Assembly: GCA_965243025.1 (NCBI GenBank)
Contig: CBDETY010000003.1
Coordinates: forward strand, 864,001 to 928,000
Length of the DNA: 64,000 bases
Direction: 5' to 3'
From: Candidatus Latescibacterota bacterium
Lineage (GTDB): Bacteria; Latescibacterota; UBA2968; UBA8231
The notes beneath the pieces were generated by a model. It ran no database searches and was not told the origin of the DNA. It saw only the letters and a list, made by a program, of their open reading frames with translations. A program made the translations under genes and the position numbers. This document shows positions 1 to 64,000 of the stretch, one piece after another; position 1 is the first letter of the stretch; each line of letters opens with the position of its first letter.

Positions 1-1326
1 CTTGAGCAGTTCCGCCATGCGGAAGGTCGTGCGGTCGATGGCGGGCTTCGGTAGGTAGTTGTCGACAAGGGTCACGAGATCGCCGAGATGGTTGCCGATC
101 AAGAGCGTGATCTGCGCGTGCCTTCCCAACCTTTCGTATGTGCGCATGATTCGGTTGAGGGGATCATCATGAGCGATGACCACTAGGTGTGACGACGGAA
201 TTGTGAGCATGTCCTCAATCACCCGATTGATGTGCTCATCGCCGAAGCTGTAGCCGTAGCAGACCAAGGTGCTATTCGGTCTACAGATTGCAGCGGCGAA
301 ATCCCGAAACAACTCGACGTAGGGGTAGGAGGCGGTCTCCCGATCCTTAGCGGCGTTTGGATAGATCATGATGCGGGTTGCGTCGCCGCCTTCTAGGCCA
401 GCAGCCGAAAGGAATGGCGCGGTATCCGCAGAACCGAACGGGAGACCTATACGGCGGATTGCATCGTCATAGTCGAGCCAATCGACGGAGCCGTGCAGCT
501 TGGTGAAACGCACCACGCCTTCAAGATAGCGCGGCTCGCCACGGATTCCGGGTGGGTTGTAGTGCAGATCTACGTCCAGCCGTGACGCACGGAAAACCGG
601 CGCAAGGGTCCCAACGAATCGGTCGATGAGTCGTAGCCCTGCCACATCCCCGCCGGCTTCAATGTAGCGGTCGTAGTTCGTCGTGAAGAGCTGCAACCGT
701 TCCCGAGTTCCAGAACGACTGGCAAAGCTCATCAGGAAGCTGATGAGGTAGTTAACCGCCTGTTCACGCTTCTCTGTAGCTGCGGATACGAGACCTCGTT
801 CGCTATCCAGGATGGAGCTCGCGAAAGATTGGAGCGCGTTCGTTAAGTCGGATCTCAAGTCCGACACTTGTTTTCCATCTGGGGCATTTTCCGGATTTGC
901 AGATGCGATGATCTCCATGCCACGAAGCAGCTCGGTTGCAACTCGAATCTGGTCCTCAAAGTTCCCCTTTTCGCGTCCGGAAGCTTTGGCAATTCGCTTC
1001 GCTTCCTCTACGATCTCGTTGTTCAGACACCTAAAGTCGACGGGGTTCATTCCCGGCAGCGTCTTATTCGTCGCCAATCCGTGAACAGCGTGGGTCAGCC
1101 CCGACCCGACCAGCAAGGACAAGTGTTCGGACTGGACCAGCGCCGTCAGCCATGGCTCGATTCGAGACCGCAGCTCTTTTGTGCCAAATGGTTCATCTTT
1201 CGTTGCCCACGAACATGTCGATCCTTCCAAGAGCTTGAACGGACCTGATTCTTCAGGTAGATCATCCAGTTTCTCAAAGAAAACGGGGCGTGTATCATCC
1301 CTGCACTTTATAATTTGCTTATTCAC
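1..1326 (-). CDS. SIR2-like (sirtuin-fold, SIR2_2-type) protein, C-terminus runs off the window
   Basis: Not in the ORF track because there is no stop in the window. Manual translation from GTG at 1326 (GGAGG upstream) gives LSLLVGSGL, LFTTNYD (~670-690), KLHGSVDW (~480-501), IYPNAAKD and GYSFGDEHIN (~230-255), the motif order of bacterial SIR2-like NADase domains. Confidence 0.85.
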   Translation of the reverse strand, partial: MNKQIIKCRDDTRPVFFEKLDDLPEESGPFKLLEGSTCSWATKDEPFGTKELRSRIEPWLTALVQSEHLSLLVGSGLTHAVHGLATNKTLPGMNPVDFRCLNNEIVEEAKRIAKASGREKGNFEDQIRVATELLRGMEIIASANPENAPDGKQVSDLRSDLTNALQSFASSILDSERGLVSAATEKREQAVNYLISFLMSFASRSGTRERLQLFTTNYDRYIEAGGDVAGLRLIDRFVGTLAPVFRASRLDVDLHYNPPGIRGEPRYLEGVVRFTKLHGSVDWLDYDDAIRRIGLPFGSADTAPFLSAAGLEGGDATRIMIYPNAAKDRETASYPYVELFRDFAAAICRPNSTLVCYGYSFGDEHINRVIEDMLTIPSSHLVVIAHDDPLNRIMRTYERLGRHAQITLLIGNHLGDLVTLVDNYLPKPAIDRTTFRMAELLK

Positions 1327-1372
1327 GGGTTGGAGTCCCTCCACCTATCTGAACGCTGATCTTGGCTCTCCA

Positions 1373-4180
1373 TCACACTCGGAACACTTTCATCACCTCG
1401 TCCCCGAGGTGGTTGATCACCTTGACGGCTATCCGGCCCGACGCCGGCCTGGGGAAAGGTCGGGAGGTATCGCTGTTCAGGGTCTCCCAGACTTCCTGGT
1501 TGATCTCGGCCTTCAGGGTCGTCCGCAGGGCCTTGTAAGGGTCGTTGGCGCCGAGGAAGTAGGCGTGGCGGACGAAGAAGCTCTCCTCGTTGTAGTCGCT
1601 GTCGACGAACCAGCAGGCGATGCCGTCGGCGCTGTCGCTGCGGATCTCGCCGGTGTTGGGGTGGAAGACGTCGACGCCGTTGATCTTGACCTGGATCTGT
1701 CCGTCCTCGGCGTCGAGGAGGTCGATGTCCGGCTCGCCGAAGATGACGAAGAGGTTGCCCTTGCCGGTGTTCTTGAGGTCGTCGGCCATGTGGAGGTCGG
1801 CGTTCATGCGCGCCTTCAGGACCGGGACGCGGCCGAGCTTGCTGAACTCCGAGGCATGGGCGTCGTAGTTGAAGGCGCACGCGACGAGCACGTCGAAGTC
1901 GGCGTCGGCCGCCTCGCGCACCGCCGACACGAGATCGGGGCGGGAGACAGTGCCGAACTCCGGGCCGATGAAGATGCCGGCGCGTCTCTGGGGGCCTGAG
2001 TCCCCGTTGCCTTCGACGTAGGTTCCCTCGGCGCAGACGAGCTCGCCGGGCCAGGGTCTGATCCCGGAGAAGGAGAGGCGGTCCTCCTTGTGCGCCTGCT
2101 GAACGCCGGAGGTCTTGAGGTTGTCGAGGATCATCCCGGCGAAGTCCTGCTTCGCCCCGTACCCGAGGCTGGCTTCGGCGAGGTTGTCGATGAGCTCGTC
2201 GTTCTCATCGACGCCGAGCAGGCGGTGCGGCGACAGGCTCTCCACCGTAAAGGGGCCGGCGACCCGGACTTTCCTGTTGTCTTCGTAGGGCTTGTCGTAG
2301 AGGTATTCGTAGTCCGCCTTGGCGGCGATGGAGGCGTCGATCTCCTTCTGCCGGGCGATGCGCTGTTCCCACCAGTCCGCGTGGATTCTCTTGACCTCAT
2401 CGGGCCAGGCGTCGTCGGCGTCGCGGGGGATTTCCCATTCCTCAAAGGATGTTCCGAGGGCGGCGTTCAGTTCCTGGCGGAGCGGCTCCAGCGTTTCCTG
2501 GAACTTCTCCCAGATCACGTCGATCTCGGTGTTGTTGGCTATCGACTTGAGGGTGATGTGGGGGACCCGCTCGTACACGAAGCCGTGGCGGATGTCGTTG
2601 TACGTGGGCGCTTCCGAGGGAACTTTGCGGGAGATCTCGCCTTCCTTGACCTGGCCGTCGCGGCTGTCGGCGAGCAGGTAGTAGGGATAGCGGGCCCCCA
2701 TGACGCGGGCGCGAGCGAGCGCCAAGGCGACGCGGGAGGTGTCGATGGTGATCCAGCGGCGGCCCCACTGTTCGGCGACGTACGCGGTGGTGCCGGAGCC
2801 GCAGGTGGGGTCGAGGACGAGGTCGCCGGGGTCCGTGGTCATCAGGATGCAGCGTTGGATCGCCTTTGACCCAGTCTGAACTACGTAGACTTTGTCGTCC
2901 GTAAAGCTCCCCGTGCCGGTATCTTCCCAATAGTTGGAGACCGGCATTACTGGGAAATCCATTAATAGACGAACGTAACGCAAGCTATTTTTGGCGACAT
3001 GAAGTCGGTTAGCTCTTCCGAGCCTATCAAGTCCTGTTTCTGTGGTCTTCCATGTCGCGGAATACTTCTCGGACCGAAATGAGAAAGGAAACCTTGGATT
3101 CCCTTGCGATGTAAGGTCGCTTGGCCGATAGATCGTAGCATTAGTTGGAATAGTCTTGAGGCTCCGATTCTCACTCGCGCTAAGGCCTCGCCGTGTGCCA
3201 TCAGGTAGCTCAACCCAGTTGTAAGAACTCGCAGAGCCGTCTTCTAACGACTTCGAGATATACGGCTGTCGGAATTTCACCAGACCTAGATCTTTTGCAA
3301 ACCAGATGAGGAAGTCGTAGCGGGAAGGAAGGAGTTTTGCACCAAGACCTGTAGTTTTCGAGAAAGGAATTACCGCGCAAAAATTCTCCTCCCCGAACAC
3401 CTCGTCCATCAACGCCCGCACCCGATGCACATTCTCGTCTCCGATCTGTACAAAGACCGACCCGCTCTCCGTCAACAGATCCCACGCCACCGTCAGCCGG
3501 TCCCGCAGATACGTCAGGTACGAGTGAATGCCGTCCCGCCACGTATCCCGGAACGCCTTCACCTGCTCCGGCTCGCGTGTGATGTGCCCCGCGTTCCCGT
3601 CCTTGACGTCGCGGCTGGTCGTCGACCACTGGAAGTTGGAGTTGAACTTGATGCCGTAGGGCGGGTCGATGTAAATGCACTGGACCTTTCCCCGCAGCCC
3701 CTCCCGCTCCGCCAGCGACGCCATCACCTGCAGGCTGTCCCCGAGAATCATCCGGTTCGACCAGTTGGCGTCGTGCTGGTAGAACTCCGTCTGCGCGTCC
3801 GCGCTCGGCAGCCCGTTGAAGTCCGCGAACAGGTCGGCCTGGGTGCCGTTCCCGTTCCCCTGCTCCGCCTCCGTCTCCCTGGTCCGCTGCCGCAGATCGT
3901 CGATCAGCACCTTCGGGTGCACCTTCTCCTGGATGAACAACGGCGGCGCCTGCACCACCAGGTCCGACCAGTTCTGCTCGTCCTTGCCGCGCCAGACAAG
4001 CTGCGGGTCGAGGTCCGGGTTGCGCCGCTCGTACGCGACCCTGATCGGATTGCGGTCGTCCTCTGCCATTACCGCCTGGTACTCGGCCGTGGGGATGTTC
4101 TTCCGCGACGCGTCCTGGTGCCGGAGGCTTTCCACGGTCTTGGTTGATTTCCGTTTCGCCGTTGATTTCCGTTTCGCCAT
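1373..4180 (-). CDS. mod: Type III restriction-modification DNA N6-methyltransferase (Mod)
   Basis: 935 aa; catalytic DPPY motif precedes the SAM-binding DPTCGSGTT motif (beta-class order); adjacent to a Res-type helicase-nuclease gene. Confidence 0.92.
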   Translation of the reverse strand: MAKRKSTAKRKSTKTVESLRHQDASRKNIPTAEYQAVMAEDDRNPIRVAYERRNPDLDPQLVWRGKDEQNWSDLVVQAPPLFIQEKVHPKVLIDDLRQRTRETEAEQGNGNGTQADLFADFNGLPSADAQTEFYQHDANWSNRMILGDSLQVMASLAEREGLRGKVQCIYIDPPYGIKFNSNFQWSTTSRDVKDGNAGHITREPEQVKAFRDTWRDGIHSYLTYLRDRLTVAWDLLTESGSVFVQIGDENVHRVRALMDEVFGEENFCAVIPFSKTTGLGAKLLPSRYDFLIWFAKDLGLVKFRQPYISKSLEDGSASSYNWVELPDGTRRGLSASENRSLKTIPTNATIYRPSDLTSQGNPRFPFSFRSEKYSATWKTTETGLDRLGRANRLHVAKNSLRYVRLLMDFPVMPVSNYWEDTGTGSFTDDKVYVVQTGSKAIQRCILMTTDPGDLVLDPTCGSGTTAYVAEQWGRRWITIDTSRVALALARARVMGARYPYYLLADSRDGQVKEGEISRKVPSEAPTYNDIRHGFVYERVPHITLKSIANNTEIDVIWEKFQETLEPLRQELNAALGTSFEEWEIPRDADDAWPDEVKRIHADWWEQRIARQKEIDASIAAKADYEYLYDKPYEDNRKVRVAGPFTVESLSPHRLLGVDENDELIDNLAEASLGYGAKQDFAGMILDNLKTSGVQQAHKEDRLSFSGIRPWPGELVCAEGTYVEGNGDSGPQRRAGIFIGPEFGTVSRPDLVSAVREAADADFDVLVACAFNYDAHASEFSKLGRVPVLKARMNADLHMADDLKNTGKGNLFVIFGEPDIDLLDAEDGQIQVKINGVDVFHPNTGEIRSDSADGIACWFVDSDYNEESFFVRHAYFLGANDPYKALRTTLKAEINQEVWETLNSDTSRPFPRPASGRIAVKVINHLGDEVMKVFRV

Positions 4181-4249
4181 TGATTGTAGTCTTTCTAACG
4201 TATCACAAACTGAGTCGGTTACAGGTCGGAATCATCGATACAGCATCAG

Positions 4250-4407
4250 GTACCGCTGAAGACGGACAGGCAATCTTCGATGGCCTCGTTACAGGTTGGT
4301 CAACAGCTCTTCGAAGGACTCCCCTTGAATTGCACACCCGGGAATAGAGGGTACTTCTGTCCAGTAACCGCCCTTCTCAGCTGATGGTTCACAATTTTTA
4401 ATTTCAT
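4250..4407 (-). pseudogene. HicB-like antitoxin remnant
   Basis: ATG at 4407 overlaps the res stop (ATGA). Reading across two frameshifts gives MKLKIVNH/AEKGGYWTEVPSIPGCAIQGESFEELLTNL/EAIEDCLSV, the HicB-like signature. 3' end approximate. Confidence 0.75.
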
Positions 4408-7400
4408 CGGTTTCCTCTCGGTTGGTTTGATATTTCCGCCGTTTCAGTATCCGCCTGGGTTCGAAACCCCTCAAGCAAAAGATCGAACGCGGCTTCCACC
4501 TCGAAAACATCGGTGAACTCGGCGAAGGCCCAGCGCCCGTAGTCCCCGTGGTTGTTCACCCCGGGGACCCAGTAGGTGTCCATGGTCGCCTTCTTGTCCT
4601 TGGCGTCTTCCCTCCGGTACCCCTTGATTTCGACGACCAGGTGCAGAAGATCGCCGTCCCCCCGGCCGTCGTCGACTTGAACGATGAAGTCCGGCAGGTA
4701 GGTCCGCGTTTCCGAGCCGGACCGGTAGGGGACCTCCAGGCCGAGGTTGTGGTTCTTGACGTAGGACCTCACCTGCGGGTGGGACTCGGCGACCCGGCAG
4801 AACTCCGCCTCCCAGTCGCTGTCGAGGACGACCCAGTTGACGTGGCAGCGGCGGGAGTCGGTCTCGTACCGGCTGGTTTTAGTGGTGTTGAAATTTACGT
4901 GGGCGGTGGAACCGACGGGATTGTACGGATCGAGCACCGCTTTAACCGGGCGGGTGCCGATCCCCTCCCGGGTGATGGCCGCCGCGATCTTCTCGCAGGC
5001 CCTGTCCGCCAGCTCCTGGTACATGAGCTGGGCTGGCCAGGTGCCCCCCTTGCAGACGAGACAGCCGTCGAGCCACTGCTTGGTGATCCGCTTGAGCTGC
5101 CCGAAGAGATGGAGCTTCGGCTCCTCGCCAGGGTCGCGGTACTTGGTGTAGAGCAGGCGCTGGGTCAGGTGGAACAGCAGGGTCGAGGTGCGCAGCCCGT
5201 TGGTGTGAACGAGGTCGAGGTCGACCCCCTCGCCGATGATCCCCTGGACCAGTGTCTTCGAGGGACCGATCAGGTCGGGCGTCAACTCCAGCACCGAGTC
5301 GTCGTTGAACCCGGCTTCGAGCCGCTCTTCCGGCAGCTCCACCCGGTACCCGGCCACCCGCGGGAAACGGATCTCCAGCGCGTCCCTTTCCGGGCGCACC
5401 GCCCGCACCTGGACGGTCTCCCGCGGCGGCTTCGCCGCAGCCACCACGGGCCTGGCGGTGAAGTCGAACGGGATCCCCAGGACGTCGGCGTACTCGACGT
5501 CGAACAGGCCGTCTTCGTTGAGGTCGTAGGACTGCCGCCGCAAAGCGCGGCCCACCACCTGCTCGCAGAGCAGCTGCGTCCCGAAGGCGCGGACGCCGAG
5601 AACGTGGCTGACGGTGTTGGCGTCCCACCCTTCGGTCAGCATCGACACCGACACCACGCAGCGGATCGAGTCCCCGAGCCGGCCCTCCTTGCCGACGGTG
5701 TTCATGACCTCCCGGAGGAGATCCTGGTCGGTGATCTTCTCGGCCTGGCGGCGGTCGCCGGTGCGCTCGACGATCTCGCGGCGGAAGCGCTCGATCTCGT
5801 CGGCGGCCATGTCGCGGAAGTTCCTGTCGAGCGCCTCCCCGGACTCCAGCTGTTCGCTGTCGATCAGGAGGGTGCGGGGCCGCGGGAGCCGGGTGCCGTC
5901 GTCCTCGAAGTTGCGGAACAGCTCGAGGCGCCCGTTCTCGAACGTCTTCGAGCCGTTCTCGTTGTCGCGGTGGAAGCCGGAGATGTAGTCGTGGACCAGC
6001 TTGGAGGTCGAGGTGTTGTTGCAGACGACGATGAAGCAGGGGGGCACGGAAATCCCCGCCTCCTGCATCATCTCGAAGTTCTTCCGGTAATGGCCGTACA
6101 GCGCATCCAGGGCGTTCTGCAGCCGGACGGGCAGGCTCAGGGGATCGAGGTGGCTGGACTTGCCCCGACCCTTCTTCGGCATGTCCTCGCGGATGTGCTC
6201 CCACAGGTTGCGGAACTTCGGCATGTCGCCGCCGGGGATGTTGTCGGCCACCGGCACGCGGGGCAGCTTGACGATGCCGCACTCGATGGCATCCATGAGC
6301 GAGAAGTCGCACATCGTCCACGGGAACAGCGTGCCTTCGGCGTACCCGGACCCGCGCAGAAAGAAGGGGGTGGCCGACAGGTCGATCACCCGGTTGATGC
6401 CGAGCTTTCCGCCGGCCGTCTCCAGCCCTGAAATCCACAGCCGGGCGGCCTCCGTGTTCTTCTCGGCCTCCTTCCGGTCGTCCCCCTTCAGCGTTTCTTC
6501 CTCGACCTCCCCCGGCTTTTCGCGGTAGCAGTGGTGGGCCTCGTCGTTGAGGACGAGGATGTTCTTCAGGCCCATGAGCCCGGGCATGACCCTTTGCAGC
6601 ATCTGTCCCTCGGTCTCGAGGGTGGCGATCGATTCCCCCCGTCCCTGGAGCAGGGAACGGCCCCCCTTGGACAGCTCCATGCGCTCGCGCAGCTTGAAGG
6701 CGTGGTAGTTGGTGATGACGATCTTCGCCTTCTCGAGGTCGGGCAGCATGTCGTTGGGGACCAGCTCGCGGCTCTGGTAGTAGCTGTCGGGATCGTTCGG
6801 CTGCAGCACGCGCAGGCGGTCCTTGATGGTGATGCCCGGGGTGACCACGAGGAAGCCGCGCGTGAAGCGGCTGCTCTGCGGCCGGCGCACGGCGTTGACG
6901 GTCTGCCAGGCGATCAGCATCGCCATGACCGTGGTCTTGCCGGCGCCGGTAGCCAGCTTGAGGGCGAGCCGCGGCAGGTCGGGGTTGGCCTCTTCGTTGG
7001 CGTTGGCCAGATGGTCGAGGAAGCTCCGGCCGGCTCGCGTGCCGGGAGCGACCTCGGTGAGCCAGATGGCGGTCTCGGCCGCTTCCACCTGGCAGAAGAA
7101 GGGGCGGATGCCGCTGAAGCGGTGGCGCCGCCAGTGCCGGAGCAGGCGGGCGGTCTCCGGGGTCACCTGCCACCGGGCCTCCGGCAGCTCGCGCCAACGG
7201 TCGACCTGCCGGCGGACCCCGTTGATGATGGCGGTCAGGTCGTATTGCTGGCCGTCGGTCCCGAGCTTCTGAGCCTTCTGGTCGAAGACCATCGCCGCCT
7301 GCTGCGCCGACCCCTTGCGTTTTCGGGGCTTCGGAATCGGGGTGATGAACTCCGCCTGGCGGCGGCTTTCGATGGTTTTCCGGGTCGGCTGCCCGGTCTC

Positions 7401-7475
7401 GTCCAGCTCCCAGTGGCGGGACGGGCGCTCGTAGGGAGAGTTGAGGACGGGGCGCTCGAAGAAAGGATCAGTCAA
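4404..7475 (-). CDS. res: Type III restriction enzyme Res subunit (SF2 helicase-like ATPase + PD-(D/E)xK nuclease)
   Basis: 1023 aa; Walker A ATGAGKT, DEAHH, SATP, EQVVGRALR and C-terminal YLPDFIV...VEIKG. Confidence 0.92.
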   Translation of the reverse strand: MTDPFFERPVLNSPYERPSRHWELDETGQPTRKTIESRRQAEFITPIPKPRKRKGSAQQAAMVFDQKAQKLGTDGQQYDLTAIINGVRRQVDRWRELPEARWQVTPETARLLRHWRRHRFSGIRPFFCQVEAAETAIWLTEVAPGTRAGRSFLDHLANANEEANPDLPRLALKLATGAGKTTVMAMLIAWQTVNAVRRPQSSRFTRGFLVVTPGITIKDRLRVLQPNDPDSYYQSRELVPNDMLPDLEKAKIVITNYHAFKLRERMELSKGGRSLLQGRGESIATLETEGQMLQRVMPGLMGLKNILVLNDEAHHCYREKPGEVEEETLKGDDRKEAEKNTEAARLWISGLETAGGKLGINRVIDLSATPFFLRGSGYAEGTLFPWTMCDFSLMDAIECGIVKLPRVPVADNIPGGDMPKFRNLWEHIREDMPKKGRGKSSHLDPLSLPVRLQNALDALYGHYRKNFEMMQEAGISVPPCFIVVCNNTSTSKLVHDYISGFHRDNENGSKTFENGRLELFRNFEDDGTRLPRPRTLLIDSEQLESGEALDRNFRDMAADEIERFRREIVERTGDRRQAEKITDQDLLREVMNTVGKEGRLGDSIRCVVSVSMLTEGWDANTVSHVLGVRAFGTQLLCEQVVGRALRRQSYDLNEDGLFDVEYADVLGIPFDFTARPVVAAAKPPRETVQVRAVRPERDALEIRFPRVAGYRVELPEERLEAGFNDDSVLELTPDLIGPSKTLVQGIIGEGVDLDLVHTNGLRTSTLLFHLTQRLLYTKYRDPGEEPKLHLFGQLKRITKQWLDGCLVCKGGTWPAQLMYQELADRACEKIAAAITREGIGTRPVKAVLDPYNPVGSTAHVNFNTTKTSRYETDSRRCHVNWVVLDSDWEAEFCRVAESHPQVRSYVKNHNLGLEVPYRSGSETRTYLPDFIVQVDDGRGDGDLLHLVVEIKGYRREDAKDKKATMDTYWVPGVNNHGDYGRWAFAEFTDVFEVEAAFDLLLEGFRTQADTETAEISNQPRGNR

Positions 7476-8095
7476 GGCGGCAGATTCCTGCGGGTGGCCG
7501 GCGGTCGTCAGGCGAGTCGGGCAGGATTGGGAGGCCAGGAAGTTTCCGTTGGGTTAGTGGTGCTCTGGATACACATCAGAAATATAGGTCGATGAGCAGA
7601 GGTTGGGTGCGCTCTCCCGGCTTGGTGAACGGCACCGAGACTTCCGCGGCGCACGCCCTGGCGGATGGTGTTGGATTTACCGGATCACGAAGCCGTCGCA
7701 GACCACCTGGCGCACCTCGGTGGTGAACGGCGGTGAACCGAAGTGCATGGTCATGTCAGCCGCGAACCGGTTTGGCAATCCAGGACGGGGTGGTCAAGTT
7801 GGAGCACGTCGGGCGGCGCCAGAAAAACGGCCGGGTCAAGTGACGGTTTGAAAAAAGAGAAGCCCGCAAGGATTCGACTGTTGGTACATCAGCGGCAGTC
7901 TTACCCCTATCTGGATTGCCTGCGTAGCTGCCCTTTCAGGGTCCTTGATCGCGCCACTCAGGTTCCGCGTTTTTCCAAAAAATCTGGTATAACCTTATGA
8001 AAGGAAATGTAGCCCTCCCGGCTGCCTCGGTACGTTTGGCAGCTTCCGGAAGTCCTTCCAGTTAAACAACACCCTTCCCCACTGTTCCGCTCCGC

Positions 8096-8202
8096 GCTAC
8101 CGCGACGGACACCCCTATACGAACCGAATAGCTGAAAAGCGGTCTGTCGCGTGGCAACGGTCCCCGGCAGGCCGTCAGGGCCGTGCTGTGCCCTTCTGCC
8201 GG
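8096..8202 (+). promoter_or_regulatory. Two adjacent stem-loops in the leader of the HTH gene
   Basis: 8096-8110 pairs with 8142-8155 (one bulge, two G-U pairs); 8164-8170 pairs with 8196-8202 with inner stem 8177-8181/8190-8194. Function unknown. Confidence 0.45.
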
Positions 8203-8248
8203 TGTCCACCTGACCATCCACCCCCCCCAAAACATGGAGAGAATAGAA

Positions 8249-8473
8249 ATGACGCAAGATCAGCTGAAAAGGGCCAGAGACGCCCTGGGCATGAAGCAAT
8301 GGGAATTGGGCCTCGCCCTGGGTGTCAGTGAGGCCGAGGTGTGCCTGTGGGAGAAGGGAAAGCGAACGATGCCCGAAAGGTATCTCCGGCTTATGGGAGC
8401 CATCATCCACCACCAGGAACGGGGCTTGATCCTGTCCTGGAAAGCCTCAATCCACCGGGAAAGGAGGGCGTAA
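8249..8473 (+). CDS. Cro/XRE-family helix-turn-helix protein
   Basis: MTQDQLKRARDALGMKQWELGLALGVSEAEVCLWEKGKR matches the HTH_3 pattern; GGAG 9 nt before the ATG. Confidence 0.8.
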   Translation: MTQDQLKRARDALGMKQWELGLALGVSEAEVCLWEKGKRTMPERYLRLMGAIIHHQERGLILSWKASIHRERRA

Positions 8474-8695
8474 ATGGCAACCACCATCTGTGATATCTGC
8501 ACCGGGGTCGTTGCCGATGGCGAGTTACGCGGGGAGCTCAAGGTCGGAACGGCCAGTATGATGGCCGAGGGGAGGAAATTCGATGTCTGCATCGAGTGCG
8601 TGAATGGCCTTACCAAGTCCTCCCGGAAAATGGTGGCTTCTCCCTTCCGGGTCTTCGTGGACGAGGAGGGCAGAATCCGGGACACGAGGGAGTAA
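8474..8695 (+). CDS. Small CxxC...CxxC zinc-ribbon protein
   Basis: CDIC and CIEC pairs; AGGAGG SD; starts directly after the HTH stop. Confidence 0.7.
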   Translation: MATTICDICTGVVADGELRGELKVGTASMMAEGRKFDVCIECVNGLTKSSRKMVASPFRVFVDEEGRIRDTRE

Positions 8696-8847
8696 TGGTT
8701 TTCAAGCCGGTCTGCTGCGTTTGCGGTCAGGAAATCAGGCCCTGGCACCTGTTCTGGATGCCTACCCCCGGCCAGCATGTATGCATCCCCTGCAGCGAAA
8801 AGGAAGACCCTGGAGAGGAAAAAAGCACTGCCGACGATGGCGGATAG
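8695..8847 (+). CDS. Small CxxC...CxxC protein (50 aa)
   Basis: TAATG stop/start overlap with the previous gene; MVFKPVCCVC...HVCIPC. Confidence 0.55.
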   Translation: MVFKPVCCVCGQEIRPWHLFWMPTPGQHVCIPCSEKEDPGEEKSTADDGG

Positions 8848-9184
8848 TTTGTGGCAGGGGGGAATCGAGCAGGTTGGGAGGCAATGGGCTGGAGCCTCTT
8901 GTCCGTCTGTTGAGGAATGCCCCCGAGCGTAGCCTCTTGAGCCGGAAAGAGCCCTCCCGCATTTTGCCGATTCGTCAAGGCCCGCCTTCGGTTCCCTCTG
9001 CCACTATTTTGGGGATAGATGAACTTGCCTACCCCGCCTGATCGGGGTCAAGGCCGTCCAACTTCTGACAATCAAAAAAATCTGAGCAAGAAAAGCCGCT
9101 TGCCGAGTAATACGCGGTAGAAATAAAAGATGGGGAACGTGGGAAGGGGATTAACTATGCGCCCGGTTTCTCTTTTGGTCCTGC

Positions 9185-9841
9185 CTACCGAATGAGCGTA
9201 TCTGGAAACCCTACTGAAACTAGCTGCGTCTTTTCATCTGGCCCAACTTGCATCAATTGTAATTGACTCCAGTGCCCCGTTGCAAACTCTACCCGGCCTC
9301 CAGCCTCAGATTCTACTTCTTTCCCCTCTTCAGGCTTGCCCACACAGCTGTTATTGAAATACAAGGACATTGGCCTATGGAGTCTTGCAGCCGAAACTTG
9401 GTGCAACCTTCCATTACCGTCCTGGGCGAATAAAGGACCCTTGATTTCCTCAGCACGAGAGGAACTACCCAATAGAGGCTCCTGAATAAGGAGAGTTGGT
9501 TCCCTGGGATACACGTCTCCGGTTCCTCGGGCAAATCCCTCAGAGTAAATGACTCGGACTTCCTTCCAGTCTCTCCTCAATCCCTTGTATAGCATCTTGC
9601 CTATCAGTCGGTCGGCAAACCTTGAAAAGAGGAAGGACATCAATCCACTTGAAACCAGAACATGGACCACCCTAATGAAGCTATCTTTCGCTGCAGACGT
9701 GGGCATAAAGAAAAAGAATGGGACTTGGATTACCAGAAGGGCAAGGAAAACCAGGGGCTTCCGATATTTCCAAATGAGTTCTTTCATCCTGACCTGCACC
9801 TTTCTTCTACGCAGCATGTTGGGCTCGTGTATATCTATCAA
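9185..9841 (-). CDS. Hypothetical membrane protein (two predicted TM helices); true start may be internal
   Basis: 218-aa ORF in a more AT-rich tract; hydrophobic segments PLVFLALLVIQVPFFFFM and VVHVLVSSGLMSFLF. Confidence 0.6.
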   Translation of the reverse strand: MIDIHEPNMLRRRKVQVRMKELIWKYRKPLVFLALLVIQVPFFFFMPTSAAKDSFIRVVHVLVSSGLMSFLFSRFADRLIGKMLYKGLRRDWKEVRVIYSEGFARGTGDVYPREPTLLIQEPLLGSSSRAEEIKGPLFAQDGNGRLHQVSAARLHRPMSLYFNNSCVGKPEEGKEVESEAGGRVEFATGHWSQLQLMQVGPDEKTQLVSVGFPDTLIR

Positions 9842-9983
9842 CAGAGTGTCAGAGGACCTTCAAGCCCCTCATCATCCCGGCAAAATTTTCGGGCTCAGCA
9901 TTTCAGCCTGGCTCCACGCTCCCCATCAACAGAACGAACCCCTTCAATGAACTGTTGGTGAACCACCGACGAAGGAGAATACC

Positions 9984-10193
9984 ATGTCCGACGAAGTGGA
10001 TCTACCCAAGTGGATTATCCGCCGATATGCAGTGGTAAAAGACAAGAAGGTTGACCGGTTCGAAACCCTTCGGGAAGCAACGGCACACCGCCAGAAGCAC
10101 GGAGGAGAAATTCGCGAGCTCGTGTTCCGCTTGTCCGAGGTAAAGTCCCTATCTCAAAGGGTCGAGGGGTGGGTACGGGCTGATGGAGAGTGA
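9984..10193 (+). CDS. Hypothetical protein, 69 aa
   Basis: Strong SD (GAAGGAG) before the ATG. Confidence 0.6.
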   Translation: MSDEVDLPKWIIRRYAVVKDKKVDRFETLREATAHRQKHGGEIRELVFRLSEVKSLSQRVEGWVRADGE

Positions 10194-10283
10194 CAGGACA
10201 GGCGGACACCCCACTGCTCTCCTGTTCTTCACAAGCTCGCATTGATAAGCAAATCCCCCTTTTCCGGGAAAGGAAACCAGTCA

Positions 10284-10556
10284 ATGAACCACGAAACGAG
10301 AAGCAAAATCGAATCCGTATATCAGGACGTGGCCTTCGAGAAAGTTCACCTTATGGCGGACGTAGATCCAGCCTGCATTGCCATCTTCTTCAGGCACCCC
10401 GAGATGGGAGGGATAGCCCTCCCGGTGTCGGCAGTGCAGGCTATATGCCTCACCTTCGCCCTGCTGGAGTTGTTCGGAGAATCAGAGGGTATCCTTGATC
10501 CGTATCTGGACACCGCCGTGGAGGAGATCAGGAAAATGGCGCTGAAGAAAGGATGA
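10284..10556 (+). CDS. Hypothetical protein, 90 aa
   Basis: AAGGA SD before ATG 10284; in frame with track ORF 10242-10556. Confidence 0.55.
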   Translation: MNHETRSKIESVYQDVAFEKVHLMADVDPACIAIFFRHPEMGGIALPVSAVQAICLTFALLELFGESEGILDPYLDTAVEEIRKMALKKG

Positions 10557-10564
10557 CAAACACC

Positions 10565-10642
10565 CTATGGAATCACTCGCAGCATCGTAGGAATAATGGC
10601 CGCCGCCACGGCCAGCAGAGCGGCCAATAGGAACCTTTTCAT
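10565..10642 (-). CDS. 25-aa hydrophobic peptide or signal-peptide remnant
   Basis: GAAGGAGAG SD then MKRFLLAALLAVAAAIIPTMLRVIP*, directly downstream of the SWIB-J gene. Confidence 0.35.
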   Translation of the reverse strand: MKRFLLAALLAVAAAIIPTMLRVIP

Positions 10643-10669
10643 CCGGAATCTCTCCTTCACGGTTTCGCA

Positions 10670-11167
10670 TTAGCTCCGAGACTTCACCACGACTTCGTAG
10701 GCGCTCTGAATCTCCTGGAACTTCTCCCCCGCCAGCTTGACGATTCCTGCGGGAATCTCCTCGCCTGCCAGCCTGTCCGGGTGATATTCCTGGCATAGCT
10801 CCCTGAACTTCCGTTTCAGTTCCTCGTCGGACACCTCCGGCGAGCAGCCCAGAGTCTCGTAACAAGACCCCAGCATCTTCTTTTCAAACGCCCTTTCCAG
10901 CTCCTCGTCCGTTCCTGCTGAACCTCCGGAACAGGCGAACAGGTATCTGTTGACCAGCCTGGTGAACTCCAACAGGGTCATTTGATCCTTGCCGCCGCAG
11001 ATCCTTCTGAGATTGTCGTCCGCGTTGATCCTTCGCGGATTCCTTGCGTCCTGCAAACCGTTCTCCCGGATGTAGCCCCAGAGTTCCTCGACAACCTGAG
11101 CCTTCGACACCGGCTCGTCGCCGACAATGGCAGCCAGTTCCTCAGACGGCTGCAGCCGCTTCAACAT
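10670..11167 (-). CDS. SWIB/MDM2-domain + DnaJ J-domain fusion protein
   Basis: N-half LQPSEELAAIVG...VVEELWGYIRENGLQDARNPRRINADDNL (SWIB consensus); C-half YETLG...YHPD...AGEKFQEIQSAYE (DjlA-like J-domain with HPD). GGAGGG SD before ATG 11167. Confidence 0.85.
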   Translation of the reverse strand: MLKRLQPSEELAAIVGDEPVSKAQVVEELWGYIRENGLQDARNPRRINADDNLRRICGGKDQMTLLEFTRLVNRYLFACSGGSAGTDEELERAFEKKMLGSCYETLGCSPEVSDEELKRKFRELCQEYHPDRLAGEEIPAGIVKLAGEKFQEIQSAYEVVVKSRS

Positions 11168-11196
11168 ATCTCCCTCCGTCAACGAAAGGACTTTTC

Positions 11197-11508
11197 ATGA
11201 CCGAACGGATCCGTGTCTTGCCGGGAAACACCGAGAGAGTGAACTCGAACCGATTCGGCGACGGCATCTTCGCGCCGCCGGCAGGGAAATACCTTACCGA
11301 GGTGGAGGTCGTCCTGGTCCTCCATCAGCCGCCGCTTCGACCGGGACCGCCCTGCACATTCGAAATCTATCCCCGCCAGGAAAAGCTGACCATGCTGGTG
11401 TACCACGACACCCCTCAAATAAGCTGCTGCGAGGCCCAGGCGAAGGCGAAAGCCTCGCTCCTTCAGGTGTTGCAGGATCTGGAATCCTCCCTGGTTCAGG
11501 AACGGTAG
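11197..11508 (+). CDS. Hypothetical protein, 103 aa
   Basis: GAAAGGA SD before ATG 11197; part of track ORF 11044-11508. Confidence 0.5.
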   Translation: MTERIRVLPGNTERVNSNRFGDGIFAPPAGKYLTEVEVVLVLHQPPLRPGPPCTFEIYPRQEKLTMLVYHDTPQISCCEAQAKAKASLLQVLQDLESSLVQER

Positions 11509-11621
11509 TCTCGAAAGCTCCCTGGCTGATCCGATGCCGCCAGGAGGTTCTGTACGACCCTGCCGGGAATTCAGAAGAGTCAAAGGCCGCCCCGGTGGGG
11601 GCAGTGGAGAGGGTTTAGTCG

Positions 11622-11864
11622 TCAGGGATTCCTCTTCCCATCTCCCCGGTCCAGCTCGCCGGCGAGCGCTTCCAGTGCGGCTATATCGCGGCGGATCATC
11701 TTTCGGGCGCAGTCGAGGCAGTAGTGACTCCAGCCTCCCCCATTGCGGACTTTGAGCCGCTTGTCTCCGCGCTGGAGCCGATGCCCCTTATTGGCTTTGC
11801 AATTATGAGCGCGCAGAACTACGTCCACCTTCGCCGGGATGCGCAGGGATCTAATTCGTCCCAT
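11622..11864 (-). CDS. Small putative zinc-finger protein (C-x5-H...H-Y-C-x2-C)
   Basis: 80 aa; AAGGAGG SD; start overlaps the frame-corrected helicase stop by 14 nt. Confidence 0.7.
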   Translation of the reverse strand: MGRIRSLRIPAKVDVVLRAHNCKANKGHRLQRGDKRLKVRNGGGWSHYCLDCARKMIRRDIAALEALAGELDRGDGKRNP

Positions 11865-13660
11865 CGAAGACCTCCTTTTCAGCGCGCTCGACGATCCCGG
11901 CGAAATTCCGTTCGATCCGGTCCAGGTCGTCCCGGGTGAACTCGCTGCGCTCCCCGGCCTTGCGGCCCACCGCAGCGTTCACCTGCCGATCAATGGCCGT
12001 CTTGACGACGACAAAATTGGACCGGCTGAAGCGCTGGCGGTCGAGGTTCCGGGCTTCCGGGTTGACGCCGCGCTTCCGGAGAATCCGTCCGGTTTTCCCT
12101 TTGCACCCGCGTGTCGAGGTCGCCGCGCCTTGCCTGGCGCTGCTGGAGGCGGGTCATGGGAACGGGCTTCTGCTCGCCGATAGCCTGCTTGCCTTCGTCG
12201 GATGAGTACCCCTTTTCCGGAAGGACCCGGGGAGCCGCAACCGCCTCGGAGAGTTCGGGAACGAGGAGGGTTTCTTCCAGCCGGATGGCCGTCTGGCCGC
12301 GCACATCGATGCGTTCGCCCTCGCCGGAGTCACGGGGCTCGACTTCAATCTCGTCGCGGGAACGGAAATCGAGGTCCTCCGGCAGAAGCTGATCGAAGAA
12401 CTCCTGGTCGGCTCCGCTGAATTCCCGGAAATCGTCCCACCTGTTCGCGACGTTGGCACCGGCATGGAAGACGACGCTGCCTTGATTGAGAAGGTTGTCG
12501 GGGTCGTTGGGCTCGATGACGCGCATGATGCGGCCTGCGAACTGAACGAAGGGAGAGAGGTTTGCGAAGAGGCTGAAGACCGCCGCGACGGCAAGATAGG
12601 GGTGATCGAACCCCTCCCCGAGCTTTCGAACCTGGACGATCACATCCAGCTCGTGATTTTCCAGACGCTGCAGAACCTGGTCGTTGACGGCACTCTTTTC
12701 CCGCGAGTGCACAAAATCGGCGCCAAGGTCGCGGGCGCGATACGCTGCCACGATCTGGCCGCAGTGCTCGTAGTTGAGCGCCGAGGCGATGATCTTGAGC
12801 CGCCTTTCGCCGGAGGCGGTGCGGAGCTTGTCCAGCTCACGGATCGAAGCCTCGACAAGGGTGTCGAGGGTCTCGGTCGAGGTCACGATGCTGCGCCGGA
12901 AACCGGCGTCCTGCTCGCCGAGGAGACGCACTTCCTCCAGGCCGACCTCCTCCTCCTGTCCGTCCTCGCGGCGGACATAGCGCAGCGTTTCCGGGTTGAG
13001 GACCACGGCCTTGAGGCGCTTGACATAGCCTGCCTGAATGGCCGCAGACACCGAATAGGAATACAGGATGCGGCCGGCCATGACCTGACCGTCGGCGCGT
13101 AGAGGAGTGGCGCTGAAGTTGACGATTCTTGCCTGCGGAAACTGGCCTTTCAGCGTTTTCCAGCTCTGCGCGACGTTGTGGTGTCCTTCGTCGAACAGGA
13201 TGAGGTCGAAGAAATCCTCCGGCAGCCTCTGGAGCCAGCGGTTATTGTCGCCCTGCAGTTGCTGGATGTTGGTAATCACCACGTCGGCTTCTTCGAGGTC
13301 CGCCCGGTTGGTGGTCGCGCCCCGGATCCGGGCCGGCTCTGGAAAAGGAGGAGCGTCCAGGACGCCGCACCGGGTGTAAAACATGTCCCTGGCAGGGTCG
13401 AAGTCATCGTTGAGTTGCTGAGCAATCTTGACGCCGGGGGCCACGACAAGGGTGCGGGTGGAGCCAAAGGCGAAGGGGGCCAACGCGATGCAGCCGGACT
13501 TGCCGCAGCCGACGGGCAGGACGATTCCGACCTCGCGCTCCTTCTCGTCCTGGTTACCGGCGAAACGGGACAGGGCGGCGTAGGTCTCCTTCTGGGGTGT
13601 GCGAAGACGAGGGTTGTCATCGATCTGGGGCTTGAGGGTCTGGAACAGGTCGTTCTTCAT
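11851..13660 (-). CDS. SF2 DExH-box helicase with a 1-nt frameshift near the C-terminus
   Basis: Start MKNDLF at 13660; PVGCGKS, DEGHH, SATP, LGEGFD, QFAGRIMR. Removing one base from the T4 run at 12093-12096 restores a tail (...RETGRILRKRG...EKEVFDGTN*) ending at 11851. Confidence 0.85.
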
Positions 13661-13864
13661 GATATTTCCCTGTTTCTCCCGCAGGCGGTGCGGGGGATGG
13701 ATAAGGGTGGATGGAAATCTGGATGTGGAAACCAGGCAGCCGGTCGCCTGCTCCAAGGTGGCCCTGAAGCAAGGCGGAATACGTTCAGGCGGAAAAGGGC
13801 TTGTCGTACTCCCGGAGGAGCCCGAACGGAAGCCGGGGTCCCCGGTGGGAGATGACTATTTTCG

Positions 13865-13899
13865 CAGGCTTAGTGGTACCGTAGGTACCCCTAAGCCTG
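13865..13899. repeat. 35-bp near-perfect palindrome
   Basis: CAGGCTTAG-T-GGTACC-GTA-GGTACC-C-CTAAGCCTG; 15 of 16 arm positions pair. Confidence 0.85.
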
Positions 13900-14375
13900 G
13901 AGATTTAACGCCGAAACCGGATCAGGCGGGGCAACAACGGCTGCGTGGGTAACTGGCTCTCGTACCGAGGGCGTTGAAGAGGTTGGAATCAAAAAAATCA
14001 TCACTCATCAGTCTGAATCAGCAGTTCAACTACTCCTTGGTGTTGTAGGTCATCGGTGTTTCGTCATCGCAGTCGGCACCGGCTGGGAAAACTCCCTGGC
14101 CGTGAGGCCGGTGTATTCCTCGCAGGCTGCGAACCCCAGGTCGCACATCGATAGGGTCCCCGCTGAAGGGCGACCTCCTTGGCTTCCATTTTCAGTCTCT
14201 GCTACCGTCGCGCCAAGGACTGCTCTCTGAGTCCATCGGGCGATCTCCCTGATCGCCTGTCCTCAAACCGCAACATACCGGCGTGCCGGTTCCTGCGCAA
14301 TTCCTCCTGGCGGAAAAAGAAGAGGAGACGCTGAAAACATGAACTGAGACATCTCACCAGAAGAAAGGGTCTTCC

Positions 14376-14813
14376 ATGAAACTCGAAGTCGTCGAACGCA
14401 AGGTGCGGCAAATCTGGCAGGACGTATGCTCGGAGCCGCTCACCAGTCCCAACGAGGTGCTCGCCTACCTGGATACCCTCGACATCGCCTCAGCCGACCG
14501 GGAGGTATTCATCGTCCTCCACCTCGACACGCGCAATCGCGTAGTCGCACACGAGACGACCTCCATCGGCAGTCAAAACGCTTCCCTCGTTCATCCACGG
14601 GAGGTGTTCAAGGCAGCGATCCTGAAGGGAGCCACCAGCATCATTCTGGCCCACAATCATCCATCTGGAGATCCAGCCCCATCCAAGGAGGACATCGATC
14701 TCACTCACCGTCTTGTCGAGGCCGGTGGCCTTATGGGAATCCAAGTGCTCGATCATGTCGTCGTCGCTCCTCCCGGCGAAAGCGTGTCCATGAAGGAGCT
14801 CGGGATTGTCTGA
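14376..14813 (+). CDS. radC: RadC-like JAB/MPN domain protein (short mobile-element type)
   Basis: DREVF...SLVHPREVFKAAI...AHNHPSGDPAPSKED...LDHVVV; lacks the N-terminal HhH part. Confidence 0.92.
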   Translation: MKLEVVERKVRQIWQDVCSEPLTSPNEVLAYLDTLDIASADREVFIVLHLDTRNRVVAHETTSIGSQNASLVHPREVFKAAILKGATSIILAHNHPSGDPAPSKEDIDLTHRLVEAGGLMGIQVLDHVVVAPPGESVSMKELGIV

Positions 14814-15161
14814 TTTCCTGTCCAGTTGTGATCGCCATCCAGTGCTCAACTCAGTGAAAATATAACGGCCGGGTGCCAATGTGCGCAGAAACCGGATCAT
14901 GCCGGTTCCCGCAGGAAATGCCGAGGCCGGCCGCGTCGGCTGCAATCGCCAGAAAACCCCCGAAGGACAGGGCCGTGCCTCTCCTCTGTTGAATTGGTGG
15001 ACACCGATAAACTCCGATCACCGCAGTCGATCACTGTAGTAAGTAATTGTATATAGGGGAGCGGGCACCGTTTACAGCGTTCAGTCTGCCAGGGTAGAAA
15101 CCGTCTGTGGAGGGGATTCGATCCTGATAACGCTCCCCAAATCTCACACCGAAAGGAGCTC

Positions 15162-16154
15162 ATGAAAATCCTGAAACGATTCCTGGGCCGCTGGTCCAAA
15201 GCCGGCAGGGGGCTCGTCCCCGAAGGCCCGGGAAGGAACGACCGGAATGGCGTATCCCTGATCGAGCTGTTCGCCAGGTTTCCCGACGACGCGGCCGCGG
15301 AGAAGTGGTTTGAAGACGTCAGATGGAGCAAGCACATCCACTGCCCCCACTGCGGATGCTGCGGCATGATTACCGAATGCCCCCACCGCAGGCCGATGCC
15401 CTATCACTGCGGGGATTGCCGAAAGCGGTTTGGCGTTCGCACCGGAACGGTGCTGTCCCACTCCAAGGTGCCCCTGCAGAAATGGGTCATCGCCATCTAC
15501 CTGTTCCTGTCCAGTCTCAAGGGCGTGTCCAGCCTGAAGCTGCACCGGGATCTCCAGGTAACGCAGAAAACCGCCTGGTTCATGGCCCACCGCATCCGCG
15601 AGGCCTGGTCGGACCAGGAGAAGCTCTCAAGCCGGAGGGGCGAGATCGACCAGGCCTATTTCGGCGGAAAGGAGGCCAACAAGCACGCCGACAAGAGACT
15701 GCGGGAACGGTGGATGGAGGGAAAAACCATCGTCGTCGGCATGAAGGACCGAAAAACCGGCAAGGTCGCCGCGAGCGTGGTTCCTGCTGAAACTGCCGAC
15801 ATTCTGAGAGCCTTTGCCCGGAAGCATCTGAGAGCCAACGGCACTCTGTACAGCGACGGGGCCAGTGCCTTGAAGGATTTCAAGTGGCCGGGGAAATCCG
15901 AGTTCGTCATCCACTCGAAAGGCCAGTTCTCGACCGATGGGTCCCACACCAACGGCATCGAAAGCTTCTGGTCCATGATCAAGCGAGCCTACAAGGGGAC
16001 GTATCACAAAATGTCCCCCAAGCACCTGCAGCGATACATCGACGAGTTCGTCGGACGGCACAACATCCGCGACAAGGACACCCTTGATCAGATGGAAGAC
16101 CTGGTTGCCCGGATGGTAGGCAAACGGCTGTTGTATCGGGATCTGGTCAAGTAG
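15162..16154 (+). mobile_element. IS1595-family transposase
   Basis: Zn ribbon CPHC...CGDC, HTH (SSLKLHRDLQVTQKTAWFM), EIDQAYFGG / YSD / HTNGIESFWS core and HLQRYIDEF. Element ends not defined. Confidence 0.9.
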
Positions 16155-16165
16155 AAAACAGCCAG

Positions 16166-16212
16166 GACCTTCGCTGCTCCCCCCGCCTCTTCGAAGGTCC
16201 GGGGGCTTTTTT
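16166..16212 (+). terminator. Possible intrinsic terminator after the transposase
   Basis: GGACCTTCG / CGAAGGTCC inverted repeat followed by GGGGGC and a T6 run; loop is long. Confidence 0.4.
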
Positions 16213-16254
16213 GTGCCCTTTCGCAACATCAAACCGCTCAGAAAAGGAAACCGC

Positions 16255-16464
16255 ATGGTCGAACATCGCACCGTGGAGATCCAGACCGTAGAGGAATGCA
16301 CCTTCCTTTCGGGACTTCAGATACCGGGAATCTCCATTCAAGGCGACCGCCAGGGAGGCGGCACCTACGAAATCATCCTGCCCGCAGGCCGGGCAAGGCA
16401 ACTCATCGAACTGCTGTCCCGGGAGGCCGGAGGAAAGACCCCCGGGCGTCCGAAGGACATCTGA
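16255..16464 (+). CDS. Hypothetical protein, 69 aa
   Basis: AAAGGA SD before MVEHRTVEIQ; part of track ORF 16213-16464. Confidence 0.5.
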   Translation: MVEHRTVEIQTVEECTFLSGLQIPGISIQGDRQGGGTYEIILPAGRARQLIELLSREAGGKTPGRPKDI

Positions 16465-16480
16465 ACGCGAAAGGAGACTG

Positions 16481-16876
16481 ATGATTCCCAATCCCATCAA
16501 AGGCAACGGCGAACAGCGGAAACTGCTGAACTCCCTGAAACCCGTGGTCAAAATCGTCGCCGTGGTCGCGGCCCGAGAAGCGGGGGTGTACCTCTACAAG
16601 CTGGCCCTCAACAAGGTCCACACCGAGTGGATCAAGGCGAAGGTGAAGGACAAGCTGAGGGTCGTTCGCAGGGACTTCGGGATGGAAACCGACCCCGAGC
16701 CCGGTCCACGGGACACCCCCGGGATCCCTGATGACGACATCCAGAACGGCGTGGATCCGGAAGGACCCAGCCCGAGAAGTCGGGCTGCCCAGCGGGCTGC
16801 CCAACGCAGAGTGCGGGACGAAACCGGGAAGTTCGTCCGGAAAGATCCACCACGGGAAGGGGGTGATAGCTCATGA
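16481..16876 (+). CDS. Hypothetical protein, 131 aa
   Basis: AAGGAG SD; basic C-terminal RDETGKFVRK motif reminiscent of phage small proteins. Confidence 0.6.
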   Translation: MIPNPIKGNGEQRKLLNSLKPVVKIVAVVAAREAGVYLYKLALNKVHTEWIKAKVKDKLRVVRRDFGMETDPEPGPRDTPGIPDDDIQNGVDPEGPSPRSRAAQRAAQRRVRDETGKFVRKDPPREGGDSS

Positions 16877-16956
16877 TGCCAAGGTGGTTGGCGATTCTGC
16901 TGGAAGTGGCGCTGGAGGTGATTCAGATCGTGCTGAACCACTGGCGCAGCCGGTAG
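16873..16956 (+). CDS. 27-aa hydrophobic peptide
   Basis: ATGA overlap with the upstream stop; MMPRWLAILLEVALEVIQIVLNHWRSR*. Confidence 0.45.
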   Translation: MMPRWLAILLEVALEVIQIVLNHWRSR

Positions 16957-17332
16957 ATGCCGACCGAGGGGTAGGTGCAATCCGTTGCGCCTATCCTTTA
17001 GCCGGTAACGAAAATACAGGCAAGCGACGCAGCCTGGAGGGGCAGTCCTACGATGTTCCGTGTGGACGATTACATCTGCATCACCTGTGAGCCGCCATGG
17101 AAATCCGAAGGGCTCGACTGGCCTACATCATCCATCGATTCGGCCCCCTCTTGGTGAAGCCGACGGACTCCGGCCATTTCGCCGCCTTTCCGGCCGCGAC
17201 GGCTTGCTGTCCTCCCCGCAGAGAGGAAGCCGCGCGGAAATCCCCGAATTGTCGAGGAAGGTCATCACCCCGTAGCGGACTACCGCCAGCGACCGGGCTG
17301 AGTCCAGGACTCCTTGCAGAACTGTGTTGAGT

Positions 17333-17430
17333 CGGGGCTCTCATTGATGCGCAGGCTGGCCTGACTCAACCGGGGTCAGGCGCTCCCGCAGGACCTCGTT
17401 GTCTCGTTCCATCTCCTCAGCAGGTTTCAT
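17333..17430 (-). pseudogene. 5' fragment of a gene (coiled-coil N-terminus, sensor-kinase-like), copy 1
   Basis: MKPAEEMERDNEVLRERLT/LSQASLRINES; closely similar to 27367-27465. Confidence 0.5.
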
Positions 17431-17671
17431 CCCTCCTCTCCTTGTCGGGCTCGGTTTCCAAGCCAAATCGTCCGAAATGTCCATTATCCACCCCAATTTC
17501 CATAAAAAAACCGCCGAAATGGACCTTATTTTCACCGGTTTATCACTCATGGGGGAGTTATATTATTGACCCGGTCTTTTCGTGTCGCAGCCGGTTTCCT
17601 CGGCGGAATCCCCACGCTTTTCGCAAGTGGGTTGCATCCGCCCCAGCAACGCACCAAGGGAGATATCTCGG

Positions 17672-20600
17672 ATGAGAAAGCGTTCAGTGTTCCTCATGGC
17701 CTTGTTGTTGGCCGGGGTCCTGATGACGCAGGACAGTATTGCCCAGAAGATCCCCCCTTTACCCGAAGGCACCCTCGCCCGCCTGGGCAAAGGGGGAATC
17801 AGCTCGGACGACCGAGGGGTGGCCTGGTCCCCCGACGGCACGCGGCTGGCGGTGGCCGGTATAGGCGTCTGGTTGTACAACGCCCGCACCCTGTCCGAAA
17901 TCGCCTGGCTCAGAGGCGATGCGGACTATGTCCTCACGTCGGTGTCGTTTTCGCCGGATGGTCAGACCCTGGCCAGTAGTAGTGGGGACGGGACGGTGCG
18001 GTTGTGGGAGGTGGAGACCGGGCAGGAAAAGGCCGTCCTCGAAGGCCATTCGGGTCCGGTCTACTCGGTGTCGTTCTCCCCGGATGGGTCGTTGCTGGCC
18101 AGTGGCAGTGAGGACCAGACGGTGCGGCTGTGGGAGGTGGAGACCGGGCAGGAACAGGCGGTCCTCCAAGGCCATACGGGAAGGGTCTACTCGGTGTCGT
18201 TTTCGCCGGATGGTCAGATGTTGGCCAGTGGCAGTCGGGACGAGACGGTGCGGTTGTGGGATGTGGAGACCGGGCAGGAACAGGCGGTCCTCCAAGGCCA
18301 AACGCATAGGGTCCTTTCGGTGTCGTTTTCGCCGGATGGTCAGACCCTGGCCAGTAGTAGTGGGGACGGGACGGTGCGGTTGTGGGAGGTGGAGACGGGG
18401 CAGGAACAGGCCGTCCTCCAGGGCCATACGGGTGGAGTCTCCTCGGTGTCGTTCTCCCCGGATGGTCGGACCCTGGCAAGTGGCAGTAGGGACGATACGG
18501 TGCGGTTGTGGGATATGGAATCCGGGCAGCAAAGGGCGGTCCTCCGAGGCCATGCGGGGAGCGTCTCCTCGGTGTCGTTTTCCCCGGATGGTCAGACCCT
18601 GGCCAGTGGCGGTAATGACCAGAGGGTGCGGTTGTGGGATGTGGAGACGGGGCAGGAACAGGCCGTCCTCCAAGACCATACGGGGAGCGTCTACTCGGTG
18701 TCGTTCTCCCCGGACGGTCAAACCCTGGCCAGTGGCAGTTACGACCAGACGGTGCGGTTGTGGGATGTGGAGACGGGGCAGGAACAGGCCGTCCTCCAAG
18801 GCCATGCGGGTGGGGTCACTTCGGTGTCGTTTTCGCCGGATGGGTCGCTGCTGGCCAGTGCCAGTTCTGACCAGACGGTGTGGTTGTGGGATGTGGAGAC
18901 CGGGCAACAAAGGGCGGTTCTCCAAGGACAGATCCAATCGGTGTCGTTCTCCCCGGATGGTCAGATGTTGGCCAGTGGCGGTTGGGACGAGACGGTGCGG
19001 TTGTGGGATGTGGAATCCGGGCAGCAAAGGGCGGTCCTCCAAGGACATAGGAGTGAGGTCGAATCGGTGTCGTTTTCCCCGGATGGTCAGACCCTGGCCA
19101 GTGGAAGTTGGGACGATACGGGGGTGCGGTTGTGGGATGTGGCCAGCGGGCAGGAAAAGGCCGTCCTCCAAGGACATACGGCTGGGATCGAATCGGTGTC
19201 GTTCTCCCCGGATGGTCAGACCCTGGCCAGTGCCGGTAATGACCAGACGGTGCGGTTGTGGGATGTGGAATCCGGGCAGCAAAGGGCGGTCCTCCAAGGC
19301 CATACGGGTTTGGTCGAATCGGTGTCGTTCTCCCCGGATGGTCGGACCCTGGCAAGTGGCAGTTGGGACGATACGGTGCGATTGTGGGATGTGGAGACGG
19401 GGCAGGAACAGGCCGTCCTCCAAGGCCATACGCGAAGTGTCTACTCGGTGTCGTTCTCCCCGGATGGTCAGATTTTGGCCAGTGGCAGTTCGGACGGCAC
19501 GATTCTGCTGTGGGATATGGCCCCCTACGTCCCCTCCACCATCACCCCGGCCGTTCCCCAGAACAATAACCCCTTCCTATTACCCGAAGGCGCCCTCGCC
19601 CGCCTGGGCAAAGGGTACCTTTATGGGGACGGCCGAGCAGTGACCTGGTCGCCCGACGGCACGCGGCTGGCGGTGGTCAGCAGCATCGGCATCTGGCTCT
19701 ACGACGCCCATACCGGTGCTGAATCCGCCCTGCTCGGCCATGCGGGCGTCACTTCGGTGTCGTTTTCGCCGGATGGGTCGCTGCTGGCCAGTGGCAGTCG
19801 GGAGGGGACCCTTCGACTGTGGGACGTGGCCAGCCCGGAACAGGCCGTCCTCGAAGAGCTATACGGGGGGTGGGTCAGTTCGGTATCGTTTTCCCCGGAT
19901 GGGTCGCTGCTGGCCAGTGGCGGTCAGGACGGAACCATTCGATTGTGGGACGTGGCCAGCGGCCACCAACAGGCCGTCCTCGAAGGCCATACCGACTGGG
20001 TCCTTTCGGTGTCGTTTTCCCCGGATGGGTCGCTGCTGGCCAGTGGCAGCCAGGACGAGACGGTTCGATTGTGGGACGTGGCCAGCGGCCACCAACAGGC
20101 CCTCTTCGAGGGTCATACGGCCTTGGTATATACGGTGTCGTTTTCGCCGGATGGGTCGCTGCTGGCCAGTGGCAGTCGGGACGAGACGGTTCGATTGTGG
20201 GACGTGGCCAGCGGCCACCAACAGGCCGTCCTCGAAGGCCATACCGGCTGGGTCCTTTCGGTGTCGTTTTCGCCGGATGGGTCGCAGCTGGCCAGTGGCA
20301 GTTTTGACAAGACGGTTCGATTGTGGGACGTGGCCAGCGGCCAGGAACAGGCCGTCCTCCAAGGCCATACGACGTTGGTCCTTTCGGTGTCGTTTTCGCC
20401 GGATGGGTCGCAGCTGGCCAGTGGCAGTACCGACGGGACCATTCGATTGTGGGACGTGGCCAGCGGCCAGGAACAGGTTGTCCTCCAAGGCCATACGACG
20501 TTGGTCAATACGGTGTCGTTTTCGCCGGATGGGTCGCAGCTGGCCAGTGGCGGTACCGACGGGACCATTCGACTGTGGGAGGTGGCCAGCGGCCACCAAC

Positions 20601-21685
20601 AGGCCGTCCTCGAAAACACGAACCGGGTCACTTCGGTGTCGTTTTCGCCGGATGGGTCGCAGCTGGCCAGTGGCAGTGAGGACGAGACCGCGGTTCGAGT
20701 GTGGGACGTGGCCAGCGGCCACCAACAGGCCGTCCTCGAAAACACGAGCCGGGTCACTTCGGTGTCGTTTTCGCCGGATGGGTCGCAGCTGGCCAGTGGC
20801 GGTACCGACGGGACCATTCGATTGTGGGAGGTGGCCAGCGGCCACCAACGGGCCGCCCTAGAAGGCCATACGGACAGGGTCCTTTCGGTGTCGTTTTCCC
20901 CGGATGGGTCGCTGCTGGCCAGTGGCAGTTGGGACGGCACGATTCTGCTGTGGGATGTGGCCAGCGGCCACCAACAGGCCGTCCTCGAAGGCCATACGGA
21001 CTGGGTCACTTCGGTGTCGTTTTCGCCGGATGGTCAGACCCTGGCCAGTGGCAGTTGGGACGGCCTGATTCTGCTGTGGGATGTGGCCAGCGGCCACCAA
21101 CAGGCCGCCCTCGAAGGCCATGCGGGCCCGGCCACTTCGGTGTCGTTTTCGCCGGATGGGTCGCAACTGGCCAGTGGCAGTTGGGACGGCCTGATTCTGC
21201 TGTGGGATGTGGCCAGCGGCCACCAACAGGCCGCCCTCGAAGGCCATGCGGGCCCGGTCACTTCGGTGTCGTTTTCGCCGGATGGGTCGCTGCTGGCCAG
21301 TGGCAGTTGGGACGGCACGATTCTGCTGTGGGACATGGCGCCCTATGCCCCCCCCATTACCGCCGTCGAAGCCTCTTCGCCGCCGCTGCCGGCGCAGACG
21401 GCCTTGCTGGCCAACTATCCCAACCCCTTCAACCCCGACACCTGGATCCCCTTTCAACTGCTCGAGCCGGCCCCGGTGCGGCTGAGCATCTACGACGTCC
21501 GGGGGGCGCTGGTCCGGGAAATCGACGTGGGTCATCGGGCGGCGGGTCAGTACCTGACGAGCGCCGGCGCCATCCGGTGGGACGGCCGCGATCAGCGCGG
21601 CCAGCGGGTCGCCAGCGGAGTGTATCTGTATCGGTTGCAGGCCGGCCGGTTCGCCCAGGTGCGCAGGATGCTCCTTCTCAAATAG
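17672..21685 (+). CDS. Secreted WD40-repeat protein (two 14-repeat blocks) with C-terminal FlgD-Ig/T9SS-like domain
   Basis: Signal peptide MRKRSVFLMALLLAG; repeats GHxxxVxSVSFSPDGxxLASGSxDxTVRLWDV; tail NYPNPFNP...ASGVYLYRL...MLLLK. Confidence 0.92.
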   Translation: MRKRSVFLMALLLAGVLMTQDSIAQKIPPLPEGTLARLGKGGISSDDRGVAWSPDGTRLAVAGIGVWLYNARTLSEIAWLRGDADYVLTSVSFSPDGQTLASSSGDGTVRLWEVETGQEKAVLEGHSGPVYSVSFSPDGSLLASGSEDQTVRLWEVETGQEQAVLQGHTGRVYSVSFSPDGQMLASGSRDETVRLWDVETGQEQAVLQGQTHRVLSVSFSPDGQTLASSSGDGTVRLWEVETGQEQAVLQGHTGGVSSVSFSPDGRTLASGSRDDTVRLWDMESGQQRAVLRGHAGSVSSVSFSPDGQTLASGGNDQRVRLWDVETGQEQAVLQDHTGSVYSVSFSPDGQTLASGSYDQTVRLWDVETGQEQAVLQGHAGGVTSVSFSPDGSLLASASSDQTVWLWDVETGQQRAVLQGQIQSVSFSPDGQMLASGGWDETVRLWDVESGQQRAVLQGHRSEVESVSFSPDGQTLASGSWDDTGVRLWDVASGQEKAVLQGHTAGIESVSFSPDGQTLASAGNDQTVRLWDVESGQQRAVLQGHTGLVESVSFSPDGRTLASGSWDDTVRLWDVETGQEQAVLQGHTRSVYSVSFSPDGQILASGSSDGTILLWDMAPYVPSTITPAVPQNNNPFLLPEGALARLGKGYLYGDGRAVTWSPDGTRLAVVSSIGIWLYDAHTGAESALLGHAGVTSVSFSPDGSLLASGSREGTLRLWDVASPEQAVLEELYGGWVSSVSFSPDGSLLASGGQDGTIRLWDVASGHQQAVLEGHTDWVLSVSFSPDGSLLASGSQDETVRLWDVASGHQQALFEGHTALVYTVSFSPDGSLLASGSRDETVRLWDVASGHQQAVLEGHTGWVLSVSFSPDGSQLASGSFDKTVRLWDVASGQEQAVLQGHTTLVLSVSFSPDGSQLASGSTDGTIRLWDVASGQEQVVLQGHTTLVNTVSFSPDGSQLASGGTDGTIRLWEVASGHQQAVLENTNRVTSVSFSPDGSQLASGSEDETAVRVWDVASGHQQAVLENTSRVTSVSFSPDGSQLASGGTDGTIRLWEVASGHQRAALEGHTDRVLSVSFSPDGSLLASGSWDGTILLWDVASGHQQAVLEGHTDWVTSVSFSPDGQTLASGSWDGLILLWDVASGHQQAALEGHAGPATSVSFSPDGSQLASGSWDGLILLWDVASGHQQAALEGHAGPVTSVSFSPDGSLLASGSWDGTILLWDMAPYAPPITAVEASSPPLPAQTALLANYPNPFNPDTWIPFQLLEPAPVRLSIYDVRGALVREIDVGHRAAGQYLTSAGAIRWDGRDQRGQRVASGVYLYRLQAGRFAQVRRMLLLK

Positions 21686-21823
21686 CTTGGCGGGGAGGGA
21701 TAACGCCCAAAGCGAACCGGCCCCCGGTTTGAATGTCCCGGAGGTCATTCTATTCCCGAGGCGGGATGACAGGGGGAATCTAGCCGCCTTCGGGACCCCA
21801 CACCCCAAAAAGAGGTAGCTCGG

Positions 21824-24031
21824 ATGAAAAAGCGTGCAGTGTTCCTCATGGCCTTGTTGTTGGCCGGCGCCCTGATGGTGCAGGAGAGTTTTGCCCAGAC
21901 GATACCCCCTTTACCCGAAGGCGCCCTTGCCCGCCTGGGCAAAGGGGGTATCGGAGAGGGCGACCGAGGGGTGGCCTGGTCCCCCGACGGCACGCGGCTG
22001 GCGGTGGCCGGCGTGGGCATCTGGTTGTACGACGCCCGCACTCTGTCCGAAGTCGCCTGGCTCAGAGGCGATGCGGACTATTTCCTCTCATCGGTGTCGT
22101 TCTCCCCGGATGGTCAGACTCTGGCCGGTGGCAGTGAGGACAACACGGTCCGGTTGTGGGATGTGGAGACCGGGCAGGAACAGGCCGTCCTCCAAGGCCA
22201 TTGGAGTTCGGTCACCTCGGTGTCGTTCTCCCCGGATGGTCAGACCCTGGCCAGTGGCAGTTGGGACGAGACGGTGCGGTTGTGGGAGGTGGAGACGGGG
22301 CAGGAAAAGGCCGTCCTCGAAGGCCATACGGGTCCGGTCTCCTCGGTGTCGTTCTCCTGGGATGGTCAGACCCTGGCCAGTGGCAGTTGGGACGAGACGG
22401 TGCGGTTGTGGGAGGTGGAGACGGGGCAGGAACAGGCCGTCCTCGAAGGCCATACGGGTCCGGTCTCCTCGGTGTCGTTCTCCCCGCATGGGCAGACCCT
22501 GGCCAGTGGCAGCTATTGGGACTCGTCCGTGCGGTTGTGGGATGCGGAGACCGGGCAGGAACAGGCCACCCTCCTCCATCCGGAGGGGGTCACCGCGGTG
22601 TCGTTCGACCGGGAGGGTTGGACCCTTGCCGGTGCCGGTACTGGGGAGGGGATCATTCTAGTGTGGGAGGTGGAGACCGGCCAGGAACTGGCGTTCCTCA
22701 AAGGCCCTGAGTGGGTGGATGTCACCTCGGTGTCGTTCTCCCCGGACGGTCAGACCCTGGCCAGTGGCGGTCTGGACGAGAGGGTGCGGTTGTGGGATCT
22801 GGAGACCGGGCAGGAAATGGCCGTCCTCCAAGACCATACCGATGGGGTCAACTCGGTGTCGTTCTCCCCGGAGGGTCAAACCCTGGCCAGCGGCAACGGG
22901 GACGGGACGGTGCGGGTGTGGGATGTGGCCAACCAGGAACAGGCCGTCCTCGAAGAGCTATACGGGGGGTGGGTCAGTTCGGTGTCGTTCTCCCCGGATG
23001 GGCAGACCCTGGCCAGCAGCCAAGGGGACCGGAGGGTGGTCCTGTTGTGGGAAGTGGAACCCTGGCAGGAAAAGGCCACTCTCTGTTGCCAGCAGTGGGA
23101 GGTCATTTCGGTGTCGTTTTCGCCGGATGGCTCGCTGCTGGCCAGTGGCCATATAGACGGAACCGTCCAATTGTGGGACATGGCCAGCGGCCAGGAACAG
23201 GCCGTCTTCGAAGGCCATACGGACTGGGTCAACTCAGTGTCGTTTTCGCCGGATGGGTCGCAGCTGGCCAGTGGCAGTCGGGACGAGACGGTGCGGTTGT
23301 GGGATGTGGAAACCGGGCAGGAACAGGCCGTCCTCCAAGGCCATACGGATTGGGTCCGGTCGGTGTCGTTTTCGCCGGATGGTCAGACCCTGGCCAGTGG
23401 CAGCAGGGATGGGGGGACCATTCGATTATGGGACGTGGCCAGCGGCCAGGGACAGGCCGTCTTCGAAGGCCATACGGATGGGGTCAACGCGGTGTCGTTT
23501 TCGCCGGATGGTCGGACCCTGGCCAGTGGCAGTGATGACTACACGGTCCGGTTGTGGGATGTGGAGACCGGGCAGGAACAGGCCGTCCTCCAAGGCCATT
23601 CGGGGTGGGTCTCCTCGGTGTCGTTCTCTCCGGATGGTCAGATTTTGGCCAGTGGCAGTGGGGACGGCACGGTCTTGCTGTGGGACACGACGCGGTTTGT
23701 CCCCGACTCGTCCGTTCCTACTGCGGTCGCCGCAGCCGAGAGCAGCGCACCGGCGGCCAGCCGCCTGGAGCCGAATCACCCCAACCCCTTCAACGGACGC
23801 ACCCGCATCTCCTATCGTCTGGCCGCATCCGGCCGGGTTCGGCTGGAAATCTGCAATGCCCTGGGACAGTCGGTGCGCACCTTGGTGGATCAGGTCCAGC
23901 CCGCCGGCGCGTATCGGGTCGTCTGGGACGCCCGCGATCAGCAGGGCGCGGCGGTGGCCGCCGGAGTCTATCTGACGCGCCTGAAATCTCCGACCGGCGT
24001 GCAGACCCGCCGGCTACTCTACCTCAAGTAA
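21824..24031 (+). CDS. Secreted WD40-repeat protein (14 repeats) with C-terminal FlgD-Ig/T9SS-like domain
   Basis: N-terminus nearly identical to the upstream paralog; NHPNPFN tail. Confidence 0.92.
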   Translation: MKKRAVFLMALLLAGALMVQESFAQTIPPLPEGALARLGKGGIGEGDRGVAWSPDGTRLAVAGVGIWLYDARTLSEVAWLRGDADYFLSSVSFSPDGQTLAGGSEDNTVRLWDVETGQEQAVLQGHWSSVTSVSFSPDGQTLASGSWDETVRLWEVETGQEKAVLEGHTGPVSSVSFSWDGQTLASGSWDETVRLWEVETGQEQAVLEGHTGPVSSVSFSPHGQTLASGSYWDSSVRLWDAETGQEQATLLHPEGVTAVSFDREGWTLAGAGTGEGIILVWEVETGQELAFLKGPEWVDVTSVSFSPDGQTLASGGLDERVRLWDLETGQEMAVLQDHTDGVNSVSFSPEGQTLASGNGDGTVRVWDVANQEQAVLEELYGGWVSSVSFSPDGQTLASSQGDRRVVLLWEVEPWQEKATLCCQQWEVISVSFSPDGSLLASGHIDGTVQLWDMASGQEQAVFEGHTDWVNSVSFSPDGSQLASGSRDETVRLWDVETGQEQAVLQGHTDWVRSVSFSPDGQTLASGSRDGGTIRLWDVASGQGQAVFEGHTDGVNAVSFSPDGRTLASGSDDYTVRLWDVETGQEQAVLQGHSGWVSSVSFSPDGQILASGSGDGTVLLWDTTRFVPDSSVPTAVAAAESSAPAASRLEPNHPNPFNGRTRISYRLAASGRVRLEICNALGQSVRTLVDQVQPAGAYRVVWDARDQQGAAVAAGVYLTRLKSPTGVQTRRLLYLK

Positions 24032-24069
24032 TCGATGCGGCAGGGTAGGACCTAACTACGGGGGCAAAA

Positions 24070-24270
24070 GACTGACCATACGGATGCTCTCTCGGAGCCG
24101 GACGCCGGTGGCGTGGAGACCGGCTCCCCACCCGGTCCTCCGGAGAGCCGGGCGGAAGCCCGGGGCTCAACGGTCTGTACAAAGGCCATGCGTGGGGTGT
24201 CAATTCGGTCGTTTTTCACTGGGTGGAAGGACCTTGGAAAGTGGCAGTGATGCCTACACGCTTGGTGACC
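24070..24270 (+). pseudogene. Decayed WD40-repeat fragment
   Basis: Degenerate matches to the repeat DNA (GACCATACGGAT, GTGGAGACCGG, AAGGCCATGCG, AGTGGCAGTGATG). Confidence 0.5.
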
Positions 24271-24379
24271 GAGGGGAACCTTCAGACGCGGAACCTCACC
24301 CGCTGCGGTGAGAAACAACCCCGACAGCTTCCAGGAAGAGAACCGAATCCCTTCGTTTGCAAGTTACTGGAGAGTTATC

Positions 24380-24610
24380 GTTGGCCGAAGCTCCTGCCCG
24401 TCGAGAAACAGCGCCATCAGGTCGATTGTTGCAAAAGTTCGGTCAGCTTGCGGATTCTCGGCGGAGTCCTCGCAGTTCCACTGGTGTTTCTTCCGCCCCG
24501 CAGCCGGTTTTTCCGATATCGGCACCTCGACCCGGGCAGTTCCTGAATCTCCCAAGCAAACCCACCTGAACTGACCCCCTCGGCGGCGACCGGCTTCCAA
24601 CCCCCAGGGA
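24380..24610 (-). repeat. Degenerate dispersed repeat, copy A (decayed unknown ORF)
   Basis: Shares GAGAAACAGxGCCATCAGGTCGAT with ~41799-41822 and GGGCAGTTCCTGAATCTCCCA with 40678-40698. Confidence 0.7.
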
Positions 24611-25183
24611 TTAGCCAGGTGTCCCGACCCTCATCCCCTCCCCGATCAGAGCCGGCCTCCGATCCACCGTGCCGATTTCCCAAGAGGGAGTGCAAGGCAA
24701 CGAGAGGATCCCTCGGGAATCGTCCCGCTCCTGTATTCTCCGTAGGAGAATGTCTTCTGCAGCGTTGTCTCGCCAATACCATGCCAGGGCACCCACGAAC
24801 CGGATTCCTGCCTGATCTCTCCGTCAACCACCAGAAAGATCATTCCGAATGGGGTCATCAAGGGCGGCGAAGCGCGGCGATTCTGCGGCGCGTATTGGCG
24901 GCGATTGTGAAGGCCTGGCCCAAGGTGCAGGTCACGTTGCGAGGGGACTCTCACTTCAGCACCCCGGAGGTCCACGAGGTGTGCGAAGAGTATGGCCTGT
25001 CGCTTATCCGGGGCAAGGCACCCAACTCCAAGCTGCACGAACTCGGGGTGCCGCGGATAGAGCAGGCGCGGGCGCAGGCGGGAAAAGTGCGGCAAAGTGG
25101 AGTCGGTGCGGCTCTTTACCAGTTTCTTTTACCAAGCCAAGAGCTGGAAGCGCCCGCAGCGCATCCTCTACAAGGCCGTGAGG

Positions 25184-26068
25184 TTACCCCGATTTCACGG
25201 ACAGTTTTCCGTTTGGATTTATACCCCTTGATAAATGATACCTCTCGTAGTTGATGGGAGATCGTTGTCCCAGGGCCGAGTGCCGCCGATGGGGGTTGTA
25301 CCAGCCTTCCAGGTATTCGAAAACCGTACGCTGGGCTTGCGACTGGGTAGCAAACCGATGACGATCCAGCAGCTCCCTTTCCAAGGTGGCGAAAAAGCTT
25401 TCGCACAGAGCATTGTCGAAGCAGTCACCGACCGATCCCATCGACGGACGTACCCCGGCCTGGCGACAGCGCTTCCCGAAGGCCAGGGCCGTATACTGAC
25501 TGCCGTGGTCGGAGTGGTGAATCACTTTCTTGGGACGGCGCCGGTGCAGGGCCATGTCAAGGGCGTCCAGCACCAACTGCGTACGCATATGGTTCGCCAT
25601 GGCCCAGCCCACCACTCGGCGGCTCCAGGCGTCCATGACCACGCTCAGATACAAAAACCCCGACCTCGTGGGAATGTAGGTGAGATCGGCAACCCACAGG
25701 CGATTCGGGCCGGAGACCGAAAACACCCGCTTGACCAGGTCGGAGGCGACCCGGCCCTGCCGGCCGCGACGGGTGGTGGAGAGGCGGCGGCGGGCGCATA
25801 CCCCGCGCACCCCGAGCTCAAGCATCAATCGGGCGATGCGCTTGCGACCGATGGCTTGGCCCTCCTCGGCCAGTTCGGCCCGGATCCTCGGCGCTCCATA
25901 AGTGCCCCGGGAGTGTTGGTGGATCTGCTCGACACGTGCCTTGAGCACGGCATCGGCCCGGGCGCGACCCGAAGGCGGGCGTTTCAACCAGGCGTAGTAG
26001 CCGCTGGGGGAGACCTTCAGCACGCGGCACATCGTCAGCACCGGAAAGTCGGCCTGGTGCGCTCTCAT
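25184..26068 (-). CDS. IS3-family transposase OrfB (rve integrase core)
   Basis: WVADLTY, HHSDHGSQY, DNALCESFF DDE motifs. Confidence 0.95.
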   Translation of the reverse strand: MRAHQADFPVLTMCRVLKVSPSGYYAWLKRPPSGRARADAVLKARVEQIHQHSRGTYGAPRIRAELAEEGQAIGRKRIARLMLELGVRGVCARRRLSTTRRGRQGRVASDLVKRVFSVSGPNRLWVADLTYIPTRSGFLYLSVVMDAWSRRVVGWAMANHMRTQLVLDALDMALHRRRPKKVIHHSDHGSQYTALAFGKRCRQAGVRPSMGSVGDCFDNALCESFFATLERELLDRHRFATQSQAQRTVFEYLEGWYNPHRRHSALGQRSPINYERYHLSRGINPNGKLSVKSG

Positions 26069-26379
26069 GAACTCGTAGACGGGCCGGACTCCGAGTCGGC
26101 CTCGCGAGCGAACCAGGCCGTGGCTTTTGCCAGGATCTCCCGTTCGATACGCAGTTGCTTGTTCTCACGGCGAAGGCGCCGCAATTCCTCCTGCTCCGGA
26201 CGGGAGGGGCCGTCGCGGCGCACCCCCTCATCGCGTTCGGCCTGGATCACCCAGTTGCGGATCGTCTGCCCGGACGGCTCGAATTCCTTGGCCAGCGACT
26301 CCGGACTACGACCCGCCCGTACCAGTTCCACCATCTGTTGCCGGAATTCGGGCGGATAAGGGGAATGGGATTTCGGCAT
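26065..26379 (-). CDS. IS3-family transposase OrfA
   Basis: YPPEFRQQMVELV...HTH...EELRRLRRENKQLRIEREILAKA; ATGA overlap with orfB. Confidence 0.93.
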   Translation of the reverse strand: MPKSHSPYPPEFRQQMVELVRAGRSPESLAKEFEPSGQTIRNWVIQAERDEGVRRDGPSRPEQEELRRLRRENKQLRIEREILAKATAWFAREADSESGPSTSS

Positions 26380-26869
26380 GGTTGGACACCCTCCTTTCTT
26401 TCAAGAAATGAAGTGTCCACGAAATCGGGTCAACTCCAGCCGAGGTTATCCAAGGCAAAGCCAATCCCCGCTTTGTGACCACCAACACCGCGGACCGATC
26501 CCCCAAGTTTTTGTATGAGAAGGTCTATTGTGCCCGCGGACGGGCGAAAGGATTCATCAAGAATCACAAGACCTTCCTGCATCGGACCGCACCTCCTGCC
26601 ATCGATTCGCGGCCAATCATTCACGGAGAAAAAGGTCCCAATTCGGGACATTTAAAAGGCGTGGAGATCCCCATCCATCGATCCGCCTTGCTTTTGGAGA
26701 TGGCCAAACGGAAGCCAGCCATTCCCGCCTGACCAGGACATGACAGCGTTGCGGATTTGGAAGGAAGAGAGAACTCAGCGGGGCATTTCTCAAGTAGTCA
26801 TCTATTTATCATTTAAAAAGCATAAAATATCACCCTGAAATCATTTGTTTTTCAGTACATTCCAACCGC

Positions 26870-27366
26870 TTTTCCTGCCATCAACCGCATCGGCACAGCT
26901 CCTGGGGAGAATGGCAAGGCACCTTCCCCGAGGGAGGAAAGCCTTTTCGTTGTCCCGGATGGACTCCCGGAGATACTGATAGAACGGCGTTGACGCGGAG
27001 ACCTCATACGCCAGCAGTTCGAGGATGCCGGTCTGAAGGCTCCCAGCGACCTGTTGTGACGGAAATCGCCAGTGAGTTTCTCGGGGACCCCTTCCAGACT
27101 ACTGGCCAGTGACCTTCGGGTATGTCTTGGAGGGAGACCTCCTGAGTGGAAACAGCAAGATGGGGAAAGACCAAGAGGCGATAGACGTGGTCGGGCCGTG
27201 GCTTCGTCTGTACTTGGATTCGGAGGTCTCAGCAGCTTCCGGACCCTCCTCTCGCGGACAGGTTGTGGCCCTCTTTTTTCATCGTCCGGATTCGGAAGCC
27301 CGTACCAATCTGAAATCAGCACCGCAGCTTATAACCGGCAGTCTAACCGAACAGGACCTCAATTGA
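26870..27366 (+). pseudogene. Decayed paralog of the secreted protein at 35355-35903
   Basis: GCACAGCTCC...GAATGG and ATACGCCAGCAGTTCGAGGATGCCGGTCTG (IRQQFEDAGL) match 35400-35420 and 35634-35663; internal deletions and frameshifts. Confidence 0.6.
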
Positions 27367-27465
27367 AATCGAGGCTCTCGTTGATGCGCAAGCTGGCCTG
27401 GCTCAACCGGGTCAGACGCTCCCGCAGGGACTCGTTGTCCCGTTCCATCCCTTCAGCCGGTTCAT
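27367..27465 (-). pseudogene. 5' fragment of a gene (sensor-kinase-like), copy 2
   Basis: MERDNESLRERLTRLSQASLRINESLDF; homologous to 17333-17430. Confidence 0.5.
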
Positions 27466-27486
27466 CTTCCTCTCCAGGTCGGAACC

Positions 27487-37222: not shown

Positions 37223-39970
37223 ATGAAATTTTCAGCAAGGATCGGGGTTATTTTCTGGTCATTGACTGTCCAGGCTTCTACATTCGATTACAACCCTATC
37301 CATTCTCCTGCTAAGCTCGTCTCTTCTACAGAATACAACGTCCGGGTAATCTATTTCCTTCCAAATGATCGCACTCCGCAGGATGGAATATATGCACAGA
37401 TAGATTCCCTGGTGAAAAGCGCACAGCGGTTTTACGCTGATGAGATGGAGAGGCATGGTTTCGGAAGAAAGACATTTGAGCTGGAAACCGACGATTCCGG
37501 ACATACCGCAGTGCATCATGTCATAGGAAAGTTTGACAATTCGCACTATGGGCGAGGTACACTTTCCAAAGTGGATGAAGAAATCCCATATACCCCGAAT
37601 AATGTCGATCTAATCTGGATAGACATTGACGACGATGAGGGATTTTCGCAAATAGGGGGTGCGGGCGGGGGAGACTCGCATAGCGGAAGAGCCAGCGTGA
37701 CCGCAACCAATTTCGGTACAGCGCCCCCACTCGTTTACATCGACGCTTGGGTTGCCATTGTGCACGAACTTGGGCATGCTTTCGGATTACCTCACGACTA
37801 CCGCAGTGATCGTTACATGATGTCTTATGGAGATTTCATATTAAAGGATCAACTGTCAAAGAGTGCCGCAGAATGGCTGGATGCCCACCGCTATTTCAAT
37901 ACCGAACAAACCTCCATTGATCACCTCTTAACGGTTCAGATGCTTTCCCCGTCGCTTGAATCTCCGCCTAATTCTATCCGTCTTAACTTTTCGGTAAGAG
38001 ATCCGGATGGGCTCCACACGGCACGACTGATTACGAATTCGATAGATCCAGGAAAGGAGCAGGCAGACAAGGTACTTGATCACACATCCTTGGACGGAGA
38101 AAGGGATGCCGAGATAGAATTTGTCACAACTGAATTGGCCGCGAGAAGCCAGAATGTAGCGCTGTATGTGATGGATACATTTGGTAATTTCATCCGGACA
38201 CAATTCGAGATCGACGTTGCCTCTCTGCGGGCTACCTCGGAAACAGTGACGATACCTGATCCGGAATTAGAATCTGCTATTCGGGAAAACCTGAACTTGC
38301 CCTCCGGATCTATAACCCAGCTTGATATCCTGGATCTTACTACTCTAGCCGCATCCAATTACCGTATAAAGGATCTCACCGGACTTGAACACGCAACGAA
38401 TCTGAAGTATCTGGATCTGAATGAGAATCAGATTAGCGACCTCAGCCCCTTAAATGAGTTAGTACGCCTAAGATCCATTCTGGTAATCAGGAATCAAATC
38501 ACCGATTTGATTCCCCTTTCCGACTTGACTGAATTGAGTGAGTTATGGGCCTGGGACAATCAGATTAACGATATCGCTCCTCTCTCGAAATTGACCTATT
38601 TGACCAATTTGCAGGTGGGTGGCAATCAGGTTGAGGATCTTTCCCCCCTGGACGGATTGACGAAAATACGCATCTTGGGTCTGCAGTATAATCGAATTCG
38701 CGATATCACTTCCCTTGCACGCCTTCCCTTATTGGGCGAACTCTTTCTAATGGGAAACCAGATTGAAGATTTAACCTCACTCTCTGGATTGGGCTATCTA
38801 GAGGAATTGGGCCTGGCGGGAAATCCGGTTTCCGATACTTCTCCGCTTCGCGGACCACTGCGTCGGTATCCAGATATGGAAATTGACGTCGAGGTCACGC
38901 TGCTTTTGTTGGTCAAGATATCCGGGGATGAACAAGAAGGATCGTCGGGGACTACGTTGGCCAATCCCTTGGTTGTGGAAGTTTGGGACCTGTACGACAA
39001 TCCTTTGCCTGATGAGACGGTCACCTTTTCAATTGACGCCGGAGGCGGTACCCTGTCTGAAACCACCGCTACCACCGACATCGACGGCCGGGCTTCCACT
39101 ACCCTGACCCTGGGGCGCGATCCCGGAAGGAATACCGTGGTCGCAAGGGTTGCCGAGTTGAAGCCGGTGGTTTTCAGCGCAACCGGACTGGCCATTCCCA
39201 CCACCCTTGCCAAAGTCTCGGGCGACGAGAAGCAGGGAGCGGCCGGTTCCGCCCTGGCCGACCCGTTTGTCGTCGAGGTTCGAGACCAGAACAACGATCC
39301 GCTTGTAGGAGCCGAGGTCACCTTCGCGGTCACCGCTGGCGGCGGGACGCTATCTGCAACAACGGCCACCACCGATGCTGACGGCCGCGCTGCCGCCACT
39401 CTCACCCTGAGAGTGCCCGGAGCCAACACCGTAACCGCATCCGTGGAGGGCCTCGCCCCAGTGACCTTCACCGCCACCGCAAAGGTTTCCACCGACTTCG
39501 ACGGAGACGGCGAGACCGACTTCAGCGACTTCTTCCTCTTCGCAGACGCCTTCGGCAGCAGCGACCCCCGCTTCGACCTCGACGGCAGCGGCAGCGTCGA
39601 CTTCGCCGACTTCTTCCTGCTGGCCGACCACTTCTCCGATCCTGCCCGCGGCAAGCTGCTGGCCATGGCTCGGGAGATGATCGGACTGCCCGACGGCCCC
39701 CAGCTGCAGCAGAACGCCCCCAATCCGTTCAACAGCCAGACCGTGATTTCCTGGTTTCTGCTGCGGCCGGGAACGGCACGGGTGGAGGTGTTTGCCCTGA
39801 CCGGGCAGCGGGTGGCGGTCTTGCATCAGGGCCCGAAGAAGGCCGGCGTCCACCGCGTGCACTGGAATGGCCGCGACGACCGGGGTCGCCCCCTTGCCAG
39901 CGGGGTCTATCTCTACCGGCTGGTTACAAACGAGAACGTTCAGACGCGCAAGCTCACCCTGCTGAGATAG
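37223..39970 (+). CDS. Secreted metzincin-like metalloprotease + internalin-type LRR + 2 Big_1 Ig + EF-hand pair + FlgD-Ig
   Basis: HELGHAFGLPHD...MSYG; IPDPELESAIRE cap and LxLxxNQIxDLxPL repeats; KISGDEQ Ig units; DFDGDG loops; NAPNPFN tail. Confidence 0.9.
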   Translation: MKFSARIGVIFWSLTVQASTFDYNPIHSPAKLVSSTEYNVRVIYFLPNDRTPQDGIYAQIDSLVKSAQRFYADEMERHGFGRKTFELETDDSGHTAVHHVIGKFDNSHYGRGTLSKVDEEIPYTPNNVDLIWIDIDDDEGFSQIGGAGGGDSHSGRASVTATNFGTAPPLVYIDAWVAIVHELGHAFGLPHDYRSDRYMMSYGDFILKDQLSKSAAEWLDAHRYFNTEQTSIDHLLTVQMLSPSLESPPNSIRLNFSVRDPDGLHTARLITNSIDPGKEQADKVLDHTSLDGERDAEIEFVTTELAARSQNVALYVMDTFGNFIRTQFEIDVASLRATSETVTIPDPELESAIRENLNLPSGSITQLDILDLTTLAASNYRIKDLTGLEHATNLKYLDLNENQISDLSPLNELVRLRSILVIRNQITDLIPLSDLTELSELWAWDNQINDIAPLSKLTYLTNLQVGGNQVEDLSPLDGLTKIRILGLQYNRIRDITSLARLPLLGELFLMGNQIEDLTSLSGLGYLEELGLAGNPVSDTSPLRGPLRRYPDMEIDVEVTLLLLVKISGDEQEGSSGTTLANPLVVEVWDLYDNPLPDETVTFSIDAGGGTLSETTATTDIDGRASTTLTLGRDPGRNTVVARVAELKPVVFSATGLAIPTTLAKVSGDEKQGAAGSALADPFVVEVRDQNNDPLVGAEVTFAVTAGGGTLSATTATTDADGRAAATLTLRVPGANTVTASVEGLAPVTFTATAKVSTDFDGDGETDFSDFFLFADAFGSSDPRFDLDGSGSVDFADFFLLADHFSDPARGKLLAMAREMIGLPDGPQLQQNAPNPFNSQTVISWFLLRPGTARVEVFALTGQRVAVLHQGPKKAGVHRVHWNGRDDRGRPLASGVYLYRLVTNENVQTRKLTLLR

Positions 39971-40025
39971 CTCTATTTTCTCACCCCGCCCAACCCCCCT
40001 TTTATTTGGCCAAATTTCCAGTGCT

Positions 40026-40630
40026 CCTATCGCCACCCTTGAAGGCCAAATGTCTGGGATCCTTTCGGTATCGCTTTCGCCCGATGGCGCCACCCTTGCT
40101 TTCGGATCAGGGGATGGTACGATTCTGTTGTGGGACGTGGCCGAGTTGACTGAGCTCCGCCCACTCGCCCTGGAGATCATCTCCGGGGGACGAGCAGCAG
40201 GGGCCGGCCGGTTCCGCGTTGGGCCAGCCGTTTGTCGTCTTGGTGCCGGACCAGAACGGGGCCATGTATCCGGGGCCACCGTCACTTCGAAATCACCTCC
40301 GGCGACGGGACCCTGACCCTGGGGCGCGAACCGGAGACCGTCACCGTGGTGGCGACCGTGGCCGGCTTCGGTCCCGTGACCTTCACCGCAACCGCCAAGG
40401 CGACCCCCGACCTCGACGGCGACGGCGAGACTGGCTTCTCCGACTTTTCCTGCTGGCCGACGCCTTGCGGCAGCGACCCCCGCATCGACCTCGACGGCAG
40501 GGGCACCAGTCGACTTCTCCGGCTTCTCTTCGCCGACCAATTCGCGGATCCGGCAAGGGGCATTCTGCTGGCCCTGGCCCGGGAACGGCTCGGACTGCAG
40601 GACGAACCGTAGTCTGCAGCAGAACGCCCC
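40026..40630 (+). pseudogene. Decayed WD40 + Big_1 + EF-hand gene fragment
   Basis: One WD40 repeat, IISG, TLGREP, DLDGDGETGFSDF, ending at CTGCAGCAGAACGCCCCC; several frameshifts. Confidence 0.8.
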
Positions 40631-40647
40631 CCCGGGCTGCCCTCCCC

Positions 40648-40752
40648 CCTCGTAGTTCCGTAGCCGCACTTCGACCAGGGCAGTTCCTGAATCTCCCAGA
40701 CATACTCCATCTGATTGACCCCAGCAGCAACTGGCTTGCAGACCCAGAGGAT
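40648..40752 (-). repeat. Degenerate dispersed repeat, copy B
   Basis: CCTCGTAGTTCCGTAGCCG also at 42452-42470; GGGCAGTTCCTGAATCTCCCA also at 24534-24554. Confidence 0.7.
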
Positions 40753-40961
40753 CACCTCCCTCGATCAGGGGGGCAACCTCCTGACCGCCTGTTCTGTCAG
40801 TACGAAGCTGGCCCCAGCGCCGCGGCCCCGAACACGCGACGCCCTTTTCTCCGGGAACCGCCTGCCTCAGCGGGGCGTTGCTGTTAGTGGCCTCGACGTA
40901 CACCGAGGGGGGTTTACTTGTGGGTAGTCCGAATCCCTTCATCAAAAAAAGGAGGTGCATC

Positions 40962-41606
40962 ATGCGCCGGATTCTCTCCTCTCTTTTGCTTTTTTTCCTT
41001 TTCGCCCTGCCGCTTACTGCTCAGGACGGCGCTCTTACCGGCAGTTGGGAAACGAACTTCACCGAGCCGGAAGTCGGCGACATCACCATTCGCCTGACCT
41101 TCGAGGAGGGCGGCGGTTTCCAGCTCGATCAGGTCATTACGGCATCGGATGATTTCCTGGCCGAAGCCGGAGACGCGGCTCCCCCCATAGAGGAGTTCAC
41201 CGCTCAGGGCACCGGCACCTACCGGGTCGAGGGGGACAGCCTTTTTGCCGACCTGACCAAACTGAGCATGTACGTCGACGGTCGTGACTTCGTCGAGGTC
41301 ATGACCGAGTTCGCCCGCGCCTTCGCCCGTATCGCCGCGGACCTCGGGGGAGTCTCCGATGAGGAGTACCCGGCCTTCGAGCAGGCGGCGGTCGAAGAGT
41401 TCCTGGCGGGGTTCAACCCAGAGGAGGAGTTTCTCGGCGATTTCACCGGGAACCTCGGCACCTACCGCATCGACGGCGACATCCTGTCGATCACCACCAC
41501 CCCGGTAGATGGCGAGGCCGAAACCGTAGAGCTGATGCGCATCGATTCGTCCACAGCCGTCGCCTCAACCACCTGGGGCAACCTGAAAGCGGATATGCGC
41601 CTGTAA
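40962..41606 (+). CDS. Secreted acidic protein with C-terminal TTWGxxK motif
   Basis: AGGAGG SD; signal peptide; ALTGSW; ends STAVASTTWGNLKADMRL. Confidence 0.85.
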   Translation: MRRILSSLLLFFLFALPLTAQDGALTGSWETNFTEPEVGDITIRLTFEEGGGFQLDQVITASDDFLAEAGDAAPPIEEFTAQGTGTYRVEGDSLFADLTKLSMYVDGRDFVEVMTEFARAFARIAADLGGVSDEEYPAFEQAAVEEFLAGFNPEEEFLGDFTGNLGTYRIDGDILSITTTPVDGEAETVELMRIDSSTAVASTTWGNLKADMRL

Positions 41607-41699
41607 GCGCGCGCCCGGCTGCGACTGATTGCCCGATTCCCCAGGCAAAACCAGGAATCCTTCAGATGGAGCCTGCCTGTCTTCTTTCAGGCGGATCTC

Positions 41700-42510
41700 G
41701 AAAGACCATGCCACGGAGGAAACCGAGGCAGATCGCTCGAGGGCCTGCACGAAACCCAAGGCGATGCCGATCTCCTCCTCGGCGAAGCCCTTACCGACGA
41801 GAAACAGAGCCATCAGGTCGATCCCTTGCAGAAAATTCCGCCAGCTTGCGGGATTCCCTCGCGCAGACCGCAGGTCCTGAACCGTCCAGATAAACGCACG
41901 GATGAGGGGTCCCGAGTTGTCTCCACGCCGGGTTCGACCCCTTCCGGCAAATTTCCCACATGGGAAAAATCGGCTGCCGTGAGATCTGCATCGGTCACCA
42001 GCAGGCCCTGTTTCCTGGTGACGCCGACGGCCTCGGCTCTTCTCGTCTTTGAAGATTTCCTACCGCGTGCAACACCGTCTGAGTATCTGCTGCAGGTTAC
42101 TGCCCCTGCGGCTCTGATTTCGTCACGCCCATAGCTCGGTCTTTCCAGCCTCTTCGTTGAGCCGCTTCCCCGAGTTCGTTCAGTTCTGCTCCCCGACCTT
42201 CTCCTCATACCTCAAAACCCGATCTCCTGCCCTCCGAGAATCCTCCGATGGCCACTTGCCCTGTCTTCCCCCAGCACCGGTTTCGGGAACCATGTTGGAG
42301 GAGAAAGCGGAGGCAAATTCTTCGACGTCCTGCTACGGAAACCCCAAACGATGGAGGGATCTCGTCGGCGAGGCCCTTGCCGTCAGAAGTAGTGCCTCAG
42401 GTCGATCCTTGCAGAAATTCCCTCAGCTTGCAAGGTACCCTCGCCGCAGGACCTCGTAGTTCCGTAGCCGTGCCTCGACGCAGCCGTTCCTGGAATCTCT
42501 CGGATACCCC
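41700..42510 (-). repeat. Degenerate dispersed repeat, copies C (~41700-41875) and D (~42285-42510)
   Basis: TCAGGTCGATCC(C)TTGCAGAAA(A)TTCC..CAGCTTGC shared by both and by copy A. Confidence 0.65.
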
Positions 42511-43224
42511 GGGGATTGCCGCTTCAGAACCTTTGCCCCTCCGCGTCCTCTGGATTATCCGCAGACCGGCGTCTTCTTCTTACGCCTCGGGATCGTAGCG
42601 CGACTCCGTTCGCCGATTGCCGGGGACCGACCTACAAAGACCGGACCCCGGCTCCAGCTCGAAGGGGATCGGCTGGATGCTCATCCCTCTTGAATCGGGC
42701 CTTCCTGCACCCCCCGCCGTTCTCTTCGCTCTCCTTGTCCCTGCCGCCCTCTGCCCTCTGCAGAAACTAAAGTTTACCGCCGCCCTTACGGGGTTTTTCG
42801 AATCTCCAGAAAGATGGCTCTCCTGGATCAGATGTAATTTCTCGTTCGAGGGATGCCGGGCAAACGGCTGAGCTATCGGGATCTGCTGGCGACGGAGATT
42901 CCTCCGGTTCCCTTCACGCACCACCGGTCGGAGGAAAGGGCGAAGCTTTTCGAGTAGTCGGCAAGGTGAAATCAACGACCGCTGCGCATAGCCGGCCGAA
43001 CCGAGTCTGTGGATGGAGTGCGGCGGAATCTTCTCAAATGGTCAGCAAGGTAAGATGACCTGCTGCCCCGGGGCTCCAGTCAGCATCACCGGTCGATCCG
43101 GGTAGGAGATCCAGCTTGCCTTGCCAACTTGTCGACCAAACGGAATGATTTCCTGCTCACCTCATCGAGATCAGAGAAGGAGGCCCCGGTTCCCTCCTCG
43201 ATCAAGACCGGTGGCCTTCTCCGA

Positions 43225-43504
43225 TCCATGGTGCCGCGTCACCCTGGCCGGCCGGGCCCTGAATCTGACCGCCTCCGAATACGACCTGCTCTTCGAGCTG
43301 TCCGTCAACGCAGGACGGGTGGTCACCTACAACCAGCTGCTGAGAAGGGTATGGGGCCCGGCCCACTCCGCGGATCTGGGGGTGGTACGCGCCTTGGTAA
43401 GAAGACTCCGAAGAAAGCTCAACGACGACGGCGCCCACCCCGCCTACCTGTTTGTAGAGCGACGCGTCGGCTACTTCATGCCCGAAGGACAGCATCCGGA
43501 GTAA
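43225..43504 (+). pseudogene. OmpR/PhoB-type winged-helix C-terminal domain remnant
   Basis: LTASEYDLLFEL...GRVVTYNQLLRRVWG...VRRLRRKL...RRVGY; no receiver domain or credible start. Confidence 0.8.
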
Positions 43505-43739
43505 CCGCCCCTGTTGGGGGGATCTCGTCCCTTCACCCCCCACTCCTTTCGACTGCGTTTCACATCCTCTTTCCCGGTAGGGTCTGACTCCCTGGGGAAA
43601 GAGATCACCCGTCGGGCCGGTAGGCTTGGCCCCGACGAGTCCCCTTTCACAAAAAGTTATGTGTTTATCATACAAATTGGGGAAAGTATCATCCTGAAGT
43701 CATTTTAATTTGAGTACTTTTGAACCCTTCCTGAGGGCT

Positions 43740-43771
43740 AAATGAAGTGTCCACGAAATCGGGTTACTCCA
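43740..43771 (-). mobile_element. Solo IS3 left-end fragment
   Basis: AAATGAAGTGTCCACGAAATCGGGTTACTCCA nearly identical to 26406-26438; no transposase attached. Confidence 0.85.
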
Positions 43772-43819
43772 GCACAAACCATGCGCCGGAGACCCTCCTC
43801 GGCCGGTTCTAATGAAAAG

Positions 43820-43882
43820 GGACGGCCATTGTCCGCCTTGGATTTTTTTTGACCTGGTGAATACAACAGACACCCCCTGTCC
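43820..43882. promoter_or_regulatory. Two GAC-N7-GTC palindromes (candidate WYL operators) around a possible promoter
   Basis: GGAC-GGCCATT-GTCC (43820-43834) and GACA-CCCCC-TGTC (43869-43881) flank TTGGAT-N18-TACAAC. Confidence 0.5.
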
Positions 43883-43918
43883 CCTTTGGAACTCATCCTT
43901 ATCGGGGGAGGGGAAACC

Positions 43919-44902
43919 ATGCTCATGTCAGATGCGATCCACAAAGCGGATCGGCTCGAACAGATCAAGGTACTGTTCCCCCGGAAGCCCGAAGGGGTGG
44001 GAACCGGGGAAATCGCCAGGCTGTTGGGGGTGAGCCAACGGACGGCCCGGCGCTATGTGAAGGAGCTGTCGGAGCGGGGACGGCTCCCGGTATACCGGGA
44101 GGGCCGCGTCTGGAGGCTGGTGGAAGGCGGGCACATCGACCTTCGCATCCAGCTGAACCTCGACGAGGCCCTCTCGCTCTACCTGGCGGCGCGGATGCTG
44201 TCGGCCTGCAGCGACAAGCACAATCCCCATGTGGTCGCGTCCCTGCTCAAGCTCGCCGCAACCCTGCCCGACGCCATCGGGGAGCACGTCGAGCAGGCGG
44301 CGGTGGCTGTTTCCCAGAGGCGGCTTGCCCCGGACTACCTGAAAGTTCTGGAAGGCCTTACCCGGGCATGGGCGGGCAGGAGGCAGGTACAGCTGGTCTA
44401 TCGCGATCCCATCACCGGGGAGCGCTCCGAGCGCCTGTTCGATCCCTTCTTCATCGAGCCCTCCTTCGTGGGCTATTCCTGTTACGTGTTCGGGTTCGAT
44501 CACTTCCGCCAGGCCATCCGCTCATTCAAGGTCGAACGGCTGGAAGATGTAGAGGTGCTCGATACCCGCTTCGAGCCTCTGCCTGATTTCGACCCCTGCG
44601 ACTACCTCAAGCACTCCTGGGGAATCAGGGGCGGCGACGAGGTAGTGGAAGTGAAGCTGCGCTTTTCCAGAAACGCGGTCTATCGGGTGAATGAATCGGA
44701 CTGGCCCGGGGTCGTGGCCCACGAGGAAGACGGGGATGGACGCTGTACGCTGACGTTCCTGGTCAATCACGTCCTGGAAATCAAGTCCTGGATCAGGGCA
44801 TGGGGACCGGAGTGCGAGCTGCTGTCCCCGGAGGAATTGCGCCGGGAGATCGGGGAGGAGATGAAGGCGGCGAGGGAACTGTATGCAGACAACGAGGAAT
44901 GA
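43919..44902 (+). CDS. WYL-domain transcriptional regulator (wHTH + WYL + WCX)
   Basis: EIARLLGVSQRTARRYV HTH; YVFGFD...RSFKVERL WYL core; WIRAWGPECELLSPEELR WCX; GGAGG SD. Confidence 0.93.
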   Translation: MLMSDAIHKADRLEQIKVLFPRKPEGVGTGEIARLLGVSQRTARRYVKELSERGRLPVYREGRVWRLVEGGHIDLRIQLNLDEALSLYLAARMLSACSDKHNPHVVASLLKLAATLPDAIGEHVEQAAVAVSQRRLAPDYLKVLEGLTRAWAGRRQVQLVYRDPITGERSERLFDPFFIEPSFVGYSCYVFGFDHFRQAIRSFKVERLEDVEVLDTRFEPLPDFDPCDYLKHSWGIRGGDEVVEVKLRFSRNAVYRVNESDWPGVVAHEEDGDGRCTLTFLVNHVLEIKSWIRAWGPECELLSPEELRREIGEEMKAARELYADNEE

Positions 44903-45081
44903 TCGAAATCGGCGTCGGTGGGCGTGCCCGCCACCCTGGAAACAAGCGGCGATGCGCCATGGATCCGTGACTGTCGAATAACCCGCTCCTGCCTTTCGAA
45001 ACCGCAAGGCAGGACTGAAAACTCTTCTGCCATTTACGCAGCAGATATCCCGAAAGGGCACATGCACGGGGAACTGACCTC

Positions 45082-48000
45082 ATGAAGGTTGCGATCGGCT
45101 GTCTCGTATGGTTGTTGTCGAGCCTGCAGGCGGAAGCCGAGTCCTTGGTCGAGGGCCGGGTGAGGCTGGTTTCGGGAGACCCCGCCGCCGGGGCTCAGGT
45201 GCTGCTGTTCGATCTGGCCGACCTGCGCCTGGCGCCGGCGGCGGCGACGACGGACGAGGCGGGGTACTTCGCCCTGCCATTCGGGGGATTGCGGGGAGGG
45301 GTGCCGGTCCTGCCGGAGCGGTTCGAGCTGGGCCACAACTACCCCAATCCGTTCAATCCCTCCACCGTCATCCCCTACCAGCTGCCGGCCCCGACCCGGG
45401 TGCGGCTGGAGATCTTCAACATCCTCGGACAGCGGGTGACGACCCTGGTCGACGGGGAACGTCCGTCCGGTTTTCACACCGCCCGCTGGAACGCCACCGA
45501 TGCGTCGGGGCGGGCGGTGGCCGCCGGAGTCTACTTCTACCGGCTGAAAGGGGACGGGGTGCACCTGACCCGGCGCATGGTGTTGATCGACGGGCAGGCC
45601 GGGATTCCTTCGGCCCGGGGAAGCGGTCCATCCACCGCAGCCGGGGAGGCGGTGGAAACGCCCCCGGTGGCCGGGTTGACGGTCTCGGGAGAGGGGCTTG
45701 TCCCCTACCTCGACCCCGCCTTCCGGGTAGAGCCTGGAATGGCGCCCGTGGAGGTTGTCGTCGAAGCCCTGGGCGGGCTCCGGCATGGGAAGGTGGCCTC
45801 CAGCGGAATCCTGGGGGACGTCGACAACAACAGCCGGGTCGACATTTTCGACGCCCTGCTGGTTGCCGTGTACAGCGCCAATCCCAGCCTCGTCATGCCG
45901 AACAACGGGGATATAACCCTCGGCGACGTCAACCGGGACGGCCGCACGGATCTCACCGACGCCTACCACATCGCCACCTACACAGTCGATTCCTCCGATC
46001 CGGGGTTGCCTGCGGGAATCGGAGCGGCCGCTGCACAGCAGCCGCAACAGCCCCCGCCGACAGGGGCGGCAGCTTCCAAGCTGTACTGGAGCGACTGGGG
46101 CACCGACAAGATTCAGCGAGCCGACCTCGACGGCTCCAATGTCGAAGACCTGGTAACAGGCGCCGGACTGAATGGTCCCGACGGTCTGGCCCTGGACGAG
46201 GCGGGAGGCAAGATCTACTGGACCGACGCGGGCACGAACAAGATCCAGCGGGCCAACCTCGACGGCTCCGGGGTCGAAGACCTCGTCACGGGCCTGGGAA
46301 TTCCATACGGACTGTCGCTCGATGTGACCAGCGACAAGATGTACTGGACGAATCGGCAGACGGGCAAGATCCAGCGGGCCAACCTCGACGGCTCCGGGGT
46401 CGAAGACCTGGTCACCAGTGGTTTGACTTTCCCCGGCGCGCTGGCCCTCGACGTAGGCGGCGGAAAGATGTACTGGACGAATTCAGGCGCTCGGAAGATT
46501 CAGCGGGCCAACCTGAACGGCACCCATGTCGAGGATCTGATCACCAGCGGGCTGAGCAGTCCCACCGGGCTGGCCCTGGACGCAGCCGGGGGCAAGATGT
46601 ACTGGACCGACCGGGGCACGGACAAGGTTCAGCGGGCCAACCTGAGCGGCACCCATGTCGAGGACCTCGTCACCAGCGGCTTGAGCAGTCCCAATGGCCT
46701 GGCACTCGACGTGGCCGGGGGCAAGATGTACTGGGCGGACGAGCGTACGAGCAAGGTCCAGCGGGCCAACCTCGACGGCTCCGGCGTGGAAGATCTCCTC
46801 ACCAGCGCCGACGGACTGATCGATCCTTCGGGGGTAGCCCTGGGGGTCGACAGCCAGTCCGGTTCCGGCCCGTCCCAAGGAACAGGTGGAGGGGGCGGCG
46901 GCAATGCCCCCGACCTGGTCGTCGAGGCCCCTACGGTGAGCACCAGCAGCCCGGCCGCCGGCGCTTCCTTCACCCTGAGGGCCAGAGTCCGCAACCAGGG
47001 AAACGATCGGTCCAGCTCGACCACCCTGCGCTACTACCGCTCCACCGACGCGACGGTCTCCACCAGCGACACCGAGGTCGGCACCGACCCGGTCGGCAGC
47101 CTGTCCGCCTCCCGCACCAGTTCCGAATCGATCAGCCTGCGGGCTCCCTCCAGCACCGGCACCTACTACTACGGCGCCTGCGTCCAGAGCGTCACCGGAG
47201 AAACCAATACCGGAAACAACTGCTCCGCGACCGTGAGCGTTACCATAGGCGGCGCAACACAGACCCGGACGGCGTTTGAATCATCCAACCCATCCGGTTA
47301 CACCCGAATAACTCTGGACGATGGGGGTCGGGTTTGGGGAGTTCCTACAAAATTCACCACTGATTCCAACACCGGTACCGTGGCATATATGGTGCTTGGA
47401 AGCCTGAAGGGATGCGCCTTTGCAAATGCAGAAGCCGACGGACAGAGAATAGCCTACGTCAAGACCCAGTCATTGGGACGCCTGTCGAATTATGGGTCCG
47501 ACACGGTTTGCCGTAAGGCCAGTAGTCAGTGGTCGTCTTCCTGGAATGGGCTTCGAATAACACATATCCGGTTTTTCGACGAAAGCAGTCCCACCAATGT
47601 CAGTGAGGCTGTCTACAATGCTTCAACCGGTCAAATTGAGCTTGGTGGAGGCGGTGGTAATAATGGCGGTGGTGGCACCGCCCCGTCCCCCGACTTGGTC
47701 GTCGATGCCCCTGCGGTCAGCAACTCCAGCCCGACCGCAGGCGCTTCATTCACCCTGAGGGCCACGGTACGCAACCAGGGGACCGGCCGGTCGGGCTCGA
47801 CCACCCTGCGCTACTACCGCTCGACCGACGCGGCGATTTCCACCAGCGACACCGAAGTCGGCACCGACCCGGTCAGCACCCTGTCCGCCTCTCGCACCAG
47901 CTCCGAGTCGATCTTCCTTTCCGCCCCATCGAATGCCGACACCTACTACTACGGAGCCTGCGTCGAGAGCGTCAGCGATGAGAGCGATACCGGAAACAAC

Positions 48001-49581
48001 TGCTCCTCGGCCGTTACCGTTACCGTTGGCGCGGCACCTGCCCCCGACCTGATTGTCGAGGCCCCAACGGTCAGCAACAGCAGCCCGACCGCAGGAGCCT
48101 CCTTCACCCTGAGGGCCACGGTCCGCAACCAGGGGAACGGGAGGTCGAGCTCGACCACCCTGCGCTACTACCGCTCCACCGACGCGACAGTCTCCACCAG
48201 CGACACCGAAGTCGGCACCGACCCGGTGACCACCCTGTCCGCTTCCCGAACCAGTGCCGAGTCGATCAGCCTCCCCGCTCCCTCCAGCGCCGGCACCTAC
48301 TACTACGGAGCTTGCGTCGAGAGCGTCCGCGACGAAACCGATACCGGAAACAACTGCTCCTCAGCGGTTACCGTAACCGTGGGTTCCGCCCCGGCCCCGG
48401 ACCTGGTCGTCGATGCCCCTGCGGTCAGCAACAGCAGCCCCACCGCCGGGACTTCCTTCAGGTTGAGCGCCACCGTTCGCAACCAGGGAACCGGCCAGTC
48501 CGCGTCGACAACCGTGCGTTTCTACCGCTCGAGCGACGGGACGATCTCTGCCAGCGACACGGAAGTGGGATCAGCCCACACAGTGGGCGGCCTTGCGGCC
48601 TCCCGAACAAGCACCCATTCAACCGACCTGACCGCCCCCTCGAGCGCCGGCACCTACTACTATGGCGCCTGTGTCGGGAGCGTCAGCGGCGAAACCAATT
48701 CCGGAAACAACTGCTCCTCAGCGGTGACCGTAACCGTTTCAGCGACCGTCACTCAGCCGGACCCTCAACCCGCCGGGATATCAAAGCTGTACTGGTCGGA
48801 CTGGGGCACGGACAAGATCCAGCGCGCCGACCTCGACGGCTCCAATGTCGAAGACCTGGTTTCCGGCGCCGGACTCAACGGCCCTGACGGGCTGTCTCTG
48901 GATCCGGCCGGCGGCAAGATCTACTGGGCGGATGCCGGCACCAACAAGATCCAGCGGGCAAACCTCGACGGTTCCGGGGTCGAAGACCTCGTCACCGGCC
49001 TGGGGATTCCATACGGCCTGGCGCTGGAGGTTGCCGGCGGCAAGATGTACTGGACCAACCGGCAGACGGGCAAGATCCAGCGGGCAAACCTCGACGGCTC
49101 CGGGGCCGAAGACCTGGTCACCAGCGGCTTGACTTTCCCCGGAGCCCTGGCTCTCGACGTGGCCGGCGGCAAGATGTACTGGACCAACCCGGGGGCGACG
49201 AAAATCCAGCGGGCCGACCTGAGCGGCTCCAACGTCGAAGACCTCGTCACCAGCGGGTTGAGCAGTCCCACCGGGCTGGCACTCGACGTAGCCGGCGGCA
49301 AGGTGTACTGGACCGACCGGGGATCGGACAAGATCCAGCGGGCGGACCTGAGCGGCTCCAATGTCGAAGATTTGGTCACCAGCGGCTTGACCAGTCCCAA
49401 CGGCCTGGCACTCGACGTGTCCGGCGGCAAGATGTACTGGACCGACGCGGAGACCAACAAGGTGCAGCGTGCGAACCTCGACGGCTCCGGGGTCGAAGAC
49501 CTTCTCACCAGCTCCGACGGACTGGTCGACCCATCCGGCATTGTCCTGGGAGCTGAGATCGCTGGTAGCAGCGGCACCTGA
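45082..49581 (+). CDS. Secreted modular protein: N-terminal FlgD-Ig, dockerin-like pair, two 6-bladed YWTD propellers, 4 CARDB-like domains
   Basis: Six K(M/I/L/V)YW(T/S/A)(D/N)...KIQRANLDG repeats at each end; PDLVV...NQG...YYRSTD...YYGACV...NNCS units; N-terminus paralogous to 31134. Confidence 0.92.
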   Translation: MKVAIGCLVWLLSSLQAEAESLVEGRVRLVSGDPAAGAQVLLFDLADLRLAPAAATTDEAGYFALPFGGLRGGVPVLPERFELGHNYPNPFNPSTVIPYQLPAPTRVRLEIFNILGQRVTTLVDGERPSGFHTARWNATDASGRAVAAGVYFYRLKGDGVHLTRRMVLIDGQAGIPSARGSGPSTAAGEAVETPPVAGLTVSGEGLVPYLDPAFRVEPGMAPVEVVVEALGGLRHGKVASSGILGDVDNNSRVDIFDALLVAVYSANPSLVMPNNGDITLGDVNRDGRTDLTDAYHIATYTVDSSDPGLPAGIGAAAAQQPQQPPPTGAAASKLYWSDWGTDKIQRADLDGSNVEDLVTGAGLNGPDGLALDEAGGKIYWTDAGTNKIQRANLDGSGVEDLVTGLGIPYGLSLDVTSDKMYWTNRQTGKIQRANLDGSGVEDLVTSGLTFPGALALDVGGGKMYWTNSGARKIQRANLNGTHVEDLITSGLSSPTGLALDAAGGKMYWTDRGTDKVQRANLSGTHVEDLVTSGLSSPNGLALDVAGGKMYWADERTSKVQRANLDGSGVEDLLTSADGLIDPSGVALGVDSQSGSGPSQGTGGGGGGNAPDLVVEAPTVSTSSPAAGASFTLRARVRNQGNDRSSSTTLRYYRSTDATVSTSDTEVGTDPVGSLSASRTSSESISLRAPSSTGTYYYGACVQSVTGETNTGNNCSATVSVTIGGATQTRTAFESSNPSGYTRITLDDGGRVWGVPTKFTTDSNTGTVAYMVLGSLKGCAFANAEADGQRIAYVKTQSLGRLSNYGSDTVCRKASSQWSSSWNGLRITHIRFFDESSPTNVSEAVYNASTGQIELGGGGGNNGGGGTAPSPDLVVDAPAVSNSSPTAGASFTLRATVRNQGTGRSGSTTLRYYRSTDAAISTSDTEVGTDPVSTLSASRTSSESIFLSAPSNADTYYYGACVESVSDESDTGNNCSSAVTVTVGAAPAPDLIVEAPTVSNSSPTAGASFTLRATVRNQGNGRSSSTTLRYYRSTDATVSTSDTEVGTDPVTTLSASRTSAESISLPAPSSAGTYYYGACVESVRDETDTGNNCSSAVTVTVGSAPAPDLVVDAPAVSNSSPTAGTSFRLSATVRNQGTGQSASTTVRFYRSSDGTISASDTEVGSAHTVGGLAASRTSTHSTDLTAPSSAGTYYYGACVGSVSGETNSGNNCSSAVTVTVSATVTQPDPQPAGISKLYWSDWGTDKIQRADLDGSNVEDLVSGAGLNGPDGLSLDPAGGKIYWADAGTNKIQRANLDGSGVEDLVTGLGIPYGLALEVAGGKMYWTNRQTGKIQRANLDGSGAEDLVTSGLTFPGALALDVAGGKMYWTNPGATKIQRADLSGSNVEDLVTSGLSSPTGLALDVAGGKVYWTDRGSDKIQRADLSGSNVEDLVTSGLTSPNGLALDVSGGKMYWTDAETNKVQRANLDGSGVEDLLTSSDGLVDPSGIVLGAEIAGSSGT

Positions 49582-49796
49582 TGGAGTGGGTGATGCGCTC
49601 CAGAATGTCCCCACCGGTTCCTTTGTTCCAGTGCGTCGTTCCGGCGGTGTCACGTCTTCCAGCTCCGGCGGAAACACGACCATCGTCCAACAATGGCGGC
49701 CGGATCGAATTGCAGGATGGAACCACGTATACCTGTATCGCCACCGGGGGATGCAGAGTCGAGAACGGGCGCGTCACCCTAGGGGAATTTGAGTAG
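49575..49796 (+). pseudogene. Frameshifted domain remnant directly after the YWTD gene
   Basis: GVGDALQNVPTGSFVP...SSSGGNTTI in one frame continues as NNGGRIELQDGTTYTC...GCRVENGRVT in another. Confidence 0.45.
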
Positions 49797-49809
49797 GACT
49801 TCCTGACTC

Positions 49810-52800
49810 ATGAAGACACAACCCCGTGAAAAATGCCTTGCGCTGATCCTGGTCTTTTCCGTTTTGGCCACCCCGAATACCGGCTACGGTCAAGTACCTA
49901 CGCTGGTTGCATCCACGTCGTCGCCGCTGACCGAGACGATACTGGATGGCGGGCAGGTGGCGCTGCTGCTGTCCAACGGTTCGTACGCTCGGAGTACCTC
50001 CGACATCCGGAACGCGGTGAGGGTGTCCGGAATCCCAGGCGTGACGGTCGACCGCATAGTTCGGTTGGGGAACACGGCGGTGACCCTTGTCCTGGATTTC
50101 AGCGGCCATATGGGCAGCGACGGCACTCTGACCTTCACGGTAGGGGCGCAGGCCCTGGCGAACTACAACGGCCCCGCCCTCACCGCAGAACTGCCCGTCA
50201 CCGCGGCATCAGCAGTATCCCTGACCGCATCCACCCCGTACGGGCTGTGGGAATCCACGCTGAACGGCAGCGTGGTGACGCTGACCCTGAGGGGCCGCTT
50301 CTACGAGCGGACCGACCTCAGGAATTTCGTGGCGGTGTCGGGCATCACCGGCGTAACGGTCGACAATGAATTTGGAATAAAGCGCGCCAGCGACACCGAG
50401 CTGACGGTCGAGCTCACCTACCTCGACGATTTCGTCGCCCCAATGGCCACCGACGGCACCCTGACCTTCACGGTGCATGCACAGGCTATCGCGGACTACA
50501 ACGGCCCCGCCCTCACCGTAGAAGTACCGGTCACCGCCGGCATCGGCCCCTTCAGCCACGACCCCGCCAGGGACCTCACCTTGGACGCTGAAAACAAAGC
50601 CCCCGGGGCTATCTGGTCGGACGGGAAGACCCTGTGGGTGGCGGACTTCTTTGAAGACAAGCTGTTCGCCTATGACCTGTCCACCAGGGCCCGCGACCCC
50701 GCCCGGGACTTCACCTTGGACGCTGAAAACAGAGCCCCCGGGGGAATCTGGTCCGACGGTATCACCATGTGGGTGGTGGAGGCCGCTGACCGGCAGAAAA
50801 AGATTTTCGCCTACGACATGACCACCAGGGCCCGCGACCCCTCAGAAGACTTCAATACCCTGGACGATGACAACGAGGTCCCCAGGGGCCTCTGGTCGGA
50901 CGGCGCCACCATGTGGGTGGCCGACGGCTGGGGTATTGCCAAGCTGTACGCCTATGACCTGACCACCAAGGCCCGAGTCCCCGCCAAGGACATCGAAACC
51001 AGTTACGATCACGACCATTGGTGGGTCACGGGAATCTGGTCGGACGGCATCACCATGTGGATAACGTACCATGACCCGTACGATGACACCCCAGAGGTGG
51101 CGCTGTACGCCTATGACATGACCACCAAGTGGACCATCAAGGCGCGCGACCCCGCCAAGGATTTCAATTCCCTGAGGGCCGCAGGAAACGACGCCCCGAG
51201 TTTCATCGGGTCGGACGGAACCACTCTGTGGGTGGTGGACTACCTGGATGCCAAGCTGTACGCCTACCTGCTGCCGTCCTCGCCGCCCAAGCCGGCCAAC
51301 CCCGACTTGACTGTCCGGCCCGCTGCGGTCAGCAACAGCAGCCCTCCCGCCGGGGCTTCCTTCACCCTCAGCACCACCGTCCTCAACAAGGGCACGGCCC
51401 AGTCGCCGGGGACCACGCTGCGGTTCTACCGCTCGACCGACGAGACCATCTCCCTATCCGATACGGAAGTGGGATCCCAACCCGTGAGCGGCCTTGCGGT
51501 TGCGGCAAGCAGCGACCATTTCATCGACCTGACCGCACCGTCAGGTTTCGGCGGCTTCTACTACGGGGCCTGCGTCGAGAGCGTCGGCGAAGAACACGTT
51601 ACCCTCAACAACTGCTCCCGTGCGGTAGCCGTAGTCTTTGGCCGCGACCCCGCCCGGGACTTCAACACCCTGAAAGCCGCCGGAAACAACGTCCCCTCTG
51701 GCCTCTGGTCGGACGGCACCACCATGTGGGTGGCGGACTGGGATGACACGATTTACGCCTACAACCTGTCCACCAAGGCCCGGGACCCAGGCAAGGACTT
51801 CAATGCCCTGGTCGGGAGATGGTCCTCTGGCCTCTGGTCGGACGGCATCACCATGTGGGTCGCGGACTCCTACTATGAGTATGTGTACGCCTACCACATG
51901 GTCACCAAGACCCGGGACTTCAAAAGGAACTTCGCCACCGAGACCTTCAACTCCGATTCCGGGGGCCTCTGGTCGGACGGGACGACCCTGTGGGTGGCGG
52001 ACGGGGAAGGGGATTCCCACGACGGCGAGATTTACGCCTACAACCTGTCCACCAGGACTCCAGACCGCTCAAAAAAATTTGAAACCTTGGAAGCCGCTGG
52101 AAACAACCTCCCCTCTGGCCTCTGGTCGGATGGCACCACCATGTGGGTGGCGGACTACGATGACGGCAAGATTTACGCCTACGACATGACTACCAAGGCC
52201 CGCGACCCGGGCAAGGACTTCAATGCCCTGGAAGCCGCGGGAAACGACCGCCCCTCAGGCCTCTGGTCGGACGGCACCACCATGTGGGTCGCCGACATCG
52301 GTGACGGCAAGATTTACGCCTACGACATGGATGTCGCCACCTTCGGGAACGAACCGCAGGACACTCCCGCACCGAATCTCGTCGTCGATGCCCCTACGGT
52401 CACCAACAGCAGCCCGGCCGCCGGAGCCTCCTTCACCCTGAGGGCGACCGTCCGCAACCAAGGTGCCGCCCGGTCCGGCTCGACCACCCTGCGCTACTAC
52501 CGCTCCACCGACGGGACGATCTCTACCCGCGATACGGAGGTCGGCACCGACCCGGTAAGCAGCCTGTCCGCTTCCCGCACCAGCGCCGAGTCGATCAGCC
52601 TCACCGCCCCGTCAAGCGCCGGCACCTACTACTACGGCGCCTGCGTCGCGAGCGTCAGCGGCGAAACCGATACCGGGAACAACTGCTCCCCGGCCGTGGC
52701 CGTGACCGTAGCCGCCATCGCTACCGGGACGGGCGATTTCAACGGCGACGGCACGGTGGATTTCGCCGACTTCTTCGAGTTCGTCGACGCCTTCGGCGGC

Positions 52801-53211
52801 ACCGACGCCCGTTTCGACCTCAACGGCGACGGCACGGTGGATTTCTCCGACTTCTTCGAGTTCGTCGACGCCTTCGGCCAGTCCGGACAGGCCAAGCTGC
52901 TGGCCATGGCCCGGGACATGATCGGGCTGCCCAGTGAAACCGAATTGCAGCAGAACGCACCCAATCCGTTCAACAACGAGACCGTCATTTCCTGGTTCCT
53001 CCTGGAGCCGGGGCCAGCGCGACTGGAGGTGTTCGCGCTGAACGGGCAACGGGTGGCGGTCCTGCGCCAGGGGCCGCAGCAGGCCGGCTTCCACCGCATC
53101 CACTGGGACGGCCGCGACGACATGGGCCGTTCCCTGGCCAGCGGCGTATACCTCTACCGGCTGGTGAGCGCCGAGACGGTACTGACCCGCAAGCTCACCC
53201 TGCTGAGGTAA
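49810..53211 (+). CDS. Secreted modular protein: two Ig-like units, two 5-repeat WSDG blocks, 2 CARDB-like domains, EF-hand pair, FlgD-Ig
   Basis: Signal peptide; repeats DFNTLxAAGNxxPxGxWSDGTTMWVADxxDxKxYAY; NAPNPFN...RKLTLLR. Confidence 0.9.
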   Translation: MKTQPREKCLALILVFSVLATPNTGYGQVPTLVASTSSPLTETILDGGQVALLLSNGSYARSTSDIRNAVRVSGIPGVTVDRIVRLGNTAVTLVLDFSGHMGSDGTLTFTVGAQALANYNGPALTAELPVTAASAVSLTASTPYGLWESTLNGSVVTLTLRGRFYERTDLRNFVAVSGITGVTVDNEFGIKRASDTELTVELTYLDDFVAPMATDGTLTFTVHAQAIADYNGPALTVEVPVTAGIGPFSHDPARDLTLDAENKAPGAIWSDGKTLWVADFFEDKLFAYDLSTRARDPARDFTLDAENRAPGGIWSDGITMWVVEAADRQKKIFAYDMTTRARDPSEDFNTLDDDNEVPRGLWSDGATMWVADGWGIAKLYAYDLTTKARVPAKDIETSYDHDHWWVTGIWSDGITMWITYHDPYDDTPEVALYAYDMTTKWTIKARDPAKDFNSLRAAGNDAPSFIGSDGTTLWVVDYLDAKLYAYLLPSSPPKPANPDLTVRPAAVSNSSPPAGASFTLSTTVLNKGTAQSPGTTLRFYRSTDETISLSDTEVGSQPVSGLAVAASSDHFIDLTAPSGFGGFYYGACVESVGEEHVTLNNCSRAVAVVFGRDPARDFNTLKAAGNNVPSGLWSDGTTMWVADWDDTIYAYNLSTKARDPGKDFNALVGRWSSGLWSDGITMWVADSYYEYVYAYHMVTKTRDFKRNFATETFNSDSGGLWSDGTTLWVADGEGDSHDGEIYAYNLSTRTPDRSKKFETLEAAGNNLPSGLWSDGTTMWVADYDDGKIYAYDMTTKARDPGKDFNALEAAGNDRPSGLWSDGTTMWVADIGDGKIYAYDMDVATFGNEPQDTPAPNLVVDAPTVTNSSPAAGASFTLRATVRNQGAARSGSTTLRYYRSTDGTISTRDTEVGTDPVSSLSASRTSAESISLTAPSSAGTYYYGACVASVSGETDTGNNCSPAVAVTVAAIATGTGDFNGDGTVDFADFFEFVDAFGGTDARFDLNGDGTVDFSDFFEFVDAFGQSGQAKLLAMARDMIGLPSETELQQNAPNPFNNETVISWFLLEPGPARLEVFALNGQRVAVLRQGPQQAGFHRIHWDGRDDMGRSLASGVYLYRLVSAETVLTRKLTLLR

Positions 53212-53222
53212 AGCATTCCTGA

Positions 53223-55550
53223 ATGAAAAACACATTCATCAATCGAAAACTCATCGTGCCGGTCCTCGCGGCGATGCTGGTCGTATGCGTCCTGCACGGC
53301 ACCAGCCACGGGGGAGGCACCATTGGTGACGTGGTCGGAGGAATCGTCAGCGTCACGGTAGGCCTTGTCGATGTCGCCGTCGGAGTCGTTGAGGTCGCCG
53401 TCGGAGTCATCGACCTCACCGTCAGCCTCGTTACCACCCTCACCTTGCATACGGCGGCCGTCACCGCCGCGATCTTCAGCCCGGACGGCGCCACGCTGAT
53501 CAGCGCAAGTCTCGACCTCACCGTTGCATTGTGGGATCTCGGGACCGGGTTGCTCAGGGCTACCCTGGAGCATCTGTCTCCGGTCCTGAGCCTGGCCCTG
53601 TGTCCCATAGATGGCTGCCTGCTGGCCAGCGCGACCCTGGACGGAAACCTTCACTTGTGGAACCCGGACACCGGGCACCTCGTCAGGACGGTCGGGCATA
53701 CGGGTGCGATCCTGAGCACGGCCTTCAGTCTCCTTGACCACACCCTGCTGGCCAGTGGAAGCGCAGACGGGACCGTACGCCTCTGGAATGCGGAAACGGG
53801 CGCGATCCAGCGGACGCTCACTGGGCATACCGACAGCGTCCTGAGCGTGGCCTTCAGTTCCAATGGGGGCACGTTGGCCAGCGGCAGCGCTGACGGCACC
53901 ATCCGCCTCTGGAACCCGGACACCGGGCTGCTCGACACCACCCTCACCGGGCATACGGGGTCGGTATTGAGCTTGGCCTTCGGTTCCGACGGCGGCCTGC
54001 TCGCCAGCGGCAGCGCCGACGGCACGGCGCGTTTCTGGGATCCTTCCACCGGGGATCACAAAGCCACTTTGGATCACGAATCCCCTGTCCTGAGCATGGC
54101 CTTCAGTCCGAAGGACAGCCTGTTCGCCAGCGGCAGCGCCGACGGCTCTGCGCACTTGTGGGACCCCCTCACCTGGGAAAGAGAGGCGACCCTGGGGCAC
54201 GAGTCCCCGGTCCGCAGCCTGTCCTTCAGTCCCGACGGAAGCCTACTGGTCAGCGGGGCCGGGGACGGCAAGGTGCGCCAGTGGCAGATCACGCAGGTAG
54301 CCCCGTGTTGCCCCCGGAGCCTGGCCCAGGATTTCAATACCCTGAAAACCGCGGGAAACAACCTCCCCGTTGGTATCTGGTCGGACGGCATTACCCTGTG
54401 GGTATCGGATCTCAGCGCGTCGCTTTTCGCCTACGACCTGTCCACCAAAGCCCGCGACCCCGGCAAGGATTTCAATACCCTGAAAGCCACTGGAAACAAC
54501 TACCCCAGGGGCATCTGGTCGGACGGAACCACCATGTGGGTGGCGGACTGGTTTGACGAGAAGCTGTACGCCTACAACCTGTCCACCAAGGCCCACGACT
54601 CCGCCAAGGATTTCAATACCCTGAGAGCCGCTGGAAACGTCTACCCTGCCGGCATCTGGTCGGACGGAGCCAAAATGTGGGTGACCGACTCCATTGAAGG
54701 CAAGCTGTACGCCTACGACATGGCCTCCAAAGCCCGCGACCCCGGACAAGATTTCAATACCCTGAAAACCGCTGGAAACAACCTCCCCGTTGGCCTCTGG
54801 TCGGACGGCATCACCCTGTGGGTATCGGATCAAAGCGGGTCGCTTCACGCCTACAACCTGTCCACCAAGGCCCACGACCTCGCCAAGGACTTTTACACCC
54901 TGAAAGACGCTGGAAACAACTGGCCCGAGGATATCTGGTCGGATGGAACCACCATGTGGGTGGCGGACAGGAGCGATGGAAAGATCTATGCCTACGACAT
55001 GCCGGCTAGCCGCGGCACCGGGGCCCCAGATACGGCAACCCCGGAACCGTCAACGCAAGCGCCAGCCCCCACCGATTTCAACGGCGACGGAAGGACCGAT
55101 TTCGCCGACTTCTTCCTGTTCATCGACGCCTTCGAAGGGACGGATCCCCGTTTCGACCTGGACGGCAATGGCACGGTCGACTTCGTCGACTTCTTCCGGT
55201 TCATCGACGATTTCGACCAGCCTGAGAGGGCAAAGATGGTGGCCCTGGCCCAGGAACTGTTCGGTTTGCCCAGTGAAACCCAGTTGCAGCAAAACTCCCC
55301 CAACCCGTTCAACAGCGAAACGGTCATTTCCTGGTCTCTGCTCGAGCCGGGTCAAACGCGAATCGAAGTGTTCGCGCTGACGGGACAACGGGTAGCGGTT
55401 CCGCATGAGGGGCCCCAGGAGACCGGTTACCACCGTACTCACTGGGACGGCCGCAACGCAGAGGGTCGCCCCTTGGCCAGCGGCGTCTATCTGTACAGGC
55501 TGGTGACGGGGGAGGGCGTTTTGACGCGGAAGCTCACCTTGCTGCGTTGA
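53223..55550 (+). CDS. Secreted protein: Val/Gly heptads, 7 WD40 repeats, 5 WSDG repeats, EF-hand pair, FlgD-Ig
   Basis: Motifs read from the 775-aa translation; NSPNPFN...RKLTLLR. Confidence 0.9.
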   Translation: MKNTFINRKLIVPVLAAMLVVCVLHGTSHGGGTIGDVVGGIVSVTVGLVDVAVGVVEVAVGVIDLTVSLVTTLTLHTAAVTAAIFSPDGATLISASLDLTVALWDLGTGLLRATLEHLSPVLSLALCPIDGCLLASATLDGNLHLWNPDTGHLVRTVGHTGAILSTAFSLLDHTLLASGSADGTVRLWNAETGAIQRTLTGHTDSVLSVAFSSNGGTLASGSADGTIRLWNPDTGLLDTTLTGHTGSVLSLAFGSDGGLLASGSADGTARFWDPSTGDHKATLDHESPVLSMAFSPKDSLFASGSADGSAHLWDPLTWEREATLGHESPVRSLSFSPDGSLLVSGAGDGKVRQWQITQVAPCCPRSLAQDFNTLKTAGNNLPVGIWSDGITLWVSDLSASLFAYDLSTKARDPGKDFNTLKATGNNYPRGIWSDGTTMWVADWFDEKLYAYNLSTKAHDSAKDFNTLRAAGNVYPAGIWSDGAKMWVTDSIEGKLYAYDMASKARDPGQDFNTLKTAGNNLPVGLWSDGITLWVSDQSGSLHAYNLSTKAHDLAKDFYTLKDAGNNWPEDIWSDGTTMWVADRSDGKIYAYDMPASRGTGAPDTATPEPSTQAPAPTDFNGDGRTDFADFFLFIDAFEGTDPRFDLDGNGTVDFVDFFRFIDDFDQPERAKMVALAQELFGLPSETQLQQNSPNPFNSETVISWSLLEPGQTRIEVFALTGQRVAVPHEGPQETGYHRTHWDGRNAEGRPLASGVYLYRLVTGEGVLTRKLTLLR

Positions 55551-55625
55551 TGGGTAGGTGTGCTGAAATACTCAGTGGGAGCCACCCTGGGTGGACACAG
55601 AACGAAATTACAGGAGCATAGCCCC

Positions 55626-58600
55626 ATGATAACTCCTGTTTTTTGCTTGGTGTTGTTGGCGTTTCTCAGTTCTTTTTTGACACCCCTGGCGGTCGCCTTT
55701 GCTTCGCCCTCGCCACCTGATAGCGTGCATTTTTCCTGCCAGCTTGTTGATCGCGAGCAGTTTGAGCAGGATCAATCCATTCCCGCGGCAAAGCGGCTAC
55801 AGGATCTGAACGTCGGCGACCCCCGCACGGTGCGGCTCATTTACTACGTACCTGATGACCGTACATATCGCGCCGAGGTAGTTGAAGAGATAAAAACGGG
55901 AATTCGGGAAGTTCAGACCTTCTTCGCCGATCGGATGGAGGCACATGGACACGGTCGAAAAACCTTTACCATTGAAACGGATGACCAAAGCGCCCCGATT
56001 GTTCATCGTGTGGATGGGGGTAAAATTGGAGAGACATTTGATACTAGTAGGAACATCTTCTTAATCGTTGTGGATGACGGAGCAGAGATTAGTCATGGTG
56101 CTACATTCTTGCCTGGTACAAGAAAGGAGGGGATAACAGCGTTCATTTACGGGGGCTGGGACTGGTTTGCAGCAGCGCACGAACTTGGACATGCCTTCTA
56201 CTTGGGTCACGACTTCCGCACTGGTGTCTCGAAGGGTACGGGTATCATGTCGTACGGGCGTGCGGCCCGGTCATCTGCAAGTCTGTCTGCGTGCGCTGCC
56301 GAGCTTCTATCCGTTCATCCCTACTTCAATTCCGCGATCTCAATTGAAGACGGGACACCCCCAACAATTGAACTGACCTCGGCGACTACCTATCCGGTGG
56401 GGTCACAGAGCGTGCCGATCCGACTGAGAATAAAAGATTCAGAGGGCCTCCACCAGGTGATCCTATCAGTAAGCACGCAAATTCACTATATCGGTGGTAC
56501 CGAATTAAAGGCATGTCGCCGACTTGCCAACGAAGACGATAGCGTCATTGAATTCACTTACGATGGCATTGTTCCATCGTCTACTTTTGGTTCCTCGCAA
56601 ACCAGTTTCTCCAATCCCCTTGTCCATAAATTTTCTGTGATGGCGGTTGATACGGATGGGAATAGACACATAGAATTTTTTACTCTCCGACCAGATACCT
56701 GGGAGTACCACATCACGACCATTACGGCCCATTCAGATGGCATCTCGTCTTTCGCATTTTCGCCCGATGGGACAATCCTCGCTGCTTCATCAACGTCATA
56801 TAATGGAGAAGTCAAGTTTTGGGACGTGGAGACAAGAGCGGATACTGGCACCATCCTTTATGAAGAAAAATACGTACAATCTGTAGCATTCTCCCCTGAT
56901 GGAACCATACTCGCTTTAGGGACTGGCGGTTATGGCGAGAGGCGACGGATTGATTTATGGGACGTGGCAGCGCGAACCAGTATTGGCCCCTTTGTAACAG
57001 AACCCGCGCCGTACTATCGGGGATTTCGTTCGATAGTGTTCTCACCCGATGGGACAAAACTCGCTTCAGTGATGCGTGGCGACGAAAGGGCCGACGACCG
57101 TCCTGTCAAACTATGGGATGTTGTGACCAGAGAAATTATCGACACCTTCGAAGGGTCGGGAGTGGCCTTTTCGCCTGATGGGACGATACTTGTTACAGTG
57201 TTAAAGAGTGAAGTGAACTTGTGGGACGTAGCAACGCGAACCCATATCGCCACCATCCAAGACGATAGGACTTCCACTTGGATTGAGGCGTGGCACAGGA
57301 CTATCACCTCGGTAGCATTCTCGCCTGATGGAACAACACTCGCTATAAAAAGAAGGGATAACACATTCGGACTGTGGAATCTGGTGACTCAAGAAAAGAT
57401 CGGGCACTACGGTTGGCCGGATCCACGCGGTGGACGCGGTAGTGGTGCAGTGTTCTCACCGGATGGGTCCATACTTGCCAGCACGTCAACGCATTCGCTA
57501 GATGATCGCTATTTAGATACTGAAATCAACCTGTTTGAGATGACGACAAAAAGTAGAAGGATCGTCGGAACTCTCTCAGGGCATACGAGAGCAGTCACTT
57601 CCGCAGCATTCTCACCGGATGGAAAAATCCTCGCATCCACTGAGAGACATGGTACAACTATCAGGCTCTGGGATACGTCTGAATGGGCAGGTACCCCAGT
57701 GGTCAATCATCCTCCAACGGGTAGGGTAACCATCCGCGGCAGGGCAAAAGTGGGTGAGACCCTGGAAGCAGACGCTTCCGCCGTAGGGGATCCGGACGGG
57801 CCGTTAGCGCTTGAGTTCAGCTACCAGTGGTTGGGAGATCTCTCGCCGATCGCAGGCGCGAAATCTCAAACTTACACCCTAACTGAAAATGAGATCGGCA
57901 AGACTATCAGGGTGCGCGCCAATTATATCGATGGCCTGGGTGCGCCGGTGTACGTTGCCAGCGGAGAAACGGAGATAGTCAATGTGGGAATCTGCGGCCG
58001 CACCACGGAGGTCCAGACTGCCATTCTTGACGACATTGCCGGTATTTCTGACTGCGCGAAGGTGACCGATTCTCACCTCGCGGCGATTACCGATGGCATG
58101 GACGTCACGCTCGGCAGTTCCGTGAAGGCCGGCGATTTCCACGGCCTCACCGGTCTGACTGCATTTGGGCTGGACACGGGGCAGTTGACTTCGCTGCCCG
58201 TTGGGATGTTCACCGACCTCAGCAACGTGACGTACATGGAAATGTACGGCGAGCAATTGACCACTTTGCCCGCTGGGGCGTTCGATGGGCTCACAAGCTT
58301 AACTCTATTTTCCCTAGCTGCGCGGCAGTTGACTGCGCTGCCGGTTGGGGTGTTTGACCCTCTAACTAATCTGACACAGGTAGGATTCGCCGCTAACCTG
58401 AGGACGCTGCCCGATGGCATCTTTGATCAATTAACCGAGCTAAAAAGCCTCAGTCTCAGACTAAGGGGCACTCAACTCACAAGCATGCCCGGTGGCATCT
58501 TTGATCAGTTGACCAACCTGATATCGCTTCACCTTATTACCCCTTCCACAGGCCTACCCGATGGTATCTTTGATCAACTGACTAATCTGACAACGCTTTC

Positions 58601-60695
58601 CTTGGGGGGCACCCAATTAACAAGCCTACCCGATGGCATCTTTGACCGGTTAACCAAATTGACAACCCTCGACCTAGGCGGCCCCATACCAGGCGGCACC
58701 CAGCTAACCATGTTACCCGAAGGCATTAACCGGCTAACAAACTTGACCCAACTTGACCTGAGTGGAAACCAATTGTCAACTATTCCTGATAATCTGTTTT
58801 CTGGACTTTCGTCGCTGACAGAACTCAAACTGTACAATAATGCAGTAAATACGCTGTCTCTTACCGTTTCGCTGGAGAAGGTTGGAAATGATAAATTCAA
58901 AGCGGTAGCACCCTCCGGCGCACCCTTTGACATCGTCCTGCCCGTCAGCGTCACCAACGGAACCATTAACGGCGGGGCAACTGCGCTGACGATTCCCACA
59001 GGAAGCGTGGAAAGCGGAACCCTTACGGTTTTCGGCACGACATTCGCGGTCACCGTGGACATCAGCGACCTGCCGGAGCTGCCTGCTGATACAGACCGTT
59101 TTGGACGTCTTCATAGCGGCTACGCCCTCGCCAAATCCGCTGACTTGCCACTGACATTCACGAATCTGGGCGGAGCCACCTTCACCCCGGTCTGCGACCG
59201 CACCCCGCAGGTGCGCGACGAGATCGTAGAACAATCGCAGGTCAGTGCTTGCGGTGCCGTGACTGAGGGACATCTGGGGGCGATCACGGGTCTCGGCCTA
59301 GGTATAATCACGATTTTGGGTGAGACCGCAGGTGAGGAAATCACGACTCTGCAGTCGGGCGATTTCGACGGGCTGACCGGCCTGACTACCCTCTATGTGT
59401 CGGGCGAACAGTTGAGCAGCATACCTGCCGGAGTCTTCGACGACTTGATCTCGCTGGAAACCCTTTTTCTGACCGGCAATTTCAGCAGCCTGCCTGGCGG
59501 GGTCTTCGACGGACTGACCGGCCTGACCAAGCTTTTTCTGACCGGCAATTTCAGCAGCCTGCCGGACGGCGTCTTCGACAAGCTGACCGGTCTGACTACG
59601 CTTTCAGTGGCTGGCAACTTCAGCAGTCTGCCGGACCGCATTTTTGATAAGCTGACCGGCCTGACGGCGCTGGTGGTGTTTGTGGGCAAGTTGAACAGCC
59701 TGCCGGACGGCGTCTTCCATAAGCTTACAGGCCTGAATACGCTCCTGGTGGGTGGCAGCTTCAGCCGTCTGCCGGACGGCGTCTTCGACGGCCTCACTTC
59801 TCTGACTGTGCTCGAACTGACAGGCAACCTCGACCTTTCCGGGATCACTTCGTTGGCAGGTCTCGAAGAGCTCGACCTGGACGTTGACCCCCTACTCCTT
59901 ACCGTGTCCCTGGAGCAGGTTGGACAGGGACAGTTCAAAGCGGTGGTACCCACCGGTGCGCCGTTTGCTATGGTTCTGCCGATCACCGTTGCAAGCGGCA
60001 GCATCAGCGGCGGCGCAGCCAGCGTCACTGTTCCAGTGGGCAGTGTCGAGAGTGATACCCTCACCGTGACCCGTACCCCCGGTACAACTGCTGCTGTCAC
60101 CGTCGATATCGGCATTTTGCCGGGGCTGCCAACAGACCATTCCGGCTATTCCTTCGCCAAGTCCGCCGACCTCCCGCTCGAAGTCATCAGGGGGACAACT
60201 GGCGGGCAAACTTCCACCGATTTCAACGGCGACGGCGCGACTGATTTCGCCGACTTCTTTCTGTTCATCGACGCCTATGGCGGCACCGATGCCCGCTTCG
60301 ACCTCGACGGCAGCGGCACCGTCGATTTCGTCGACTTCTTCAAGTTCATCGACACCTTCGACCAGCCGGGGCAGGCCAAGCTGGTGGCCTTGGCCCGTGA
60401 GATGCTCGGGTTGCCGGATGGGCCGGAGTTGCGGCAGAACACCCCCAACCCCTTCAACAGCGAGACCGTGATTTCCTGGTTCCTGCTGGAGCCGGGTCCG
60501 GCGCGAGTGGAGGTGTTCGCCCTGACCGGGCAGCGGGTGGCAATGCTTCATCATGGACCCAGCAAGGCCGGGTACCACCGGGTGTACTGGGACGGTCGCG
60601 ACGACCGAGGCCGCCCCCTGGCCAGCGGGGTCTATCTGTACCGATTAGTTACTACCGAGAACGTTCAGGCGCGCAAGCTTACCCTGTTGCGATAG
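55626..60695 (+). CDS. Secreted metzincin-like metalloprotease + 7 WD40 + two LRR blocks + EF-hand pair + FlgD-Ig
   Basis: AGGAG SD and MITPVFCLVLL signal; HELGHAFYLGHD...MSYG; AFSPDG repeats; LPDG(I/V)FDxLTxL repeats each preceded by a C(G/D)RTxxV...C cap; NTPNPFN tail. Confidence 0.9.
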   Translation: MITPVFCLVLLAFLSSFLTPLAVAFASPSPPDSVHFSCQLVDREQFEQDQSIPAAKRLQDLNVGDPRTVRLIYYVPDDRTYRAEVVEEIKTGIREVQTFFADRMEAHGHGRKTFTIETDDQSAPIVHRVDGGKIGETFDTSRNIFLIVVDDGAEISHGATFLPGTRKEGITAFIYGGWDWFAAAHELGHAFYLGHDFRTGVSKGTGIMSYGRAARSSASLSACAAELLSVHPYFNSAISIEDGTPPTIELTSATTYPVGSQSVPIRLRIKDSEGLHQVILSVSTQIHYIGGTELKACRRLANEDDSVIEFTYDGIVPSSTFGSSQTSFSNPLVHKFSVMAVDTDGNRHIEFFTLRPDTWEYHITTITAHSDGISSFAFSPDGTILAASSTSYNGEVKFWDVETRADTGTILYEEKYVQSVAFSPDGTILALGTGGYGERRRIDLWDVAARTSIGPFVTEPAPYYRGFRSIVFSPDGTKLASVMRGDERADDRPVKLWDVVTREIIDTFEGSGVAFSPDGTILVTVLKSEVNLWDVATRTHIATIQDDRTSTWIEAWHRTITSVAFSPDGTTLAIKRRDNTFGLWNLVTQEKIGHYGWPDPRGGRGSGAVFSPDGSILASTSTHSLDDRYLDTEINLFEMTTKSRRIVGTLSGHTRAVTSAAFSPDGKILASTERHGTTIRLWDTSEWAGTPVVNHPPTGRVTIRGRAKVGETLEADASAVGDPDGPLALEFSYQWLGDLSPIAGAKSQTYTLTENEIGKTIRVRANYIDGLGAPVYVASGETEIVNVGICGRTTEVQTAILDDIAGISDCAKVTDSHLAAITDGMDVTLGSSVKAGDFHGLTGLTAFGLDTGQLTSLPVGMFTDLSNVTYMEMYGEQLTTLPAGAFDGLTSLTLFSLAARQLTALPVGVFDPLTNLTQVGFAANLRTLPDGIFDQLTELKSLSLRLRGTQLTSMPGGIFDQLTNLISLHLITPSTGLPDGIFDQLTNLTTLSLGGTQLTSLPDGIFDRLTKLTTLDLGGPIPGGTQLTMLPEGINRLTNLTQLDLSGNQLSTIPDNLFSGLSSLTELKLYNNAVNTLSLTVSLEKVGNDKFKAVAPSGAPFDIVLPVSVTNGTINGGATALTIPTGSVESGTLTVFGTTFAVTVDISDLPELPADTDRFGRLHSGYALAKSADLPLTFTNLGGATFTPVCDRTPQVRDEIVEQSQVSACGAVTEGHLGAITGLGLGIITILGETAGEEITTLQSGDFDGLTGLTTLYVSGEQLSSIPAGVFDDLISLETLFLTGNFSSLPGGVFDGLTGLTKLFLTGNFSSLPDGVFDKLTGLTTLSVAGNFSSLPDRIFDKLTGLTALVVFVGKLNSLPDGVFHKLTGLNTLLVGGSFSRLPDGVFDGLTSLTVLELTGNLDLSGITSLAGLEELDLDVDPLLLTVSLEQVGQGQFKAVVPTGAPFAMVLPITVASGSISGGAASVTVPVGSVESDTLTVTRTPGTTAAVTVDIGILPGLPTDHSGYSFAKSADLPLEVIRGTTGGQTSTDFNGDGATDFADFFLFIDAYGGTDARFDLDGSGTVDFVDFFKFIDTFDQPGQAKLVALAREMLGLPDGPELRQNTPNPFNSETVISWFLLEPGPARVEVFALTGQRVAMLHHGPSKAGYHRVYWDGRDDRGRPLASGVYLYRLVTTENVQARKLTLLR

Positions 60696-61091
60696 CTCTA
60701 TTTCTCACCCCGGCCAACCCCCATTATTTGGCGGAATTTCCAGTGCTCCTGCTCTTGTCCGGACAATTTTGCAGCTAAATCTCAAAAAGAGTCTGTTCCA
60801 GATAATCCTACTTCCCCAATACAAGGGCAAGAATTCCTGTTCAGTTGACGAGCTACACCTCTGAGAATGCGTTTGTTCAATCATACCCTTTTCTGATCTC
60901 ATTTACCGCGGGTCTGTTTATGAGATGTGCTGCAATGGAGGCGGCAGATTCCACGGGTCGCGTTTCATTCAGATCGAAAAAGCAGCTTGGAACCGGCAAT
61001 CTGTAGGTGCAAGTAAACAACCCTCGTCAGCGTCAATTCCTGGGATTCTCCGGCTCAACATATCCCAAGCGTATAGGAGAAGAGCCTTCTC

Positions 61092-64000
61092 ATGAAATAT
61101 TTCGTCCTACGGGTGTCTATATTGGGACTGTCCTGCCCCTTCCTCTTGCCACCGTCCTCCGCCTATGCTCATGCCCCCCCGGCGGACAGCGTGCATTTCT
61201 GGGTGCCCTTCGATTTCCAGCAGTGGCGGCGCGATCATCCTCGCCCGGCGGCCAAGGGGCTGGCGGACCTGAACAGGGGCGAACCGCGCACCGTGCGGAT
61301 AATTCACTTAATACCCAACGACCGGCCGTACCGGGCCGCCGCCGTTGATACGATCAAATCGGTGATCCGGCAGATTCAGACGTTCTATTCCGAGCAGATG
61401 CAGGCGCATGGGTACGGCGACCTGAGCTTCCGCTTTGAAACCGACGGCCAGGGAGAGCCGCTGGTGCATCGCCTCGACGGGCAACGTCCCGACCGCGAGT
61501 ATACTGAATCCACGGTGTTTGAGGAGGTCGAACGGGCGTTCGATCTCGACGCGAACCTCTATCTTATCGTCCTTGATTCGGAACCACCGCTTCGCTGGGA
61601 TGACGGAACGACTGTGTTAGGTACGGGAGTCCGATATGGAAAAAGCGGTGGCTTCGCGTGGGTGCCTGATCTGGTAGACGAAAGCATATCGAGGATATCC
61701 TGGAAGATCGCGGCCCATGAACTGGGACATGCCTTCGGCCTGTACCACGATTTCAGGGATGACGAGTACCTCATGGCTTACGGAGTCAAGGGCCCGTACC
61801 GGCTATCCGCGTGCAGCGCCGAATTCCTGGCCGTGCATCCCTACTTCAATCCCGACATCCCCATTGAAGAGGGGTCGCCTCCCGACGTCGAACTCCTTTC
61901 GCCGACCGCCTATCCGGCCGATTCGGAGAGCGTTTCCATCAGAGTCGAAGTCGGCGACGCAGAGGGGGTTCATCAAGTCATCCTCGCTTCCGTATTCGAT
62001 ATTGCGGTGAAGGGGTGCCGAGGCGTGGCGGGCAGGAAAGAGGACGTGCTCGAATTCGAGTATGACGGCATGCATCCCCGGATAACCTGGCAAAATCTTT
62101 CCGATCCGGCTGCTCATCCCATCTTTTTCGGGACCGTCGACGGGGATGGAAACGTGCACGAACAGCAGTACATCCTTACGGCCGCTTCGCCCTATCATGT
62201 TGCCACTCTGGAGGATCATATCCGGACTACGAGGATCACATATTCCGTGGCGTTTTCGCCGGATGGGACCCTCGCCTCCGGGTCGGGGGACGGGACCGTG
62301 AAACTGTGGGACGTAGGGACCAGGGAACTGATCGCCACGCTCGAAGAGCATGCGACTTGGGTGTATTCGGTGGCGTTTTCGCCGGATGGGATCGTCCTCG
62401 CCTCCGGGTCGGGAGACGGTACCGTGAAACTGTGGGACGTGGCGTCCCGGCGGAATACCGCCACGCTTGCGGAGCATTCGGACGAGGTCCTTGCCGTGGC
62501 GTTTTCGCCGGATGGCACAATCCTCGCCTCCGGGTCATACGACAACACCATCAAACTGTGGGACGTGGCGTCTCGGCGGAATACCGCCACGCTTGCGGAA
62601 CATTCGGACGGAGTCCTTTCGGTGGCGTTTTCGCCGGATGGGACCGTCCTCGCCTCCGGGTCATACGACAACACAATCAGACTGTGGGACGTAGAGACCG
62701 GGGAACGGATCGCCACGCTCGAAGGACACTCGTTCTCGGTGAACTCGGTGGTGTTCTCGCGGGATGGCACAATCCTCGCCTCCGGATCAAACGACAACAC
62801 CATCAAACTGTGGGACGTGGTGTCCCGACGGAATACCGCCACCCTTACGGACTGTCGCGAGACGGTTGAAGCGCTGGCTTTTTCTCCTGACGGGGCCACC
62901 CTGGCTGCCGCGTCATGGGACCAGAGAATGATCCTGTGGGACGTAGCGACCGGGAAACGAATCGAGGTGTTCGCGCATACGTCCCCCGTTGAAGCGATAG
63001 CGTTTTCGCCGGATGGGACCACCCTCGCTTCCGGGGCGGGGAATGGCGCGGTGACGTTGTGGAATACCTCGGAGTGGGCAAAGCCCCGTCCCTACCAAGT
63101 GGTGATGATCTCCGGCGACGGCCAGCAGGGCGCCCCCGGCGAAGCGTTGGACCAGCCCCTGGTGGTGGAAGTGCGAGACCAGTACGGCGATCCCGTGCCC
63201 GATGCGCCCGTCATCTTCACGGCCACGGACGCGGAGGGGGCAAAGCTCAGCGGCCGCTTCACGGTTGAACGCGCCATCACCGATGACCACGGCCGGGCGG
63301 CCCTTACGCTCACCCTGGGACTCGCCCCGGGCGCGACCGCCGTTGAAGTATCCTTGGGAGGATGGGGGGAGGGGGTGACGTTTCGTGCGGTGGGCATCGG
63401 ACTCGACATAACCGACATGGAAGGGGATTACCGCACCTGGCATCTGCCTGACGAGGCAAGAGTGCGTCTGGGAACGGGGGCACTCAGTGATTCTGACCGG
63501 AGTCTGGCCTTTTCGCCGGACGGTCAAATCCTCGCCGTAGCCAGCGGCATCGGCGTGTGGCTGTACGATGCGCCCACCGCCCGAGCCTTGGCGCTGCTGC
63601 CTTTCCCGGGTGCCAACGCGTTGGCGTTCTCTCCGGATGGCGCCACCCTCGCCTCCGCGTCGTGGGGGATAACCAAACTGTGGGACGTGGCGAATCGCGA
63701 AGAGATCTTCACGCTCGGACGGTGGGACGAGGGAGGGGGATCCTCGTTGGCGTTCACGCCGGACGGCGCCACCCTCGCCACGGGGAAGTGGGACGGCACA
63801 ATCCGTCTGTGGGACGTGGAAAACCGGCAAAAGATCGTCACCTTGGGAAGGCACGACAGCCAGGTTCAATCGTTGGCGTTCACGCCCGACGGCGCCACCC
63901 TCGCCTCCGGGTCACGGGACGACGGTATAATCCGCCTGTGGGACGTGGAAAACCGCGAAGAGATCGCCACCTTCCAGGAGCATATCGAGGTTGAGTCGTT
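61092..64000 (+). CDS. Secreted metzincin-like metalloprotease + WD40 + Big_1 + second WD40 block; runs off the window
   Basis: Not in the ORF track (no stop). Manual translation MKYFVLRVSILGL...DSVHF...RPAAKGLADLN; AHELGHAFGLYHD (~61712-61752); seven WD40 repeats 62230-63070; MISGDGQQG; LPDEARVRLG cap then more WD40. Confidence 0.85.
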   Translation, partial: MKYFVLRVSILGLSCPFLLPPSSAYAHAPPADSVHFWVPFDFQQWRRDHPRPAAKGLADLNRGEPRTVRIIHLIPNDRPYRAAAVDTIKSVIRQIQTFYSEQMQAHGYGDLSFRFETDGQGEPLVHRLDGQRPDREYTESTVFEEVERAFDLDANLYLIVLDSEPPLRWDDGTTVLGTGVRYGKSGGFAWVPDLVDESISRISWKIAAHELGHAFGLYHDFRDDEYLMAYGVKGPYRLSACSAEFLAVHPYFNPDIPIEEGSPPDVELLSPTAYPADSESVSIRVEVGDAEGVHQVILASVFDIAVKGCRGVAGRKEDVLEFEYDGMHPRITWQNLSDPAAHPIFFGTVDGDGNVHEQQYILTAASPYHVATLEDHIRTTRITYSVAFSPDGTLASGSGDGTVKLWDVGTRELIATLEEHATWVYSVAFSPDGIVLASGSGDGTVKLWDVASRRNTATLAEHSDEVLAVAFSPDGTILASGSYDNTIKLWDVASRRNTATLAEHSDGVLSVAFSPDGTVLASGSYDNTIRLWDVETGERIATLEGHSFSVNSVVFSRDGTILASGSNDNTIKLWDVVSRRNTATLTDCRETVEALAFSPDGATLAAASWDQRMILWDVATGKRIEVFAHTSPVEAIAFSPDGTTLASGAGNGAVTLWNTSEWAKPRPYQVVMISGDGQQGAPGEALDQPLVVEVRDQYGDPVPDAPVIFTATDAEGAKLSGRFTVERAITDDHGRAALTLTLGLAPGATAVEVSLGGWGEGVTFRAVGIGLDITDMEGDYRTWHLPDEARVRLGTGALSDSDRSLAFSPDGQILAVASGIGVWLYDAPTARALALLPFPGANALAFSPDGATLASASWGITKLWDVANREEIFTLGRWDEGGGSSLAFTPDGATLATGKWDGTIRLWDVENRQKIVTLGRHDSQVQSLAFTPDGATLASGSRDDGIIRLWDVENREEIATFQEHIEVES

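Follow-up and report, generated by a model that had tools for sequence, protein, structure and literature searches.

Two overlapping genes lie on the minus strand of the window (the whole 64,000-nt stretch of Candidatus Latescibacterota DNA analysed here): a superfamily 2 (SF2) helicase gene and, downstream of it, a small gene encoding a zinc-finger protein (Table 1). To one side of them lies a group of genes for SIR2_2, an N6_N4 methylase and a BPTD_3080-family restriction endonuclease, a type III-like restriction-modification (R-M) system with SIR2, and to the other lies a RadC gene, the setting that the sequence-only reading had described. The same reading had reported an 80-aa gene with the motif AHNC-x5-H-RLQRGDKRL..WSHYCLDC, overlapped by 14 nt by the corrected stop codon of the helicase. 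The small gene is present as described, and the overlap was reproduced, from the TAG that ends the frame-corrected helicase to the small-gene ATG (11862-11864).

Table 1. Features of the helicase/zinc-finger locus and its flanks (window coordinates)
Feature	Position	Strand	Description
SIR2_2, N6_N4 methylase, BPTD_3080-family restriction endonuclease	1-7475	-	type III-like R-M with SIR2
SWIB-DnaJ gene	10670-11182		
Small gene	11622..11864	-	80 aa; Cys22-His28-Cys49-Cys52 finger (residues ~10-50), long helix 50-76
Rest of helicase C-terminal helical domain	11851..12092	-	shifted frame only; ...TGRILRKRGVNPEA...AEKEVFDGTN, TAG 11851-11853
Ribosome-binding site of small gene (AGGAGG)	11872..11877	-	7 nt 5' of the ATG, inside the helicase coding sequence
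Helicase ORF as it stands	11990-13660	-	ATG start, 556 aa, SF2; from the ORF list
Out-of-frame tail	11990..12092	-	stop at 11990-11992; without counterpart in homologues
Frameshift site	12093..12096	-	A4 run; A3 in intact homologues (one extra base)
Helicase part in original frame	12097..13660	-	RecA-like domains 1 and 2, disordered linker, start of C-terminal helical domain
RadC gene	14376-14813	+	

The reading frame of the helicase gene is interrupted in the window. Three-frame translation and comparison with full-length homologues of ~606 aa placed the switch of frame near 12095. The part in the original frame is 69-78% identical to these homologues, and the remainder, encoded in the shifted frame, aligns with the homologue C-termini. 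DNA alignments with three intact homologues (loci L072, L004 and L053) each contained a single 1-nt gap at the run GGGAAAACC of the minus strand, a T-run on the plus strand. The frame-corrected helicase has ~606 aa, like its homologues. The stretch AGGAGGTCTT at the ribosome-binding site of the small gene is common to L072 and L053, and L004 differs at two bases of the hexamer. Logan contigs from four runs (two samples of one study) matched 11600-13800 with 0 differences and 0 gaps, indicating that the extra base is in the DNA, unless those runs are the assembly's own source. Runs labelled sponge or marine metagenome also contained small shares of the stretch and do not enter this comparison. 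The helicase gene of the window is probably a genuine frameshift mutant: the one-base insertion costs the protein its last ~90 residues and breaks the coupling of the two genes, so the copy is probably defective. Programmed frameshifting at the A-run was considered and set aside, since the zero frame reads AGG GAA AAC, which leaves GGGAAAA off the X XXY YYZ register; moreover, a +1 shift would be required, the run has just four A, and L072, L004 and L053 have no extra base at this site. A scan for promoters and terminators (10500-14500) gave no more than shuffled sequences did, and the repeats found between 7400 and 17600 were just short, chance-like ones.

The product of the first gene is a RadD/XPB-like SF2 ATPase/helicase, with two RecA-like domains, a disordered linker and a conserved C-terminal helical domain. 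Pfam detected ResIII (E 3.2e-23), DEAD (3e-06) and Helicase_C (1e-05). The earlier description of a helicase with complete motifs and no nuclease domain held on both counts: Walker A (GCGKSG), DEGHH, SATP and QxxGRxxR were invariant columns in an alignment of 39 sequences, and Pfam found no nuclease family in the whole helicase or in its C-terminal 140 residues. A profile of these 140 residues gave nothing meaningful against PDB sequences. Across 34 C-terminal domains, Pfam yielded only scattered matches below its threshold (MerR_1 in 10, RecX three-helix domains in 5-6), and residues 510-603 of a homologue model had pLDDT values of 80-91. The protein does not correspond to the R subunit of a type I/III restriction enzyme: ResIII is present but no endonuclease domain was found, and methyltransferases adjoin the helicase in some loci only, with neighbours that vary.

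Foldseek searches with the model of the intact L004 homologue returned RadD (YejH, the E. coli SF2 DNA-repair ATPase) first, followed by XPB, SauUSI and HsdR. The RadD structures 8h5y, 6jde, 8h5z and 7r7j matched at E 1.8e-16 to 8.6e-15, with a RadD-like arrangement of the two RecA-like domains (TM 0.44-0.47 over ~420 columns). RadD and the helicase are also alike in length (~560-590 aa), in having two RecA-like domains plus a C-terminal domain, and in the absence of a nuclease. However, their identity is just 18-20%, and the NCBIfam RadD model (NF053632) scored 31.1 bits against a cut-off of 720, its weak match covering residues 41-383, most of the core. RadD is a chromosomal core gene and has a zinc-binding element within the same chain; here, by contrast, the finger has its own gene, coupled to that of the helicase, and the two are mobile. 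Next in the structural ranking came XPB chains (E 9e-14 to 1e-12). This dsDNA translocase works with a partner encoded by another gene (Bax1 in archaea, TFIIH). Bax1, however, is a nuclease and a few hundred residues long, against the 72-aa zinc finger here, and XPB/Bax1 shows no sequence-level relationship to the pair.

The product of the second gene, usually ~72 aa long, is a basic Cys-His-Cys-Cys treble-clef-type zinc finger with a long C-terminal helix (median pI 9.8, finger net charge +7; pLDDT of the AF2 model 90.6). The candidate zinc ligands are C22-x5-H28...C49-x2-C52 (CHCC, 50 sequences), and the conserved set comprises these four residues together with H20, Y48, G33, L37 and R43; H20 is replaced by Thr in the enterobacterial plasmid copies. 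A search of 1.84 billion proteins gave 448 cluster representatives at E<=1e-3, and 148 of the best 150 were 44-115 aa long (132 and 185 aa in the other two). Pfam, NCBIfam and PHROGs hold no family for this protein, and hmmscan against Pfam-A returned 0 families both at E<=0.01 and at E<=1.

A PARP-type finger had been proposed for the small protein; the likeness in fold is weak, and the ligands differ. PARP-1/ligase III fingers, whose fold is a small beta-sheet with a zinc knuckle and then a helix, appeared more often than any other named fold when the model's best structural matches were listed. They occupied 10 of the top 12 rows in structure comparison (Z 4.6-5.5) and the top Foldseek rows (probabilities 0.82-0.96, TM ~0.48, E 0.6-2). 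These scores are low and fall in the range that the tool classes as common. The likeness to PARP-type fingers extends over 54-63 residues at VIA Z 4.3-5.5, below the tool's caution mark of 8, and RING (ZNRF1, Z 5.3) and C1 fingers score level with them. Weak BFVD matches include viral Zf-PARP proteins. Like the PARP-type fingers of PARP-1 (Zn1/Zn2) and DNA ligase III alpha, the small protein is basic and has a beta-hairpin with conserved Arg/Lys. By contrast, zf-PARP fingers bind zinc through C-x2-C...H-x2-C (CCHC) whereas the ligands here follow C-x5-H...C-x2-C, and the small protein has a long C-terminal helix in addition. The zf-PARP profile (PF00645) did not match the 80-aa protein even at E<=1, and a 50-homologue profile retrieved no PARP or ligase III chain, nor any other meaningful match, from PDB sequences at E<=10. 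The 'W.H..C' pattern on which the comparison had partly been built did not hold in full: the Trp is not conserved across homologues, and H47, two residues before C49, is outside the columns conserved at >=90% in 50 sequences. The confident model points weakly to PARP-1/ligase III fingers as the nearest likeness of a protein that is not a sequence member of zf-PARP.

The pairing of the two genes is not due to chance; they form a real, strongly conserved two-gene unit. A profile search of genome contigs found a homologue of the small protein directly downstream of the helicase and on the same strand in 61 of 63 loci, which answers the co-occurrence check that had been proposed; the two exceptions concern a truncated helicase (L033) and a contig end (L055). 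The small gene was also beside the helicase in all six plasmid loci examined, with helicases down to 33-37% identity, in 11 of 24 IMG/VR loci, including all 10 close relatives, and in the only relative genome with the helicase (G004). In 49 of 51 loci the small gene begins within the end of the helicase gene, 1-14 nt ahead of the stop codon; the overlap measures 8 nt in 25 of these loci, 14 nt in 19 others, 11 nt in three and 1 nt in two. Prediction of a complex between the intact L004 helicase and its zinc protein, run on their own alignments and without controls, gave an ipSAE of 0.00 in both runs, a value that weighs neither for nor against binding. The SWIB-DnaJ and RadC genes were considered as further members of the module and rejected: neither recurs beside the pair in the 63 loci, though RadC lies ~6 kb off in G004.

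The pair is a horizontally mobile, translationally coupled operon whose two genes spread jointly among phyla, plasmids, prophage-like regions and chromosomal islands. The helicase search gave 2180 proteins at E<=1e-3 among 8000 scored candidates. Hosts include Alpha- and Gammaproteobacteria, Acidobacteriota, Planctomycetota, Nitrospira, Chloroflexota, Saccharibacteria, Actinomycetota and Eubacterium, with 53-74% identity across phyla. Among relatives of the window's genome, the pair was present in one of 40 genomes, and in neither of the two of the same genus. Helicase matches at E<=1e-50 were found in 50 plasmid records (8 conjugative, 17 mobilizable and 25 non-mobilizable). In the plasmid loci examined, the proteins are named 'DEAD/DEAH box helicase family protein' and 'hypothetical protein'. 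The pair is carried on plasmids of clinical genera and is also found in soil and marine lineages. No match was obtained in 50,697 GenBank phage records at E<=1e-20. The Klebsiella plasmid copy had no blastn match in complete E. coli genomes, a comparison at the DNA level that distant copies would escape.

Neighbourhoods vary from locus to locus, and genes for R-M, toxin-antitoxin, CBASS, Thoeris, recombinases and relaxases abound in them. In a hand tally of 53 non-redundant loci, made without a matched control, 31 had a flagged Pfam family (mobility, toxin-antitoxin, R-M, other-defence or anti-restriction) within the three nearest called genes on each side, and 22 had none. Such neighbours include R-M genes (L006, L007, L008 and L061), CBASS (L010), Thoeris (L037), ABC-3C (L017), DUF4238 (L035) and AbiEi (L054). 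In G004, the pair is accompanied by GmrSD_C, two methylases and a PLD-like gene. P2-type capsid and terminase genes adjoin it in L073/L074, L077 and L078, and a P4-type primase, an integrase and a Gp49 toxin in L080. In 15 Actinomycetota loci a Ser/Thr kinase gene is directly upstream; Pkinase was confirmed in all eight that were scanned.

The pair had originally been put forward as a candidate for an undescribed system in a defence-island setting. The surroundings agree with this, and no named system emerged for the pair: in PADLOC-DB v2.0.0 the best helicase match was PbeA (E 4.6e-10), restricted to the 83 residues 299-381, and the small protein had 0 matches. Hachiman (HamAB), Gabija (GajAB) and Helicase+DUF2290 are comparable in combining a helicase with one partner and in being mobile, and such two-gene defence systems share with the pair an occurrence in defence islands and in P2/P4-type prophage/satellite cargo regions (PMC9122126). 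These three systems join the helicase to a nuclease or other effector (in part according to PMC13069673). An effector domain was seen in neither protein of the pair, unlike in Hachiman, Gabija and Helicase+DUF2290, and the PADLOC models of the three did not match it. A literature search found no description of the pair or of the small protein; PMC13069673, PMC9122126 and PMC13586616 deal, in the passages covered, with other helicase systems only, and their supplementary tables might list the family.

Judged from sequence and gene context, the reading that we favour, with a probability of roughly 0.45, is that of a mobile and as yet undescribed module that would defend against phages or other invading DNA. 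In its favour count the conserved and overlapping pairing, the horizontal spread, the neighbours linked to defence, mobility and prophages, the intact stand-alone insertions, the charge and best structural matches of the finger, the helicase fold and the actinomycetotal kinase. The zinc-finger protein, its fold being nearest to the PARP-1/ligase III fingers that bind nicks and breaks, would recognise a DNA structure characteristic of foreign DNA as it invades or replicates (for instance a nick, an end, a gap or a junction), and would position or license the helicase, probably via the helicase C-terminal helical domain. The helicase would then spend ATP on translocation or unwinding, so that replication or packaging intermediates would be disrupted or exposed to host nucleases. 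In Actinomycetota, signalling or abortive infection may be a further output, supplied by the Ser/Thr kinase encoded upstream. The missing nuclease or effector domain counts against a defence function because it is unusual for helicase-based defence. Also counted against this reading were the absence of the pair from the PADLOC models, from GenBank phage records and, by DNA search, from complete E. coli genomes, the weakness of the PARP-finger likeness, and a neighbourhood tally without matched control in which 22 of 53 loci had no flagged family. A bolder version of it, which we regard as doubtful, would make the pair a nuclease-less immune module of a new kind: a PARP/ligase III-like 72-aa break sensor of nicks or ends on invading DNA would load a RadD/XPB-like translocase that dismantles replication or packaging intermediates, with the actinomycetotal kinase as an abortive-infection signalling switch.

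A DNA-processing accessory of the mobile elements themselves is the main alternative and a serious one, if somewhat unlikely. The finger would bind the nick or primer-template junction left by a relaxase or Rep primase and the helicase would unwind onward, aiding rolling-circle or theta replication, conjugative transfer, or establishment where host helicases serve poorly. The 50 plasmid records are consistent with this, as is a group of mobilizable enterobacterial plasmids of 5.9-6.2 kb (ColE2-type), where Rep (Replicase plus PriCT_1), helicase and zinc gene follow one another in an operon and the end of Rep overlaps the helicase start. Elsewhere, MobA/MobL lies upstream on the same strand (L022), TrwC upstream in a mycobacterial plasmid-like locus (L044), a T4SS coupling protein in L058 and TrbI in L023; the anti-restriction genes ArdA or ArdC adjoin the pair in L010 and L011, and one copy directly follows an inovirus replication-morphogenesis module (L082). 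Rep, relaxase, coupling-protein and Ard neighbours fit a function for the mobile element itself, against defence, and a housekeeping role for the element fits the missing effector domain. A precedent is ICEBs1, which encodes a helicase processivity factor for its own replication. However, Rep adjacency was confined to one plasmid lineage (two of the six plasmid loci examined), and the replicon and relaxase types are many and unrelated, hence no tie to one replication system. Sites beside P2/P4 packaging and integrase genes are typical cargo sites. Moreover, the intact pair stands alone among housekeeping genes in L025 and L063, both stand-alone insertions, and in L016 and L019, with no Rep, relaxase or integrase within three genes.

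A DNA repair or recombination accessory carried as cargo, in which a RadD-like enzyme with its zinc module in trans helps the host or the element to process gaps, breaks and stalled forks, is improbable. RadD leads the structural matches (E 1.8e-16 over ~420 columns), its NCBIfam model aligns weakly along most of the core, and repair-type genes recur as neighbours (RadC in the window and G004, UmuD/UmuC-like in L054 and L078, SRAP in L028 and L054, DinB_2 in L033). Nevertheless, identity to RadD and the family score are low, the patchy, plainly horizontal distribution is unlike that of a core repair gene, and such neighbours are themselves common mobile-element cargo. Even less probable is a small protein acting as a DNA-binding autoregulator, or as an antitoxin-like inhibitor of a potentially harmful helicase, and not as a sensor, in an addiction-type or self-regulated cassette. 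In favour of this, the gene of a small basic protein is closely linked to that of a larger enzyme, toxin-antitoxin genes often lie nearby, and the window has lost the helicase C-terminus with the small gene intact. Against it, Pfam and structure searches detected neither a helix-turn-helix nor a known antitoxin fold, conserved operator-like repeats did not show up near the operon in the window, and a downstream, translationally coupled small gene suits a stoichiometric partner better than a repressor.

The pair is widespread across phyla, and the small protein lies outside every Pfam, NCBIfam, PHROG and PADLOC family. The tight two-gene design makes either function easy to test. If the pair serves mobile elements, it would act as a transferable unwinding module with a possible influence on plasmid host range. 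As a defence module, it would bring a nuclease-free helicase mechanism and a new DNA-structure sensor. Should the bolder immune-module version prove true, it would link the break sensing of eukaryotic PARP-type fingers to a mobile prokaryotic ancestor or analogue.

We consider it firmly established that the pair is a mobile, translationally coupled two-gene unit outside any assigned family, in which a RadD/XPB-like SF2 motor is accompanied by a small, basic zinc-finger protein with a helix. When one genome per species was scanned, 63 helicase loci (53-74% identity) emerged, in Alpha- and Gammaproteobacteria, Acidobacteriota, Planctomycetota, Nitrospira, Gemmatimonadota, Chloroflexota, Saccharibacteria, Vampirovibrio, Actinomycetota and a Eubacterium. 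As the sequence-only reading had supposed, the two genes occur together: in 61 of the 63 loci a profile search of six-frame translations placed the small gene directly 3' of the helicase and in the same orientation, the other two having a truncated helicase (L033) or a contig end (L055). The start of the small gene overlapped the helicase stop, among 51 loci, by 8 nt (25 loci), 14 nt (19), 11 nt (3) or 1 nt (2), indicating translational coupling. The small ORF was also present in all six plasmid loci examined (the helicases of two are only 33-37% identical to the window's) and in 11 of 24 IMG/VR loci, among them every one of the 10 close relatives. No third gene was conserved beside the pair across the locus set.

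In the window, the pair lies between the R-M/SIR2 operon and radC, where the sequence-only reading had placed it (see table). The SIR2_2-domain gene of the operon is cut by the window start. The SWIB-DnaJ gene beside the pair was not conserved at other loci. The flanking transposases are consistent with a variable island. The helicase was found in one of 40 relatives, which also has the small ORF, and was absent from both same-genus genomes; in that relative (L072) the pair adjoins a GmrSD_C-like gene, two DNA methylases, a PLD-like gene, a transposase and RadC.

Coordinates of the pair, its surroundings and related features (window positions unless a locus is named)
Feature	Position	Strand	Remarks
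Restriction operon	1-7475	-	SIR2_2; N6_N4 DNA methylase (935 aa); BPTD_3080-family restriction endonuclease (1023 aa, NCBIfam 1368 bits)
SWIB-DnaJ gene	10670-11182	-	SWIB/MDM2 (E 8e-22) fused to C-terminal DnaJ (E 7e-13); between operon and pair, 440 nt downstream of small gene
Small gene	11622-11864	-	80 aa; AGGAGG 7 nt ahead of ATG
Helicase ORF	ATG 13660 to stop 11990	-	556 aa (ORF list)
RadC-like JAB gene	14376-14813	+	Divergent from pair
IS1595-family transposase	15162-16151	+	Past RadC gene
Very large WD40-repeat protein	17582-24028	+	1367 aa; 26 repeats scored by Pfam; C-terminal tail past repeats
DDE_Tnp_1_4 transposase fragments	24619-26729	+	In flank region with IS1595 transposase
Very large WD40-repeat protein	30148-31134	+	735 aa; 11 repeats scored by Pfam
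RadC-like gene, relative	L072:2327-2866	-	About 6 kb from pair, adjoining transposase
Kinase-bearing loci	L032, L034-L036, L038-L040, L042-L049		E.g. L034:5938-7734, L044:6374-7951
Fused AAA_18 kinase-like/adenylosuccinate-synthetase-like protein	L013:3335-4933	-	Adjoins pair
Fused AAA_18 kinase-like/adenylosuccinate-synthetase-like protein	L038:9944-11776	+	Adjoins pair
Rep-helicase-zinc array, Klebsiella plasmid (5.9 kb)	L064:920-3837
Rep-helicase-zinc array, Serratia plasmid (6.2 kb)	L070:2342-5127
L004 RecA-like domain 1	About residues 1-210		Model
L004 insert	Residues 216-285		Model
L004 RecA-like domain 2	Residues 290-400		Model
L004 disordered stretch	Residues 405-470		Model
L004 helical C-terminal domain	Residues 475-603		Model; block with pLDDT 80-91 from about residue 510

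The Pfam scan of the helicase ORF matched ResIII (E 3.2e-23), DEAD and Helicase_C and no further family. Against NCBIfam and PADLOC there were only weak partial matches (RadD, type I/IV restriction helicases, DpdF and PbeA), far below curated cut-offs or confined to one RecA-like domain. Of 8000 candidates scored in a word-index search, 2180 were relatives at E<=1e-3; the best 120 were mostly 603-607 aa long (69-78% identity), and the C-termini of the homologues carry on from the point where the window ORF loses frame. Three-frame translation revealed the absent C-terminus in the adjacent frame, and DNA alignments with each of three intact homologues showed a single 1-nt gap at GGGAAAACC on the minus strand (plus strand 12093-12096). 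Read through, the frame reaches TAG at 11851-11853, 14 nt within the small gene (ATG 11862-11864), confirming the overlap that had been noted for the corrected stop. Across 11600-13800, Logan contigs of four public runs, which cover two samples of a single study, showed zero differences; the extra base is therefore very likely present in the DNA, with the caveat that the assembly may itself have been built from these runs. Programmed frameshifting was considered but not retained: a -1 slip would need another register, the run comprises just four A, and none of the three intact homologues with aligned DNA has the extra base at this site. Consequently, the window helicase lacks the last ~90 residues of a conserved domain and is probably defective. 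A 561-aa homologue (P0010, on a 6973-nt contig) also ends frame-shifted, at a different site, so frameshifted alleles may be recurrent or else reflect assembly errors.

The intact L004 helicase (606 aa) was modelled with a mean pLDDT of 76. The best PDB match of this model was RadD (E 1.8e-16, 18-20% identity), followed by XPB, RECQL5, SauUSI and HsdR. Searches with the C-terminal domain gave no Pfam family and no PDB sequence match.

The small protein had no match in Pfam (even at E<=1), NCBIfam, PHROG or PADLOC. Word-index search found only 7 relatives, a figure that understates the family, since 448 of 1.84 billion cluster representatives matched a profile at E<=1e-3, 195 of them at E<=1e-10. 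Among the best 150 of the 448, 148 were 44-115 aa long and the remaining two 132 and 185 aa, and no fusion to a large protein was seen. Across 50 diverse sequences C22, H28, C49 and C52 were conserved, as were H20, G33, L37, R43, Y48 and an N-terminal M-x-R-x-K/R-S-L. Because H20 is replaced by Thr in enterobacterial plasmid copies, C22, H28, C49 and C52 are the most likely zinc ligands. The protein is basic (median pI 9.8; finger net charge +7, helix neutral). Its confident AlphaFold2 model (mean pLDDT 90.6) places strands at 11-15, 35-41 and 44-49 and a helix at 50-76, with short bridges at 20-21 and 29-30; the knuckle between these bridges holds C22 and H28, and the strand-helix junction holds C49 and C52, a predicted layout that we read as a treble-clef-type arrangement.

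Foldseek of this model against the PDB gave zero matches at E<=1e-3. The top rows were ligase III alpha, PARP-1 Zn1 and Zn2 and a C1 domain (E 0.6-2, probability up to 0.96, TM about 0.48). VIA-align (48,161 representatives) ranked the ZNRF1 RING (Z 5.3) beside PARP-1 Zn2 (Z 5.2; 58 residues, 3.2 A), Zn1 (Z 4.6) and ligase III (Z 4.3), and in a second structural comparison PARP-1 fingers made up 10 of the 12 top rows (Z 4.6-5.5). The BFVD matches were all weak and comprised uncharacterised phage proteins together with a few of the Zf-PARP type. As these fold scores are under the tool's caution mark, the PARP likeness is the best available lead and not a finding. The PARP-type finger proposed from the sequence persists as the commonest kind of weak top fold row; by profile and by ligand pattern the protein falls outside zf-PARP, and the Trp of the proposed pattern was not conserved in the 50 sequences. 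It may nevertheless work like zf-PARP.

Fifty plasmid records carried a helicase match at E<=1e-50; GenBank phage genomes gave no match. On mobilizable enterobacterial plasmids of 5.9-6.2 kb the order is ColE2-type Rep (Replicase and PriCT_1), helicase, zinc gene and MobC, with the Rep end overlapping the helicase start by 11 nt; L064 and L070 also have a RelE/ParE toxin pair alongside MobC and the array. In prophage-like IMG/VR contigs the pair adjoins P2-type capsid and terminase genes (L073/L074, L077, L078), a P4-type primase, integrase and Gp49 toxin (L080), integrases (L079, L081), or immediately follows an inovirus Rep-SSB-Zot module (L082, with a RelA_SpoT-domain gene farther along). 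According to PMC9122126, the defence hotspot of P2 is the gpA-gpQ interval near cos, and that of P4 adjoins cos; the copies in contigs with P2- or P4-type genes possibly lie at these sites.

Neighbours were surveyed at three called genes per side in 53 non-redundant loci (288 proteins), ten of the 63 being omitted as duplicates or very short contigs. In an uncontrolled hand tally, 31 of the 53 loci had at least one neighbour from a mobility, toxin-antitoxin, R-M, other-defence or anti-restriction family; 22 had none within that distance, and in some of these (L025, L063, L016) the pair stands alone amid housekeeping genes. The neighbours include CBASS (SMODS and Cap15), Thoeris (SIR2-STALD and ThsB), ABC-3C, DUF4238, AbiEi, HepT, HipA, RES, NACHT/NB-ARC, several R-M sets, ArdA, ArdC, serine and tyrosine recombinases, MobA/MobL, TrwC, a coupling protein and TrbI, and a fused HTH-Peptidase_M78 gene is nearby in 7 loci. 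In 15 Actinomycetota loci the gene immediately 5' of the helicase, in the same orientation, encodes a Ser/Thr kinase (Pkinase confirmed in 8 of 8 proteins scanned, E ~1e-40), and a ~168-aa ORF directly after the zinc gene is common to seven loci. The kinase loci resemble an extended form of the module, with three or four genes. The fused kinase-like/synthetase-like protein adjoins the pair at two unrelated loci, one of which (L013) also has an adenylosuccinate-lyase-like gene.

We infer, with a probability of about 0.45, that the pair is a defence module, because its distribution is patchy and horizontal, its surroundings vary and abound in defence and toxin-antitoxin genes, it occupies cargo positions of P2/P4-type elements and intact stand-alone insertions occur. 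The finger would recognise a DNA structure on which the helicase would then act, and the kinase would supply the output in Actinomycetota. The main rival, a DNA-processing accessory for the mobile element itself, is less probable; the Rep-helicase operon on small plasmids, the relaxase and ArdA/ArdC neighbours and the absence of an effector domain from both proteins speak for it. In contrast to Hachiman, Gabija and Helicase+DUF2290, the pair lacks a nuclease or other effector. RadD-like repair cargo is improbable; the helicase is like RadD and XPB by fold, yet below the RadD family cut-off. That the small protein is a regulator or antitoxin is more improbable still.

The sequence-only reading had assigned the pair to no named system, and this holds: there was no full PADLOC match, and no published description was found in the article text searched. 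We group it with those accessory modules of mobile DNA and defence islands that centre on a helicase. The window's own copy is probably broken and the function is one that we infer; the pair deserves attention because it is widespread, compact and easily testable.
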